Of a stretch of DNA of 44,158 nucleotides, positions 1-44,158 are shown piece after piece. How positions within the stretch are numbered: the first letter of the stretch is position 1; every line of letters starts with the position of its first letter. The translations under genes were made by a program, and so were the position numbers. Origin of the DNA: Promethearchaeota archaeon (lineage in GTDB: Archaea; Asgardarchaeota; Hermodarchaeia; Hermodarchaeales; Hermodarchaeaceae). The stretch spans positions 57,084-101,241 of the forward strand of contig JBHLMG010000004.1 of the NCBI GenBank assembly GCA_048938385.1, written 5' to 3'. The notes beneath the pieces are model-generated. The model made no database searches and was not told the origin of the DNA. It saw only the letters and a program-made list of their open reading frames with translations.

Positions 1-131
1 TCAGCCATGGCGTTCACATATCTCACTAAAATATTCTAGCAATTCGTGTAGCTCCTAACCACACTGCCTAAATCTTTTTGGGCTCCAAGACAAGAACGCC
101 TATTGGTGCAGGTTATTTGTCGATTCCTCTA

Positions 132-1265
132 ATGAAAATGAATGAGAAGATACAATTAGTCCGAGAATTTATGAAAAACTCGAATATTGATGCCTGGCTA
201 ATCTACGATTTTCGAGGTAATGATCCCACGGGGAAGGCGCTTCTTGGACATCTTACTCCTACTTCTCGTCAGTATGTTATTCTCATTTCCTTGGACGATC
301 CATTTATTCTCATCAAATCTCCTATCGAATCCCCAGAACTTAATGATCTTACTCCGAGACTTCGAACCTTCAACGCTCGAACACAAGACGATTTCATGCA
401 AGCCATCAAAGATCATACAACAAGTTTTGAACGAATCGCTGTGAATCTTGCAGAAAACCCGCAGACTGACATACTTCCGGCTGGACGGTTTATGCATCTT
501 TGCGCCGTGGTTCCCCAAATCCGTTGGGTTATGGGCGAAAATCTCATGCAAATTATCCATTCCGTCCTCTCTAAATCGGAATTGGCGAGCCATACGCGTG
601 CGGCAAACACACTAACGAAAATCATGGAGAATGCCTTCTCGTTTCTATCAGATCATGTTGGATCCGCTACCGAAGGAGAAGTTGCCGAGTTTATACGCCA
701 CCAACTTCGTGATGAAAATCTGTCCTTTATCGATGGTCCAATGGTTGCGGTACAATCAAACACCGCAAATCCCCATTATACGCCTGGTGATGTTGTAATC
801 AAGAAGAATGAACTAATCATGATTGATATATGGGCGAAATGGGACATTTACGCAGATATTACATGGATGGCTTTTACAGGCTCAAAAATACCCGAAGAGG
901 TTTTAGAAGTCTGGGATGTCATACTCGAAGCCCGAACCGCTGCTACTGCTGCAATCAGACCTGGTATCGAAGCTCGAATTCCTGATGATCGTGCGCGCGA
1001 AGTGATGATTATGGCTGGATACAAAGATGCAATACTTCATCGTACAGGGCATAGCATCGACTCTTTTTCTCACGGAAAAGGTGCTAATTTGGATAGCTAT
1101 GAAATGCCCGAATCTCGATTGCTCCTTCCCAACACCCTAGTATCTGTAGAACCGGGTATCTACCTCAAAGGGCGCTTCGGGGTCCGAAGTGAAATCGATG
1201 TACTGGTTACAGAGTCAGGTCACCAGGTCACCACACCTCCACAAGAAAGCTTATTGCGTATTTAA
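132..1265 (+). CDS. Xaa-Pro aminopeptidase / M24B family metallopeptidase
   Basis: Creatinase-like N-domain plus pita-bread motifs NPHY, IDIW...YADIT, HRTGHSI, EPGIY, RSEIDVLVT. ATG at 132 or 138 preferred over the track's TTG at 78. Confidence 0.9.
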   Translation: MKMNEKIQLVREFMKNSNIDAWLIYDFRGNDPTGKALLGHLTPTSRQYVILISLDDPFILIKSPIESPELNDLTPRLRTFNARTQDDFMQAIKDHTTSFERIAVNLAENPQTDILPAGRFMHLCAVVPQIRWVMGENLMQIIHSVLSKSELASHTRAANTLTKIMENAFSFLSDHVGSATEGEVAEFIRHQLRDENLSFIDGPMVAVQSNTANPHYTPGDVVIKKNELIMIDIWAKWDIYADITWMAFTGSKIPEEVLEVWDVILEARTAATAAIRPGIEARIPDDRAREVMIMAGYKDAILHRTGHSIDSFSHGKGANLDSYEMPESRLLLPNTLVSVEPGIYLKGRFGVRSEIDVLVTESGHQVTTPPQESLLRI

Positions 1266-1322
1266 AATATAGAAAGAAGACAAAACATTCTTCATTAAAA
1301 GAAATCTTGCGGGAGTATCACA

Positions 1323-2102
1323 ATGGCGGATAAATTCGTGTTACTATTAGAATTCTCTTCGGGTATTATCGAACCCCTTCCTCTCTCAACCGAAGCCCTA
1401 GCAACTGATCGAATCATTATAGCCATCGATGAACTCAAAGAGAAGGTCTGGCTTTGGCAAGGTGCAGCCACTTCTCTCGTTGAACGCCGCGCCGCTCAAC
1501 GAAAAGCTCGCTCCATTTTGAGTGCAGGTTATCAGTTAGGTCCTTACAGAATAGGACGAGATGTCTCCGATGTCGAAATCATTGAGGGCGATTTCCTGGA
1601 TGATCCTGAAACTAAAGCGCTCTTTGCACAATTGCAACACACTCTCAGCCAGAAATTTCAACTCACTAACGGGGTCCTTGGACGATTCAGTGACACTACC
1701 TCTCCCCTTCCTTCGGCTCCGACATCTACAACCAAACCTGCTTCGGTCAGCACACCTCCGCTCCCATCACCAAAGCCTCCACCACCACAGCCGTCCATCG
1801 CTACACCTCAACCCCAAACCCAACCCATAGCTCCTGCTCCACAGAGGGCTTTTCAAGATCTAGGGGTAATCCGTGTTGGAATCCTCATTGCATCTGTCCT
1901 CGACTTTTTTTCCTCTTGCTATGTCAGCACAAATCCAACAGAGACAGGAATTCGTTATACAATTGAGGATCCGGATGGAACAATTTGTGAAATTGAAGTA
2001 AGTCAAGGCTCCGTTCATTTTCTACAGCGGTATGACTTTCGAGGAAAACGCAACGAAATTCTTGCGCTGCTACGGGATCGGTTATCCACTGCTAATTTAT
2101 GA
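1323..2102 (+). CDS. Gelsolin-domain protein 1 (gelsolin domain, Pro-rich linker, unnamed C-terminal alpha/beta domain)
   Basis: LATDRIIIAIDELKEKVWLWQGAATSLVERRAAQRKA fits the gelsolin-repeat pattern (L..D..h-h-h-D.....h-W-x-W-x-G......ER..A). Linker PPLPSPKPPPPQP. GGGAG SD upstream. Confidence 0.8.
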   Translation: MADKFVLLLEFSSGIIEPLPLSTEALATDRIIIAIDELKEKVWLWQGAATSLVERRAAQRKARSILSAGYQLGPYRIGRDVSDVEIIEGDFLDDPETKALFAQLQHTLSQKFQLTNGVLGRFSDTTSPLPSAPTSTTKPASVSTPPLPSPKPPPPQPSIATPQPQTQPIAPAPQRAFQDLGVIRVGILIASVLDFFSSCYVSTNPTETGIRYTIEDPDGTICEIEVSQGSVHFLQRYDFRGKRNEILALLRDRLSTANL

Positions 2103-2191
2103 AAGCACTAGCGACCAATATTTTTTGCAGGAATTTAATCAGATACTCCGCTAATACCTCAAGCAGAGTCAACTTAATAAAAGATAGAAAC

Positions 2192-2319
2192 ACAACCTAA
2201 AACAGACCTCGCAGCACTAAATGCCTGTGAAGCTGTGAGGAAATCGCGCTACAGACATACCACACAGCCCACCCTTGAAGTCACTGGGTTCTACCCTCAG
2301 GGATCTGAATAGGTGTTGT
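2192..2319 (+). promoter_or_regulatory. Candidate structured 5' leader of gelsolin protein 2
   Basis: Nested complementary segments: 2207-2215/2232-2240 (9 bp including one G-U), 2203-2206/2304-2307, 2286-2289/2293-2296, and 2192-2199/2310-2319 covering the SD. Confidence 0.3.
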
Positions 2320-2323
2320 AAAG

Positions 2324-3049
2324 ATGGCACGACTAGTAATGTTAGAAATTGGTGGTTTAGGTTTTGTTCGTTCTATACGCCCGGGTGCACGAAAGCTCAG
2401 CGGCGATGTGTGCGTAGTCGTCGCTGATGAAGTGAACAAAACTCTCTGGTTCTGGATGGGAAGCGGCGTTCAATATGATAAGCGTCGAACTGCTAGAGGT
2501 AAAGCTGAGCAGATTAGTCAAGAAGGGCATCGTATTGGTGATGAACTGCTCGGTCGCGGCTTCTCTCTTGTAGAAATCGATCAAGATGCCTTAGAAGATC
2601 CTACCACTGCAAATAATTATTCAACCCTAACAGGTCTACTCGAAGCTCCAATGGAAATTAGTACTGTGACGAGCTCCAAAGGAACTCTCATCATCGCCCA
2701 ACTCCAAGGCACCGCTCCTACCACACCTCCTATTACTCCTACTACCACAGCTGTAACCACGCCTGAACCGAGTGTAAAAGAAACCAAACCTTCGGCTCAG
2801 ATTACTACCCCTCGGAGATCGAAGCTCGACTTTGAAGCCGCCTTAATGGCCATCGTCCGTGTACACCAACAAGTTCATATCGAATACAAAACTCGCGGTG
2901 ACACAGAAGAAGTAATCATTGAGAGCATCGATGGATTACAACACAAAATGAAACGCAGCAAGGGTCGGCTTTCCTTCAACTGGGATCCTAAAACACCAAA
3001 AGAACTCAAAGAACTTGTCGCTCACGAACTCAAAAGTATCGCGGGGTAA
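2324..3049 (+). CDS. Gelsolin-domain protein 2 (paralog of 1323..2102, Thr/Pro-rich linker)
   Basis: LSGDVCVVVADEVNKTLWFWMGSGVQYDKRRTARGKA, with the same G...G...G segment and DDP/EDP helix as paralog 1. AGGTG SD upstream. Confidence 0.8.
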   Translation: MARLVMLEIGGLGFVRSIRPGARKLSGDVCVVVADEVNKTLWFWMGSGVQYDKRRTARGKAEQISQEGHRIGDELLGRGFSLVEIDQDALEDPTTANNYSTLTGLLEAPMEISTVTSSKGTLIIAQLQGTAPTTPPITPTTTAVTTPEPSVKETKPSAQITTPRRSKLDFEAALMAIVRVHQQVHIEYKTRGDTEEVIIESIDGLQHKMKRSKGRLSFNWDPKTPKELKELVAHELKSIAG

Positions 3050-3074
3050 TCTCTAAAATCACGGGTCGGAATCT

Positions 3075-3662
3075 ATGGTTCTTTTCTTGTTTTTTGCCCT
3101 AGCACTGATTAGTTCATATGCTTTCATCGGTGCTGGCATAAAGTACATCGATCAAATCGTCGATCATCAACGAAATTCACGAAAAAATTCATTGAGCTCT
3201 TGGCTACTTACCTTCTGCCTTACTCTGGTAACATCTCTCTGGGTCTTTTTAGATCGCTTTTCTGCAATCCTCGCATTCGCTTTAATTCTAGGCTTACTCG
3301 GGACGCGAAAAGTTGACAATCATTACTTTATTGTAATCGCCTTGGTGGTTCTTCCTGCGTGCGTCATAACCTTAGTTCAGGTTAATCTTTTTATTCTCCT
3401 CGCAAGTCTGCTCCCTCTTATTGTATCAGCCATTGCGGATGAGCTTTTACACAATACGGCATTGAAGATCACGAATAGATATGTCCAATGGGTTTGTGTT
3501 CACCGCCCCCTGCTCAAAATAGTTGTCATAATTTTACCGTTTTTCAGTCTGCTCACATTTACTCATGCGATTGCTTTTTGGAGCTTCGACCTGGCCTATG
3601 ATTTCGTAGCTTACCATTTTCGCGCGGTAAATCTTGTAGCAAACGAAGGGCTATCTCCGTAA
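3075..3662 (+). CDS. Multi-pass membrane protein of unknown function
   Basis: About 6 hydrophobic segments with polar motifs GIKYIDQ, KVDN, ADE, HRP, FDLAY. Starts 25 bp after gelsolin 2. Confidence 0.75.
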   Translation: MVLFLFFALALISSYAFIGAGIKYIDQIVDHQRNSRKNSLSSWLLTFCLTLVTSLWVFLDRFSAILAFALILGLLGTRKVDNHYFIVIALVVLPACVITLVQVNLFILLASLLPLIVSAIADELLHNTALKITNRYVQWVCVHRPLLKIVVIILPFFSLLTFTHAIAFWSFDLAYDFVAYHFRAVNLVANEGLSP

Positions 3663-3746
3663 ATCAATGGTTTCTATCTCTGGGCATCGCTTTGGAAAGG
3701 TTTAAGTCGGCTCATTTACCAAAAATAGACACTGGTGAGGCTACAG

Positions 3747-3989
3747 ATGAGAGCCAACATTTCACTATCATATAGTGGTAGAACACGGGAGGATCATGCG
3801 ACCAAAAACGGTCATGTGAACCTTCTCTTAAATCAACATGGCCGCATCCTCAGCAAACTTCCCCTTGGCGATGGACGCTATAACTTCGTAATCGAACTCG
3901 ACGATTTAGAACGGTTTACAAATTCGTTGTTCGAATTTACTCGTCAAAACCCCTGGCTTCGTGTGGAGAAGGTGTCCGCATACGCTTAA
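3747..3989 (+). CDS. Small hypothetical protein (80 aa, possibly ferredoxin-like/ACT-like fold)
   Basis: GGTGAGG SD at 3734-3740 before ATG 3747. TATA-like TTTAAG near 3701. Alternating beta/alpha pattern. Confidence 0.6.
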   Translation: MRANISLSYSGRTREDHATKNGHVNLLLNQHGRILSKLPLGDGRYNFVIELDDLERFTNSLFEFTRQNPWLRVEKVSAYA

Positions 3990-4012
3990 GGGATTTTACT
4001 CACTAGTCTCAG

Positions 4013-5410
4013 CTAAAGGCGAACTTTTTCACCATTTTTTGGTGCTATGGCAGGGCACCTTAGGGTATGCTTTACAATTCGCACAAGTCCTTGACATGCC
4101 TTCGGACTTCCATGAACAGCAAACACCTTGTGTGGGGGTTGATTGCGAAGCGAAGAAAAGAAGCCCATCAATTCATTCTTATCAGCGTGAGCGCTGAACC
4201 CATACAGCCTTTCAATTCGTGCACGCACTCGTTTGGGTCGACCGTATATTCGTACTTGCCGTGCTCCATGAACGATACGATGTCCAAGAGTCCCAGGAGC
4301 TTGAAAACCTATTACTAAGAGATGCGTGTTGTGATCCTCAATGCGTCTGTAAAGGTGACGAAGAATCCTACCGCCACTCATCATTCCTGAACCAGCGATA
4401 ATCATCATCGGTCCGCGTTGTTGGCTCAACATGTCACTATCATTATGACGTTCAACATACTGCAGCCCCTTAAAGTCCAAAGGTGCATCTCCTGACTCAA
4501 TCAAATCCCATGTTTCATCATCAAAACATTCACGATGACGCTTAAAGATTTCAGTGGCTCTGATAGCTAACGGAGAATCAATAGCTACTGGAATAATAGG
4601 AACCCTACCCTTTTCCACCAAGGTGTTCAGGGCATAGATTAGAGCTTGAGTACGCCCAATAGCGAAGGCAGGAACAAGGATGTGGCTTTGATGACGATTT
4701 GCTTTGATAATGATGCGTTCAAAATGTTTTATGGTTCGCTTCAACGCTTCATGGGTACGGTTGGCATATGTAGATTCACAGAGCAGGTAAGGCGCGGTGG
4801 ATGGAAAATCAGGATCACGAATAATTGGGGCGTTCCTTCGTCCAATATCACCCGTATCAACCAGGTGGACGATTCTATTATCTTCTTCAATCCAGGTTTC
4901 AACGATGGATGATCCAAGGATATGTCCAGCATCACGGAAACGGAGGATAACATTTCCGGTAAGTGTAAGTTTCCGATTATACTCCACTGCCTTGAGCTGT
5001 CTAATGGCTCGTTCAGCATCCTGTACGGTGAAGAGTGGGGTTGCTTGCCGTGTATCTTGGGGGGATCCTTGTTTGGAATGGTGCCGAGTAGCCTCTTCCT
5101 CTTCGGATTCCCCAACATCTCGCAGTAATAGGGTACAGAGTTCAGCACTGGCACTGGTCGTATATATGGGTCCACGGAATCCGGCTTTCACCAACATTGG
5201 TAATCGTCCACAATGATCGAGATGGGCGTGGGTGAGGATGACAAAGTCGATGCCTTTAGGATTGAAACTGAAAAGATGGTTTCGCTGATACTGGCCTTCT
5301 GAACTTCCCTGGAAAAGACCACAATCAAGTAGAAATGAGGTAGTTTTTGTGGTTATCTGGAATAAACTTCCCGTAACGGTTTGTCCTGCGCCGTGAACGG
5401 TTAATTCCAA
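4013..5410 (-). CDS. beta-CASP metallo-beta-lactamase ribonuclease (bacterial TTHA0252-like type)
   Basis: GAGQTVTGS, DCGLFQG, THAHLDHCG, DAGHILGS, ESTY, PAFAIGRTQ, GFSAHAD, VHG. Confidence 0.9.
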   Translation of the reverse strand: MELTVHGAGQTVTGSLFQITTKTTSFLLDCGLFQGSSEGQYQRNHLFSFNPKGIDFVILTHAHLDHCGRLPMLVKAGFRGPIYTTSASAELCTLLLRDVGESEEEEATRHHSKQGSPQDTRQATPLFTVQDAERAIRQLKAVEYNRKLTLTGNVILRFRDAGHILGSSIVETWIEEDNRIVHLVDTGDIGRRNAPIIRDPDFPSTAPYLLCESTYANRTHEALKRTIKHFERIIIKANRHQSHILVPAFAIGRTQALIYALNTLVEKGRVPIIPVAIDSPLAIRATEIFKRHRECFDDETWDLIESGDAPLDFKGLQYVERHNDSDMLSQQRGPMMIIAGSGMMSGGRILRHLYRRIEDHNTHLLVIGFQAPGTLGHRIVHGARQVRIYGRPKRVRARIERLYGFSAHADKNELMGFFSSLRNQPPHKVFAVHGSPKACQGLVRIVKHTLRCPAIAPKNGEKVRL

Positions 5411-5465
5411 TACAAGTAACTCCTACAGACCAGTTAACAAAAGCGGTTGAGGAAGCGGTCATGGA

Positions 5466-6428
5466 TTATTCAAACCAATCGTATCCCGGGTTTCCGCTTT
5501 TATCCTTGGGGTTGTCCTTCTCTTCTTCTTGGTCTGAGTTCTCTAAGGGTTCAGTGTCTTCTGTTTTAGGTTCCTCTTCTTCGGGTTTTGCTTGCGTTCC
5601 AATTTTCGATAATTGTTGCCGCATTGAGTCAACAACTGAAACAGATTTGCCCTCCTTCAGCTGGGAAGCTTCGCTTAATGCCTCAGGAGACCCGATGTAT
5701 TGTTGTCCTTCACCTGTGAGTTGGGGTTGTTGACCATAACAACGAGCAAAGGCTGCAACATCCTCATGGTCAGTGGCGCGAATTTCAGTGAATAAGATGT
5801 CATCACCCTGACAAATAAATCGAAGCTGGAGACGAAATACGGATACTTGGAATTCGTTTGGTCCCAGAGGAACCATTGTGGCTTGACCGTAGCAGTCTGC
5901 TACTGCGAAAAGTACCTTACTTGCAAGCTGCTCTTCATAAGTTAGGATTCTGCGACGGACGGTCCTCGGCTCACGAATCGGTTGTGGGACGATAGTCTGT
6001 TCGACAGCGTCAACTCGGTCTTGGAAGGACTCCTCAAAGGTGGATATTTCTGGTTCCTCTTCAATCACAACGAGGAACTCGGATGTTTTATGGTTTGATT
6101 CAAGGAGCTTTCGAAGGACGGAAACTTTTGCATCTTGAAGGTTGCCTGGAACTTCGATGAAATTAGTACATTTGGTTCCTACCTGAATACCTTGTACATG
6201 AATTCCATTGCGCATAATAAATCGCGCTTGTCGTAAAGCGTTTGACCGTTGAAGCATGGTAGTACCATGACCCATCCAGACCCAGACGATGGCTTCAGCT
6301 TCGTCAACGATAAGAATCGTTCGTCCGTCCACTAAGTGGCTGGGGTTCCAATGCAGGGGTTGTAGTTCACCTCCTTCGCCTAAGACTTCGATCATCGCGA
6401 TGTATTTTTTCATCTTCTTCCGAACCAC
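5466..6428 (-). CDS. Gelsolin-domain protein 3 (acidic C-terminal tail ending YDWFE)
   Basis: HLVDGRTILIVDEAEAIVWVWMGHGTTMLQRSNALRQARFI plus GIHVQGIQVG. C-terminal helix-4beta-helix domain like paralogs 1 and 2. Confidence 0.75.
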   Translation of the reverse strand: MVRKKMKKYIAMIEVLGEGGELQPLHWNPSHLVDGRTILIVDEAEAIVWVWMGHGTTMLQRSNALRQARFIMRNGIHVQGIQVGTKCTNFIEVPGNLQDAKVSVLRKLLESNHKTSEFLVVIEEEPEISTFEESFQDRVDAVEQTIVPQPIREPRTVRRRILTYEEQLASKVLFAVADCYGQATMVPLGPNEFQVSVFRLQLRFICQGDDILFTEIRATDHEDVAAFARCYGQQPQLTGEGQQYIGSPEALSEASQLKEGKSVSVVDSMRQQLSKIGTQAKPEEEEPKTEDTEPLENSDQEEEKDNPKDKSGNPGYDWFE

Positions 6429-6514
6429 CGCTAGATTGAGTTATATTGAGGGTTAGCCACGATGAAGGCACATTCACAAAACATGGGGTAAGGAGGGTAT
6501 ATGAAATTGTCGTG

Positions 6515-7804
6515 TCAGTGTGTATCTTTTCGTATATTAACGAGGATTTCTTGAGCTCGGTCAAATCGCACCTGCTTCTCTTTGATCATCTGTTGTGCCA
6601 CTTGTTCCACTTCATCATCAACAGCTCCTGCTGCGATAGCCACATTACGAGAGTGGAGTTTCATATGACCCGCTTGAATACCTTCTTGGCTTAAGGCGCG
6701 CAGAGCCGCAAGATTTTGGGCTAGACCAACACAGGCAATCACTTCAGCCAGTTCATTAGCCGTCTTTACACCAAGAATTTTAACGCACAAGCGAGCAACG
6801 GGGTGAGTTTTCGTTGCTCCTCCCACAAGTCCCACTGCCAGGGGTACTTCGATGGTTCCATGTAAATCTCCTTCCGGTGTTTGAGAATATTGGGTAAGTG
6901 ATTGGTATCCACCCTCGCGTGTTGCCGCATATGAGTGGGCTCCTGCTTCAACGGCCCGGAAATCTTGACCAGTCGCTAGCAAGACGGCGTCAATCCCATT
7001 CATGATCCCTTTGTTATGTGTGGTACAACGGTATGGGTCAGCTTGAGCAAACGCGTACGCTTTCAAAATTCCGTTGACTCCTTCTGGTCCTCCTAGTGCT
7101 TTGGCAGGAAAAGTAGCTTCAGCGCGTGCCAGACGATACACAGCAAGATTAGATAATATCCGGAGATAGACACGACCTCCCGTGAGATCTTCTATTAATG
7201 GGGCTAGAGCCTCACACATTGTGTTAATAGCATTAGCTCCCATTGCGTCTCGCGTATCGACTAAAAGGTGAACCACAAGCATTGCCCCCATCATAGTGTC
7301 AAGTTGACGGACCTGTAATTCACGAGCACCTCCACCGAATTTCACCAAGACGGGGTCTTGAGCGTTTGCCACTTTGAGAAGATTCTCTTTATTCTTCTCT
7401 ATGTTTTGTTGAGCTGCGAGTAAATCCGAAAAATCTGCAACTTGTATCTGACCAATCATCACCGGGTCTGTTGTAGAGCTAGAAAATCCGCCAGTTTGGC
7501 GCGTCATACGTGCGGCATTCGAAGCAGCCGCAACCACAGAGGGCTCTTCCAATGCCATCGGAACCAGATACTCTTTGTTATTAATCAGGAAATTAGTTGC
7601 CAGCCCCAAAGGAAAAGGAAATGTACCGACCACATTCTCGATCATTCGATCTGCTGTGGGAGGATCAAGAGGACCGAAGGTTTCCAAAAGTGAGACTTCC
7701 TCATCTGACAGGTCAGCAAACTGGCGAAGCTTCTCAACCCGTTCAGCAATTGATAGACGATAAAAACCACTTATTGCAGAAGTCTTGTCAACCACGGTGT
7801 TCAC
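6515..7804 (-). CDS. mvaA: Hydroxymethylglutaryl-CoA reductase, class II
   Basis: MIENVVG, EEPSVVAAAS, DAMGAN, ILSNL, THNKGIMNG, GIQAGHMKLH. Confidence 0.95.
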   Translation of the reverse strand: MNTVVDKTSAISGFYRLSIAERVEKLRQFADLSDEEVSLLETFGPLDPPTADRMIENVVGTFPFPLGLATNFLINNKEYLVPMALEEPSVVAAASNAARMTRQTGGFSSSTTDPVMIGQIQVADFSDLLAAQQNIEKNKENLLKVANAQDPVLVKFGGGARELQVRQLDTMMGAMLVVHLLVDTRDAMGANAINTMCEALAPLIEDLTGGRVYLRILSNLAVYRLARAEATFPAKALGGPEGVNGILKAYAFAQADPYRCTTHNKGIMNGIDAVLLATGQDFRAVEAGAHSYAATREGGYQSLTQYSQTPEGDLHGTIEVPLAVGLVGGATKTHPVARLCVKILGVKTANELAEVIACVGLAQNLAALRALSQEGIQAGHMKLHSRNVAIAAGAVDDEVEQVAQQMIKEKQVRFDRAQEILVNIRKDTH

Positions 7805-7886
7805 TTCACCGTGTGATTGGAAGGAATTAACTTATCAAATTTTCCTGCATTACTTCCATTGCAGCAAATCTTTATTCAATAGGATT

Positions 7887-8396
7887 CTACTGTTCTCGGA
7901 GTTCCCAAACGCAGGCATCTGCACCCCAGGTTCGACACTCCACTTCTTCACATACGCTGTCAAACCCTCGAAGGGTTAGTACATGCTGGAATACGCCGCT
8001 GAGAATGTTACAGTATTTCAAACCGGTGAATTCATCGGACATTCGAATATTCTGACAGATAGGACAGTCATTAAATTTATACACAATTTTCTTACCAGCA
8101 GTATCATATTGAACCTCATCAAATGCCTGGCCCAACATGACTCGCGTGGCTAAGGTAAAGGTGTCTGTAAATCCATCAAATGTCGTGGCGTGTTTCCCAA
8201 TTGTATCGCTGTATTCGAAAAGGAGAGTTTCAGCCATAGCCATGCCTAACCGTAACAGTTTGCTATTCGCTAGATTAATATCGCCTTTACTATCTTCGAT
8301 GATGTAGTCAATAACTGCAGCTACCAATGCCTGGAAGGCATTTAGGGATGTCTTCTTCATCTTAAAATGCCAGCCAACCCAACCTTTGACACCCAT
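7887..8396 (-). CDS. Standalone V4R (4-vinyl reductase; Bet3/TRAPP-related fold) domain protein
   Basis: L.R.G..MA helix, CPIC, YCNILSGVF, EVECRTWGADACVW. GTGGTGA SD upstream. Confidence 0.85.
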   Translation of the reverse strand: MGVKGWVGWHFKMKKTSLNAFQALVAAVIDYIIEDSKGDINLANSKLLRLGMAMAETLLFEYSDTIGKHATTFDGFTDTFTLATRVMLGQAFDEVQYDTAGKKIVYKFNDCPICQNIRMSDEFTGLKYCNILSGVFQHVLTLRGFDSVCEEVECRTWGADACVWELREQ

Positions 8397-8462
8397 ATTT
8401 TATCACCACAAGTTCGTACATGTGTCGATATAGTTATGAATTATTCGTTCTTTACTTCGTTT

Positions 8463-8942
8463 CTAGACTCGCTTTTCGAAATCCACAAGTTCCCGTTTTT
8501 GAAGATCTAAAAGCATTCGCATTGCAATGAAAAACTGTAATCCCATCTTTTCTGCGATCTCTTGCAGTGTTGTTTTTCCATCACAAAGACTGAGCATTCG
8601 AAACTCAGTGATTGAAAGCTTTTGTTTATCTAAATCAGCAACAATCCGCGGAACGATTCTACGGCTTTTTACACCAACCATCGGGGTCGGTGGTGCTGAA
8701 CTAGTAGCTGCATTCGTGGGGGGTTGTGGAGCCTCCATCTGAGTTCCCGCATGAATCTCTGACACTTCGTGACCCCGTTCAACCAGGTCTTGGTCTAAGT
8801 AGATTGTGATAACATGTGCAGGGTCGCCGTGAACATACGAGTAAGGAAAGGGAAACACATTTTGTCTCCTGATAATATCTGGTGGGACATCTATGGCGAT
8901 GTATGCCTTACAATTTTCACAGTAAGTGTAAACGACAGGCAT
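8463..8942 (-). CDS. Hypothetical protein: N-terminal CxxC/His Zn-ribbon-like domain, P/A/T linker, C-terminal winged helix
   Basis: YCENCK...YVHGDPAH...YLD...RG; LSITEFRMLSLCDGKTTLQEIAEKMGL...LQKRELV. Confidence 0.75.
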   Translation of the reverse strand: MPVVYTYCENCKAYIAIDVPPDIIRRQNVFPFPYSYVHGDPAHVITIYLDQDLVERGHEVSEIHAGTQMEAPQPPTNAATSSAPPTPMVGVKSRRIVPRIVADLDKQKLSITEFRMLSLCDGKTTLQEIAEKMGLQFFIAMRMLLDLQKRELVDFEKRV

Positions 8943-9072
8943 GGGAGAGCTCCCAGGAATGCTACCGTATTATAGCATATGATGCGTTCTTAACATTTGC
9001 TTCTGAAGTAAAATAAAGTCGGGTGAAATTCGAGAAACTCATTCATACTAAGTAGAATATTCTCCCAGATGG

Positions 9073-10374
9073 CTAAGACCGGGCATAGACTGCGATTTTA
9101 TTTGCCTCGTGAAACACGTGAATTGTAGCATCAGTATTGTTCTCTATCCAAGTATTGATCAGGTCTTGTGGGTTCGGAGTATAATGAAGGTGAGCTGTTT
9201 CAACCTGTTTTTGATCTAAAGCAGTGTACAACCAGATTCGGGATAAGCGTTGAATAAGCTCTCCAAACTTCCAACTCTTATGGGTGTACAACCGGTATTG
9301 AGTCTTGATTGCCGTCATCATCTCCGGGAGAGGTTTGATAAGGTAGTCGTAGAAAAACTCTCGCGCTTTTAGGGTAGGAGCAATTCCTTTGGGACATTCT
9401 GCAAGAAGAAGTACTTCTCCGTTATCCTGAACTGCATTCTTCGTTAGTTCAAGCCCGCGTTGTGCGTTATAGAGACTTTCATCTTGCGGAAAACCGCCCG
9501 GACTAACAATAATGTGGTCTGCTGCAGGTACAGAAAAGGCAGACGACTCGTCGATAATGTCAATTCCTTTTGCTGTAACCTGTTCAAAAGCTCCACTGCC
9601 TGCCCAGAGAATATATGGGCCACTCGTCACTGTACCTAGCATGAATCCGGGTCGGCTACCTATAATGAGGTTCATTGCTTCTAGCATATCCTCAGCGACG
9701 GGATTGGTTCGTCGAAACGAATCTGGATGAAAAGGATGGCGACCAAAAGTGGATTCAGGTTCTAATGCCAGACTGTGATTAGCCTCAATAGTAGCAAAAT
9801 CACAGAGACCAGGTAAAAAATTCTTGATGACATTTGAGTACCCAGCGAAATAGTGATTCTTCATGTCCGCTGCCACAACAAAAGCTTCCATGTCCATGAC
9901 ATGTTCGTTCACTCGAACTTCAGTACCTCGTGATGTAGTTCCCACATGTTTACAGCGGGATGTTAGTGCGTCATGTGTGATGACGCGAAATTTATTCAAA
10001 CGATTTTTCTGACAACTGAGTTCAATCGCTTGGATAATTTCTTGGTTGCGAGCACTGTTAGGCTCATGCGAACCTGTTGTGATGATGAAGGTAAGATCCT
10101 TAGCGGGTGAAAGTAGCCGTGCGAGTTCAGCTACAATAACTTCGTGTGGTTCCGCACGAGTGCCATCTTCAATTAACACACAAACACGACGGTCGGTAAT
10201 AGTCTCCTCAAGTGTGATACCTATGGGAGTTTCCAACGCCTTACGAATCGTATCAGAGATCTGTTGCGTGGCTTGTTGTTTACGCGGTTGTACGATCTCT
10301 CCGAGATTCTTATCTGGAATATGGAGTTGAATCAGACCTTGACCATATCTAAGCTTTAGCTGCGCCATACTCAC
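9073..10374 (-). CDS. LarA-superfamily nickel-pincer-dependent racemase/epimerase
   Basis: EDGTR, TGSH, NHYFAGYS...KNFLPG, EANH, SPGGFPQD.SLY, LAECPKG. Confidence 0.85.
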   Translation of the reverse strand: MSMAQLKLRYGQGLIQLHIPDKNLGEIVQPRKQQATQQISDTIRKALETPIGITLEETITDRRVCVLIEDGTRAEPHEVIVAELARLLSPAKDLTFIITTGSHEPNSARNQEIIQAIELSCQKNRLNKFRVITHDALTSRCKHVGTTSRGTEVRVNEHVMDMEAFVVAADMKNHYFAGYSNVIKNFLPGLCDFATIEANHSLALEPESTFGRHPFHPDSFRRTNPVAEDMLEAMNLIIGSRPGFMLGTVTSGPYILWAGSGAFEQVTAKGIDIIDESSAFSVPAADHIIVSPGGFPQDESLYNAQRGLELTKNAVQDNGEVLLLAECPKGIAPTLKAREFFYDYLIKPLPEMMTAIKTQYRLYTHKSWKFGELIQRLSRIWLYTALDQKQVETAHLHYTPNPQDLINTWIENNTDATIHVFHEANKIAVYARS

Positions 10375-11922
10375 TCAAAGGTCAACTGTGTTCAGCCGTG
10401 CAAAAACCTTTGCCTTCTCTAGCGCCTGATACACATCCGTTTGAAGGCTATAGAGCCTATCGTACAACTTCTCGTTTGCTGTCGTTGGCAGATATGGTCT
10501 ACCTTCTGCTACCATGTTATCTGTGGCCTTACTAACATTGGGGTAAATACCACTTCCAACTGCTGCGAGTACAGCTGCGCCTAGTGCTGTAGCTTCTTCG
10601 GTTTGACTCTGCAAGACTTTTACTTTCGCGATATCGGCTTGGATTTGGTTCCAGAAACTACTCCGTGTTGCGCCGCCTGTAAGACGGAGTTCTTGAACCG
10701 AAATGTTCAGTTCCTGCATCGCTTCAAGATTACGTCGAACCTCAAATCCCGTCCCTTCCATTATGGCACGAAGGATATCCGCTCGCGTATGCCCAAGCGC
10801 TAATCCGAATATGACTCCGCGAGCATCAGGATTCCAATATGGAGCTCCCGCACCAACAAAATACGGTAAAAACAATACCCCGCGAGATCCAGGGGGTGAC
10901 TGCTGAGCTTGATTATCCATTAACTCGTAGGCTTTTGTATTGAGCAGTTGTGCAAGGTGTTTTTCTTCTTGTGCAAATTGGTCACGAAACCATCGATAAA
11001 TTATCCCGCTTGTAAAAATACTTGCTTCAATCACCCACTTACCTGGTACGGCATGGCAGCTGCACAGTAGTCTCCGCTGTGGATCAAATACCGGATGCTT
11101 CTCAAACGCGAGAATAAAGGTTCCTGTCCCTATTGTGGCCTTAACACGACCAGATTTAACAACACCTACACCAATAGCGCCACACTGTTGGTCTCCCCCT
11201 CCAATGATCACGGGGATTCCCTCTGGAAAGTCGGTTGCCCTAGCTGCTTTGGGGGTGATGTTACCCACCGCTGTCGCTGAAGGATAAGGAGTGGGAAGCT
11301 TCTCCTTAGGAATTTCCAAACGATCGCACATTAAATCTGACCATTCTAAGCGTTCAACCGAGAAGAGCATCGTTCGTGATGCGTTACTAAAATCAGTGGC
11401 AGCTTCACCTGTTAATCGATTCAGAATAAAATCGTGAACCAGCAAGAACTTCGCAGTTTTGTGAAACACATCAGGTTTGTGTTTTTTAAACCACAAGATC
11501 TTCGGTGCTGAGAAGTAGGGGTCAATAGGAAGTCCTGTTTCACCGAAAACGACTTCAGCGCTGAGAAGTGCATTTATGGATTCACATTCTGGTACGGTGC
11601 GTCGGTCCTGCCATACAATTGCTCGATATAGGGGTTGACCCTCGTTGTCAACCGGCACTATAGTTTCGCGCTGATTGGTGATACTCACAGCCACAATAGA
11701 GTCGATCTTCACAGCAGGGTTACCCAATGTAGCTTGAGCGGTAGAACAAGTGGTTTGCCACCAGTCTTCGGCATTCTGTTCCACCCATGCAGGATGGGGG
11801 AAGAAGGAGGAGTACTCTTGATGGGTTTGCGCAATCACCTGTCCATCCTTCGCATCAAAAACTGCTGTTCGTGTACCACTCGTTCCGACATCGATGGCAA
11901 CGACAAACTGTGAATCTGCCAC
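10375..11922 (-). CDS. FGGY-family carbohydrate kinase (xylulokinase-like)
   Basis: IDVGTSGTR, TNQRET, AIVWQDRR, TDFSNASRT, GGGDQQ, IGTG, GGATRS. GTG at 11922 follows a GAGGT SD (track start 11949). Confidence 0.9.
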   Translation of the reverse strand: MADSQFVVAIDVGTSGTRTAVFDAKDGQVIAQTHQEYSSFFPHPAWVEQNAEDWWQTTCSTAQATLGNPAVKIDSIVAVSITNQRETIVPVDNEGQPLYRAIVWQDRRTVPECESINALLSAEVVFGETGLPIDPYFSAPKILWFKKHKPDVFHKTAKFLLVHDFILNRLTGEAATDFSNASRTMLFSVERLEWSDLMCDRLEIPKEKLPTPYPSATAVGNITPKAARATDFPEGIPVIIGGGDQQCGAIGVGVVKSGRVKATIGTGTFILAFEKHPVFDPQRRLLCSCHAVPGKWVIEASIFTSGIIYRWFRDQFAQEEKHLAQLLNTKAYELMDNQAQQSPPGSRGVLFLPYFVGAGAPYWNPDARGVIFGLALGHTRADILRAIMEGTGFEVRRNLEAMQELNISVQELRLTGGATRSSFWNQIQADIAKVKVLQSQTEEATALGAAVLAAVGSGIYPNVSKATDNMVAEGRPYLPTTANEKLYDRLYSLQTDVYQALEKAKVFARLNTVDL

Positions 11923-12039
11923 AGAATCAACCTCACGCATACACAGCATCGCTGAAGATTAAAACATGTATCTCCTTAGGAGTACCCACAAGCTTATGAC
12001 CCTCCTCCTCGTCGACTAGTCGAGTGATGGTGACTTTCG

Positions 12040-12807
12040 GTGGCTGAAAGCCTCATACGACGAGCAGCGCGAATGATCCTTGAGTCAGGTTCCACTGTAG
12101 CTTTGACCGGTGCTGGCGCATCGACAAAAAGCGGAATACCAGACTTCCGTGGGCCAAATGGGTTGTGGACAAAGGTAGATCCTTCCAAGTTCGCCAGTAT
12201 TAACGGTTTTCTCAGTGACCCCAAGGGCTGGTGGGAAATGGCTTTAGAGCTCGCTCCTACACTACTGAACGCAAAACCCAATCCGGCCCATAAAATGCTA
12301 GCCAAACTAGAAAAAATGAATTTAGTCGATTGGGTCGTCACGCAGAATGTCGATGGATTGCATCAACAGGCTGGAAGCGTGAAAGTGTTAGAAGTCCATG
12401 GAAGCCTCTTTAGCGCTACTTGTACTGTGTGCCGTCAACAAGAAGGTCGCAAGTACTTAGAAAAGGCGATGATGAAGCGGAAAATTCCGGTAATGTGTCC
12501 TGCTTGTGGTGGGCTTCTAAAACTTGACACAGTTTTCTTTGGTGAAGTACTTCCCCAGAAAATTTTGGCTCAAGCGATTAGTGCAGTTCGAACCTGTCAA
12601 TTATTGATAGCTATTGGATCCTATCTTGTTGTGTATCCTGTTGCGACTCTTCCTAGTATCGCACAACAAAGCGGTGCTGGGTTTATCATTATCAACCAAG
12701 AACCTACGCCTTTGGACACTACGGCCGATCTTGTGATCCATTCAGAAGCGGGGGATACGCTAACTGAAATCGTCCGTGAAATCAAAGGGCAGCAGCGTTC
12801 AGATTGA
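12040..12807 (+). CDS. cobB: NAD-dependent protein deacylase, Sir2 family
   Basis: LTGAGAST.SGIPDFRG, PNPAH, TQNVDGLHQ.AG, HGS, CxxC...CxxC, VFFGE, IIN. Confidence 0.92.
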   Translation: MAESLIRRAARMILESGSTVALTGAGASTKSGIPDFRGPNGLWTKVDPSKFASINGFLSDPKGWWEMALELAPTLLNAKPNPAHKMLAKLEKMNLVDWVVTQNVDGLHQQAGSVKVLEVHGSLFSATCTVCRQQEGRKYLEKAMMKRKIPVMCPACGGLLKLDTVFFGEVLPQKILAQAISAVRTCQLLIAIGSYLVVYPVATLPSIAQQSGAGFIIINQEPTPLDTTADLVIHSEAGDTLTEIVREIKGQQRSD

Positions 12808-12830
12808 ACACAAATAGTCTCAAGCTGGGC

Positions 12831-14555
12831 TTAATCGCGAATACGATATTGGCGTTCATGATTGGCATATTGCATCTCGCGGGGGACATCTTCGCTTCCT
12901 GGAATCACTGGAAGGAGGCTCAGTGTATTCTGGCGAAGATCCGAAAGGGATTTGGGAAGTTTTCCGCCAAGAGGATGAGCAAACGGTAGTAAAAAGCTAT
13001 AGTCCTTCTTTGCAATGCCTGAAATACGGTTAAGCAACCGTTTAGATTTGCCGCCATGTTTAAACCTGTAATAGGCGAGGTACAAAAAGCCTCCAATTAT
13101 TTTGATTAATTGGCGATTCAACCAGAAGTTACGAGTATCTCCAAGCCAGTCATCACGCCAATGGAGTAGGTTGTGATCCCAGCACTCAATGAACATCTCC
13201 CACTGCAATTCAGTTAATCTGCGAAGATTCAATGTTTTTTCTTTTCGGAGGGCACAATCTTCAAGAGAAACAAAGAATAGCGGTACAAAGAAGGTCTTGA
13301 AACGCCGCATACGATGGATGAGGTCCAAAGTGTGCAGGACATCCTCTTCGGTTTCTTTGGGTAAGCCCGTAACTAAGGTGCATAAAGGAACCCAATTCGC
13401 GTCATTTAAGATTCCATATGCCTCACAAACAATGTCAGGCCATTGACTCACATCATAAGGTAAGGCTTTCCCTCGCATATGTTCCTGCATCAACCGGGGA
13501 CTACCCGTCTCCACTCCAACTTCTACGGTAACAACAGGTTTACCTTGGTATTCATACCGACATTTATCAGCAACGATCTCAGCGATTTCTTGTACCATCT
13601 GAGGGTCAATAATGGCTGGTGCCAAAGAAGCATGAGCTGTCTGGACTACTTTTACTCCGGGCTCTGCTGCAACAGCCCGGTATAAGTCTAGAACGGCTTT
13701 ACGATTTGGCAAGAATCTTTCTTTCGATCCATAAAGAAAGACATCGTCGGTGTTCAACAGAATCATATCTGCGCCACAACGTAGGTTTGCTCGCACTTCT
13801 TGGAGAACTTTATCAATAGGGAAGTTGCGACGATACTTCATGGTGGGTGAACAAAACTGGCACCCACGCCCGCAGCCTCGAGAAACCTCAACCGCGCCAT
13901 AAATTGCCCCATGACGAATAACTGGGATATCTTCGTCTGTGGGGCGCTCTGCTTTTATGATTCTTGGTAATTTTTCGCCACGAAGTGCCTTCTCAAAGAT
14001 TTTTGGAGCGGTTCTTTCCGCCTCTCCCATCACGATGCAGTCAATTCCGAACTCTTTTTGGAATTTAGGGTTCTTTAATTGCCAAGATCCCGCTCCCCCG
14101 AGTATTTTTGGTGCAGTGTGTGTTTTTAGGGTAGGGTTCTGTGTTAATCGCCAAAACTCTAATCCCGTCGCGGGAACGCCGCCTAATCCGGTGAGTGATG
14201 TGTAGGTAAGGCTTACATAAGCCATTCCCAACGGGTCCATGCTTGACAGTCCAACAACCTTTGTGTTCGGACCCATCACATATTTCAATTGTGACGGATG
14301 GACAGTGATAACATCATTTTCGTCAAAGCCATTTTCAAGTAATGCGGCTTCGATTTTCCGTAGACCGTAAGGTGCAAAAGGTGCAGAATGATCAGGGTTG
14401 GGCGGATCTGGCTTATACAATTGGCGTAACAAGAATGTTGGAAATAGTCGACCAGGAAATCCACCGGCAAAGGCAATAAAGGGATCAGCATCCCAGCCCG
14501 CCATTTCAGCCAGTGATGCAGTCAAGACGACTTTCTTTCCATTATTTTGTACCAT
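12831..14555 (-). CDS. B12-binding-like radical SAM protein, probably Grs/Gms/Gmm family (tetraether lipid modifying)
   Basis: EVSRGCGRGCQFC (CX3CX2C), APYGLRKIEAALL, MDPLG, GGAGSWQ, GEAE, DDVFLYG, GVETGS.RL, GLP.ETEED. ATG 14555 follows GAGGT (track start 14582). Confidence 0.8.
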   Translation of the reverse strand: MVQNNGKKVVLTASLAEMAGWDADPFIAFAGGFPGRLFPTFLLRQLYKPDPPNPDHSAPFAPYGLRKIEAALLENGFDENDVITVHPSQLKYVMGPNTKVVGLSSMDPLGMAYVSLTYTSLTGLGGVPATGLEFWRLTQNPTLKTHTAPKILGGAGSWQLKNPKFQKEFGIDCIVMGEAERTAPKIFEKALRGEKLPRIIKAERPTDEDIPVIRHGAIYGAVEVSRGCGRGCQFCSPTMKYRRNFPIDKVLQEVRANLRCGADMILLNTDDVFLYGSKERFLPNRKAVLDLYRAVAAEPGVKVVQTAHASLAPAIIDPQMVQEIAEIVADKCRYEYQGKPVVTVEVGVETGSPRLMQEHMRGKALPYDVSQWPDIVCEAYGILNDANWVPLCTLVTGLPKETEEDVLHTLDLIHRMRRFKTFFVPLFFVSLEDCALRKEKTLNLRRLTELQWEMFIECWDHNLLHWRDDWLGDTRNFWLNRQLIKIIGGFLYLAYYRFKHGGKSKRLLNRISGIAKKDYSFLLPFAHPLGGKLPKSLSDLRQNTLSLLPVIPGSEDVPREMQYANHERQYRIRD

Positions 14556-14874
14556 CAGTATAACCTCAAAGCCTCTATTCAAAAGACTTGAAACGACGCT
14601 GTATACCTGTTCATTTCCTCAGAATCCGTAGTAGTCCTCGCTTGTCTTTTGTCTTATTATGCTTTTCGCAAACCAACTGACCTGCTCTCTCTCATATAAA
14701 TCAAACTTACTTATTACTAGAAAATTTTGGGCTCCGTTTCCCCTTTCGTCGCATCAAATTACTCACTCGTTATTTTTGAAGTGCGGAAGGCTTTTGAGGA
14801 ACTACCTTTCAATCACCAGTCACTTCAGGGCAAAAAATGACACAATCAGTGTCGCTGCCTTTGAAGAATTTAAA

Positions 14875-16041
14875 ATGAAGGGACTCCACTTGACAGTGGC
14901 AATAGTCGGTGTCGGACACACTGATTTTCGTAGTACATCACCAGATGTTTCGTTCAAGGAACAGATGTTCGAAGCAGCAGTCAAAGCCTATACCGATGCT
15001 GGTGTAAATCCCCGCAAAGACATTGGTAGCTTTCTCACTGCCGCAGAAGACTACTGGGAAGGTTATTCCATCTTCGACGAGTTTGTTCCCGACCAACTTG
15101 GTGCTGTACTAAGGTCTGTGTGTACGATAGGTGGTGACGGTCTGTTAGCACTCTGTAATGGTGCTATGCAGATTGAAACCGGTTTATTTGATGTGGTGGC
15201 AATCGAGGCACACAGTAAAGCCTCGGATATGCTCACTTTTGATGGTATTTTGACCCATGCACTAGACCCCGTCTATAATCGTGCATTCAATGTCCATCCC
15301 TACTTCATCGCAGGATTGGAAATGCAACGATATCTGCATGAGACCAAAACAACACGGGAACAATGCGCCGCGGTGGTCGTGAAAAACAAACATAATGCCT
15401 TGGCCAATCCACTCGCCGCATTTCCTGCTGACATGACAGTCGACGAGGTCATCAACTCTAAGATGGTCTCCCATCCTCTTACCCAGCGCGACATTAGTCC
15501 ACTGGCCGATGGAATGATCGTTATGGTACTTGCTGCTGAAAAGAAAGCTAGGGAACTCTCTGATCATCCTATCTGGCTGAAGGGACTGGGGTGGTGCTCT
15601 GATACGCCTTGGCTCGAAGCCCGTGACTGGAGTGCTGCTGGCTACACGAACCTTGCACGAGATCGTGCGTTTAAACAGGCTGGCATTAAAAACCCGTGGA
15701 AGCAAATCGATTTTGCAGAGGTCGATGACTGCTTCTCCTACAAGGAACTCCAGCATCTTGAAGCTCTTGGAATTTGTACACCAGGTCAGGCAGGAAAACT
15801 TGTTGTGGATGGAGAATTCAACCAAAACGGAGCTTTTCCCGTTAATATCTCTGGTGGACGACTTGGCGCGGGAAATCTCCTCGAAGGATCTGCTCTGCAA
15901 TCCGTTTTAGAATGTGTCCAACAACTACGCGGTCACGCAGGGAAACGACAAATTAAGAATGCCAAAACCGCCCTCGCGCAAAGCTGGCGAGGAGTACCCA
16001 CCGCAAGTGGCTGTGTCGCGGTACTAAGCAACGAACTGTAA
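14875..16041 (+). CDS. SCP2/archaeal-type thiolase-fold protein lacking canonical catalytic Cys and His
   Basis: VAIVGVG.T.F, V.VKNK.NAL.NP.A, SPLADG...VLA, AEVDDCFSYKEL, PVNISGG.LG.GN. Start at 14875 ATG or 14890 TTG; the track's longer N-extension is not thiolase-like. Confidence 0.85.
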   Translation: MKGLHLTVAIVGVGHTDFRSTSPDVSFKEQMFEAAVKAYTDAGVNPRKDIGSFLTAAEDYWEGYSIFDEFVPDQLGAVLRSVCTIGGDGLLALCNGAMQIETGLFDVVAIEAHSKASDMLTFDGILTHALDPVYNRAFNVHPYFIAGLEMQRYLHETKTTREQCAAVVVKNKHNALANPLAAFPADMTVDEVINSKMVSHPLTQRDISPLADGMIVMVLAAEKKARELSDHPIWLKGLGWCSDTPWLEARDWSAAGYTNLARDRAFKQAGIKNPWKQIDFAEVDDCFSYKELQHLEALGICTPGQAGKLVVDGEFNQNGAFPVNISGGRLGAGNLLEGSALQSVLECVQQLRGHAGKRQIKNAKTALAQSWRGVPTASGCVAVLSNEL

Positions 16042-16057
16042 TGTAGGAGGTCAAAAA

Positions 16058-17227
16058 ATGAATATCAAAAAACGCGTCGCCGTAATTGGCGCAGGAATCA
16101 CACTCTATCGTCGACGACTTAAAGAAACCGGCAAAGAGCTCTCCTTCCTTGCCACCAAAATGGCGCTTGAATCAGCAGGAATAAATCACAACGACATTGA
16201 CAGCTTCGTTATGGGCACTGCTCCAGATGCCTTTGACGGTATTCACATGAAATCCGAAAACCTCCTGGATGGGGTAGGCGCTACACAAAAACCCTATACC
16301 CATGTCTATGTTGGTGGTGGAACCGGGGTCTTTGCCCCTATCGGCGGCTGGTGGCATGTGGCCTCTGGTATGCATGACACATGTTTGGTCGTCTGTGAAG
16401 AAAAAATGAGCCCTTGCTTCCCCCATCCACAAACGGCCTTCCGCACGATCTGGGATCCAATCATCAGCCGACCACTTAACCCCAACCTCGTTTGGATATT
16501 TGCCCTTGAAATGCACCGCTACATGAAGGTCCACAACATTCCCAAGGAACACATCGCCCAAGTTGCCGTCAAAAACAAGGGGAACGCGCTCGATCACCCC
16601 AGCGCTCAACTCGCTGCAAAAATCACCATTGATGATGTCCTTAACTCTGAAATAATGGTTTATCCAGTTAACCGCCTTGATATCAGCCCACCCAGCGATG
16701 GTGCCGCAGCCCTAGTTCTCGCCTCCGAAGATGTAGCCCGGAAATATACAGATGCACCTGTTTGGCTCGATGGCGTCGGTTGGGCTCTTGACAGCGCCTA
16801 CTGGACAAACCGTGACCTCTACTTCCCACAGTATGTTGCTGAAGCGGCTAAAATGGCCTACAAAATGGCTAAAATTCACAACCCACCCAAGGAAGTCAGC
16901 TTTGCAGAACCCTATGATCCTTTCACCTACAAAGAGCTACATCACTTAGAAGGTCTTCAACTAGCGAAGAAAGGCGAAGCACCAAAGTTGACCTTTGAGG
17001 GTGTTACTGCACGAGATGGTGACCTTCCAGTTTGCCCATCCGGTGGATTACTTGGTGTTGGGAATCCGATCGCTGCGGCTGGATTGATGAAGTGTTGTGA
17101 AGCCTTCTGGCAGCTTCGAGAAGAAGCTGGTAAACGACAAGTCCCCAAGGCAGAAACAGGTGTCTGTCAGGCATGGGGTGATCTAATGCAGGTCGGAACG
17201 GTCTGCGTTTTCAAGAGAGATAGCTAA
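16058..17227 (+). CDS. Second thiolase-fold protein, no nucleophilic Cys, GNP in place of GHP
   Basis: RVAVIGAG, VGGGTG, EEKMS, VAVKNK.NAL, SDGAAALVLASE, EPYDPFTYKEL, PSGGLLGVGNPIAAAG. Confidence 0.9.
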   Translation: MNIKKRVAVIGAGITLYRRRLKETGKELSFLATKMALESAGINHNDIDSFVMGTAPDAFDGIHMKSENLLDGVGATQKPYTHVYVGGGTGVFAPIGGWWHVASGMHDTCLVVCEEKMSPCFPHPQTAFRTIWDPIISRPLNPNLVWIFALEMHRYMKVHNIPKEHIAQVAVKNKGNALDHPSAQLAAKITIDDVLNSEIMVYPVNRLDISPPSDGAAALVLASEDVARKYTDAPVWLDGVGWALDSAYWTNRDLYFPQYVAEAAKMAYKMAKIHNPPKEVSFAEPYDPFTYKELHHLEGLQLAKKGEAPKLTFEGVTARDGDLPVCPSGGLLGVGNPIAAAGLMKCCEAFWQLREEAGKRQVPKAETGVCQAWGDLMQVGTVCVFKRDS

Positions 17228-17239
17228 GGAGGAACGAAA

Positions 17240-17755
17240 ATGAGTAAGAATATGAAGGAAATTCCAGGAACACCGCTTTCGGGAAAGGAACTCAAATCAG
17301 AGAGTGTCATTACCTTTGAATGGCGTCCGAACGCGAAGTATGCATGGAGTGCTGGAATTGCATATGGACGATTCCTCGAAGAACTCAAGGCCGGTCGCAT
17401 CATAGGTCGGCATTGCCGACGCTGTGAGCGTGTCATCGTGCCTCCACGAATGTTTTGCGAACAGTGCTTCGTAGCAACGGATGAATGGGTCTATGTCAAA
17501 GATACAGGAACAATTAACACATTTTCACTATCGTATCTCGATGCGGATGCAAATCGCATCAAGGACCCGATTCCAGTCGCTGTGATTGACCTCGATGGAG
17601 CTAGCCCCGGCATCGGCATCCTCCATATACTTGGAAATGTTGATCCTAAGAAGATCGATGTGGGGATGAGAGTTAAAGCCGTCTGGAAACCTCCAGAAGA
17701 AAGGGAGGGTTCGGTGACAGACATTCTCTTCTGGGAACCACTAAAGGAGGACTGA
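17240..17755 (+). CDS. DUF35 Zn-ribbon/OB-fold protein
   Basis: CRRC...PPRMFCEQC, GTINTFS, GMRVKAVW. Confidence 0.9.
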   Translation: MSKNMKEIPGTPLSGKELKSESVITFEWRPNAKYAWSAGIAYGRFLEELKAGRIIGRHCRRCERVIVPPRMFCEQCFVATDEWVYVKDTGTINTFSLSYLDADANRIKDPIPVAVIDLDGASPGIGILHILGNVDPKKIDVGMRVKAVWKPPEEREGSVTDILFWEPLKED

Positions 17756-17759
17756 AAAC

Positions 17760-18230
17760 ATGTCATTTGATAAAATCCGTGATCCACGCAAGATTCACCA
17801 TCAAATTGGGCACATGGAATGTGACTACATATACACTGCAGGCATTGCTGGAGAACGCTTCTATATCGCCCTACGCGATGAAGAAAAACTTCTCGCTACT
17901 CGATGTGACAAGTGTGAAACCACCTTCATGCCTCCACGAATGTACTGTGACAAGTGCCTCGCTGCGCTCGATAACTATGCTGAGGTTCCCTCCACGGGCA
18001 TCATCGAATCCTACACAATAACATACCTTGACCGTGATGGAGAACCCCTACCTGAACCCATGATCCTGGCCTTTGTTAAAATCGACAAAACTGATGGCGG
18101 TCTTATTCACAAAATTGGTGAACTCAAACCCGAATCCCTGAAAATCGGGACTAAAGTCGCTGCAGTCTTTGAAGCGAAGAGTAAACGCCAGGGTCGGCTA
18201 ACCGATATCAAATATTTCAAGCCCGTATAA
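17760..18230 (+). CDS. DUF35 Zn-ribbon/OB-fold protein (second paralog)
   Basis: CDKC...PPRMYCDKC, GIIESYT, IGTKVAAVF, DIKYFKP. Confidence 0.9.
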   Translation: MSFDKIRDPRKIHHQIGHMECDYIYTAGIAGERFYIALRDEEKLLATRCDKCETTFMPPRMYCDKCLAALDNYAEVPSTGIIESYTITYLDRDGEPLPEPMILAFVKIDKTDGGLIHKIGELKPESLKIGTKVAAVFEAKSKRQGRLTDIKYFKPV

Positions 18231-18267
18231 AGAGCAGCGGGAACCGCTGCTCTGCCTTTTTCTTTTT
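18231..18267 (+). terminator. Hairpin plus T-tract terminator
   Basis: Perfect 10-bp stem AGAGCAGCGG-GAA-CCGCTGCTCT immediately after the stop, followed by GCCTTTTTCTTTTT. Confidence 0.7.
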
Positions 18268-18300
18268 CGTCAGACTTGGAGTAAGTTGTTATGAGAGAGC

Positions 18301-18591
18301 TTACCGGGCGCAACTGGGTTTCTGATAAGTAAGCCGATAACGAACTTTGAATGTAACCTCATCTTCTGCCTCGAAATCGACGACGGCGAGACTAATGGGT
18401 GAACGATCGTCCAGTTCGAAAATCAAGTCTTCAAAATAGTCTAACACGCCACAAGTTCGGCAGAAAGAACCTGTAAATCGAACATAGATCTCGTTGTTGT
18501 TGAAACTGACAAATTCTGCAAAAGCCTCAGGGTTACGAAGGCGGTTGAAGTTTGCAATTGCACGGGTTAGCGCATCAGGTGGCGTAGTCAT
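18301..18591 (-). CDS. Small CxxC protein, NifU-C-like
   Basis: VRFTGSFCRTCGVLDYFEDL resembles the NifU-C V.L.GAC..C motif. Confidence 0.7.
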   Translation of the reverse strand: MTTPPDALTRAIANFNRLRNPEAFAEFVSFNNNEIYVRFTGSFCRTCGVLDYFEDLIFELDDRSPISLAVVDFEAEDEVTFKVRYRLTYQKPSCAR

Positions 18592-18654
18592 AAATTCTAA
18601 CTCTCTTTCTTTCTGGTTTTGAGGGCTTCGGTTTTACCAACAATAGAGTCGTTG

Positions 18655-19554
18655 TTATTCAATGTTTGGAATCAGGCTTTGTGAAAGCCCCATTGCCATG
18701 ACTCGGATGAAGAGGGGGCGGGCTTTGGGGGGAAAGACTTCCAGTTCTTCAAGGAACCGTTTACTAACCGCTGTCATCACTGATTCTTGCGTGGGGGTGG
18801 TTTCCCAGGCTTGTTCGACTGTTTCTTTCCACGAATCTAAAGTTACTAGTGCACGATGAAAAATCACTGAAATATCTGAACCAGTTACCGCTCCGAAATG
18901 TGAGAACACGAGAAACTTTGGATCGTATCCCGTTAATTTCTCTATAGAGGATCGGTATGTGTCAAACTTGAAACTAGGTGGAAAGGAGGTCGGTGTCACA
19001 GTATACAATTTCGGACCAAGTAGCCCCAATGCATCTCCTGTATACATCGTGTGAGAGCTTGTTTCGAAGTATGTCAAGTGATCAGAGGTATGACCAGGGG
19101 TTCCGATAATCTCTAATTCCAAATCATTACCCAGGTCTATTCGGTCTCCTTCCTCAACTTCCCATGTCGTGATTTCTTCAGGGAGGGGTTGAATATCCTG
19201 GGCGTAGGGTCCGAATAGCTGCCGTGCCCCTTGGTTTAGGCGACTGGGATCATGAAGTGCTGCAATCGCGTACTTATGCCCAACCACTGTTGCGTTTGGA
19301 ATAGCGGAGGCTAAAGGGGTGGCTCCTCCACAGTGATCACCATGCCGATGGGTCACACAGATATAACGAAGACTGTTCAGAGTATTAGCTCTGGCTTTCA
19401 ATGCAGAGAGTATTTGTTCACCACACCGATGGTGTCCCGTTTCTAAGATGGCTGTGCTCTGACCACGAACGATCAGGCTAGCGGTTGTGTGATGGAAATC
19501 CCAACCTTGGACATCGATCAAATCGATATCCGCTGTCAACGCTCGAGGCTGCAT
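18655..19554 (-). CDS. MBL-fold metallo-hydrolase (glyoxalase II-like)
   Basis: THRHGDHCGG, TPGHTSDH, TGDALG, FSHFG. Start uncertain (19554, 19566 or 19626). Confidence 0.85.
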   Translation of the reverse strand: MQPRALTADIDLIDVQGWDFHHTTASLIVRGQSTAILETGHHRCGEQILSALKARANTLNSLRYICVTHRHGDHCGGATPLASAIPNATVVGHKYAIAALHDPSRLNQGARQLFGPYAQDIQPLPEEITTWEVEEGDRIDLGNDLELEIIGTPGHTSDHLTYFETSSHTMYTGDALGLLGPKLYTVTPTSFPPSFKFDTYRSSIEKLTGYDPKFLVFSHFGAVTGSDISVIFHRALVTLDSWKETVEQAWETTPTQESVMTAVSKRFLEELEVFPPKARPLFIRVMAMGLSQSLIPNIE

Positions 19555-19707
19555 AATGAAGGGCATTACTGTACACACCAAGGGCTGATATGTTGCTTGG
19601 AAACGAAAAGCCTTCCGAAAGCTCATTCAGCTATAAAACCGCTGGGATTCCCATCATTTTTAGTGTATGGCGGTGATTGAAAGAGTATCAGGTGTTCCGG
19701 TAAGGAT

Positions 19708-21363
19708 GTGACTGAAATGAAACGGTTTTGGCACAAAAGCTGGCCTGAAGGGTTACCTCATGATATCGAAATCCCTGATTCAACGATTCATGAGACTCTC
19801 AGCAGAACAGCGGAGCAGTATCCAGATAACCCAGCTTATTATTTCCAAGGTAAGGTGTTGACCTTTCACGAGGTTGACCTTCTCTCTAATCAGCTGGCTA
19901 ATGCTTTGATTCACTTAGGGGTTAACAAAGGCGATCGTGTTGCTTTTATGCTTCCCAATGTCCCTCAATCTCCCCTAGCGTTGTTTGGAATTCTCAAAAC
20001 AGGCGCTATCGTCACACCAGTTAATCCCCTGTTCAAACAACATGAACTGAATCATCAGTTAAATTCAGCAGGTGTTACACACCTGATTGCCCTCGATTTG
20101 TTTCGTGATGTAGTAGAAACCGGAAAGCAAGGGACATCCCTTAAATCCGTTATCTATACCCGTACGGGTGAATACCTAAGCAAAGCCAAAGCCGCTTTGG
20201 GACGAATAGCTCGAAAAATTCCTCACCCCAAACTTCCCTCAGGCTCCAACATTCACCACCTCCAAGATTTATTGAAACATCAACCTACCACAGCTCCTTC
20301 AATTGATGTATCTCCAAGAGATACTGCTACTCTGTTGTACACTGGTGGAACTACTGGACCTCCCAAGGGTGCGATGTTAAATCATCGGAATTTCATGTTT
20401 AATGCTCAAGTTGGAAGCCAATGGTTCCAGGTGCGATGGGGCGAGGAATGCTTCATCGGAATTTTACCTGCCTTTCACGCTTTTGGCTTTTCTTGCGTTA
20501 TCGTTCTCTCGGCTTTGATCGCTGCTTCAGTCGTGCTCATTCCCCGTCCTGACATTAAAGAGACACTGAAGAGCATCCAACAATATCAGGCGACAGTGTT
20601 AGTTGGCGTCCCAACATTATATGTATCGCTTTTAGCCAGTCCCTTGTTAAAGCAGTATAATATTAGTAGCCTTGAAAACTGCTTTTCAGGGGCTGCGTCA
20701 TTGCCTATCGAAGTGCTAGAACAATTTCAGCGAACAACAGGAAGCTACATCGTTGAAGGCTATGGCATGACTGAAACCTCCCCGATTCTTACACTAATTC
20801 CACAAGGGGTACTTCGCCCTGGCGCTGTCGGACTTCCCACATTTAATACCGACATTAAGATTGTGGATCAAACCGATGACACTAAAGAGCTGCCGATTGG
20901 TGAATGGGGTGAAATTCTAGCAAAGGGGCCTCAGGTATTTCAGGGCTACTGGAACGATCCAGAGACTACGGCAGAAACGCTTCGAGGAGGCTGGTTACAC
21001 ACCGGGGATTTGGGTCGATTTGATGAAGATGGATACCTCTATATTGGTGACCGAAAGAAAGACCTCATTAAACGTAGTGGCTATTCAGTCTTTCCGGCAG
21101 AAGTTGAAGCCTTGCTTTACCGCCATCCTGCTCTCGCTGAATGTGCTGTCATTGGGGTCCCTGAACCACGGGTTGGTGAGGAAGTCAAAGCGTTCATTGT
21201 ACTCAAACCCGAATATAAAGGCACAATCACGGAGGATGAAATCCGGGAATGGAGTAAGCAGGAAATGGCTGCTTACAAGTATCCGCGTCTCATTGAGTTC
21301 CGAGATGAATTACCCAAATCTGCGGTGGGAAAAATCCTTCGGCGTGAACTTCGAGAAATGTAA
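19708..21363 (+). CDS. Long-chain fatty acid--CoA ligase
   Basis: YTGGTTGPPKG, EGYGMTETSP, WLHTGDLG, DRKKDLIK, PKSAVGKILRR. Confidence 0.93.
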   Translation: MTEMKRFWHKSWPEGLPHDIEIPDSTIHETLSRTAEQYPDNPAYYFQGKVLTFHEVDLLSNQLANALIHLGVNKGDRVAFMLPNVPQSPLALFGILKTGAIVTPVNPLFKQHELNHQLNSAGVTHLIALDLFRDVVETGKQGTSLKSVIYTRTGEYLSKAKAALGRIARKIPHPKLPSGSNIHHLQDLLKHQPTTAPSIDVSPRDTATLLYTGGTTGPPKGAMLNHRNFMFNAQVGSQWFQVRWGEECFIGILPAFHAFGFSCVIVLSALIAASVVLIPRPDIKETLKSIQQYQATVLVGVPTLYVSLLASPLLKQYNISSLENCFSGAASLPIEVLEQFQRTTGSYIVEGYGMTETSPILTLIPQGVLRPGAVGLPTFNTDIKIVDQTDDTKELPIGEWGEILAKGPQVFQGYWNDPETTAETLRGGWLHTGDLGRFDEDGYLYIGDRKKDLIKRSGYSVFPAEVEALLYRHPALAECAVIGVPEPRVGEEVKAFIVLKPEYKGTITEDEIREWSKQEMAAYKYPRLIEFRDELPKSAVGKILRRELREM

Positions 21364-21534
21364 GGTTTGTTATTCGCTAACTCTGTCCACTATCTGAAAA
21401 ATCTCTGTACAGAGGTTTCATAAACCCAATGGCACCAATCACTTAGAAGTTTACTTCGAATTCAACTCCCAAAGCTGAAAAAGGTTTTTTGCCTTTCATC
21501 CATTTGACACATTCAAATAAGAGTTACAACCTTC

Positions 21535-22245
21535 ATGAATCAAAAGAGGGTTCTTTCATTGGAAAATGCACCAATCCGAATCACTCGGCACACCTATTGT
21601 GTTGGTGGTCCTAACATCACAGACCCAGATGATTGCTTCATCTACCTCATTGACTTGGAAGGCTATTACATCTTAATCGATGCGGGGCTTGGTCGTAGCA
21701 TCGATCGGATTCTCCGCAACATCAACCAATTAGGCATTCAAACTCATAACATCGACTTAATCGTTCTCACCCACGAACACGCCGATCATATTGGTGGTGC
21801 TGCGGCTTTGCGAACTCGGTGTAACGCAAAGATTGCAGCTCATGAAGAGGCTGCATCTGCTATAAGTCAGGGAAATCCACATGCCACTGGTGCTGAGATG
21901 TATCGGCTTGAGTTGGTGCCAACTCCTGTTGATGTTTCCCTCTCGAGTGATGCTGGTGCTGTTCCCATTGGGGATGGTCGACTGCGGTTTTTACATACGC
22001 CGGGGCATACGCCGGGTAGCATTGTTCTTTACTATAATGATGGGGACCGTCGGGTGCTGTTTGGTCAAGACCTTCATGGTCCTTTCAACACGGCCTGGGG
22101 CAGCAACATTAAACAATGGCGTACCTCAATGAACCTCGTTCTAGCGCTTAAAGCCGATATCCTCTGTGAAGGACACATGGGCGTATATCGTGGTAAGTCT
22201 GCGGTTCGCCAGTTTATCCTAGGGTTATTAGAACAGCAAGCATAA
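21535..22245 (+). CDS. MBL-fold metallo-hydrolase
   Basis: IDAG, THEHADHIGG, HTPGHTPG, GQD, CEGH. Confidence 0.88.
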   Translation: MNQKRVLSLENAPIRITRHTYCVGGPNITDPDDCFIYLIDLEGYYILIDAGLGRSIDRILRNINQLGIQTHNIDLIVLTHEHADHIGGAAALRTRCNAKIAAHEEAASAISQGNPHATGAEMYRLELVPTPVDVSLSSDAGAVPIGDGRLRFLHTPGHTPGSIVLYYNDGDRRVLFGQDLHGPFNTAWGSNIKQWRTSMNLVLALKADILCEGHMGVYRGKSAVRQFILGLLEQQA

Positions 22246-22255
22246 CCTTTCTAGC

Positions 22256-23425
22256 TTATTTTTGGCGTTCTATGATTGTCGCTGTTCCCAAACCCAATCC
22301 GCAACAAAAGGTTGCTAATCCATATCGGCTATTTTGGTGTTCCATGACATTGAGCAGGGTTGTAATTACGCGGGCTCCGGAGGCACCAAGGGGATGTCCC
22401 AGTGCAATCGAGCCACCATGGGCGTTTAAGCGTGGGTCCTTTAGTGGGTCGAATCCCAGCATTTTTCCTGCAGCGATCACGACGCTTGCAAAGGCTTCAT
22501 TCACTTCAATTGCATCCAACTCATCGATGGTAAGGCCTGCGCGTTCAAGGCACGGTGGTGTTGCGTAGATTGGACCTTCAAGGCAAACGACAGGCTCGGT
22601 TCCTACAACCGCCTGTGATTTAACTACAGCTCGAATTTTCAAGTTGTGCTGTTCTGCAGCTTCGCGTGACATGAGCATCACCGCTGCGGCACCATCGTTG
22701 ACAGGACATGCATTTCCGGCTGTAATTTTTCCGCCAAAAAGGGGTGGTAACTTCGCTAGTTTTTCTAACGATGTGTCTGGTCGCAGGCTCTCATCCTTTT
22801 CGATTGTTACAAAACTTCCATCTTCTTGTCGAGCAGGTGTCGGAACCACCTCGTTGTCGAATTTTCCAGTATCCCAGGCGGCCACAGCCTTTTGGTGGCT
22901 CCAAAGGGCGAACTTGTCTAAATCCTCTCGAGGAATTTCATATTTTTCTGCCATGCGATCTGCTGACATGGGCATCGGAATGAACTGGTACTTCTTTGCG
23001 AGTTCCGGATTAAAGGCTGCAAATCCCTCACCAAAATCCGCTCCGATAGGAAGCCAACTCATGTGTTCTACTCCCGCTGCGATGATGATGTCAGCGTTAT
23101 GCGTTCCAATGGATTGAGCTGCAAAGTTCACAGCTTGTTGGGAGGAGCCACAAGCCCGGTTAATGCTACATCCAGGAACGGTATAGGGAAAATCCGCTCC
23201 TAGCAAGGCAAGTCTCCCGATGTTCGCTCCCTGCCAGGCAGTTTGCGTGTTACACCCCATCATGACATCATCAATTTCCTTAGGATCGACTTTCGTGCGT
23301 TTCGCGATTTCACGCAGCACATGTGAAGCTAGCTCATCGGGACGAGTATGAGCATAGGCACGATCTCGTCTCCCAATGGGTGTTCGGATGGCATCGACAA
23401 TAACGGTATCACGAAGCGTTTTCAT
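22256..23425 (-). CDS. fadA: 3-ketoacyl-CoA thiolase (canonical degradative type)
   Basis: RTPIG, INRACGSS (nucleophile Cys), AGVEHMS, NDGAAA, NEAFA, GHPLGASG, CCGLGLG. ATG at 23425 preferred over the track start 23542. Confidence 0.9.
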   Translation of the reverse strand: MKTLRDTVIVDAIRTPIGRRDRAYAHTRPDELASHVLREIAKRTKVDPKEIDDVMMGCNTQTAWQGANIGRLALLGADFPYTVPGCSINRACGSSQQAVNFAAQSIGTHNADIIIAAGVEHMSWLPIGADFGEGFAAFNPELAKKYQFIPMPMSADRMAEKYEIPREDLDKFALWSHQKAVAAWDTGKFDNEVVPTPARQEDGSFVTIEKDESLRPDTSLEKLAKLPPLFGGKITAGNACPVNDGAAAVMLMSREAAEQHNLKIRAVVKSQAVVGTEPVVCLEGPIYATPPCLERAGLTIDELDAIEVNEAFASVVIAAGKMLGFDPLKDPRLNAHGGSIALGHPLGASGARVITTLLNVMEHQNSRYGLATFCCGLGLGTATIIERQK

Positions 23426-23441
23426 TTTCTTTGCACCTGTA

Positions 23442-24227
23442 CTACTCATTCTTGTACTTGGGTTTTCGTTTTTGGAGGAAAGCAGCAATTCCTTCGGATA
23501 GATCTTTTGTTGTGAACATTTTCCCAAATGCGTGTGCTTCATAGGCTAGCCCAACTTCGAGGGGTACCTGTGCTCCATAATTCAGACACTGTTTTGTCAT
23601 TCGTAGCGCGATAGGAGATTGGGCTGCTAAGGTGGTGGCAAACTTCTGCACTTCCTCCTCAAAGGCTTCGTTAGGAAACACGCGATCCACTAGACCAATC
23701 TCTAAGGCCTCGTTTGCAGTAAAGCGCTTGGCAAACATGATAGCTTCACGAGCTTTTGCTAAGCCAATGATTCGGGGCATCCGCTGAGTTCCACCCCAAC
23801 CTGGAATTAAAGATAGGTTTACTTCAGTAAGTCCGATTTTTGCACTTTCTGCTGCTAATCGGAAATCACAAGCTAAGGCTAATTCTAAACCACCACCAAA
23901 GGCATAGCCATTAATGGCTGCAATTACTGGTTGGGGCAGTTTCTCTATCATCCCAAAAAGCTCATGTCCCTTCGATGATAGATATTGTCCTCGGATAGGT
24001 GTCACGCCTGTGAACTCCGTGATATCTGCTCCTGCCGAGAAGGCTTTTTCACCAGCTCCGGTGATGATGACGACATGAGTGTTTTTGTCTTCTTCTAAAT
24101 CGATGAGGTTTTCTTGAATACCACTCACGAGGTCAGCATTAAAGGTGTTTAATTTCTCGGGGCGATTCAGAATTAACCAAGTAATCTTGGTTTCGGTGTC
24201 TTTCTTGAGGAGAACTGCTTTTGACAT
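23442..24227 (-). CDS. Enoyl-CoA hydratase / crotonase
   Basis: LNRPEKLN, AFSAGADI, AAINGYAFGGGLELALACD, TEVNLSLIPGWGGTQR. GAGGTGA SD before ATG 24227. Confidence 0.92.
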   Translation of the reverse strand: MSKAVLLKKDTETKITWLILNRPEKLNTFNADLVSGIQENLIDLEEDKNTHVVIITGAGEKAFSAGADITEFTGVTPIRGQYLSSKGHELFGMIEKLPQPVIAAINGYAFGGGLELALACDFRLAAESAKIGLTEVNLSLIPGWGGTQRMPRIIGLAKAREAIMFAKRFTANEALEIGLVDRVFPNEAFEEEVQKFATTLAAQSPIALRMTKQCLNYGAQVPLEVGLAYEAHAFGKMFTTKDLSEGIAAFLQKRKPKYKNE

Positions 24228-24375
24228 GTTTTTCACCTCAAAAGTTGTTCTCAAGATATACCGCTCTTAGACGATAAGCGTTGTGATGATTTCACTCCGT
24301 TAAAGTAAAAGTTCACAAGGAATGCCAGTGTGGCAGAGCAACATTAACCCACGCTCTAAGAGTCCCAACGGACTT

Positions 24376-25689
24376 CTATTGCAGTTTTAACATCTCTCCG
24401 CATGTTGCCGCGATGGCATCGTACCCAAAACGAGTGCGCAAAGTTTTGGCGAGGTTCTCACAAGCGGCTCTTTGACCATGCATTGTGAGAATCTTCGGAT
24501 TCCCTTGAACTCGTTTAACAAAATTCAAGATATCCGTGCGATCTACATGACATGAAAAATTAAAGGAGTTCACCTTTGCTTTAACCTTGAGCGTAACTGG
24601 CTTCTTTTTCCCGGAATTTAGGGTTATGCGCTGATTTTCTAAAAGTTCAGCTCCAGGTGTTCCAGGAAGTTGTTTGCCCACTAGGAAAACGCTGCTCCGG
24701 GCATCAGCTGCGATTCGCTGGAGATAATGTTGAGCTGAACCACCTTTGAGCATTCCTGCGGGAGCGATAATGATTGCAGGTTCTTGGGTTGCTGCCTCGC
24801 GGTCTGATTCATTTCGAATAAAAACGGCTTGTTCCGCAACCTTTGTCAACCCATTTCCACCCGAAAAACCCTTTGTATTCTCCAACATGACACGCGTTAC
24901 TTTGCGTGCCATTCCATCCACGAAAATAGGATAATTCAGACCCCGGTGTCGATATCGATTTATTACCATCATGATTTCTTGAGAACGCCCTACCGCAAAG
25001 GCAGGAACAAGCACAGTTCCCCCCTCCTCGAGGGTTGTTCGAGTCGCCTCAATGAAAGTCTTTTCGGTCTCCTTCCGGGAGGGATGGTGTTCAAGGGCAT
25101 ATGTGCTTTCAATAATCACCAAATCCAATTCTCCAAGACGCCTGGGATTAGCTGCGCCATTGACTAGCTGCGTATTCCTTGTATTAAGGTCTCCAGTGTA
25201 AAGGATACGAGCAGCTCCTCCACCGTTGGCTTCAGTTTCAACGAGGATCGAGGCACTCCCTGGAATGTGACCCGCATCGAGGAGAGTAACCCGCATCTTC
25301 GGGTGAACTTGAATGGGTTTTTCGTAGCCAACAGTTTCAGTGTTTTGAAGGAGGTTTTGCACTTCTGGTTTTTCAAACGCCAAGGCGTTACCTCCAATTC
25401 GGAGCATATCCGCAAGGAGAAGTTGTACGAGTTTCTTCGTTAAGGTTGTAGAGTACATAGGGACACTATGTGTTTGACTTCCTGCAATTAACGGCAGGCT
25501 TCCGCTATGATCTAAATGGGCGTGCGAAAGGACGCTTGTGAGATTATGTGTCGCGATTGGGAGGGGTACACGACGGGTACCGTTGAAGGCGGTACCATAG
25601 TCCATGACGACTCGGGCTCCAGCGTGTTCCACTAACACACTTGAAGCGCCAACCGTGTGGCACCCACCAAGGAAGGTTACTTTTGTCAT
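24376..25689 (-). CDS. beta-CASP metallo-beta-lactamase ribonuclease (archaeal aCPSF2-like, no KH domains)
   Basis: LGGC.TVGAS, SHAHLDHSG, DAGHIPGS, YTGD, IESTY, PAFAVGRSQE, AGMLKGG, FSCH, MHG. Confidence 0.9.
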   Translation of the reverse strand: MTKVTFLGGCHTVGASSVLVEHAGARVVMDYGTAFNGTRRVPLPIATHNLTSVLSHAHLDHSGSLPLIAGSQTHSVPMYSTTLTKKLVQLLLADMLRIGGNALAFEKPEVQNLLQNTETVGYEKPIQVHPKMRVTLLDAGHIPGSASILVETEANGGGAARILYTGDLNTRNTQLVNGAANPRRLGELDLVIIESTYALEHHPSRKETEKTFIEATRTTLEEGGTVLVPAFAVGRSQEIMMVINRYRHRGLNYPIFVDGMARKVTRVMLENTKGFSGGNGLTKVAEQAVFIRNESDREAATQEPAIIIAPAGMLKGGSAQHYLQRIAADARSSVFLVGKQLPGTPGAELLENQRITLNSGKKKPVTLKVKAKVNSFNFSCHVDRTDILNFVKRVQGNPKILTMHGQRAACENLAKTLRTRFGYDAIAATCGEMLKLQ

Positions 25690-25729
25690 TTTTCATTCCC
25701 TCTAAGGTTGTAATCGTGACAAGTCAACT

Positions 25730-25892
25730 CGTGTCATCTGAACCTTTCTACTTGTTCAGTGCCCACGAGCCAGGTAAATGCTCTTTCCACTCCGCCTCAT
25801 CTGAAGGTTCATATTCTGAATCCTTCGCGCAGGTGGATTAATCGTCGCTCCGTCTTTCACCCCGATCAAGGAAATCGTTGGGGTGTGACACG
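25730..25892 (-). ncRNA. Candidate structured RNA / long 5' leader upstream of the beta-CASP RNase gene
   Basis: Multi-branch pairing seen by eye: 7-bp closing stem, CACCC..CGAU/AUCGGGGUG hairpin, AAUCC/GGAUU, 8-bp UGAACCUU/AAGGUUCA. TATA-like TTTAAAAA on the minus strand near 25939-25946. Confidence 0.35.
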
Positions 25893-25958
25893 GCGGTGAA
25901 CACTTATCTCTTGTCTGGTTTGATGGAGGGAGTGGGGATTTTTAAAGTTTCTGATTAG

Positions 25959-26858
25959 CTAGGCCGCCTTGAGGGGGGAGGGGAGTGTTCCAAAGAGAGT
26001 TTTGTATCTCTGTTGGAGTTGCTCAAGAACCTTGGCAGGTACTGGAAGCGAACCAAGATCCGCCTTCCCAGGGACAGCCCCGTGATAGTCAGAGCCTCCT
26101 GTGATAATCAAATCGTATTCTTGCGCTAGTTCGTGTAAAAGCGCAAGATTCGACTCAATAGCCGCATACCATTCAGAGGACAGCCCAGTTACTTGGTGAT
26201 AGGGATAGTAATACTCGATTCCTTGGAGCTGAGAGGGAATCAACATCTCAATGAACTGCCGGGGAGATATTTCAACCGTGAGCGGATGAGCAATTACAGG
26301 TACTCCTTGAGCATTCAAAATCGTTTGAATACCCTCCGCAATAGTGGGACGCGGGCGCTCGGCATAAGCTGGTCGCCCCTGGGCTAGATATTTCTCAAAT
26401 GCCTCGTCAAAAGAGGAAACAATCCCATTTCGAACAAGGACACGGGCAAGGTGAGGACGACCCGTCGACTCACCCCTTGCCTCTGCTTCCACCTCATGTT
26501 GATCAATCTCTATACCCAACTCTCGCAATCGAGCCAGCATCTCTGGCAACCTAGCTTCCCGACCCGCGCGCATCCATTCTAGCAAGGACACCAATCCCTG
26601 ATCCAAGGGATTAAGATAGAATCCCAGTAGATGGACGCGATAATCCTTCCATTTACAGCTGATTTCAACACCTGGAACCACTTCAAGCCCTAAATTTGTT
26701 CCAGCTCTGACTCCCTCATCTACACCTTGAACTGTATCGTGATCTGTAATTGCGATTCCTACTAAGCCTAGCGCCTTTGCTTTTGCTACTATTTGAGTAG
26801 GCGATTCCGTTCCGTCGGAAGCGGTTGTATGCACATGAAGATCTACATACTCGGGCAG
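25959..26858 (-). CDS. PHP-domain phosphoesterase
   Basis: DLHVHTTASDG, ITDHD, PGVEIS, VHLLG, GRPHLA, IAHP, TGGSDYHG. The start must be CTG at 26858 to include the HxH motif. Confidence 0.9.
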   Translation of the reverse strand: MPEYVDLHVHTTASDGTESPTQIVAKAKALGLVGIAITDHDTVQGVDEGVRAGTNLGLEVVPGVEISCKWKDYRVHLLGFYLNPLDQGLVSLLEWMRAGREARLPEMLARLRELGIEIDQHEVEAEARGESTGRPHLARVLVRNGIVSSFDEAFEKYLAQGRPAYAERPRPTIAEGIQTILNAQGVPVIAHPLTVEISPRQFIEMLIPSQLQGIEYYYPYHQVTGLSSEWYAAIESNLALLHELAQEYDLIITGGSDYHGAVPGKADLGSLPVPAKVLEQLQQRYKTLFGTLPSPLKAA

Positions 26859-26874
26859 TGTTTATCTCCTCGCA

Positions 26875-27774
26875 TCAATGGGTACTATCTATGGGAAAGT
26901 CAGTGAGACGGTCCCGTATAACCTTTAGGGATTCCAAGGCATCCTGGAGACTCAGCTCAAAGATGATTGTTCCATCGTAGTTCCTTTCTAATAGGGCAGA
27001 AAGAAAATCCTCGATCGGTAACATACCAGTGCCTAAGGCTTGGTGATCGTAGCGTCGAACAATTCCTCCTTCGCTGGCCATTTGTCCTCCATCGTGGAGG
27101 TGTACCTCCCTAATTCGACTGAAGTATCGGTCAATGAACTCCAAAATTCCAATGTCACCAGAAAACCCTGCCAACAAATGCCCAGTATCTAGACAAACTC
27201 CGGTATTCAGTGCCTCGGCAATTTGCCAAGTTGCCTCAAACGGAAACTCCACATTCTCTAAGGCTAGCTTCTCTGAGGGAATACCTGTCTGGTCTAAAAT
27301 TTCTTCCACGCTTTGTTTCGAGTGCATCTTGAAGTACTCAGTAACCATTCTAGCAAAAGGATTGGGTAGCTCTAACCGGTTAAACTCTGCCGCCAATGCA
27401 CCGGTATTGTGCAACACGTAAACTTCAGGGTTTAATGGTTTCACAAGCTCGATCGCATCAACCGTACAGGCAACGGAAGCTTCTCGGATAAACTGATTCG
27501 GTGTAGCTGGTTCGATAGCCCATAATGGAAGATGCGCAGTAAATGTGAGATCAAGCTCTTCTTTCACCATTCGTAGGGCTTCTACAGCTTGCTCAGATAA
27601 TCCGCCTGGGAGTACATACCGCACATCCAAGGTTAGCTCTATAAGCGAAAAGCCTTGAGCATAAATCTCACGAATAATCGCCGCATAATCAAACCGTGTA
27701 AAATCTGGTGAACCACTCACCCCTACAATACCCAAGGTATTGTCGAATTGCAAAGGTGTTATTCCAAACCGCAC
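26875..27774 (-). CDS. AP-endonuclease-2 / xylose-isomerase-like TIM barrel (CbiR-like)
   Basis: TAHLP, VLH, LALENV, CLDTGH, EVHLHDG, DHQALGTG, IIFEL. Confidence 0.8.
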   Translation of the reverse strand: MRFGITPLQFDNTLGIVGVSGSPDFTRFDYAAIIREIYAQGFSLIELTLDVRYVLPGGLSEQAVEALRMVKEELDLTFTAHLPLWAIEPATPNQFIREASVACTVDAIELVKPLNPEVYVLHNTGALAAEFNRLELPNPFARMVTEYFKMHSKQSVEEILDQTGIPSEKLALENVEFPFEATWQIAEALNTGVCLDTGHLLAGFSGDIGILEFIDRYFSRIREVHLHDGGQMASEGGIVRRYDHQALGTGMLPIEDFLSALLERNYDGTIIFELSLQDALESLKVIRDRLTDFPIDSTH

Positions 27775-27925
27775 GCTAACAACCCCAGTACTTCCTGTAG
27801 GCTAGACTTTCTCTATACTTTAAAAGTCAGCGTCATGCGAACCAGGTACAAAGGCAAACAAGTAAAAGGAACATCCTGCTGCTAACAACCAGTCATACAA
27901 CCTAATTCATGGAGAGTAGTTGAAG

Positions 27926-28690
27926 ATGTCTAAGGTTGAACTTGCTAAGGAAAATCAAATAGCCGTTATCACGATTAACAATCCTCCAGCGAATACCCTC
28001 AACGCTGAAATCTTTGCCATGCTCCGCAAGATACTCACTGAACTCGATCACGATGACACTAAAGTCATCATCATCACCGGTGCCGGTGACAAATTCTTCA
28101 TTGGTGGTGCTGACATCAAACAATTCGTAGGACAAGGCGCCAAAGGCGGCAAAAAGCTCGCTCAAATGGGTCACGAGTTCACCCTCTTCTTAGAAAAACA
28201 CAGCAAAGTCCTCATCATGGCAGTAAACGGCTACTGTCTAGGTGGCGGTATGGAATTGGCACAAGCTTGTGATTTCGTTATCGCCTCCGAAAATGCGCGA
28301 TTCGGACAAACCGAAATCAAACTTGGCATCATCCCTGGTTGGGGTGGCACCCAACGACTTCAACGCTGGATGGACCCCCAACGCGCCCGTGAACTCATTC
28401 TCACCGGTGAGATCGTTCCCGCTTCTGAAATGGGAAGCTTCGTCTACAAAGTCGTTCCTCAAGACAAGCTGTTACCCACCGCCATGGACCTCGCGCAACG
28501 AATTGCTGCCCGTGGGCTGGTTGCAATTCAGCTTGCGAAAAAAGCCTTGAAGAAAGCACAATATCTGCCCCTAAAAGAAGGGCTCAAACTGGAAGCGCAA
28601 TATTTTGGTCAGACCTTCGACACCGAAGACGCCAAAGAAGGCATTCGCGCCTTCTTCGAAAAACGCGAACCCAGAGTGGTGGATAAATAG
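27926..28690 (+). CDS. Enoyl-CoA hydratase / crotonase (second paralog)
   Basis: INNPPAN, FIGGADI, AVNGYCLGGGMELAQACD, TEIKLGIIPGWGGTQRL. Confidence 0.92.
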   Translation: MSKVELAKENQIAVITINNPPANTLNAEIFAMLRKILTELDHDDTKVIIITGAGDKFFIGGADIKQFVGQGAKGGKKLAQMGHEFTLFLEKHSKVLIMAVNGYCLGGGMELAQACDFVIASENARFGQTEIKLGIIPGWGGTQRLQRWMDPQRARELILTGEIVPASEMGSFVYKVVPQDKLLPTAMDLAQRIAARGLVAIQLAKKALKKAQYLPLKEGLKLEAQYFGQTFDTEDAKEGIRAFFEKREPRVVDK

Positions 28691-28845
28691 GATTCTATGA
28701 ATGAATCCTCACACCACAGCTTAACTACGACTCGCAGAAACCACAGCAAGATAAGGCACTTTCAAACACTGACAAAACCATTAAAACCCAACTCAAGCCT
28801 AGTGGTATTCATTAAACCTCCAATTTATTAAAGGAGCAACCTGGG

Positions 28846-31800
28846 ATGCGACTAAAGCATTTTATTCTTGGATTATTCCTGATATTTTTCCTACTCGAAT
28901 TTACAGTTCCCACTATTACTCTTCCCGAATATCTCCCAACTCCCAATGAGTCAATCTCTACAGCATCCATTTTTACTTCAACTCAAACTAATCCCTCCCC
29001 TGGTCTTATTGTTCGACCCTCAGAAGATGCCATTCCACCTCTTCCCGATAACCCCCTTGGAACAGGGAGGGAAACCCTGGTCGAATGGTGGGATACCAAT
29101 TACGATTATCGACGCAAAATCACCATAGTTGAACCCAACATCGCATCCCGATCCATGGAACCGGTCCACATCTACATGACCTTCACCGGTGATGTTGCTA
29201 AAGAAGGAATCATCGCTGTCGCCTATTGGGATCTTGCAACTTGGCATGAAGTTCCATCACAAGTCTGGAACGCGACGACCCACACTACAGGACCTACGAC
29301 CTACTATGATTCTTGCACGGTTTGTATTCTCGTCAATATCACAAAAAATTACCAAGAAGTCTTCTACATCTACTACGATGACTCCTATACAACAGCTCCA
29401 AGCTATACTGACTACATCACGGCCATAGCTGATAATGGCCCAATCACCGATGATACGACAATGCCATGGGTTTACTCCGAAGTCACCTCTACAAATTACA
29501 CAAATGTAGACACCATCTTCATTCGGTCCTCAGCATCACAAAATGAATCCGCAGCCATTCTCCTCACCGATATGCTTCGCGGCGGCTCCGATTGGGGCGG
29601 ACCCTGCTGCGGCCTCATAGCCGCCCGTTACGGCGATGTAGACGCCTTAGACACTAACAACGGCACAGGAACAGGTACCAACCGGCAATACATGCTTCTC
29701 GGTGAATTCGCCCTCGACCCGCTTGGTCAAGACACCAGTATGGACTCTGACATAAACACTCGCGCTAATGTCGCACCCGACAACCCTGCAGAAGCCTGGG
29801 TCGCGGGTGCAGGTGTTTGGATCCTGGATGATGGTCCACTATTTACACGAATTAAAATCGTCACTAGCGATGGCGGTTATAGTAACATCAATTCGCCCTG
29901 GAGTAACCAGACCACGGATACAGTAAACCGGGGAAACAATGGCGCCACTGGATTTCTCAACTACACCATAACCTATACTTTCTACTGGCATGGCAACACT
30001 CTCCTTGTCAATGTGATGCTAGATATCACAGCAAACCCCCAATGGCAGGACGCCCAATGCCATGTCAAAAACTACGGTGATTGGCCCCACATCATGACTT
30101 TTACATGTGGCTCCGGAACACCAGGTACTGTTGACGCAGTACAAAACCGAAAAGCCTGGAACGGCTCAAAATATGGGCTCTACAACGAATCCGTTGATGG
30201 CCGGCGCCGAGACTTTCCAATTGAACCATGGTTCGCTTGGTATGACGATGCCAGTGAACCCGGTTACGATGGAACACAACATCCAACATTGGGCCTTATT
30301 GCAAAGGTCAACCCGGTCGGCTGGGAAGTCCTTTCTCTCGCTGTAACCGGCATGGGCGATAACACGATGCTTCAACAAATCCTCCGTGAAGGACACCAAG
30401 GTGACTTCTTCATCATGCCAACTGGTGAGACCTTCAGTTATGATTACACCGTGTATACAAGCGCCTATGGCACAGATTATGGTGAAGTTCGTTCACAAAC
30501 CTCGCAAGTGAATAATCCTGTGAGCTTGAGCCTTGGCGAACAAGAACTATATCGGCATAACATCCTCACCTGCAAAACCCGAGATGTAGAAGACACAGCA
30601 ATTTCTAATATCTCCCTCTATATCTTCAACAGCACCCTAGATTTAGTACGAACAGGAACTACTGTTTCTGCGACCGCCCTCTTTGAGAAACTCGAAGACG
30701 ATACATATACCATCATTTCAAATTACTCCCTGCTCTCAACCTATGGAGGGCTTGTAACCTTCCGCGTCAACACAACCCAAATCACTCTAGACCATACAAT
30801 TGACCGCAACTGGACTCAACCAATAACCTGCCAATTGAGCAAAACCACAGTGCATGTCGTCGATTGGTATACCAACAACAACCTCGCCACATTCGCTGAA
30901 GTCTTCTTAGACAATGCCTCGGACAGCATGCCAATTTTCGCATTGAACGCAACCATCCCTGGAGGACTAGCTTCAACTTATCTCCTTCCAGGACAGTACG
31001 ATGTTAACATTCGATACATCAACCGCTTCCGCGTTCACAATCAAACTACTCCCTTCCAAGTGAGCAGCACTACTAGTACGCAAATTCCCATCGGCGTCGT
31101 AGCTACCGAACACGCCACCGAATTGAGCCTTGTCCGACCGAGTACCATTCCCTACATCGAAGTCGGATTCAACACCACAACTCGGTTCGTCGTCCTTTAT
31201 CGAGATCTTATCACGGGGCAACCAATCGATGGATTGGCTACACCAATTCCCTATGTGGCGAATTGGACCTTATCCAACTCAACCCACAACAACATTGACT
31301 CTGGACTCCTTACTCCAGTGGTTGGTGAGCCTGGTAACTATTCTGTGCTCTTCGATGCCACTGGGTACCTTGTTAACGAAACTTACCAACTTCGGATACT
31401 TCTCGATGTGAACGCCCCGGTCGATTATTGGCAAGCCTATATCGCCATCGGTATCCTCATTCGTGGTCGAGAAGTCCAAATAATCCCCGAGTCCACCTCA
31501 TACAGTGTCTTTTGGAACGATACGGTGAATCTAGCAGTCTATCTCAACGACACAGCCACAAACCAACCTATCCTTGGCGCTCTGCCCACCTACTTCGGTG
31601 TTGGTTTTTCAGGCTCACTCCTGCCCAACGGTACAGATGGATGGTACACAGCCGCTCTTAAAGTTGAGAACATCAATCAAGGGACTTATACCATCACCGT
31701 TCGGGCACAAATTGCAGCTTACGAAGATGCCACGACACAAATCCTACTCTATGTCGCTCCCCAACCCACCGATGCAACACTCATTGATGGATACACCAGC

Positions 31801-33090
31801 ACTCAAGATGGTCTTACGAATCGAACACTTACACGCGGGGATTGGTGGGCTCCAGCAGGTGACTTGCTCGTTTTTACTTTTAACTACACGGGTATGTACG
31901 ATCAACTCATTCTCGATGCCATTGGGCAAATTAGCTACCAAGTTGGTTTTCAGAGCCTCGAGTACCTCGGAAATGGCCTTTATCGCGTCGTCATTAACAC
32001 AACGACTATTCCTATTGGATCCTACTCGGCAGCAGTAGGCTTTTCGAAGCAGAACTTCGAAGTAGCCATCCTCAGCTTTACGATCGAAGTACGCCTCATT
32101 CCCACAGAGATTCAGCTCATCCACCCATCTCTCAATGCCAGCTACTTCGAAGGCTATGTGACCGATCTCTTACGCGTGCGCGTCAGGGTTACCGATACCT
32201 GGCACAACCTTCCCGTAACCAATGCTACCTTAGTTGTTTACCTCTCCGAATTAGGCTATCCACCCATGCTCATGTACAGCGTACCAGGACTCCCCGGAGT
32301 GTACGAACTGGGCGGAATCAACCTACTCAGAGAAGGAATCTTTGACCTCACCATCACCGCCACCGCAGACAACCACGAGCCTGTAGAATTCATCTTCCAA
32401 CTACGCATCGAAACCCACCCAGTCACACGGAACCTCATCACCTTCGGTCTCATTGCCGCCATCATCGGCATCATCATGCTGCTTGCCTGGGTTGCCTATA
32501 CACGGGTCTTCGCCATCCCCTGGCTCGTCCGCAAGATGCGAAAAATGTCCACCACCATCGGTAAAGGCAAAACACCTAAACTCTCAGGACGCGACCAAAA
32601 CCGCATCGCCACCCGACCCGACCAAATGACTGATTTTATGCAAGACGCCTATAACAACGCACGCATTTCCTTCGTAGCGTCTGCTATACCAACCATCATT
32701 GCCCTCGACGAGCGGGAAGCCGAAGAGATCGACATCTGGCGAGAACTCGATAATCTCGAAGGCCTCGGGCGCGACCAAAAACTTGAACTCTTCGAAGAAA
32801 TGAAACGCATTCCCCCCAAAGATCGCATCTGGTTCCTTGAAGACCTCAAACGCCAACTCGCAGACGGCACACGCTTCAGTCGGATCGCACTCGAGGGGAC
32901 CCCTGAAGGACTTCTCGACGAGGAAGCTGAAGCACGCGTCATTCAAGCCCGGCTTGATGCCCTTCCCGCCCTCAGCGAGCAAGAGAAGAAAGCCCTCTTC
33001 AAACAAATCAGCAGCCTCCCCCCTGAAGAACGCGAAGAAGTCTTCGAAACCCTTAAAGAACAATACGAAACCAGCGACGAAGAAGAATAA
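28846..33090 (+). CDS. Giant type-I membrane protein A (signal peptide, DUF2341-like head, Ig-like repeats, TM helix, conserved cytoplasmic helical-repeat domain)
   Basis: Hydrophobic N-terminus; WWDTNYDYRRKITI; many N-x-S/T sequons; about 95-aa beta-rich repeats; TM near 32434-32499; tail PWLVRKMR...QKLELFEEMKRIP...WFLEDLK...ADGTRF. Confidence 0.9.
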   Translation: MRLKHFILGLFLIFFLLEFTVPTITLPEYLPTPNESISTASIFTSTQTNPSPGLIVRPSEDAIPPLPDNPLGTGRETLVEWWDTNYDYRRKITIVEPNIASRSMEPVHIYMTFTGDVAKEGIIAVAYWDLATWHEVPSQVWNATTHTTGPTTYYDSCTVCILVNITKNYQEVFYIYYDDSYTTAPSYTDYITAIADNGPITDDTTMPWVYSEVTSTNYTNVDTIFIRSSASQNESAAILLTDMLRGGSDWGGPCCGLIAARYGDVDALDTNNGTGTGTNRQYMLLGEFALDPLGQDTSMDSDINTRANVAPDNPAEAWVAGAGVWILDDGPLFTRIKIVTSDGGYSNINSPWSNQTTDTVNRGNNGATGFLNYTITYTFYWHGNTLLVNVMLDITANPQWQDAQCHVKNYGDWPHIMTFTCGSGTPGTVDAVQNRKAWNGSKYGLYNESVDGRRRDFPIEPWFAWYDDASEPGYDGTQHPTLGLIAKVNPVGWEVLSLAVTGMGDNTMLQQILREGHQGDFFIMPTGETFSYDYTVYTSAYGTDYGEVRSQTSQVNNPVSLSLGEQELYRHNILTCKTRDVEDTAISNISLYIFNSTLDLVRTGTTVSATALFEKLEDDTYTIISNYSLLSTYGGLVTFRVNTTQITLDHTIDRNWTQPITCQLSKTTVHVVDWYTNNNLATFAEVFLDNASDSMPIFALNATIPGGLASTYLLPGQYDVNIRYINRFRVHNQTTPFQVSSTTSTQIPIGVVATEHATELSLVRPSTIPYIEVGFNTTTRFVVLYRDLITGQPIDGLATPIPYVANWTLSNSTHNNIDSGLLTPVVGEPGNYSVLFDATGYLVNETYQLRILLDVNAPVDYWQAYIAIGILIRGREVQIIPESTSYSVFWNDTVNLAVYLNDTATNQPILGALPTYFGVGFSGSLLPNGTDGWYTAALKVENINQGTYTITVRAQIAAYEDATTQILLYVAPQPTDATLIDGYTSTQDGLTNRTLTRGDWWAPAGDLLVFTFNYTGMYDQLILDAIGQISYQVGFQSLEYLGNGLYRVVINTTTIPIGSYSAAVGFSKQNFEVAILSFTIEVRLIPTEIQLIHPSLNASYFEGYVTDLLRVRVRVTDTWHNLPVTNATLVVYLSELGYPPMLMYSVPGLPGVYELGGINLLREGIFDLTITATADNHEPVEFIFQLRIETHPVTRNLITFGLIAAIIGIIMLLAWVAYTRVFAIPWLVRKMRKMSTTIGKGKTPKLSGRDQNRIATRPDQMTDFMQDAYNNARISFVASAIPTIIALDEREAEEIDIWRELDNLEGLGRDQKLELFEEMKRIPPKDRIWFLEDLKRQLADGTRFSRIALEGTPEGLLDEEAEARVIQARLDALPALSEQEKKALFKQISSLPPEEREEVFETLKEQYETSDEEE

Positions 33091-33181
33091 CACCGACTCT
33101 AAAGCCCCGATCCTGAGTTACCGTTTCACAACACTAGATCATTCAATACAAACTTAAAGTCTGGATTTTCCTCAAGCGTAA

Positions 33182-33203
33182 ATCTCAGGAAAGCTATTTA
33201 AAT
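33182..33203 (+). promoter_or_regulatory. Putative BRE/TATA promoter of protein B with shared ATCTCAGGAAA element
   Basis: ATCTCAGGAAAGCTATTTAAAT; the same 11-mer occurs at 37900-37910. Confidence 0.45.
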
Positions 33204-33284
33204 TCTTGAAGGTTGTTTAGCTTAGCGGCTACATCAGCCAATACCGCTCTACTCCATACTGTCAATGATGGGTGAGAACCTAGA

Positions 33285-36200
33285 ATGAAAATTCGTCCTA
33301 TAATTCTCCTTTTACTCTGTTGTATGATGTTACCTTTCCTATCACAGCCTGCCATCCCGACGGCGATTGATGCTGTGAACGCTCCAACGAGTTATACCCC
33401 AACATTCTCGAGTTCTCCCCCTTTACCCGAAAGTTCACCACTTCCCCCAAGTCCTGATTATTCAGGGTTAGGGACTGCACGCTCCGTTCATGAAGTGGCT
33501 AATCGGACTGATGCAAATCAAGCTATCCTTCTCTTCTATGATAGTGGAACTCAAACAGCAGGAACCGACTCAGCGAATGTGGTACTTCCTCCTGGCTGGA
33601 CCGGTTATCAGCTAGATTTTTGGGTCGACGACTTGTATGAAAACCGAACTTGGGCCTTAAACCCGAGCTTCAACGGTGGAACCACATATTGGACTAGTGG
33701 ATACGATGACCTCGGAGGGACCAACACCTTCGCACAGACATGGCAAAGCGGAGGGCCTGATGGCAATGGTTATGTTCGGGTCCAAGAGGATGGGCGTTGG
33801 GATGGCTCTTATTATCGTTATGATAATAATGATCGAACTTGGTGGACTCAAACCTATACAGTCCCCCGAAGTGATATTGAGTGGGTAGGAATCAAGCTCG
33901 ATTATCGAGTTGATAGTGCTTGGGGGAGTAACGCTCTTTTCAATGTCTATATCCGTATTAACGGCACCCAAGTTTGGGCAAAAGGCTTTCAATCTGTCGG
34001 AGACACTAACTGGCATAATAGTGACTTCCTGGAACTTGATTCTGGGCTCTTTGATATTCCGAACAGCGCCATTGAACTCGAAATTGGCATGTTCTCCACC
34101 ATGAGTGTGGGTTACAGCTCAAACAATTGGATGCGTGTAGAATTTGACAATGTTTGGCTTTATATGAAGACAAAAGTTTATCCCACGGAAATTAACCTCC
34201 AAATGAATGGGTTAGCAGTTGAAAATCAGGTCAGTCGGGGTTCGGGCTTTGTCCGCCAGATTCCTACCAGTGTTTGGACGACCTCACCTGTAGTTTCCAA
34301 CCTGGTTTGGGCACCTACCACCAATCCGCCTGATCCCGATCTTGATATCGCAGTGACAGGTGTCTGTGACCTCAACCTCTTTGCCAACAAAACAGCATCT
34401 ACTCTCTACGCGCAGAGCCCAAGTGCCATTGGCGTTGGATTCATGGCAAGCAATGGGCAAAACACAACTTGGACCTTCTTTTATCAATTAGCTCTCCCAT
34501 CCCAATATTGGAACGATGTCTTTAACTTCACCATTCCAAGCGACTGGAATATTACCTTCGTATCGGAACCCCAGTTGCCTACAATCAATAAGGTTGGTCT
34601 GTGTTTCGGAGGAAATCTTGGTGATGGTTATATCAGCATTCCGGCAACCGACATCACAGTAAGCCCTGATGGCTACTGGATGATTCAGGCAGAATCCCAT
34701 AACTATGTTGATGCCGCAGAATTACAAATCTTCGATGGTGGGTGGACTCCCACATCATCAATCCGAGCTGGAAACACCACTCGAGTTGCAGCACGCATCT
34801 TAGATGGAACAGATACGCCACCTGTCGGAATAACCGGGACAGAAGCAAATGTCTCTATTTTTGAACCAGGTGGGGGGTTGTGGTACAGTGAGCTTGTTAC
34901 CCCAAACGCTCAAGGTTGGGTCTATACCTCCAGTTTCTACCATGATGGCTGGAATACAACCGGTGGAACCTACAACATATTTGTCAACTGGGATAACGCA
35001 ACGGAAGCAGGTGAGTTCTGGCTCTCTTATACCATGGAACATTCTACATCCCTTACCCCGCGCGAACCCTTAATTGAAGCGTTCTTAGAAAATCAACCGC
35101 TTTACCCGAAGGTTCGTTATGAGGATTCTGATAGCCATTCCTGGTTAGAGCCTCCCGCCACGGTTGTGGGTAACTGGACAACGGGTACGATCACTTTTCA
35201 CTATGTATCCGGAACAGGATACTATGAAGCCGAAATCAATGCCCAAGATCCTGGAACGGTTGGACAATTTTGGATCCGTGTGAACGCGAGTAAAAATCAC
35301 TATGACGACGCTTCTTGCTTTATTTTAATTGATATCGTCTCAGAAACAGATGTTGAATCGCCTCAAGTGGGCGGTGTTGAAGTTCCTTGGCGAGGCAATA
35401 CTACCGTCGCAGTGCATTATACGCAAAAAATTGGGGGCGGGGTTCTGGGTGCAACCATCGCTTGCAACTGGACGAGTGGATTTTATACAATTACTGAGGG
35501 AACGGATGGCTGGTATTACATCGAACTCAACAGTAGCGGACCCGGTGCGATCGGCACATACATGATGAATGTTACCCTCTACAAAGAACGCTACCAACGC
35601 CAACAAATTCGAATCCCGGTCTTCGTGACCCCCATGACCCTCATCATCACCACGACTGTTGGTGAACCTGTCAATGTGACCTACGGCGAACAATTCTGGG
35701 TCGAAGTCTATGTAGAGAACTTTCTTGGCGAACCTTTCGATGAAGCTAATGTCTCATTCTCCTGGACCGGTGGCACTCTCTATAATAACACCGGGGTGAA
35801 CGCCTACTTTGGGGTCTGGCTAAATTCCTCTAAAGGAAGCATCGGCATCCACTATCTCACCGTCTATGTGACCGGACCTAATGTGATACCTAGCGTCAAA
35901 GCCATCCTCATACATGTAAAACAGATAGGCAGCATCCTTGACACAGTTCCCACCGGCGAGTATAGCCTTACCTTCATCCAAGGGGAAACTTTCAGAATCT
36001 CTGTCAATTATTCCACTATCTATGGTGATCCCGTTGAACTCGCCACGGTCACCTACTTGGTGGGCACCCTTAGCGGCTCCTTCATTGAGATTGGCAACGG
36101 TATCTACAATGTCACTATTGATACCACAACCTTAGTGGCTGGATCCTATACGATTTATGTCACCGCTTCATCACCGAATGTCGACTCCCAATCACGCGCC

Positions 36201-37823
36201 ATCAGCTTGATACTGACATTGATTCCTGCAGAAATCGTCCCTGAAACAGCAATTTACAACATTTACTGGGGTGACGCTTTCACTATTACCGTTTTCTTCA
36301 GAAACCTCTCTAACGATAGTGCTATTCTCGGGGCTAGTATCGAATATAGTTGGGGTCCTTTCTCTGGAACCCTCGTCGCGAACGGTACTCCTGGTTGGTA
36401 CACCTCGACCCTTCCGAGCACCGGATTCGCGGCGGGCTCAGTGTATGTTGCTACCTTGACTGCTAACGAACCGCACTTCCAGTTCGTAGTTACTACAGTA
36501 ACCGTATTCATCAATCCTCGACCAACGGACTTAGATCTCGTCGCCGCCAACATGTACTTCCCTGACACGGACGCGGTAACGCTCCTTAATATTTCAGAAC
36601 CCTGGACTGTCCCACGCAGCGACATCCTTTATCTCTACTTCAACTTCACCGACTATGAAAACGCTATCATCACCGATGGCACCGGTGTTTACAACTGGTT
36701 ATACGGCAGTGGTGTGCTCACCTACAATAATGGTTTGTACTATGCTGCCATCGACATGACTCAAATCACACCCGGTTCATACTTCCTAGATGTGACCTTC
36801 ACCCGCCAAAACTACGAAATTGCCCAGGTTACCCAACTTCCCTTAACCATCACATTAGTTCGAACAGAAATCCGTCTTGAAATCGAAGGAGGAACCTATT
36901 ACGGTTTTACCGGAGATCCTTTGGTCTTCGGCCTCATTCTCTGGGATTTAGATCACAACATCTCCATTGATTTCGCTAATATCAGCGTGTTCATCCAAGG
37001 GTTTACCCCCGATGAGGGTATTCGCTTGACCAATCACCACAATGGATTATACACCTTTGACGGCTTCATCAGCTTCCCCTTTGAGGCCACCTACATTATC
37101 GAAATCACAGCCGAAAGCGGTTTGGTCTATCAGATTACCTCACTTAATATGCCGGCTGTCATCACCTTACACCCCATCGTCCAACAAGGTCTTCGATACG
37201 GGCTCATCGCCGCAATTCTCGGCATCCTCCTCCTCGGTGCATGGGTGGCGTATTCCCGGGTCTTTTCCATCCCCTGGCTTGTCCGCAAAATGCGGGGAAT
37301 GTCGAAAACGATTGGTCAAGGAAAAACACCGCACCTTTCGAACCGTGATGTCAATCGGATCTCTACACGCCCTGAATCTATGGAAACCATCGCTGATTCC
37401 GCCTACCGCTCGATTGGCGTTACCGTTGCTGCAACCATGGTGCCTGCAGCCGTCACCATAGAAGAACGCCAAGCCGAAGACGAACTCATCTGGCGAGAAC
37501 TAGAAAAACTCGAAGGCCTGGGCCACGACCAAAAACTCGAACTCTTCGAAGAAATGAAACGCATCCCCGCCAAGGACCGCGTCTGGTTCCTCGAAGACCT
37601 GAAAGAACAAATGGCTGATGGCACCCGCTTTGGTCGCCTCCGCGCTGAACCTACACCGGTTCCCGAAGGCGTCGATCCCAGTGTCCACGCCCGACTCCAA
37701 TCCCTCGACGCCCTTGGACCAGCTGAAAAACAAGCCGTCGTGGAACAGCTCCGCGGGCTCTCTAAAGAAGAACAAGAAGAGGTTATCAAAGCCCTCGAAG
37801 ACACCGAACGCCAAGCCGGTTAA
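33285..37823 (+). CDS. Giant type-I membrane protein B (signal peptide, CBM/jelly-roll-like head, Ig-like repeats, TM helix, same cytoplasmic domain)
   Basis: 1512 aa; NPSFNGG...FDNVWL head; repeats V.WG..h.h.V.Y......I.GA.V...W....G.G.Y; GGGTGAG SD; conserved tail. Confidence 0.9.
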   Translation: MKIRPIILLLLCCMMLPFLSQPAIPTAIDAVNAPTSYTPTFSSSPPLPESSPLPPSPDYSGLGTARSVHEVANRTDANQAILLFYDSGTQTAGTDSANVVLPPGWTGYQLDFWVDDLYENRTWALNPSFNGGTTYWTSGYDDLGGTNTFAQTWQSGGPDGNGYVRVQEDGRWDGSYYRYDNNDRTWWTQTYTVPRSDIEWVGIKLDYRVDSAWGSNALFNVYIRINGTQVWAKGFQSVGDTNWHNSDFLELDSGLFDIPNSAIELEIGMFSTMSVGYSSNNWMRVEFDNVWLYMKTKVYPTEINLQMNGLAVENQVSRGSGFVRQIPTSVWTTSPVVSNLVWAPTTNPPDPDLDIAVTGVCDLNLFANKTASTLYAQSPSAIGVGFMASNGQNTTWTFFYQLALPSQYWNDVFNFTIPSDWNITFVSEPQLPTINKVGLCFGGNLGDGYISIPATDITVSPDGYWMIQAESHNYVDAAELQIFDGGWTPTSSIRAGNTTRVAARILDGTDTPPVGITGTEANVSIFEPGGGLWYSELVTPNAQGWVYTSSFYHDGWNTTGGTYNIFVNWDNATEAGEFWLSYTMEHSTSLTPREPLIEAFLENQPLYPKVRYEDSDSHSWLEPPATVVGNWTTGTITFHYVSGTGYYEAEINAQDPGTVGQFWIRVNASKNHYDDASCFILIDIVSETDVESPQVGGVEVPWRGNTTVAVHYTQKIGGGVLGATIACNWTSGFYTITEGTDGWYYIELNSSGPGAIGTYMMNVTLYKERYQRQQIRIPVFVTPMTLIITTTVGEPVNVTYGEQFWVEVYVENFLGEPFDEANVSFSWTGGTLYNNTGVNAYFGVWLNSSKGSIGIHYLTVYVTGPNVIPSVKAILIHVKQIGSILDTVPTGEYSLTFIQGETFRISVNYSTIYGDPVELATVTYLVGTLSGSFIEIGNGIYNVTIDTTTLVAGSYTIYVTASSPNVDSQSRAISLILTLIPAEIVPETAIYNIYWGDAFTITVFFRNLSNDSAILGASIEYSWGPFSGTLVANGTPGWYTSTLPSTGFAAGSVYVATLTANEPHFQFVVTTVTVFINPRPTDLDLVAANMYFPDTDAVTLLNISEPWTVPRSDILYLYFNFTDYENAIITDGTGVYNWLYGSGVLTYNNGLYYAAIDMTQITPGSYFLDVTFTRQNYEIAQVTQLPLTITLVRTEIRLEIEGGTYYGFTGDPLVFGLILWDLDHNISIDFANISVFIQGFTPDEGIRLTNHHNGLYTFDGFISFPFEATYIIEITAESGLVYQITSLNMPAVITLHPIVQQGLRYGLIAAILGILLLGAWVAYSRVFSIPWLVRKMRGMSKTIGQGKTPHLSNRDVNRISTRPESMETIADSAYRSIGVTVAATMVPAAVTIEERQAEDELIWRELEKLEGLGHDQKLELFEEMKRIPAKDRVWFLEDLKEQMADGTRFGRLRAEPTPVPEGVDPSVHARLQSLDALGPAEKQAVVEQLRGLSKEEQEEVIKALEDTERQAG

Positions 37824-37835
37824 CGCTAGCACTTA

Positions 37836-37867
37836 GGGGCACAGCCTGTGCCCCCTATGCCCTTTTT
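37836..37867 (+). terminator. Hairpin plus T-tract terminator after protein B
   Basis: GGGGCACA-GCC-TGTGCCCC 8-bp stem followed by GCCCTTTTT. Confidence 0.55.
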
Positions 37868-37899
37868 GGCATTTCTTAATGTTTTTTCATTAAATAAAC

Positions 37900-37923
37900 A
37901 TCTCAGGAAAAACTGATAAATAC
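37900..37923 (+). promoter_or_regulatory. Putative BRE/TATA promoter of protein C with shared ATCTCAGGAAA element
   Basis: ATCTCAGGAAAAACTGATAAATA. Confidence 0.4.
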
Positions 37924-37998
37924 TCATCTGGGAGCTAGAAGTACTGCGGGGATACTAATCGTAGATGGTATACCAGCTTGAGAAAGTGGTGTGTTACT

Positions 37999-40900
37999 AT
38001 GAGTAAAAAATCCAGCCTGCTCACATTATTCGTGCTCCTAGCTGTCGTTATGGTGTTCTCTCCTACCAGCATATTCCTTGAGAGCGCTGTGCGGGCGGCT
38101 CCTCCCAATTCTCCCTATGAGGGAGTAGGTGCAAATATTGATGTCGTTGAATTTGCACGAAATGACAGCACCCTCTTCTCAAACGGCGTAAACGGCACCG
38201 CCTTTTCGTATCTTGAAGGGTGGTATCCTTCAGGCCATCGCGGTTATCATTTGCTCACTTCGGTTTCAAACCTTCGCCGCACCGAAGACCCGGTCCCTAA
38301 CGGTGATTTTGACCAATACGACGAGCCTAATAATAACTGGACCATGACCGCATCTACTGGTGGACTAGTAAAATCCATAGATAATGTCACAGGTGGTAAC
38401 CCTGGATATTGTCTTGACGCCGAACTCAAATATGGAAATGTCCCCAACACCGCCTATGCCTGGATTGATAACGACTTTACTTATACCTCTTCTATCACAC
38501 CAGATAGCTTAAGATTATTTTTTGATATACGATTCTCTGAAGACATCTCCAAAGCAGGTTGGTTGAGCGTCAAAGTTGCAGTTCGCTATCAAGCCGCAGA
38601 AGTCGGAAGTTGGACAAACACAACAGATCTTTTTAGTCCAACTACATGGCAATCTATAGATTTTTGGACAGCTGCCGTTAACGGAACGGTTACCATTCGC
38701 ATCATAATTGCAAAACAGGGTGGAGGAGGTGCTAACACAAAGGGGCATATCTACTTCGATAATTTTCGGTATGTCATCGGTACAGACAGCAAACCCAGTG
38801 AAGTCGGGTTGACTCTCAATGGAGCTTCAATCTCCGATACTACGGGAAGCGCTGGAGAAGTCAATATTTACGCGGATCCGGTTACGAAGGAAGAGGCTCC
38901 GTTAGCCAATTGCTGGAATACAACCGAAGCATTTCAATTCATTTCTGTATCTCACGCTGATATCAGCTTTGATTATGAGTATTCAATGTACATAAAAAGT
39001 GAAAATCCTGCTGCTGCATCAACCGATTTCTCTGCTGCTGCAGATGCAGCCCCTACTTGGAATGTAAACTACACAATTCCCAGTGATCCGCCCCGTCCTC
39101 CAAGCGGATGTGTGGGATATAGTTATGGCTTGTATCTGCGTTCAACATGGAATCTAGTTGAAGTTCGAGATACAGATGATGATCTCGTTCCGACAACCCA
39201 GTATGATTATAACACAACCAGTCAGTTCTTCAAACTGAAAGAAGGCGTTGCTTCTACCGGTGAAAAATTCCGCGTCGTTGCCTCAAGCCTAAACTACATT
39301 CTAGAGGTTTATCCTCAAAAAAGTAGCACCGGATCAGGTCCCTGGACCAATCTTTCCGCAAGCAATTATTATGTAAAGGACGACTGGTTGCGGGTCCTTG
39401 CTACACTACGACCAATTAGTCCATCGGCTAATACTGCTGAAGTGACAATTTTCCGTCCGGATGGTTCAATTTGGCAAAATGATCCGTCACCCACTATCCA
39501 TTCCAGTAACAACACAATCATCAGTTCAGCGTGGCAAGTCGATCAGATTGATGCAGATAATGCAGGAAGCCAATGGCAAGTTACCGTATCCTTCGATAAT
39601 ACGACACAATGCGGTATGCGTGCAAAATCGTTTTCGATCGTCATCGAAACTACCGCTACGAAATGGACCCCAAGTGATGGCGCTACAGTAACCTGGGGAC
39701 AAAGTGTTTTTGTAAATGTAACTTGGACGGATGATTTGGGTACTTCTATTCCCGACGCCTTTGCCCGAATTCGTTACATCGATCGTAATCTTCAAACCCG
39801 ATATGCGAATATGACGGCAAACGGCCTAGGTGCATATGAATTAGCTTTTAGCACGAATTTAATGAGCCCTGATCGCGCTGCAGAATTCTATGTTGAACTA
39901 TTTCGCTATGGGTATGTAAATGTCACAGGGACACAACTACGCTATACAATCAACCTAGTCAATGATCTGAGTTACACCATGCTAAGACCCACCCAACAAA
40001 CAGGGCCCAATGAATATACCGGCGAAACCACCAGCGAGGCTGGTTATATTAGTCAAGTCAGATTCTACGATCTTTACGAACAAGCGTATGTTCGAAACGA
40101 TACCGGCGTGTGGAACGAAAATGTCCGAGTCAACTTCACCCGCTATCATTATACGACATCCTGGGAGTTCTATTCAGAAGGCAGCTTCATACCCAATGCT
40201 TCGAACCCCACGATATTCGAAAAAGTCGATTCTCAGTATTCGGGTACTTCTCAAGTGAAGTATGAAGTGACATTGCGTATTGTCGGAGCGGCGTGGGATT
40301 TTGAGCAACAAAACTTCACAATTATTATCAAAGTAGTTAGCATCGCGACAGACTTGGACGCAGTGCGAACCACCATTATGTATCCGCCCTCAGGCGATGG
40401 ATGGACTCAATACAACAACAACACTGACAGCTACGAGGTCCGCATCTATTGGAATGAAGTATTCAACATCACTGTGTTTTACCACTTCGCTGAAAACGAC
40501 ACAGGGATTAGTGGAGCAAGTGCCACTCTCCTTTATGAGGCTAGCAAGAAGACCATGAGTGCAGTGCCAATCGGCTATTTCACCTACTCCTTAAATACGA
40601 ATGATGTTGGTCTTGGCACAACGGACTTGTTTGTTAATGCTAGTCGAGTAAGTTACGCTTCTCAGACAATTCAAATTCGATTAATCGTTGAAGCGCGAAA
40701 AACTGAACTGACAAAAGACTATCTAGGATCCATAGTTGATCTACCTTATGATGATGATTTCACGGTCATTTTCACCTTCAACGATATCGTTTCAGGAGCT
40801 CCTGTTGCAATAACAGATGCCCTAGGTACCATTGTTGGTTATCCCGGAGGGAAATCTTCAGTAGTTAACAATGGTGATGGAACATACACTGCGACATTCT

Positions 40901-43900
40901 TGGGGGATGTTGTTGAAACCACATATTATGTTACCGTTGGGTTCAGCCGTACTAATTATACGAGTCAATCCAAGTACTTTGAAATCACGGTTCGTCCGAT
41001 GCATACCACGGCTTTTGGTCTGGTAGAATCCGTCTCGGTTCCGTGGGGGCAAAATGTAACCATCAACATCTCCTACAACGATACCGATCACGGCGGTATT
41101 GCCATTTCTGGTGCCACCCTTTCCTTTGTTTCGACAAATGGCTTCTTCAACTCTTCCAGCGATATTCTGGGTGTCGATTACTGGCTGGTTTACAACCCAG
41201 ACGGATCTTACACGCTGATTCTTAACACAACACGAGTGGGAACCGGAATGCAACCCTTCACGCTAATTATCACGCTTAGTAAGATTCATTACGATAACTA
41301 CGAAGTATATACATCCTTCCAAGTACGAGATAACCTCACCGTCCTTCAACGGGTATCACTCGACCCAGGAACGACCGTATCCTGGGGCGACAACCTCACT
41401 ATCGTCTTCACCTATACCAACTTAGATGATGGTGGTTCTGCAATTCCATTCGCAATAATTAGCTGTGATTGGGATGCGTTCTATTGGAGTTGCGACTATA
41501 ATACCACTTTACAGGTCTATATTCTCGTCATACGGACAGAAAGTCGTCTCGAAGGCAGCTATACGGTCACGATAAGTGCCAAGAAAAACCACTATCAACA
41601 ATTCTCAATCATCGAAAACTTCGTGGTCCGACAAATCCAAACAACGCTTGATGTTGATCCGGATTACATACCAAATTGGCCCTTGGGCTTCAATCTCACT
41701 CTCCGCATTGATTACTATGATGCTGATCACGGAGGACAAGTACCCTTCGCTGAAGTGGTTACCGATTGGAATGCAGGCTATTACACGATTATTTACTATG
41801 GAAATGGAACTTATGATTTAATCCTTAATACAACCTGCCGAGGGGTAGGAACACATCCAATTAATGTGACCATCTGGCGCGAGCATTACGCTCAACGAAC
41901 GGTGATAGTGTCCTTAACGCTAGTTCCGATTCCTCTATTCGTAGAAGTTCTTTCGGACTCGCCAGTGACTACTGAATATAATTCAACCGATTTGGTCGTA
42001 GTAACGGTGCGCGTAACCGACCTTTATGGGCGACTGATTAACAACTCTATCACAACCTACCATTGGCTTGGGGGAAGTGGAACCCTCTCGTTTGTCGGAG
42101 CAGGTGTTTACAATGGTTCCTTCTCCGCGGCTGCTGATACTGGCGCTTATGTGGTAACTATCCAGGCTAACAATACAGGTTATCAAATTGGCGTGAGCTT
42201 CGTCATGCTTAATATTCTCCCCACGGATACAATCCTAAGTCCAATAACCTCTAGTGTTCAAGCCGTGGTGGGTCAAACTTTTGACATTTCCATTCTGTTC
42301 ACAACTATTTACGGCACTGGAATTGCTGATGCTACGGTAACCTATCTTTGGGCAACTAATAGGACCGGGACCTTAACCTTTGTTGGTGGCAATGTCTATA
42401 ATGCTACTCTCGATAGTTCCGGATTATCTGCGGGACAATACATCGTCTATGTGACCGCTGGAGGTCAGAATGTCATTGAACGACGAACGACCATCAGTGT
42501 GATATTAGTCTTAATTCCAACGGACCTCCAAGCCTTTCCGGCTATCCAAGAAGTCTACTACGGATTGGATTTCACACTCCTCGTCTTTTTCAATGACACC
42601 ATCAACGATGTAGGTATAGATGGGGCGAATGTCACCTACATTTGGGGACCTCTGACAGGATCGTTGCAACCAACAGGAACGGCTGGATGGTATAATGTTT
42701 CATTACCAACCACAGTTTTCCCCATTGGAACCTACTCAATTACGCTTGCTGCTGATTTCGAAGGGTATCAATATGCCTTAGACTCCGTATCGGTAATCAT
42801 TCGCCCTCAACCAACCACCTTGGACCTCGTCCTAATTCAAACCTATTTCGCACCACAAGATATCGTTACGAACCTTACAGGAATTACCTGGGTTGTTCCA
42901 CGTGGTGAAATTCTTCTGCTATACTTCAACTTCACGGACGCAGCGAACAGTACTATAAGTGGGGCTTTAGGTACCTATACCTGGACTTATGGCACTGGAA
43001 TTCTCTCCTTTGAAAACGGCTTATACATCGCCACATTAAATCTGTCACAAACCCAGCCAGGAACATATTCTCTTCAAATTACCTTGACCTTCCAAAACTA
43101 CGAGGTAGGGCAAAGCCCCTCCTATGATTTGATCGTAATTCGAGTTCCCAGTGCCGTTCAAGTCATAACAGACACAGAAAACATACTTACAGGAACAGTA
43201 TGGAACCTCGTCGTTTTCTACAATGATACATACCACAATTTACCAATTGTTGGCGGCAACCTTACAGTTACCATTCCAGAACTTGGAATCGAAAATGCGT
43301 ATATGCTTGACATTGGAAATGGATTTTATTCATTCCCCGTACCAGCGCTTATCGTTCAAACCACTCTCCATATAGAAATTCGCGCACTAGGTGGGTTACA
43401 ATACAGTTCGGCCATCGAAGACATCGTGGTCGTAGTAACGCTTCATGCCATGGTTTTTGGTGTGCTTCAGATAGGCCTTGGTGCTGCGGTAATTGGTATT
43501 ATCGTGATTGTGATGTGGCTAGCATACACACGGGTTCTAGCGATTCCTTGGCTGGTCCGTAAAATGCGACGCATGAGTCGGACTATCGATAAAGGTAGAA
43601 CTCCTAGTCTTTCAAAAAGGGATTTTGAACGAATTGGCTCTCGACCAGATCTAATTGCCCATCTTGCAGAACCAGCTTATATGACCATCAACATCCCAAT
43701 TTCTGCCGCAAGTCTGCCTGCAGCTTTAGACTACGAAGAGCGGTATGCAGAGGATGAAGCCATTTGGGAAGACTTGAAGCAACTGCCTCGACTCGAATAC
43801 CACCAAAAACTCGAACTCTTCCAGGAGATGAAACGGATTCCCGCAACCGAACGGGTGTGGTTCCTTGAAGACTTGAAGCAACAAATGGCCGATGGAACCC

Positions 43901-44158
43901 GATTTGCCCGAAAGGTCAAAGAACCCGCCCTCGAACCAGAGCTAGAAAAAGAACTACAAGAACGGTTGAAACAATTTCCACAATTGAGCGATGTTGAAAA
44001 AGAACGGATCACCGGACAACTTCGTCATCTTCCCAAGGAAGAATGGGATGAAGTGTTCACTACACTCGCCGTTTCTACAAAACCAGAAGTTGTCAAAGCC
44101 GTTAAAGCTGAGGTAGCTGAGGTAGCTGAGGTAGCTGAGGTAGCTGAGGTAGCTGAGG
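37999..44158 (+). CDS. Giant type-I membrane protein C (>2053 aa, 3'-truncated; absent from the ORF track)
   Basis: ATG at 37999 gives MSKKSSLLTLFVLLAVVMVFSP.... The frame was open at every line I spot-translated and the track lists no ORF in it. TM VFGVLQIGLGAAVIGIIVIVMWLAY. Tail PWLVRKMR...QKLELFQEMKRIP...WFLEDLKQQMADGTRF. Confidence 0.88.
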   Translation, partial: MSKKSSLLTLFVLLAVVMVFSPTSIFLESAVRAAPPNSPYEGVGANIDVVEFARNDSTLFSNGVNGTAFSYLEGWYPSGHRGYHLLTSVSNLRRTEDPVPNGDFDQYDEPNNNWTMTASTGGLVKSIDNVTGGNPGYCLDAELKYGNVPNTAYAWIDNDFTYTSSITPDSLRLFFDIRFSEDISKAGWLSVKVAVRYQAAEVGSWTNTTDLFSPTTWQSIDFWTAAVNGTVTIRIIIAKQGGGGANTKGHIYFDNFRYVIGTDSKPSEVGLTLNGASISDTTGSAGEVNIYADPVTKEEAPLANCWNTTEAFQFISVSHADISFDYEYSMYIKSENPAAASTDFSAAADAAPTWNVNYTIPSDPPRPPSGCVGYSYGLYLRSTWNLVEVRDTDDDLVPTTQYDYNTTSQFFKLKEGVASTGEKFRVVASSLNYILEVYPQKSSTGSGPWTNLSASNYYVKDDWLRVLATLRPISPSANTAEVTIFRPDGSIWQNDPSPTIHSSNNTIISSAWQVDQIDADNAGSQWQVTVSFDNTTQCGMRAKSFSIVIETTATKWTPSDGATVTWGQSVFVNVTWTDDLGTSIPDAFARIRYIDRNLQTRYANMTANGLGAYELAFSTNLMSPDRAAEFYVELFRYGYVNVTGTQLRYTINLVNDLSYTMLRPTQQTGPNEYTGETTSEAGYISQVRFYDLYEQAYVRNDTGVWNENVRVNFTRYHYTTSWEFYSEGSFIPNASNPTIFEKVDSQYSGTSQVKYEVTLRIVGAAWDFEQQNFTIIIKVVSIATDLDAVRTTIMYPPSGDGWTQYNNNTDSYEVRIYWNEVFNITVFYHFAENDTGISGASATLLYEASKKTMSAVPIGYFTYSLNTNDVGLGTTDLFVNASRVSYASQTIQIRLIVEARKTELTKDYLGSIVDLPYDDDFTVIFTFNDIVSGAPVAITDALGTIVGYPGGKSSVVNNGDGTYTATFLGDVVETTYYVTVGFSRTNYTSQSKYFEITVRPMHTTAFGLVESVSVPWGQNVTINISYNDTDHGGIAISGATLSFVSTNGFFNSSSDILGVDYWLVYNPDGSYTLILNTTRVGTGMQPFTLIITLSKIHYDNYEVYTSFQVRDNLTVLQRVSLDPGTTVSWGDNLTIVFTYTNLDDGGSAIPFAIISCDWDAFYWSCDYNTTLQVYILVIRTESRLEGSYTVTISAKKNHYQQFSIIENFVVRQIQTTLDVDPDYIPNWPLGFNLTLRIDYYDADHGGQVPFAEVVTDWNAGYYTIIYYGNGTYDLILNTTCRGVGTHPINVTIWREHYAQRTVIVSLTLVPIPLFVEVLSDSPVTTEYNSTDLVVVTVRVTDLYGRLINNSITTYHWLGGSGTLSFVGAGVYNGSFSAAADTGAYVVTIQANNTGYQIGVSFVMLNILPTDTILSPITSSVQAVVGQTFDISILFTTIYGTGIADATVTYLWATNRTGTLTFVGGNVYNATLDSSGLSAGQYIVYVTAGGQNVIERRTTISVILVLIPTDLQAFPAIQEVYYGLDFTLLVFFNDTINDVGIDGANVTYIWGPLTGSLQPTGTAGWYNVSLPTTVFPIGTYSITLAADFEGYQYALDSVSVIIRPQPTTLDLVLIQTYFAPQDIVTNLTGITWVVPRGEILLLYFNFTDAANSTISGALGTYTWTYGTGILSFENGLYIATLNLSQTQPGTYSLQITLTFQNYEVGQSPSYDLIVIRVPSAVQVITDTENILTGTVWNLVVFYNDTYHNLPIVGGNLTVTIPELGIENAYMLDIGNGFYSFPVPALIVQTTLHIEIRALGGLQYSSAIEDIVVVVTLHAMVFGVLQIGLGAAVIGIIVIVMWLAYTRVLAIPWLVRKMRRMSRTIDKGRTPSLSKRDFERIGSRPDLIAHLAEPAYMTINIPISAASLPAALDYEERYAEDEAIWEDLKQLPRLEYHQKLELFQEMKRIPATERVWFLEDLKQQMADGTRFARKVKEPALEPELEKELQERLKQFPQLSDVEKERITGQLRHLPKEEWDEVFTTLAVSTKPEVVKAVKAEVAEVAEVAEVAEVAE
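44107..44158 (+). repeat. Perfect 9-bp tandem repeat (GCTGAGGTA) x5 plus partial unit, encoding (AEV)n
   Basis: Directly visible, in frame with protein C, and running to the window end. Confidence 0.95.

Follow-up and report, generated by a model that had tools for sequence, protein, structure and literature searches.

When three small genes that each begin with a gelsolin-like sequence lie close together in an Asgard archaeon, are they really gelsolins, and do their C-terminal domains join the products into one larger actin-binding assembly? Both had been proposed in an earlier note on the window, that is, the whole 44,158-nucleotide stretch of Promethearchaeota archaeon DNA analysed here (GCA_048938385.1, JBHLMG010000004.1:57084-101241).

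Three genes with an N-terminal gelsolin domain

The coordinates of the three open reading frames, which had been described as lying within about 5 kb and carrying an N-terminal gelsolin repeat each, were confirmed. The first, g1 (P0001, 259 aa; 1323..2102, plus strand), consists of a divergent gelsolin domain, a Pro-rich disordered linker and a C-domain. The second, g2 (P0002, 241 aa; 2324..3049, plus strand), has the same order of parts with a Thr/Pro-rich linker. The third, g3 (P0003; 5466..6428, minus strand), encodes a gelsolin domain, a helix, a C-domain of its own and an acidic tail; it has 320 aa when read from a GTG codon, and in databases it starts at M6 (6413), giving 315 aa (P0125). 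About 60 orthologs were found for each gene, those of g1 being full-length, 51-78% identical and, without exception, labelled 'hypothetical'. The overall pLDDT of the AF2 models was 81 for g1 and 74.5 for g3. The linker of g1 is disordered in its model (pLDDT <50) and variable in alignments, which agrees with the low-complexity linker proposed earlier.

A diverged gelsolin fold with an added hairpin

The N-terminal 120 or so residues of the three proteins are paralogous (BLASTP 2e-13, 2e-12 and 4e-5), and pairwise comparison of the three families with hhalign gave 99, 97.5 and 96.7%. Structure models cover g1 and g3, where the gelsolin-fold domain spans residues 1-122 (1323..1688, plus strand) and 6048..6413 (minus strand), respectively; the fold of g2 (residues 1-128) was placed through hhalign to the g1 family, at 99% over the N-domain. 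Matched against the Thor ProGel chain 7c2f_D, the g1 model reached Z 12.4 (rmsd 1.8 Å, 87 residues aligned) and the g3 model Z 13.4 (rmsd 1.6 Å, 88/88 aligned), whereas 2DGel structures matched the two models at Z 10-11.5 and the gelsolin-like domains of Sec23/24 at Z 8.8-9.7. In a wide structure search the top 20 or so rows for each model were gelsolin-superfamily chains or fusions with gelsolin G1, and the best Foldseek matches of the g1 model were all gelsolins. A joint N-domain profile compared with the PDB gave 31 matches, all of them in the gelsolin superfamily, with villin the best (9e-11) and Loki 2DGel at 1e-6. The gelsolin fold of the N-domains, on which the earlier note had made its proposal depend beforehand, thus holds.

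The divergence is considerable, as identity to solved gelsolins in structural alignments is only 15-20%. The Pfam model PF00626 has a gathering score of 21 bits, below which g1 remained (12.4 bits, E 0.15), and g2 and g3 gave no match; this reflects the sensitivity limit of the Pfam model and is not evidence against homology. W43, W45 and G47 (g1 numbering) make up the WxG signature, located ahead of the long helix, and do not vary among 40 sequences of the three families; Arg and Ala positions of the long helix are conserved in the three-family alignment. The Gly-spaced insertion that had been noticed after this helix turns out to be a beta-hairpin directly following it (E70-72/E75-77 in the g1 and E71-73/E76-78 in the g3 AF2 model), and G69 and G78 are invariant or nearly so across all three families. 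It occupies residues 69-80 of g1 (1527..1562, plus strand), residues 68-79 of g2 (2525-2560, plus strand) and positions 6171-6206 of g3 (minus strand). The ProGel-like protein P0188, which is encoded by a separate gene, has no hairpin insertion after the long helix. Canonical gelsolin G1 touches actin just past the long helix, at the place taken by the hairpin here. On the evidence of the models and profiles, the N-domains of g1, g2 and g3 are real but very diverged gelsolin domains with an added beta-hairpin.

The C-terminal domains

The C-domain of g1 (residues 177-259; 1851..2099, plus strand; alignment A8 of the pan-Asgard C-domain family) is modelled as an alpha-beta4-alpha module at residues 177-256 with a pLDDT of about 91. 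In g3 the corresponding helices and strands are modelled at residues 159-226 of P0125, followed by a fifth strand at 231-240 (alpha-beta4-alpha-beta; residues 159-240; 5694..5939, minus strand; pLDDT >90). The C-domain of g2 comprises residues 163-241 (2810..3046, plus strand). The best PDB matches of the g1 and g3 C-domains (Z 5.7 and 5.2) lie below the background of this search (Z 7-8), and the same holds for one region of 3c6k_A that is weakly matched by both (Z 5.7 for g1, 4.8 for g3).

When the profiles of the three C-domains were compared directly, no pair reached a probability of 1%. A different result was obtained with an iterated profile seeded by g1 and searched against 96 C-terminal tails, with g2 and g3 held out. 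This profile took in 54 of the 96 tails (57 match once g2 members are counted), recruiting the g2 C-domain at 3e-5 and relatives down to 4e-8. The expanded profile aligned with g2 at 94.4% (hhalign, E 9e-8 over 64 columns), and with g1, which is its seed, at 99.5%. The C-domain of g3 was never recruited (E >1); its hhalign alignment to the g1/g2-type profile is in the correct register and weak (E 0.025, probability 1.9%). Judged by sequence, the C-domains of g1 and g2 are homologous and linked only via intermediate Asgard sequences, whereas for that of g3 no relative beyond its orthologs was detected by sequence. The helix-4beta-helix domain that had been proposed as common to all three therefore stands as a homology for g1 and g2 and as a modelled topology for g1 and g3, but g3 shows no significant sequence link to the other two.

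Among the best matches of the g3 C-domain are the small alpha/beta C-terminal domains through which paralogous beta-CASP nucleases pair (IntS9/IntS11, 5V8W, and CPSF73/CPSF100, 8BA1), at Z 5.2 and 4.8, again below background. There is no sequence similarity between the g3 C-domain and these heterodimerisation domains, which are at most an analogy for the module and not a family assignment.

The tail of g3 (5469..5636, minus strand), delimited in an alignment of 35 orthologs, is disordered in the AF2 model and consists of a short conserved helix (5598-5636), a variable acidic run and a conserved aromatic motif at the C-terminus (5469-5486).

Distribution and gene context

A search of 1.8 billion proteins returned 168 representative clusters (50% identity) of the gelsolin-domain family at E<=1e-3 and 93 at E<=1e-10, and eukaryotic villins and gelsolins were recovered only from about 1e-9. 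Most members are 200-345 aa long with the gelsolin domain placed N-terminally, and they carry labels such as Hod-, Hel-, Frey-, Odin-, Loki-, Hermod- and Thorarchaeota. The g1/g2-type C-domain is present in 189 of 301 Asgard genomes and in 71 of the 90 high-quality ones, usually as one copy per genome (70/76 in family f6 and 64/68 in f9; also in f7, f14, f18 and f23). By sequence criteria, then, the gelsolin domain together with this C-domain is a pan-Asgard family that has gone unannotated. The claim of a distinct gelsolin architecture stands in part: the C-domain is not the domain X of 1DGelX (see below), but the architecture is not peculiar to this locus.

The C-domain of g3 is confined to the family of the source genome, being found in that genome and in 17 of 18 others of the family, and in 0 of 282 elsewhere. 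All three genes occur together in 17 of the 18 family genomes, and g1 and g2 form a tandem with a spacing of about 1 kb in 18/18 (among the matches listed). In a quick tree g1 and g2 fall into different old clades, with the Helarchaeota-labelled sequences P0205 and P0213 beside g1 and P0268 beside g2.

The five related loci that were examined, which come from diverged assemblies, all keep the gene order. The conserved order also spans unrelated housekeeping genes and so does not demonstrate an operon; g3 itself lies between housekeeping genes on the opposite strand. A conserved multi-pass membrane protein of 195 aa (3075..3662, plus strand) begins 25 bp downstream of g2 and keeps this position in 5/5 loci. 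It matches no Pfam or NCBIfam family and is a neighbour only, by position. Conserved neighbours also include a V4R/TRAPP-like protein and, farther upstream, an Arf-like GTPase. Elsewhere the genome encodes actin and two canonical 2DGels; the actin gene is interrupted by a contig end.

Predicted pairing of g1 and g2

The complex model of the g1 and g2 C-domains reached an ipSAE of 0.69 (median of three runs) against 0.00 for the best control, a score that expresses the model's own confidence and whose mark, attained by 58 of 80 solved complexes and 2 of 110 mismatched pairs, is also reached by close cousins of a genuine partner. Contacts agreed between runs to at least 82%, with a partner pLDDT of at least 81. 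The predicted interface on g1 consists of residues 179-203 (helix 1 and strand 1) and is pseudo-symmetric, with the same elements contributed by both chains; the tightest predicted contacts are antiparallel between the two copies of strand 1 and between the two copies of helix 1. In an independent pan-Asgard alignment, positions of the interface show stronger conservation than the remainder of the domain (1.62 against 1.21 bits, one-sided p=0.013), a comparison in which buried core positions are a confounder. Of the polar residues in the C-domain the best conserved, a near-invariant Glu (E215 in g1), is located outside the predicted interface, and hence the C-domain may have another or a further function. 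Of the hetero-complex through the C-domain that had been proposed, the model thus favours g1 with g2; a trio with g3 is left unsupported, because no homology of the g3 C-domain to the other two could be demonstrated and because it is restricted to its own family.

Since cousins of the true partner also pass, the g1-g2 result may merely reflect ancestral self-pairing. There is some chance, appreciable but well short of even, that the C-domain is a homodimerisation module, that g1 and g2 each form a two-headed homodimer of their own with different properties, and that the g1-g2 model is an echo of ancestral self-association. The pseudo-symmetry of the interface is in line with this, and the single copy of the C-domain in most Asgard lineages favours homodimers as the ancestral state and makes self-pairing at least as likely as hetero-pairing. 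Against it, the tandem retention of g1 and g2 and their position in separate old clades, each with Helarchaeota-labelled sequences beside it, fit a pair that has been maintained for a long time. It is much harder to believe that all three paralogs are joined by a common C-domain into a 'split' multi-domain gelsolin. The same order of secondary structure elements, the alignment of g3 in the correct register, the shared match to 3c6k_A and the co-occurrence of the three genes are what such a hetero-trimer has in its favour, but the g3 C-domain has no significant sequence link to the others (probability <2%), carries an additional strand and tail motifs of its own, and is encoded on the opposite strand amid housekeeping genes. 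Moreover, the predicted g1-g2 interface would occupy the single free edge strand (strand 1) of each domain, presumably with no equivalent third site.

It is also conceivable, but improbable, that actin is not involved at all, the gelsolin-fold domain being a general interaction module for membrane-trafficking or other partners, as in Sec23/24, and the C-domain binding a ligand or partner via an invariant Glu-x-x-Asp/Glu-Gly turn. The gelsolin-fold domains of Sec23/24 are not known to bind actin. Their matches to the g1 and g3 models, the sub-threshold score of the actin-type Pfam model, the position of E215 outside the interface and the membrane protein, V4R/TRAPP-like protein and Arf-like GTPase among the neighbours all point in this direction, although the context is weak because the neighbourhood holds unrelated housekeeping genes too. 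On the other side, the structures of actin-bound Asgard gelsolins (ProGel, then 2DGel) come clearly closer than any others, and there is conservation of the WxG signature as well as of the Arg/Ala positions in the long helix.

Relation to known gelsolins

ProGel (PDB 7C2F; PMC7444086) is likewise a single domain of gelsolin/cofilin type with a WxG signature, and nearly its whole chain aligns with g1 and g3, for which it is the best structural match. It is, however, a bare domain of about 90 aa to which the g1 and g3 domains are only 15-18% identical in structural alignment, and these add a beta-hairpin of about 12 residues and extra C-terminal elements, after which come a linker and another folded domain. 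2DGel (PDB 7C2G, 7C2H, 7WHF, 7WHG) places two gelsolin domains jointly on actin, as a g1-g2 dimer would; its domains lie in one calcium-regulated chain with a WH2-like motif between them, whereas g1 and g2 have one domain per chain and would be joined non-covalently via a separate C-terminal domain.

The nearest likeness in architecture is 1DGelX, or GelX (PMC7444086; B35_GelX, bioRxiv 10.1101/2025.11.30.690169), in which a single gelsolin domain precedes a long linker of low complexity and a C-terminal part with no assigned function; one gelsolin domain with a non-gelsolin C-terminal extension is also what the models of g1 and g3 and the alignments display. The published Thorarchaeota 1DGelX needs no calcium to sever actin (Kd 7.7 uM, rabbit actin), and its gelsolin domain is 35% identical to ProGel (PMC7444086). 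By comparison, g1 aligns with 7c2f_B at E 0.11 (about 28% over 53 residues; 18% in structural alignment), whereas the gelsolin domain of the 1DGelX type of gene (P0188 on contig C37 here, L022 in the Thorarchaeota genus from which the published proteins come) is 33-40% identical to ProGel. P0188 gives 38% over 81 residues (E 3e-10) and aligns over its full length with the Thor gene L022 (E 6e-39). In the genus where ProGel is found at 100% identity, the ProGel-like gene is L022 (about 303 aa), and the C-domain family is represented by a second gene, L020 (246 aa); both types of gene are present in Thorarchaeota of the SMTZ1-83 genus. Neither the C1, C2 and C3 profiles nor the pan-family C-domain profile is matched by the X region of P0188 or of L022, which bears out the view that the C-domain is unlike the described domain X. 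The equation of the g1/g2 C-domain with domain X was rejected, the 1DGelX ortholog here being P0188, with the published gene identified by its reported 35% identity and size of about 300 aa.

Proposed pairing and function

We lean slightly towards an overall picture in which g1, g2 and g3 belong to a large Asgard-wide clade of proteins with a single gelsolin domain, the C-domain of g1 and g2 pairs the heads, the role on actin is that of the family, and g3 has a different partner. In g1 and g2 a floppy linker would tie the gelsolin domain to the small alpha-beta4-alpha domain, which most likely serves for pairing. Two copies would align their edge strands (strand 1) antiparallel to form a single continuous sheet, with their first helices packed against each other. 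The outcome predicted by the complex model would be a non-covalent two-headed gelsolin, in this genome probably a heterodimer of g1 and g2. Regulation of actin in vitro is documented for Thor gelsolins (PMC7444086), and in L. ossiferum five homologs of gelsolin were co-precipitated with Lokiactin (PMC13716822); by analogy with these other Asgard gelsolins, the likely job of the paired protein would be to bind or regulate archaeal actin. The paralog g3 is limited to the family of the source genome and has a C-domain of its own with similar topology and an acidic tail with a conserved aromatic end, which probably recruits a different partner.

The small C-domain of g1 and g2 had not been described before. 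More speculatively, Asgard multi-headed gelsolins may be assembled non-covalently, as homo- or heterodimers, by a dedicated new pairing domain, with g3 as a third type of head, directed elsewhere by an acidic tail with an aromatic end. If this were true, it would offer a modular alternative to the gene fusion that lies behind 2DGel and the eukaryotic gelsolins of three to six domains, and might have been its forerunner.

Three paralogs with a divergent gelsolin domain

The window lies on contig C24 (JBHLMG010000004.1) of an Asgard MAG of 2.48 Mb that is about 90% complete. ORF calling bore out the positions at which the earlier note had placed three ORFs: g1 (1323-2102, + strand, 259 aa), g2 (2324-3049, + strand, 241 aa) and g3 (5466-6428, - strand), which has 320 aa from a GTG and 315 aa from the database start at Met6. 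Each of them has about 60 full-length orthologs (identity 43-81%), labeled Promethearchaeota, Thor-, Hermod- or Odinarchaeota and every one annotated as "hypothetical". The ortholog alignments of each contain two conserved modules, the gelsolin-type N-domain and the small C-domain, which are separated by a variable low-complexity linker. The linker of g1 (1698-1850, + strand) is rich in proline, with four prolines in a row at one place, and its sequence is not conserved across orthologs; docking of profilin at this place is pure speculation. Searches of Pfam, NCBIfam and PDB sequences gave no match for the whole proteins or the C-domains, except for a sub-threshold gelsolin match of g1.

About 120 N-terminal residues are paralogous among g1, g2 and g3 (BLASTP 2e-13, 2e-12 and 4e-5), and hhalign comparisons between their N-domain families reach 99, 97.5 and 96.7%. 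The Pfam gelsolin model scores g1 at 12.4 bits, short of its cut-off of 21, and does not match g2 or g3, but the gelsolin repeat that the earlier note had recognized in the N-terminal part is confirmed by a profile built jointly from the three families (A4) and by the AF2 models of g1 and g3. The joint profile matched 31 PDB sequences, all from the gelsolin superfamily, with the best E-values for villin (9e-11), Loki 2DGel (1e-6) and gelsolin (1e-5). The models have an overall pLDDT of 81 (g1) and 74.5 (g3), with about 90 for the N-domain in both. In a structure search covering about 48,000 chains, the top match of both N-domains was the Thorarchaeota ProGel (7C2F), with Z 12.4, rmsd 1.8 A and 87 aligned residues for g1 and Z 13.4, rmsd 1.6 A and 88/88 aligned for g3, followed by other Asgard and eukaryotic gelsolin domains, Sec23/24 (Z 8.8-9.7) and ADF/cofilins (Z 5-6.5). 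The gelsolin domain of g3 is of the same type as those of g1 and g2, and a W-x-W-x-G motif is invariant in the alignment of the three families. The Gly-spaced insertion described after the long helix is real and corresponds to a beta-hairpin directly behind that helix in the g1 and g3 models; the ProGel-like gene P0188 of the same genome is without it.

Searching 1.84 billion representative proteins with the N-domain profile gave 168 matches with E<=1e-3, of which 93 have E<=1e-10; most are 200-345 aa long with the domain in N-terminal position. A 102-aa ORF on another contig of the genome (P0189; L013:1429-1737, + strand, contig C22) matches the divergent gelsolin profile with E 6e-4; it retains the long helix and the hairpin and, as the W-x-W-x-G motif is missing, is a degenerate or stand-alone relative. 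The ESM Atlas contains a 124-aa Thorarchaeota cluster whose match to the g1 model covers residues 1-114 (TM 0.84).

The C-terminal domain

The helix-4beta-helix pattern that had been guessed for the C-terminal part is right for g1 and g3: the models of g1 residues 177-256 and of residues 159-226 of P0125 (the database form of g3) both have a helix, four strands and a helix with pLDDT above 90, and g3 has a fifth strand at 231-240. Sequence homology is a separate matter, as direct profile-profile comparison of the cut-out C-domains gave a probability below 1% for every pair. A profile was therefore seeded by the g1 C-domain and iterated on 96 C-terminal tails of proteins matched by the N-domain profile, with all members of the g2 and g3 families held out. 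It grew to 54/96 tails and then recruited the C-domains of g2 proteins at near full length (P0115 4e-8, P0105 7e-7, P0002, which is g2 itself, 3e-5, in the 96-tail database); hhalign of this profile against the g2 C-domain alignment gave 94.4% with E 9e-8 over 64 columns. The g3 C-domain, on the other hand, was never recruited by the iterated profile (E above 1 in the same database), and its hhalign result (1.9%, E 0.025) is a weak alignment, yet in the correct secondary-structure register. The earlier claim of a C-domain common to all three proteins stands in part: through intermediates, the C-domains of g1 and g2 prove homologous, as judged from their sequences, whereas that of g3 is similar to the g1 C-domain in topology and may have a common origin with it.

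Fold comparisons gave weak and mixed matches. For g1 these are the spermine synthase N-domain and an XisI-like protein (Z 5.7), frataxin/CyaY (Z 5.1-5.3) and RnlA NRD (Z 5.1); for g3 they are IntS9/11 CTD (Z 5.2), a designed cystatin fold (5.1) and 3c6k (4.8), so that g1 and g3 have the spermine synthase N-domain (3c6k_A) in common. Since all scores (Z<=5.7 for g1, Z<=5.2 for g3) lie below the search background of Z 7-8, no fold family is assigned, and because the C-domains were seen within larger models, no claim of a new fold is made. A structure search of the ESM Atlas found relatives and gelsolins only. The g3 C-domain is weakly alike, again below background, to the C-terminal heterodimerization domains of the beta-CASP nuclease pairs CPSF73/100 and IntS9/11 (Z 4.8; 5.2). 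A beta-CASP nuclease gene (4013-5410, - strand) is located directly downstream of g3 on the same strand; the combination is probably a coincidence.

The g3 protein ends with a tail (5469-5636, - strand) that has, in this order, a short helix conserved as Ser-Val-Val-Asp-Ser-Met-Arg-x-Gln-Leu, an acidic stretch that varies and, at the C-terminus, an aromatic motif, also conserved, which is mostly Phe-Asp/Glu-Leu-Phe among orthologs and Tyr-Asp-Trp-Phe-Glu in the window. This end resembles a short linear motif for docking. A WASP-like reading of the near-terminal Trp was rejected, as the Trp is not conserved and most orthologs have Phe-x-Leu-Phe.

Relation to the published 1DGelX proteins

In the definition of Akil et al. 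(PMC7444086), 1DGelX has a gelsolin domain, with 35% identity to ProGel, and an unknown domain X, which they predicted by I-TASSER as a coiled coil; a 2025 preprint (10.1101/2025.11.30.690169) terms X a "disordered domain of unknown function". When a 78-residue ProGel segment was searched against 301 Asgard genomes, one genome (G241) of family f6 had a 100% match, so the published Thorarchaeota belong to f6. Besides this gene, f6 genomes have another one of 300-310 aa, 33-40% identical to ProGel; in three genomes of the genus of G241, this second gene is orthologous to P0188 along its full length (E 6e-39, 33-34% identity over residues 11-310). P0188 itself (L012:862-1794, - strand, contig C37; 310 aa) is a gene separate from g1-g3, with a ProGel-like gelsolin domain (E 3e-10 against 7c2f_B, 31/81 identical), a Pro-rich linker and a C-region, and is probably orthologous to the published 1DGelX of Thorarchaeota. 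By eye, its C-region looks beta-rich and not like a coiled coil; a Thorarchaeota ortholog (L022, 302 aa) has a Lys-rich end.

The C-domain family is represented in those three genomes by another gene of about 246-290 aa with the divergent gelsolin type, and the Thor C-domain gene L020 matches the N-domain profile with 2.5e-22 and the C-domain profile with 1.3e-12. None of the C-domain profiles matched the 1DGelX-type proteins. As the earlier note had suspected, the C-domain differs from the described X domain, and the g1/g2 family is distinct in both domains from the published 1DGelX, identified here by its reported 35% identity and its size. As loosely used for Loki proteins (PMC9433394), the name "1DGelX" may already include members of the g1/g2 family.

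Distribution and history

The pan-family C-domain profile (A8) matches 189/301 sampled Asgard genomes, and 71/90 when only those of high quality are counted. In most families each genome has exactly one copy (70/76 in f6, 64/68 in f9). Two copies, corresponding to g1 and g2, are present in all 18 genomes of the window's own family, about 1 kb apart wherever both are among the matches listed; the small-genome family f2 also has two (4/4), which are non-adjacent. The g3 C-domain is confined to the window's family (17/18 genomes and this one, 0/282 others). No free-standing C-domain copy came to light: the neighbors of the Helarchaeota-labeled P0205 include none, and a 94-aa C-domain frame in one genome (G296) is cut by the contig end.

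In a quick tree of the gelsolin domain (124 columns, SH-aLRT support only), g1, g2 and g3 form separate supported clades (99, 97 and 99) that are not mutual nearest neighbors. The g1 clade adjoins one with P0205 and P0213, both Helarchaeota-labeled, g2 adjoins a clade of 209-224-aa proteins that includes the Helarchaeota-labeled P0268, and the branch of g3 is long and isolated. This tree does not support the idea that g1 and g2 arose by recent tandem duplication within the window's family, as it puts them in separate clades that both have relatives outside the family. Because they are not nearest neighbors, their split looks older than the family, with the uncertainty that the long branches of g2 and g3 bring.

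Genomic neighborhood

The surroundings of the three genes are kept at five loci of diverged assemblies, as the synteny check called for in the earlier note revealed: M24 peptidase, g1, g2, a 195-aa membrane protein and an 80-aa ORF are followed by the beta-CASP nuclease, g3, HMG-CoA reductase, V4R and wHTH genes, the last five on the - strand. Housekeeping genes are part of this block, and the gene order alone is therefore no sign of an operon. The multi-pass membrane protein (3075-3662, + strand) begins 25 bp past g2 and is followed by the ORF of about 80 aa (3735-3989, + strand); both keep their positions in every related locus examined and belong to no Pfam or NCBIfam family. The V4R-domain and winged-helix (HTH_47) proteins (7887-8942, - strand) are a pair conserved at all loci examined, downstream of HMG-CoA reductase, and the V4R-domain protein is TRAPP-like in one ortholog by a weak match. 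In some lineages an additional ORF of about 150 aa, which looks all-helical by eye, lies between g1 and g2 (P0190, L016:8914-9369; P0191, L017:9619-10068); the window is without it. Farther along, three very large consecutive ORFs (28846-44157, + strand) of 1414 aa, 1512 aa and >2060 aa, the last running off the window, occupy a region where the GC skew is strongly negative.

Predicted pairing of the C-domains

Complex prediction of the g1 C-domain with that of g2, each with its own alignment, was performed in three runs with three controls. The median ipSAE was 0.69 (0.69, 0.69 and 0.76), compared with 0.00 for the best control, on a scale whose mark is reached by 58/80 solved complexes and 2/110 mismatched pairs, and also by cousins of a true partner. 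The runs had at least 82% of contacts in common and a partner pLDDT of at least 81. This result supports binding at the level of a model. The hetero-complex proposed in the earlier note gains support for g1 and g2, but not for g3, whose C-domain shows no clear sequence relation to theirs.

The tightest contacts are predicted between residues 25-30 of chain 1 and 25-20 of chain 2: the two strand-1 edges would join antiparallel into one continuous sheet, with helix 1 packing on helix 1. The predicted interface covers residues 179-203 in g1 numbering. In the pan-Asgard alignment, which was not an input of the prediction, conservation is higher at interface positions (1.62 bits) than elsewhere in the domain (1.21 bits; p=0.013 in a one-sided Mann-Whitney test), which gives the pairing modest backing that is confounded by burial. 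A near-invariant Glu (E215 in g1, E200 in g2) lies outside the interface.

g1 and g2 may form one heterodimer or two homodimers. Cousins of a true partner can reach the mark, and as most lineages have a single C-domain copy, self-pairing would be the simplest ancestral state. Either dimer would create a bivalent gelsolin on flexible tethers, a geometry that could suit cross-linking, bundling, or cooperative severing and capping. We infer that actin is the target from the fold, the nearness to actin-bound Asgard gelsolins, the published biochemistry of other Asgard gelsolins and the genome, which encodes both actin and canonical 2DGels. In L. ossiferum, five gelsolin homologs co-precipitate with Lokiactin (PMC13716822); Loki genomes each carry a single copy of the g1/g2-type C-domain.

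Significance

Single-gelsolin-domain proteins with C-terminal extensions are an already known Asgard theme. What is new here is the recognition of the g1/g2 C-domain as members of one pan-Asgard family, the number of copies of this domain across genomes, the distinction from the published 1DGelX, the restriction of the g3 C-domain to the window's family, and a controlled model that supports g1-g2 pairing. The divergent gelsolin clade is too diverged for Pfam and present in about two-thirds of the sampled Asgard genomes, which means that candidate actin regulators have been undercounted. Its C-domain is a compact, conserved and confidently folded module that resembles no solved structure clearly and is predicted to act in pairing. 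It would also provide small, defined constructs for experiments, an asset because separate production of the published 1DGelX domains had failed. If the pairing is true, the valency of gelsolin-type regulators would be reachable before, or beside, domain duplication.

Follow-up and report, generated by a model that had tools for sequence, protein, structure and literature searches.

In an uncultured Asgard archaeon of the Hermodarchaeia type, three neighboring genes, here called A, B, and C, encode giant predicted surface proteins in which unlike outer heads are carried by one conserved, apparently cytoplasmic tail. We read A, B, and C as old, Asgard-specific type-I paralogs whose acidic helical bundles dock differently headed surface proteins to a common cytoplasmic partner, and we put the probability of this reading at roughly 0.55. 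Each protein would be built in layers, with an exchangeable outer head, an Ig-like beta-sandwich stalk, one transmembrane (TM) helix, and the conserved cytoplasmic tail.

Gene array and membrane topology

The window, i.e. the whole stretch of DNA that was analyzed, comprises 44,158 nt of contig JBHLMG010000004.1 (positions 57,084-101,241, forward strand), and all coordinates below count from its start. The three co-oriented giant genes claimed in the initial annotation were recovered as open reading frames on the forward strand, namely gene A (28846-33090; 1414 aa), gene B (33285-37823; 1512 aa), and gene C, which starts at 37978, is cut by the window end at 44158, and has a complete length of 2169 aa. 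In the genome contig, the stop codon of gene C lies 329 nt past the window end, and an AEV repeat, which has a run of N inside it in the genome sequence, and a third tail module are also located there. An ATG at 37999 (about 2162 aa) is the likely start of gene C over the TTG at 37978 (2169 aa). Reading of the sequence upstream of gene B revealed ATCTCAGGAAA followed by a TATA-like box (33182-33205, forward strand), and the same 11-mer with an A/T box recurs upstream of gene C (37900-37925). The 11-mer has only two copies within the window, a count that is not significant, and the regulatory role of this combination is putative. Immediately past the gene B stop codon, we read a G + C-rich hairpin followed by a T-run (37836-37868, forward strand), whose terminator-like appearance suggests that the genes may form separate transcription units.

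A, B, and C each begin with a hydrophobic, signal-like stretch, and hydropathy analysis placed one TM helix near the C-terminus of each. In A, the signal peptide covers aa 1-27, the head extends to about aa 760, and the stalk occupies about aa 760-1195, followed by the TM helix and the tail. N-X-S/T sequons number 31 in A, 30 in B, and 51 in C, more than twice the number accounted for by composition (shuffle means of 13, 14, and 21; observed count reached in 0 of 1000 shuffles); every one of them is located in an ectodomain, and the tails are free of them. Lys/Arg residues number 5-6 in the 20 positions that follow the TM helix, compared with 0-2 before it. These charge and sequon distributions place the tail inside the cell and not outside it, supporting a type-I orientation with a cytoplasmic tail. 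The signal peptide, sequon-rich ectodomain, single TM helix, and tail that had been described for each protein were thus confirmed, with tail lengths of 188-318 aa. We infer that the three proteins are glycosylated and exposed on the cell surface.

Tail anatomy

In every tail, a basic juxtamembrane motif (RVxxIPWxVRKMR...KGKTP) is followed by two or three acidic three-helix bundles of about 55 aa. The TM helix of gene A (32446-32511, forward strand; aa 1201-1222), assigned by hydropathy, was also modeled as a helix by AF2 (model residues 2-23, pLDDT 96-97). It is followed on the same strand by the basic juxtamembrane segment (32512-32703; aa 1223-1286), which contains RVFAIPWLVRKMRKMS..KGKTPKLS, by three-helix module 1 (32704-32877; aa 1287-1344), and by three-helix module 2 (32920-33084; aa 1359-1413), which is alignable to module 1. 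The corresponding features of gene B, also on the forward strand, are the TM helix (37188-37256), the juxtamembrane segment (37257-37457), module 1 (37458-37631), and module 2 (37662-37814); in gene C, the TM helix (43462-43530), module 1 (43732-43905), and module 2 (43936-44088) were located on that strand. In the AF2 model of the tail, with a mean pLDDT of 84, the TM helix and a helix in the juxtamembrane region precede a pair of three-helix bundles that a disordered linker separates. In gene A, the module 1 helices were formed by model residues 88-103, 110-122, and 125-141 (pLDDT about 90) and those of module 2 by residues 160-172, 179-190, and 194-214. A module HMM detected two modules in A, two in B, and three in C with domain E values of 1e-9 to 1e-20 each (1e-19 for module 1 of gene A).

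The tails have no Cys, a pI of 4.9-5.3, and a marked charge split, with +6 to +8 in the first 45 residues (+8 in gene A) and -12 to -25 in the remainder. Alignment confirmed the basic juxtamembrane segment that had been reported as common to the three tails, and within the IPWxVR motif neither the P nor the R varies among 26 diverse tails. The idea that the motif is common to another long-tail family was dropped, because a strict regular expression for it matched only the five tail genes in the genome. Conservation within the tail is highest in module 1, with paralog identities of 58-75% against 30-42% for the stalk, and many charged and aromatic residues of module 1 are invariant across paralogs and genera. 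The 48-aa core enclosed by module 1 is in frame at 32734-32877 in A, 37488-37631 in B, and 43762-43905 in C, and is identical at 41/48 (A-B), 35/48 (B-C), and 32/48 (A-C) positions; the coordinates and the A-B and B-C counts in the initial annotation were exact. The A and B core DNAs differ at 23 of 144 nt, of which many had been described as synonymous, and we counted 13 synonymous and 7 non-synonymous codon differences. Moreover, the tails cluster by ortholog and not by genome, with dN/dS values of 0.05-0.15, in agreement with the earlier proposal of purifying selection without recent copying.

The strongly basic juxtamembrane segment is likely to rest against the membrane from the cytoplasmic side, and the two to three acidic bundles of about 55 residues would project on flexible linkers into the cytoplasm. 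Protein docking is the most likely role of the bundles, especially of the first, which is nearly invariant, and docking to a common partner might serve anchoring, positioning, or the passing of information across the membrane. Such a receptor or docking role of the tail is plausible, and with its small size (about 190 aa) and solubility the tail allows a direct test of the docking idea.

Database and fold searches

Searches with the three full proteins against Pfam (E up to 1) and NCBIfam returned nothing above noise, and the tails were without a Pfam match. NCBIfam, including its sorting-signal models, gave no match and no PGF-CTERM. A PDB profile search with the tail gave a best E value of at least 0.075, and an ESM Atlas feature search gave no usable match. 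When the tail model was compared by Foldseek with the PDB (E at least 0.6), by Atlas fold search, and by VIA-align, only generic helical matches were obtained. Module 2 of gene A reached Z 5-6.7 (VIA-align) against generic three-helix bundles, a level that unrelated helical models also reach. Because all fold matches stay at Z 6.7 or lower, within the noise for helical models, the fold is uninformative on function. The earlier remark that no enzymatic output domain is recognizable agrees with the Pfam and NCBIfam results, and the Pfam and structure searches suggested with it matched the tail to no known sorting or anchoring domain. A full-text literature search found no description of the tail. 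The tail is conserved and folded yet unannotated, and if it should be partnerless, the family would still define a new anchoring module of archaeal surface proteins and merit a domain entry.

Phyletic range and genomic context

A tail profile found five tail-bearing genes in the genome, with A, B, and C scoring E values of 1e-117 to 1e-123. Searched against 1.84 billion proteins, the profile hit only 44 clusters, in every case at the C-terminal end of giant proteins from Asgard archaea. The tail was present in 18/18 genomes of the same family, 41/43 Thor-type, 25/41 Loki-type, and 4/4 small Odin-like genomes, with strong matches in Hermod- and Thor-type genomes and remote ones in the other two groups, and was absent from all 20-odd other Asgard families sampled. 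Conservation outside this one genome, a point on which the initial annotation had asked for a check, thus extends to Hermod-, Thor-, Loki-, and Odin-like genomes. Genomes that carry the family have several tail-bearing paralogs, often in tandem arrays of 2-4 genes. The module HMM detected no soluble protein with the module in the genome. Forty shorter database matches considered as soluble module carriers were rejected as fragments of the same tails; gene calls of about 155 aa start at a conserved internal Met, and the one inspected (G060) follows an assembly gap.

Hermod-type arrays are always flanked by an enoyl-CoA hydratase gene upstream and a nitroreductase gene downstream, which were rejected as partner candidates because they are unrelated metabolic genes. 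Thor-type arrays adjoin genes for a class-I aaRS, an LPG-synthase-like protein, PHP, UbiA, DUF362, metallophosphoesterase, and SLOG, a block that looks like plain synteny. NfeD was likewise discarded, as it adjoins paralog E in the genome of the window only. These flanking-gene comparisons found no partner gene linked to the array. Of the earlier proposal that different heads share one common partner, the different heads on a conserved common tail stand, but the partner was not found. A further point against the docking explanation comes from one Asgard glycoproteome, in which none of the predicted S-layer-type giants was detected (PMC11284389).

Alternatively, the tail might be an anchor or biogenesis aid only, whose basic helix and bulky acidic bundles orient the giant exported proteins and prevent their pull-out or diffusion in an S-layer-less envelope with no specific partner. 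In addition to the missing linkage of a partner gene, the charge split of the tail fits membrane association, and the TM-proximal basic motif is the most widely conserved element, which some Loki-type proteins have by itself on a short tail. However, about a dozen other surface proteins of the genome are equally large yet have tails of just 1-15 aa, the invariant charged and aromatic residues of module 1 exceed the needs of a passive bulky plug, and the module has moved onto another cytoplasmic domain in Lokiarchaeia. We consider pure anchoring unlikely. Since the tails of the other giants are mostly 1-15 aa, the long tail marks a distinct subclass.

It is more doubtful still that the tails bind each other, in like or unlike pairs, which would gather the surface proteins into clusters or order them as a coat from the cytoplasmic side of the membrane. 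Small helical bundles in repeats often serve for self-association, and the several coexisting paralogs, often in tandem, would suit such an arrangement. On the other hand, the bundles are strongly acidic, which does not favor the packing of like with like except alongside a basic counterpart. A predicted complex of two module-region copies was without support, a result that says nothing for or against pairing.

Heads, stalks, and exchange of cytoplasmic domains

The ectodomains had been described as very divergent, which is correct for the heads, which are unrelated, but not for the stalk. The membrane-proximal 300-850 aa are homologous and the stalk is common to A, B, and C at the identities given above, and identity is about 38% across stalk and tail together. 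In an AF2 model of the gene A ectodomain, the stalk was all-beta with pLDDT 80-90 and resembled only generic strings of Ig/FnIII/MG beta-sandwich domains by Foldseek, and the first approximately 730 residues, corresponding to the head, had pLDDT below 40. PDB profile searches with each of the three heads gave no match. The head of B is distantly related to those of paralogs D and E elsewhere in the genome (24% identity to the head of D, E 1e-13 to 1e-23). The head of C (aa 49-660) shows 43% identity (E 1e-165) to the head of G000:C16:36928-39735, a 936-aa receptor-like protein with a different cytoplasmic domain. The nearest named Atlas feature clusters of the first domain of the C head were carbohydrate-binding and glycoside-hydrolase accessory domains with scores of 0.79-0.88, which we regard as a lead only. 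Between orthologs, identity is 56-80% for heads and 72-82% for tails. The heads are therefore kept about as well as the tails, and the term variable ectodomains used in the initial annotation applies to differences between paralogs and not to fast evolution.

Head types are shuffled between tail classes, recurring full-length on different tails in at least six genomes of the genus, which is new here. In the genome of the window, giant surface proteins with the different cytoplasmic domain were found at G000 C9, C44, C16, and C7. They resemble A, B, and C in layout and occur in the same organisms, and one of them carries the above relative of the gene C head, but their cytoplasmic domain, which has no Pfam match, is unrelated in sequence to the A/B/C tail. 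In Lokiarchaeia, a single three-helix module stands behind the different cytoplasmic domain. Because the module is reused behind another domain and heads are found on different tails, the module behaves as expected of an output or docking module.

The same head on two different cytoplasmic outputs might also be read as signaling, with the tail as a sequestering or releasable domain that, in an anti-sigma- or Notch-like manner, holds a transcription factor or other regulator at the membrane or is freed by intramembrane cleavage after ligand binding by the head. A sensor head, one TM helix, and a small helical cytoplasmic domain do resemble the layout of bacterial single-pass anti-sigma factors. 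Nevertheless, no regulator or protease gene is linked, the acidic tail matches no DNA-binding family, and the length of the ectodomains (1200-3000 aa) and their construction from stalk repeats point to reach or adhesion more than to ligand sensing, so we regard signaling of this kind as highly improbable.

Returning to docking, we tentatively propose an extended version, for which the odds are low, in which the heads and tails would make up an Asgard-specific combinatorial receptor system. One head could be wired to the three-helix tail or to the second cytoplasmic domain, or in Lokiarchaeia to both in series, and the module would dock a eukaryote-like adaptor of the small-GTPase/longin or actin-regulating type. 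If true, this system would physically couple the outside to the cell interior in the archaea most closely related to eukaryotes.

Comparison with known systems

The module shares its size of about 55 aa and its predicted up-down-up arrangement of three helices with the protein A B/Z domain, GA/FIVAR domains, and the paramyxovirus phosphoprotein XD, all of which are protein-binding units. The superpositions (Z 5-6.7, rmsd 2.3-2.8 Å over 54-60 residues) are at a level that unrelated helical models reach, Pfam showed no sequence similarity, and the Gram-positive domains are extracellular whereas those of A, B, and C are cytoplasmic.

Integrin beta and classical cadherins resemble A, B, and C in layout, with a head and beta-sandwich stalk, one TM helix, a basic juxtamembrane stretch, and a non-enzymatic conserved tail, and the tails of these eukaryotic proteins bind adaptors. 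Pfam (E up to 1) detected no integrin or cadherin domain in the ectodomains, the five tails contain neither NPxY nor a catenin-type site, and the proteins are related in neither sequence nor fold. Thus, the cadherin/integrin logic invoked in the initial annotation holds for the single-pass layout with a non-enzymatic tail but does not extend to domains or adaptor motifs, and the comparison is an analogy of layout only.

On the single membrane of cultured Asgard archaea, an ordered S-layer is missing, and many unidentified surface proteins protrude instead (PMC9834061). The three-helix-tail family, being large and lineage-wide, is a concrete candidate for these proteins and bears on whether Asgard surface proteins connect to eukaryote-like cytoskeleton or trafficking proteins. 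A, B, and C each possess the C-terminal TM helix, the xRVxxIPxxVR basic motif, and at least one acidic three-helix module that define this family. Archaeal S-layer-type glycoproteins, such as the haloarchaeal S-layer glycoprotein and the PGF-CTERM/archaeosortase substrates, share with them a Sec-type signal peptide, a large sequon-rich and beta-rich ectodomain, and a C-terminal TM helix, and both probably constitute the principal surface that a single-membrane cell exposes. While the S-layer-type glycoproteins end a few basic residues past the anchor or are PGF-CTERM-processed, A, B, and C continue into 188-318 conserved, folded residues and occur as several paralogs with different heads.

Gene structure and membrane topology

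Genes A, B and C lie next to each other in a source assembly (G000) of 2.48 Mb in 51 contigs, which is 90% complete; the window spans positions 57084-101241 of contig C24. Gene A (28846-33090, + strand) encodes a protein of 1414 aa and gene B (33285-37823, +) one of 1512 aa, while gene C (+) runs from 37978 to the window end and encodes 2169 aa from its TTG codon once the further 329 nt of the contig are added. For gene C, the more likely start is an ATG at 37999 that opens a hydrophobic signal-like segment. The AEV repeat of this gene is interrupted by a run of N just past the window end (about 101242-101400 of the source contig, C24).

Each of the three proteins has a signal-peptide-like start and, close to its C-terminus, one other segment of strong hydrophobicity. 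All N-X-S/T sequons (31 in A, 30 in B and 51 in C) are located N-terminal to this TM segment and none C-terminal to it; their number is more than twice that expected from composition (shuffle means of 13, 14 and 21), and the observed count was reached in 0 of 1000 shuffles. Lys and Arg number 5-6 in the 20 residues C-terminal to the TM helix and 0-2 in the 15 residues N-terminal to it. The ectodomains contain 18-20% Thr plus Ser and 6.3% Asn, whereas the tails have no Cys and abundant Lys/Arg as well as Asp/Glu. Sequon placement, charge asymmetry across the TM helix and this contrast in composition all point to a type-I topology with a cytoplasmic tail. ORFs, hydropathy and sequon shuffles thus agree with the initial annotation, which had described three co-oriented genes for proteins with a signal peptide, a sequon-rich ectodomain, one TM helix and a long tail.

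Anatomy and possible role of the tail

Residues 1200-1414 of gene A were modelled with AlphaFold2 from an alignment of 26 diverse tails; the model had a mean pLDDT of 84 and consisted, in order, of the TM helix, a basic-motif helix, two short helices, a three-helix bundle, a disordered linker and a second three-helix bundle. The basic motif directly follows the TM helix (consensus RVxSIPWxVRKMRKM, then KGKTPxLS), and the Pro and first Arg of its IPWxVR element are invariant in all 26 tails. Modules 1 and 2, which correspond to the two bundles, can be aligned to one another, and a third copy, encoded by gene C beyond the window, aligns with both; a module HMM detected two copies in A, two in B and three in C, with per-domain E values of 1e-9 to 1e-20. 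Charge is unevenly distributed, the first 45 residues carrying +6 to +8 and the remainder -12 to -25, at an overall pI of 4.9-5.3. Conservation among the paralogues A, B and C is highest in module 1 (58-75% identity), compared with 51-53% for the juxtamembrane segment, 44-61% for the TM helix, 30-42% for the membrane-proximal stalk and 32-36% for module 2 plus the C-terminus. The 48-aa core within module 1 had been aligned by hand, and its identities (41/48 between A and B, 35/48 between B and C) as well as the A/B DNA difference (23/144 nt) were reproduced exactly; 13 of the differing codons are synonymous and 7 non-synonymous.

The best-supported reading, to which we assign a probability of roughly 0.55, is that the tail serves docking. 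In this model, the basic juxtamembrane helix would rest on the inner face of the membrane, and the acidic bundles, module 1 in particular, would provide the binding site for a shared cytoplasmic partner; one common intracellular partner had also been proposed in the initial annotation. Indirect support comes from the pattern of selection, as conservation peaks in a small, folded module that is not enzymatic. One rival explanation is that the tail is a signalling domain of the sequestering or releasable kind. Searches of this genome with the module HMM detected no soluble protein that contains the module. Short database matches that looked like free-standing modules were rejected, since they are fragments of the same tails. 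A tail-only gene call of about 155 aa in the related genome G060 is spurious and arises from an N run in the juxtamembrane region of gene A (contig C3, about 38640-38700); three similar database calls of about 155 aa start at the same internal Met.

Pfam and NCBIfam searches of A, B and C detected no known sorting signal or anchoring domain in the tail. Comparison with solved structures (Foldseek, Atlas fold search and VIA-align) gave no demonstrable relative of the tail; the top matches were three-helix bundles of protein A, GA/FIVAR and paramyxovirus XD with Z of 5-6.7, scores that unrelated helical models also reach. A DNA-binding tail is unlikely, because the tail is acidic and matches no DNA-binding profile.

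Stalks, heads and tail classes

The initial annotation had regarded the ectodomains as very divergent. This holds for the N-terminal heads of A, B and C, which did not match each other by BLASTP, but not for the stalk, which belongs to a homologous region of about 38% identity covering the last 520-860 residues (stalk plus tail). The shared unit is thus larger than had been supposed, and sequence homology defines it as a chassis that comprises the stalk as well as the TM helix and tail. In an AlphaFold2 model of the ectodomain of gene A, the stalk (about 440 residues at the C-terminal end of the ectodomain) was all-beta with a pLDDT of 80-90 and matched strings of Ig/FnIII/macroglobulin-type beta-sandwiches by Foldseek, while the pLDDT of the head was below 40. 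Profile searches with the three heads against PDB sequences gave no matches. For the gene C head, the nearest named Atlas clusters to its first domain were carbohydrate-binding or glycoside-hydrolase accessory domains, with scores of only 0.79-0.88; we regard this likeness as a lead and no more.

The tail profile detected five carriers in this genome, namely A, B, C and two paralogues, D (contig C37, 3299 aa) and E, which is split between contigs C16 (3-4274, -) and C32 (24200-30724, -), which share about 60 near-identical residues at their overlapping ends. The tails of D and E (loci L027, 2564-12463, +, and L028, 7198-13725, -) form a second subtype, in which the basic motif reads IPWEVRRMR and the linker between the two modules is Pro-rich, with a PPPP run that is absent from A, B and C; that this run may be a profilin or SH3-type site is pure speculation. 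Roughly a dozen further giants of surface type in the same genome stop 1-15 residues past the TM helix, so the long tail marks a distinct subclass. This contrast with short-tailed giants of the same cell is a second indirect argument for docking, and it counts against the rival explanation that the tail provides anchoring only.

A second type-I family of four to five proteins (738-1374 aa) has a different conserved cytoplasmic domain of about 245 aa without a match in Pfam (contigs C9, 1707-5828, -; C44, 1322-5347, +; C16, 36928-39735, -; C7, 10441-13737, -; C15, 1679-2470, -). The C16 member (936 aa) bears this domain and not the three-helix tail, and its head is 43% identical to that of gene C (aa 49-660; E 1e-165). 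At least five further genomes of the genus contain the 936-aa gene in its full length, which rules out an assembly chimera. At the sequence level, this is proof that head types are common to different tail classes, and such recombination of module and heads is a third indirect argument for docking. The gene B head is a distant relative of the D and E heads. A partial ORF at a contig end (C49, 3087-4964, +) is 83% identical to the gene A head and is either an extra paralogue or a strain variant.

Evolution and distribution of the arrays

The locus is syntenic within the genus, in the order enoyl-CoA hydratase, A, B, C, sometimes a fourth gene of about 2120 aa, and nitroreductase; arrays comprise 3-4 genes, and B-type genes encode 1512 to 2325 aa. 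Across loci L053-L062 (genomes G118, G043, G052, G106 and G060), some arrays have an extra B-like or C-like copy, and the enoyl-CoA hydratase and nitroreductase flanks are always the same. Tails are 72-84% identical to orthologues versus 50-57% to neighbouring paralogues, indicating that the duplications are older than the genus; concerted evolution is not apparent. In comparisons of orthologues, dS was saturated and dN/dS stayed at 0.05-0.15 throughout, in tail and ectodomain alike, which bears out the earlier suggestion of purifying selection rather than recent copying. Conservation of the heads (56-80% identity) is similar to that of the tails (72-82%), and the stalks are less conserved (58-73%). 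The heads thus differ among paralogues, as had been noted, yet judged from these comparisons they are not fast-evolving.

Genes B and C each appear to have their own promoter-like A/T-rich (TATA-like) box after the same 11-mer, ATCTCAGGAAA (33182-33205 and 37900-37925, +). The 11-mer has just two copies in the window, a count that was not significant by shuffling. A hairpin with a T-run was read from the sequence 3' of gene B.

Across 201 sampled genomes of the phylum, a narrow tail profile detected the tail in 18/18 genomes of the source's own family, in 41/43 and 1/1 genomes of two families labelled Thorarchaeota, in 25/41 of a family labelled Lokiarchaeia/Promethearchaeia and in all four genomes (1.3-1.4 Mb) of a putatively Odin-like family, with zero matches in the 22 other families. 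The expectation that the tail is conserved beyond this genome is therefore confirmed. Searched against 1.84 billion proteins representing all life, the profile matched only 44 clusters (31 below 1e-30); every match lay at the C-terminal end of a large protein, and none had an annotation.

Carriers of the Thor type are about 2600 aa long, have the full tail and occur in tandem arrays of 2-4 genes. Arrays of this type (L093, L094 and L096 in genomes G133, G169 and G027; genes of about 2600 aa) share a flanking block of about seven genes, including a class-I aaRS, an LPG-synthase-like membrane protein, PHP, UbiA, DUF362, a metallophosphoesterase and SLOG, which probably reflects synteny and not function. 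No gene linked to the arrays emerged among the conserved neighbours as a candidate partner, which counts against docking; clustering through tail-tail contacts is a further rival.

The putatively Odin-like genomes encode type-I proteins of 570-870 aa that have a TM helix, the basic motif (YPKIVRKIR..G.LPKP) and an acidic linker but only one three-helix module, a minimal form found at L064, L066, L067 and L069 (genomes G013, G035 and G001). Some Loki-type proteins have the TM helix and basic motif only. The Loki-type protein P0103 (842 aa; L084, 52-2580, +, on contig C56 of genome G134) has the second cytoplasmic domain, homologous to the tail of the second-family protein on contig C9 (E 2e-34), followed by one three-helix module, and ends in a long helical stretch rich in K and E. 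This fused architecture, also present at L083 (2734-5850, -), is common in Lokiarchaeia, with more than 80 database relatives.

Comparison with known surface proteins

Membership of the integrin or cadherin families was excluded by the absence of their family domains (Pfam) and tail motifs. Lokiarchaeum ossiferum lacks an ordered S-layer, and its single membrane bears complex, unidentified surface proteins (PMC9834061). In Prometheoarchaeum, proteomics did not detect the predicted S-layer-type PKD proteins and located N-glycosylation mainly on one solute-binding protein (PMC11284389). In view of these observations, surface exposure and glycosylation of A, B and C are what we infer from their sequences. 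We found no description of the three-helix tail in the literature; new here are a count of the tail classes within a single genome, the sharing of head types across these classes, the fused architecture in Lokiarchaeia, the minimal form of the putatively Odin-like genomes and the analysis of selection on orthologues and paralogues. Set beside these systems, A, B and C are membrane-anchored archaeal surface proteins with a new cytoplasmic module.
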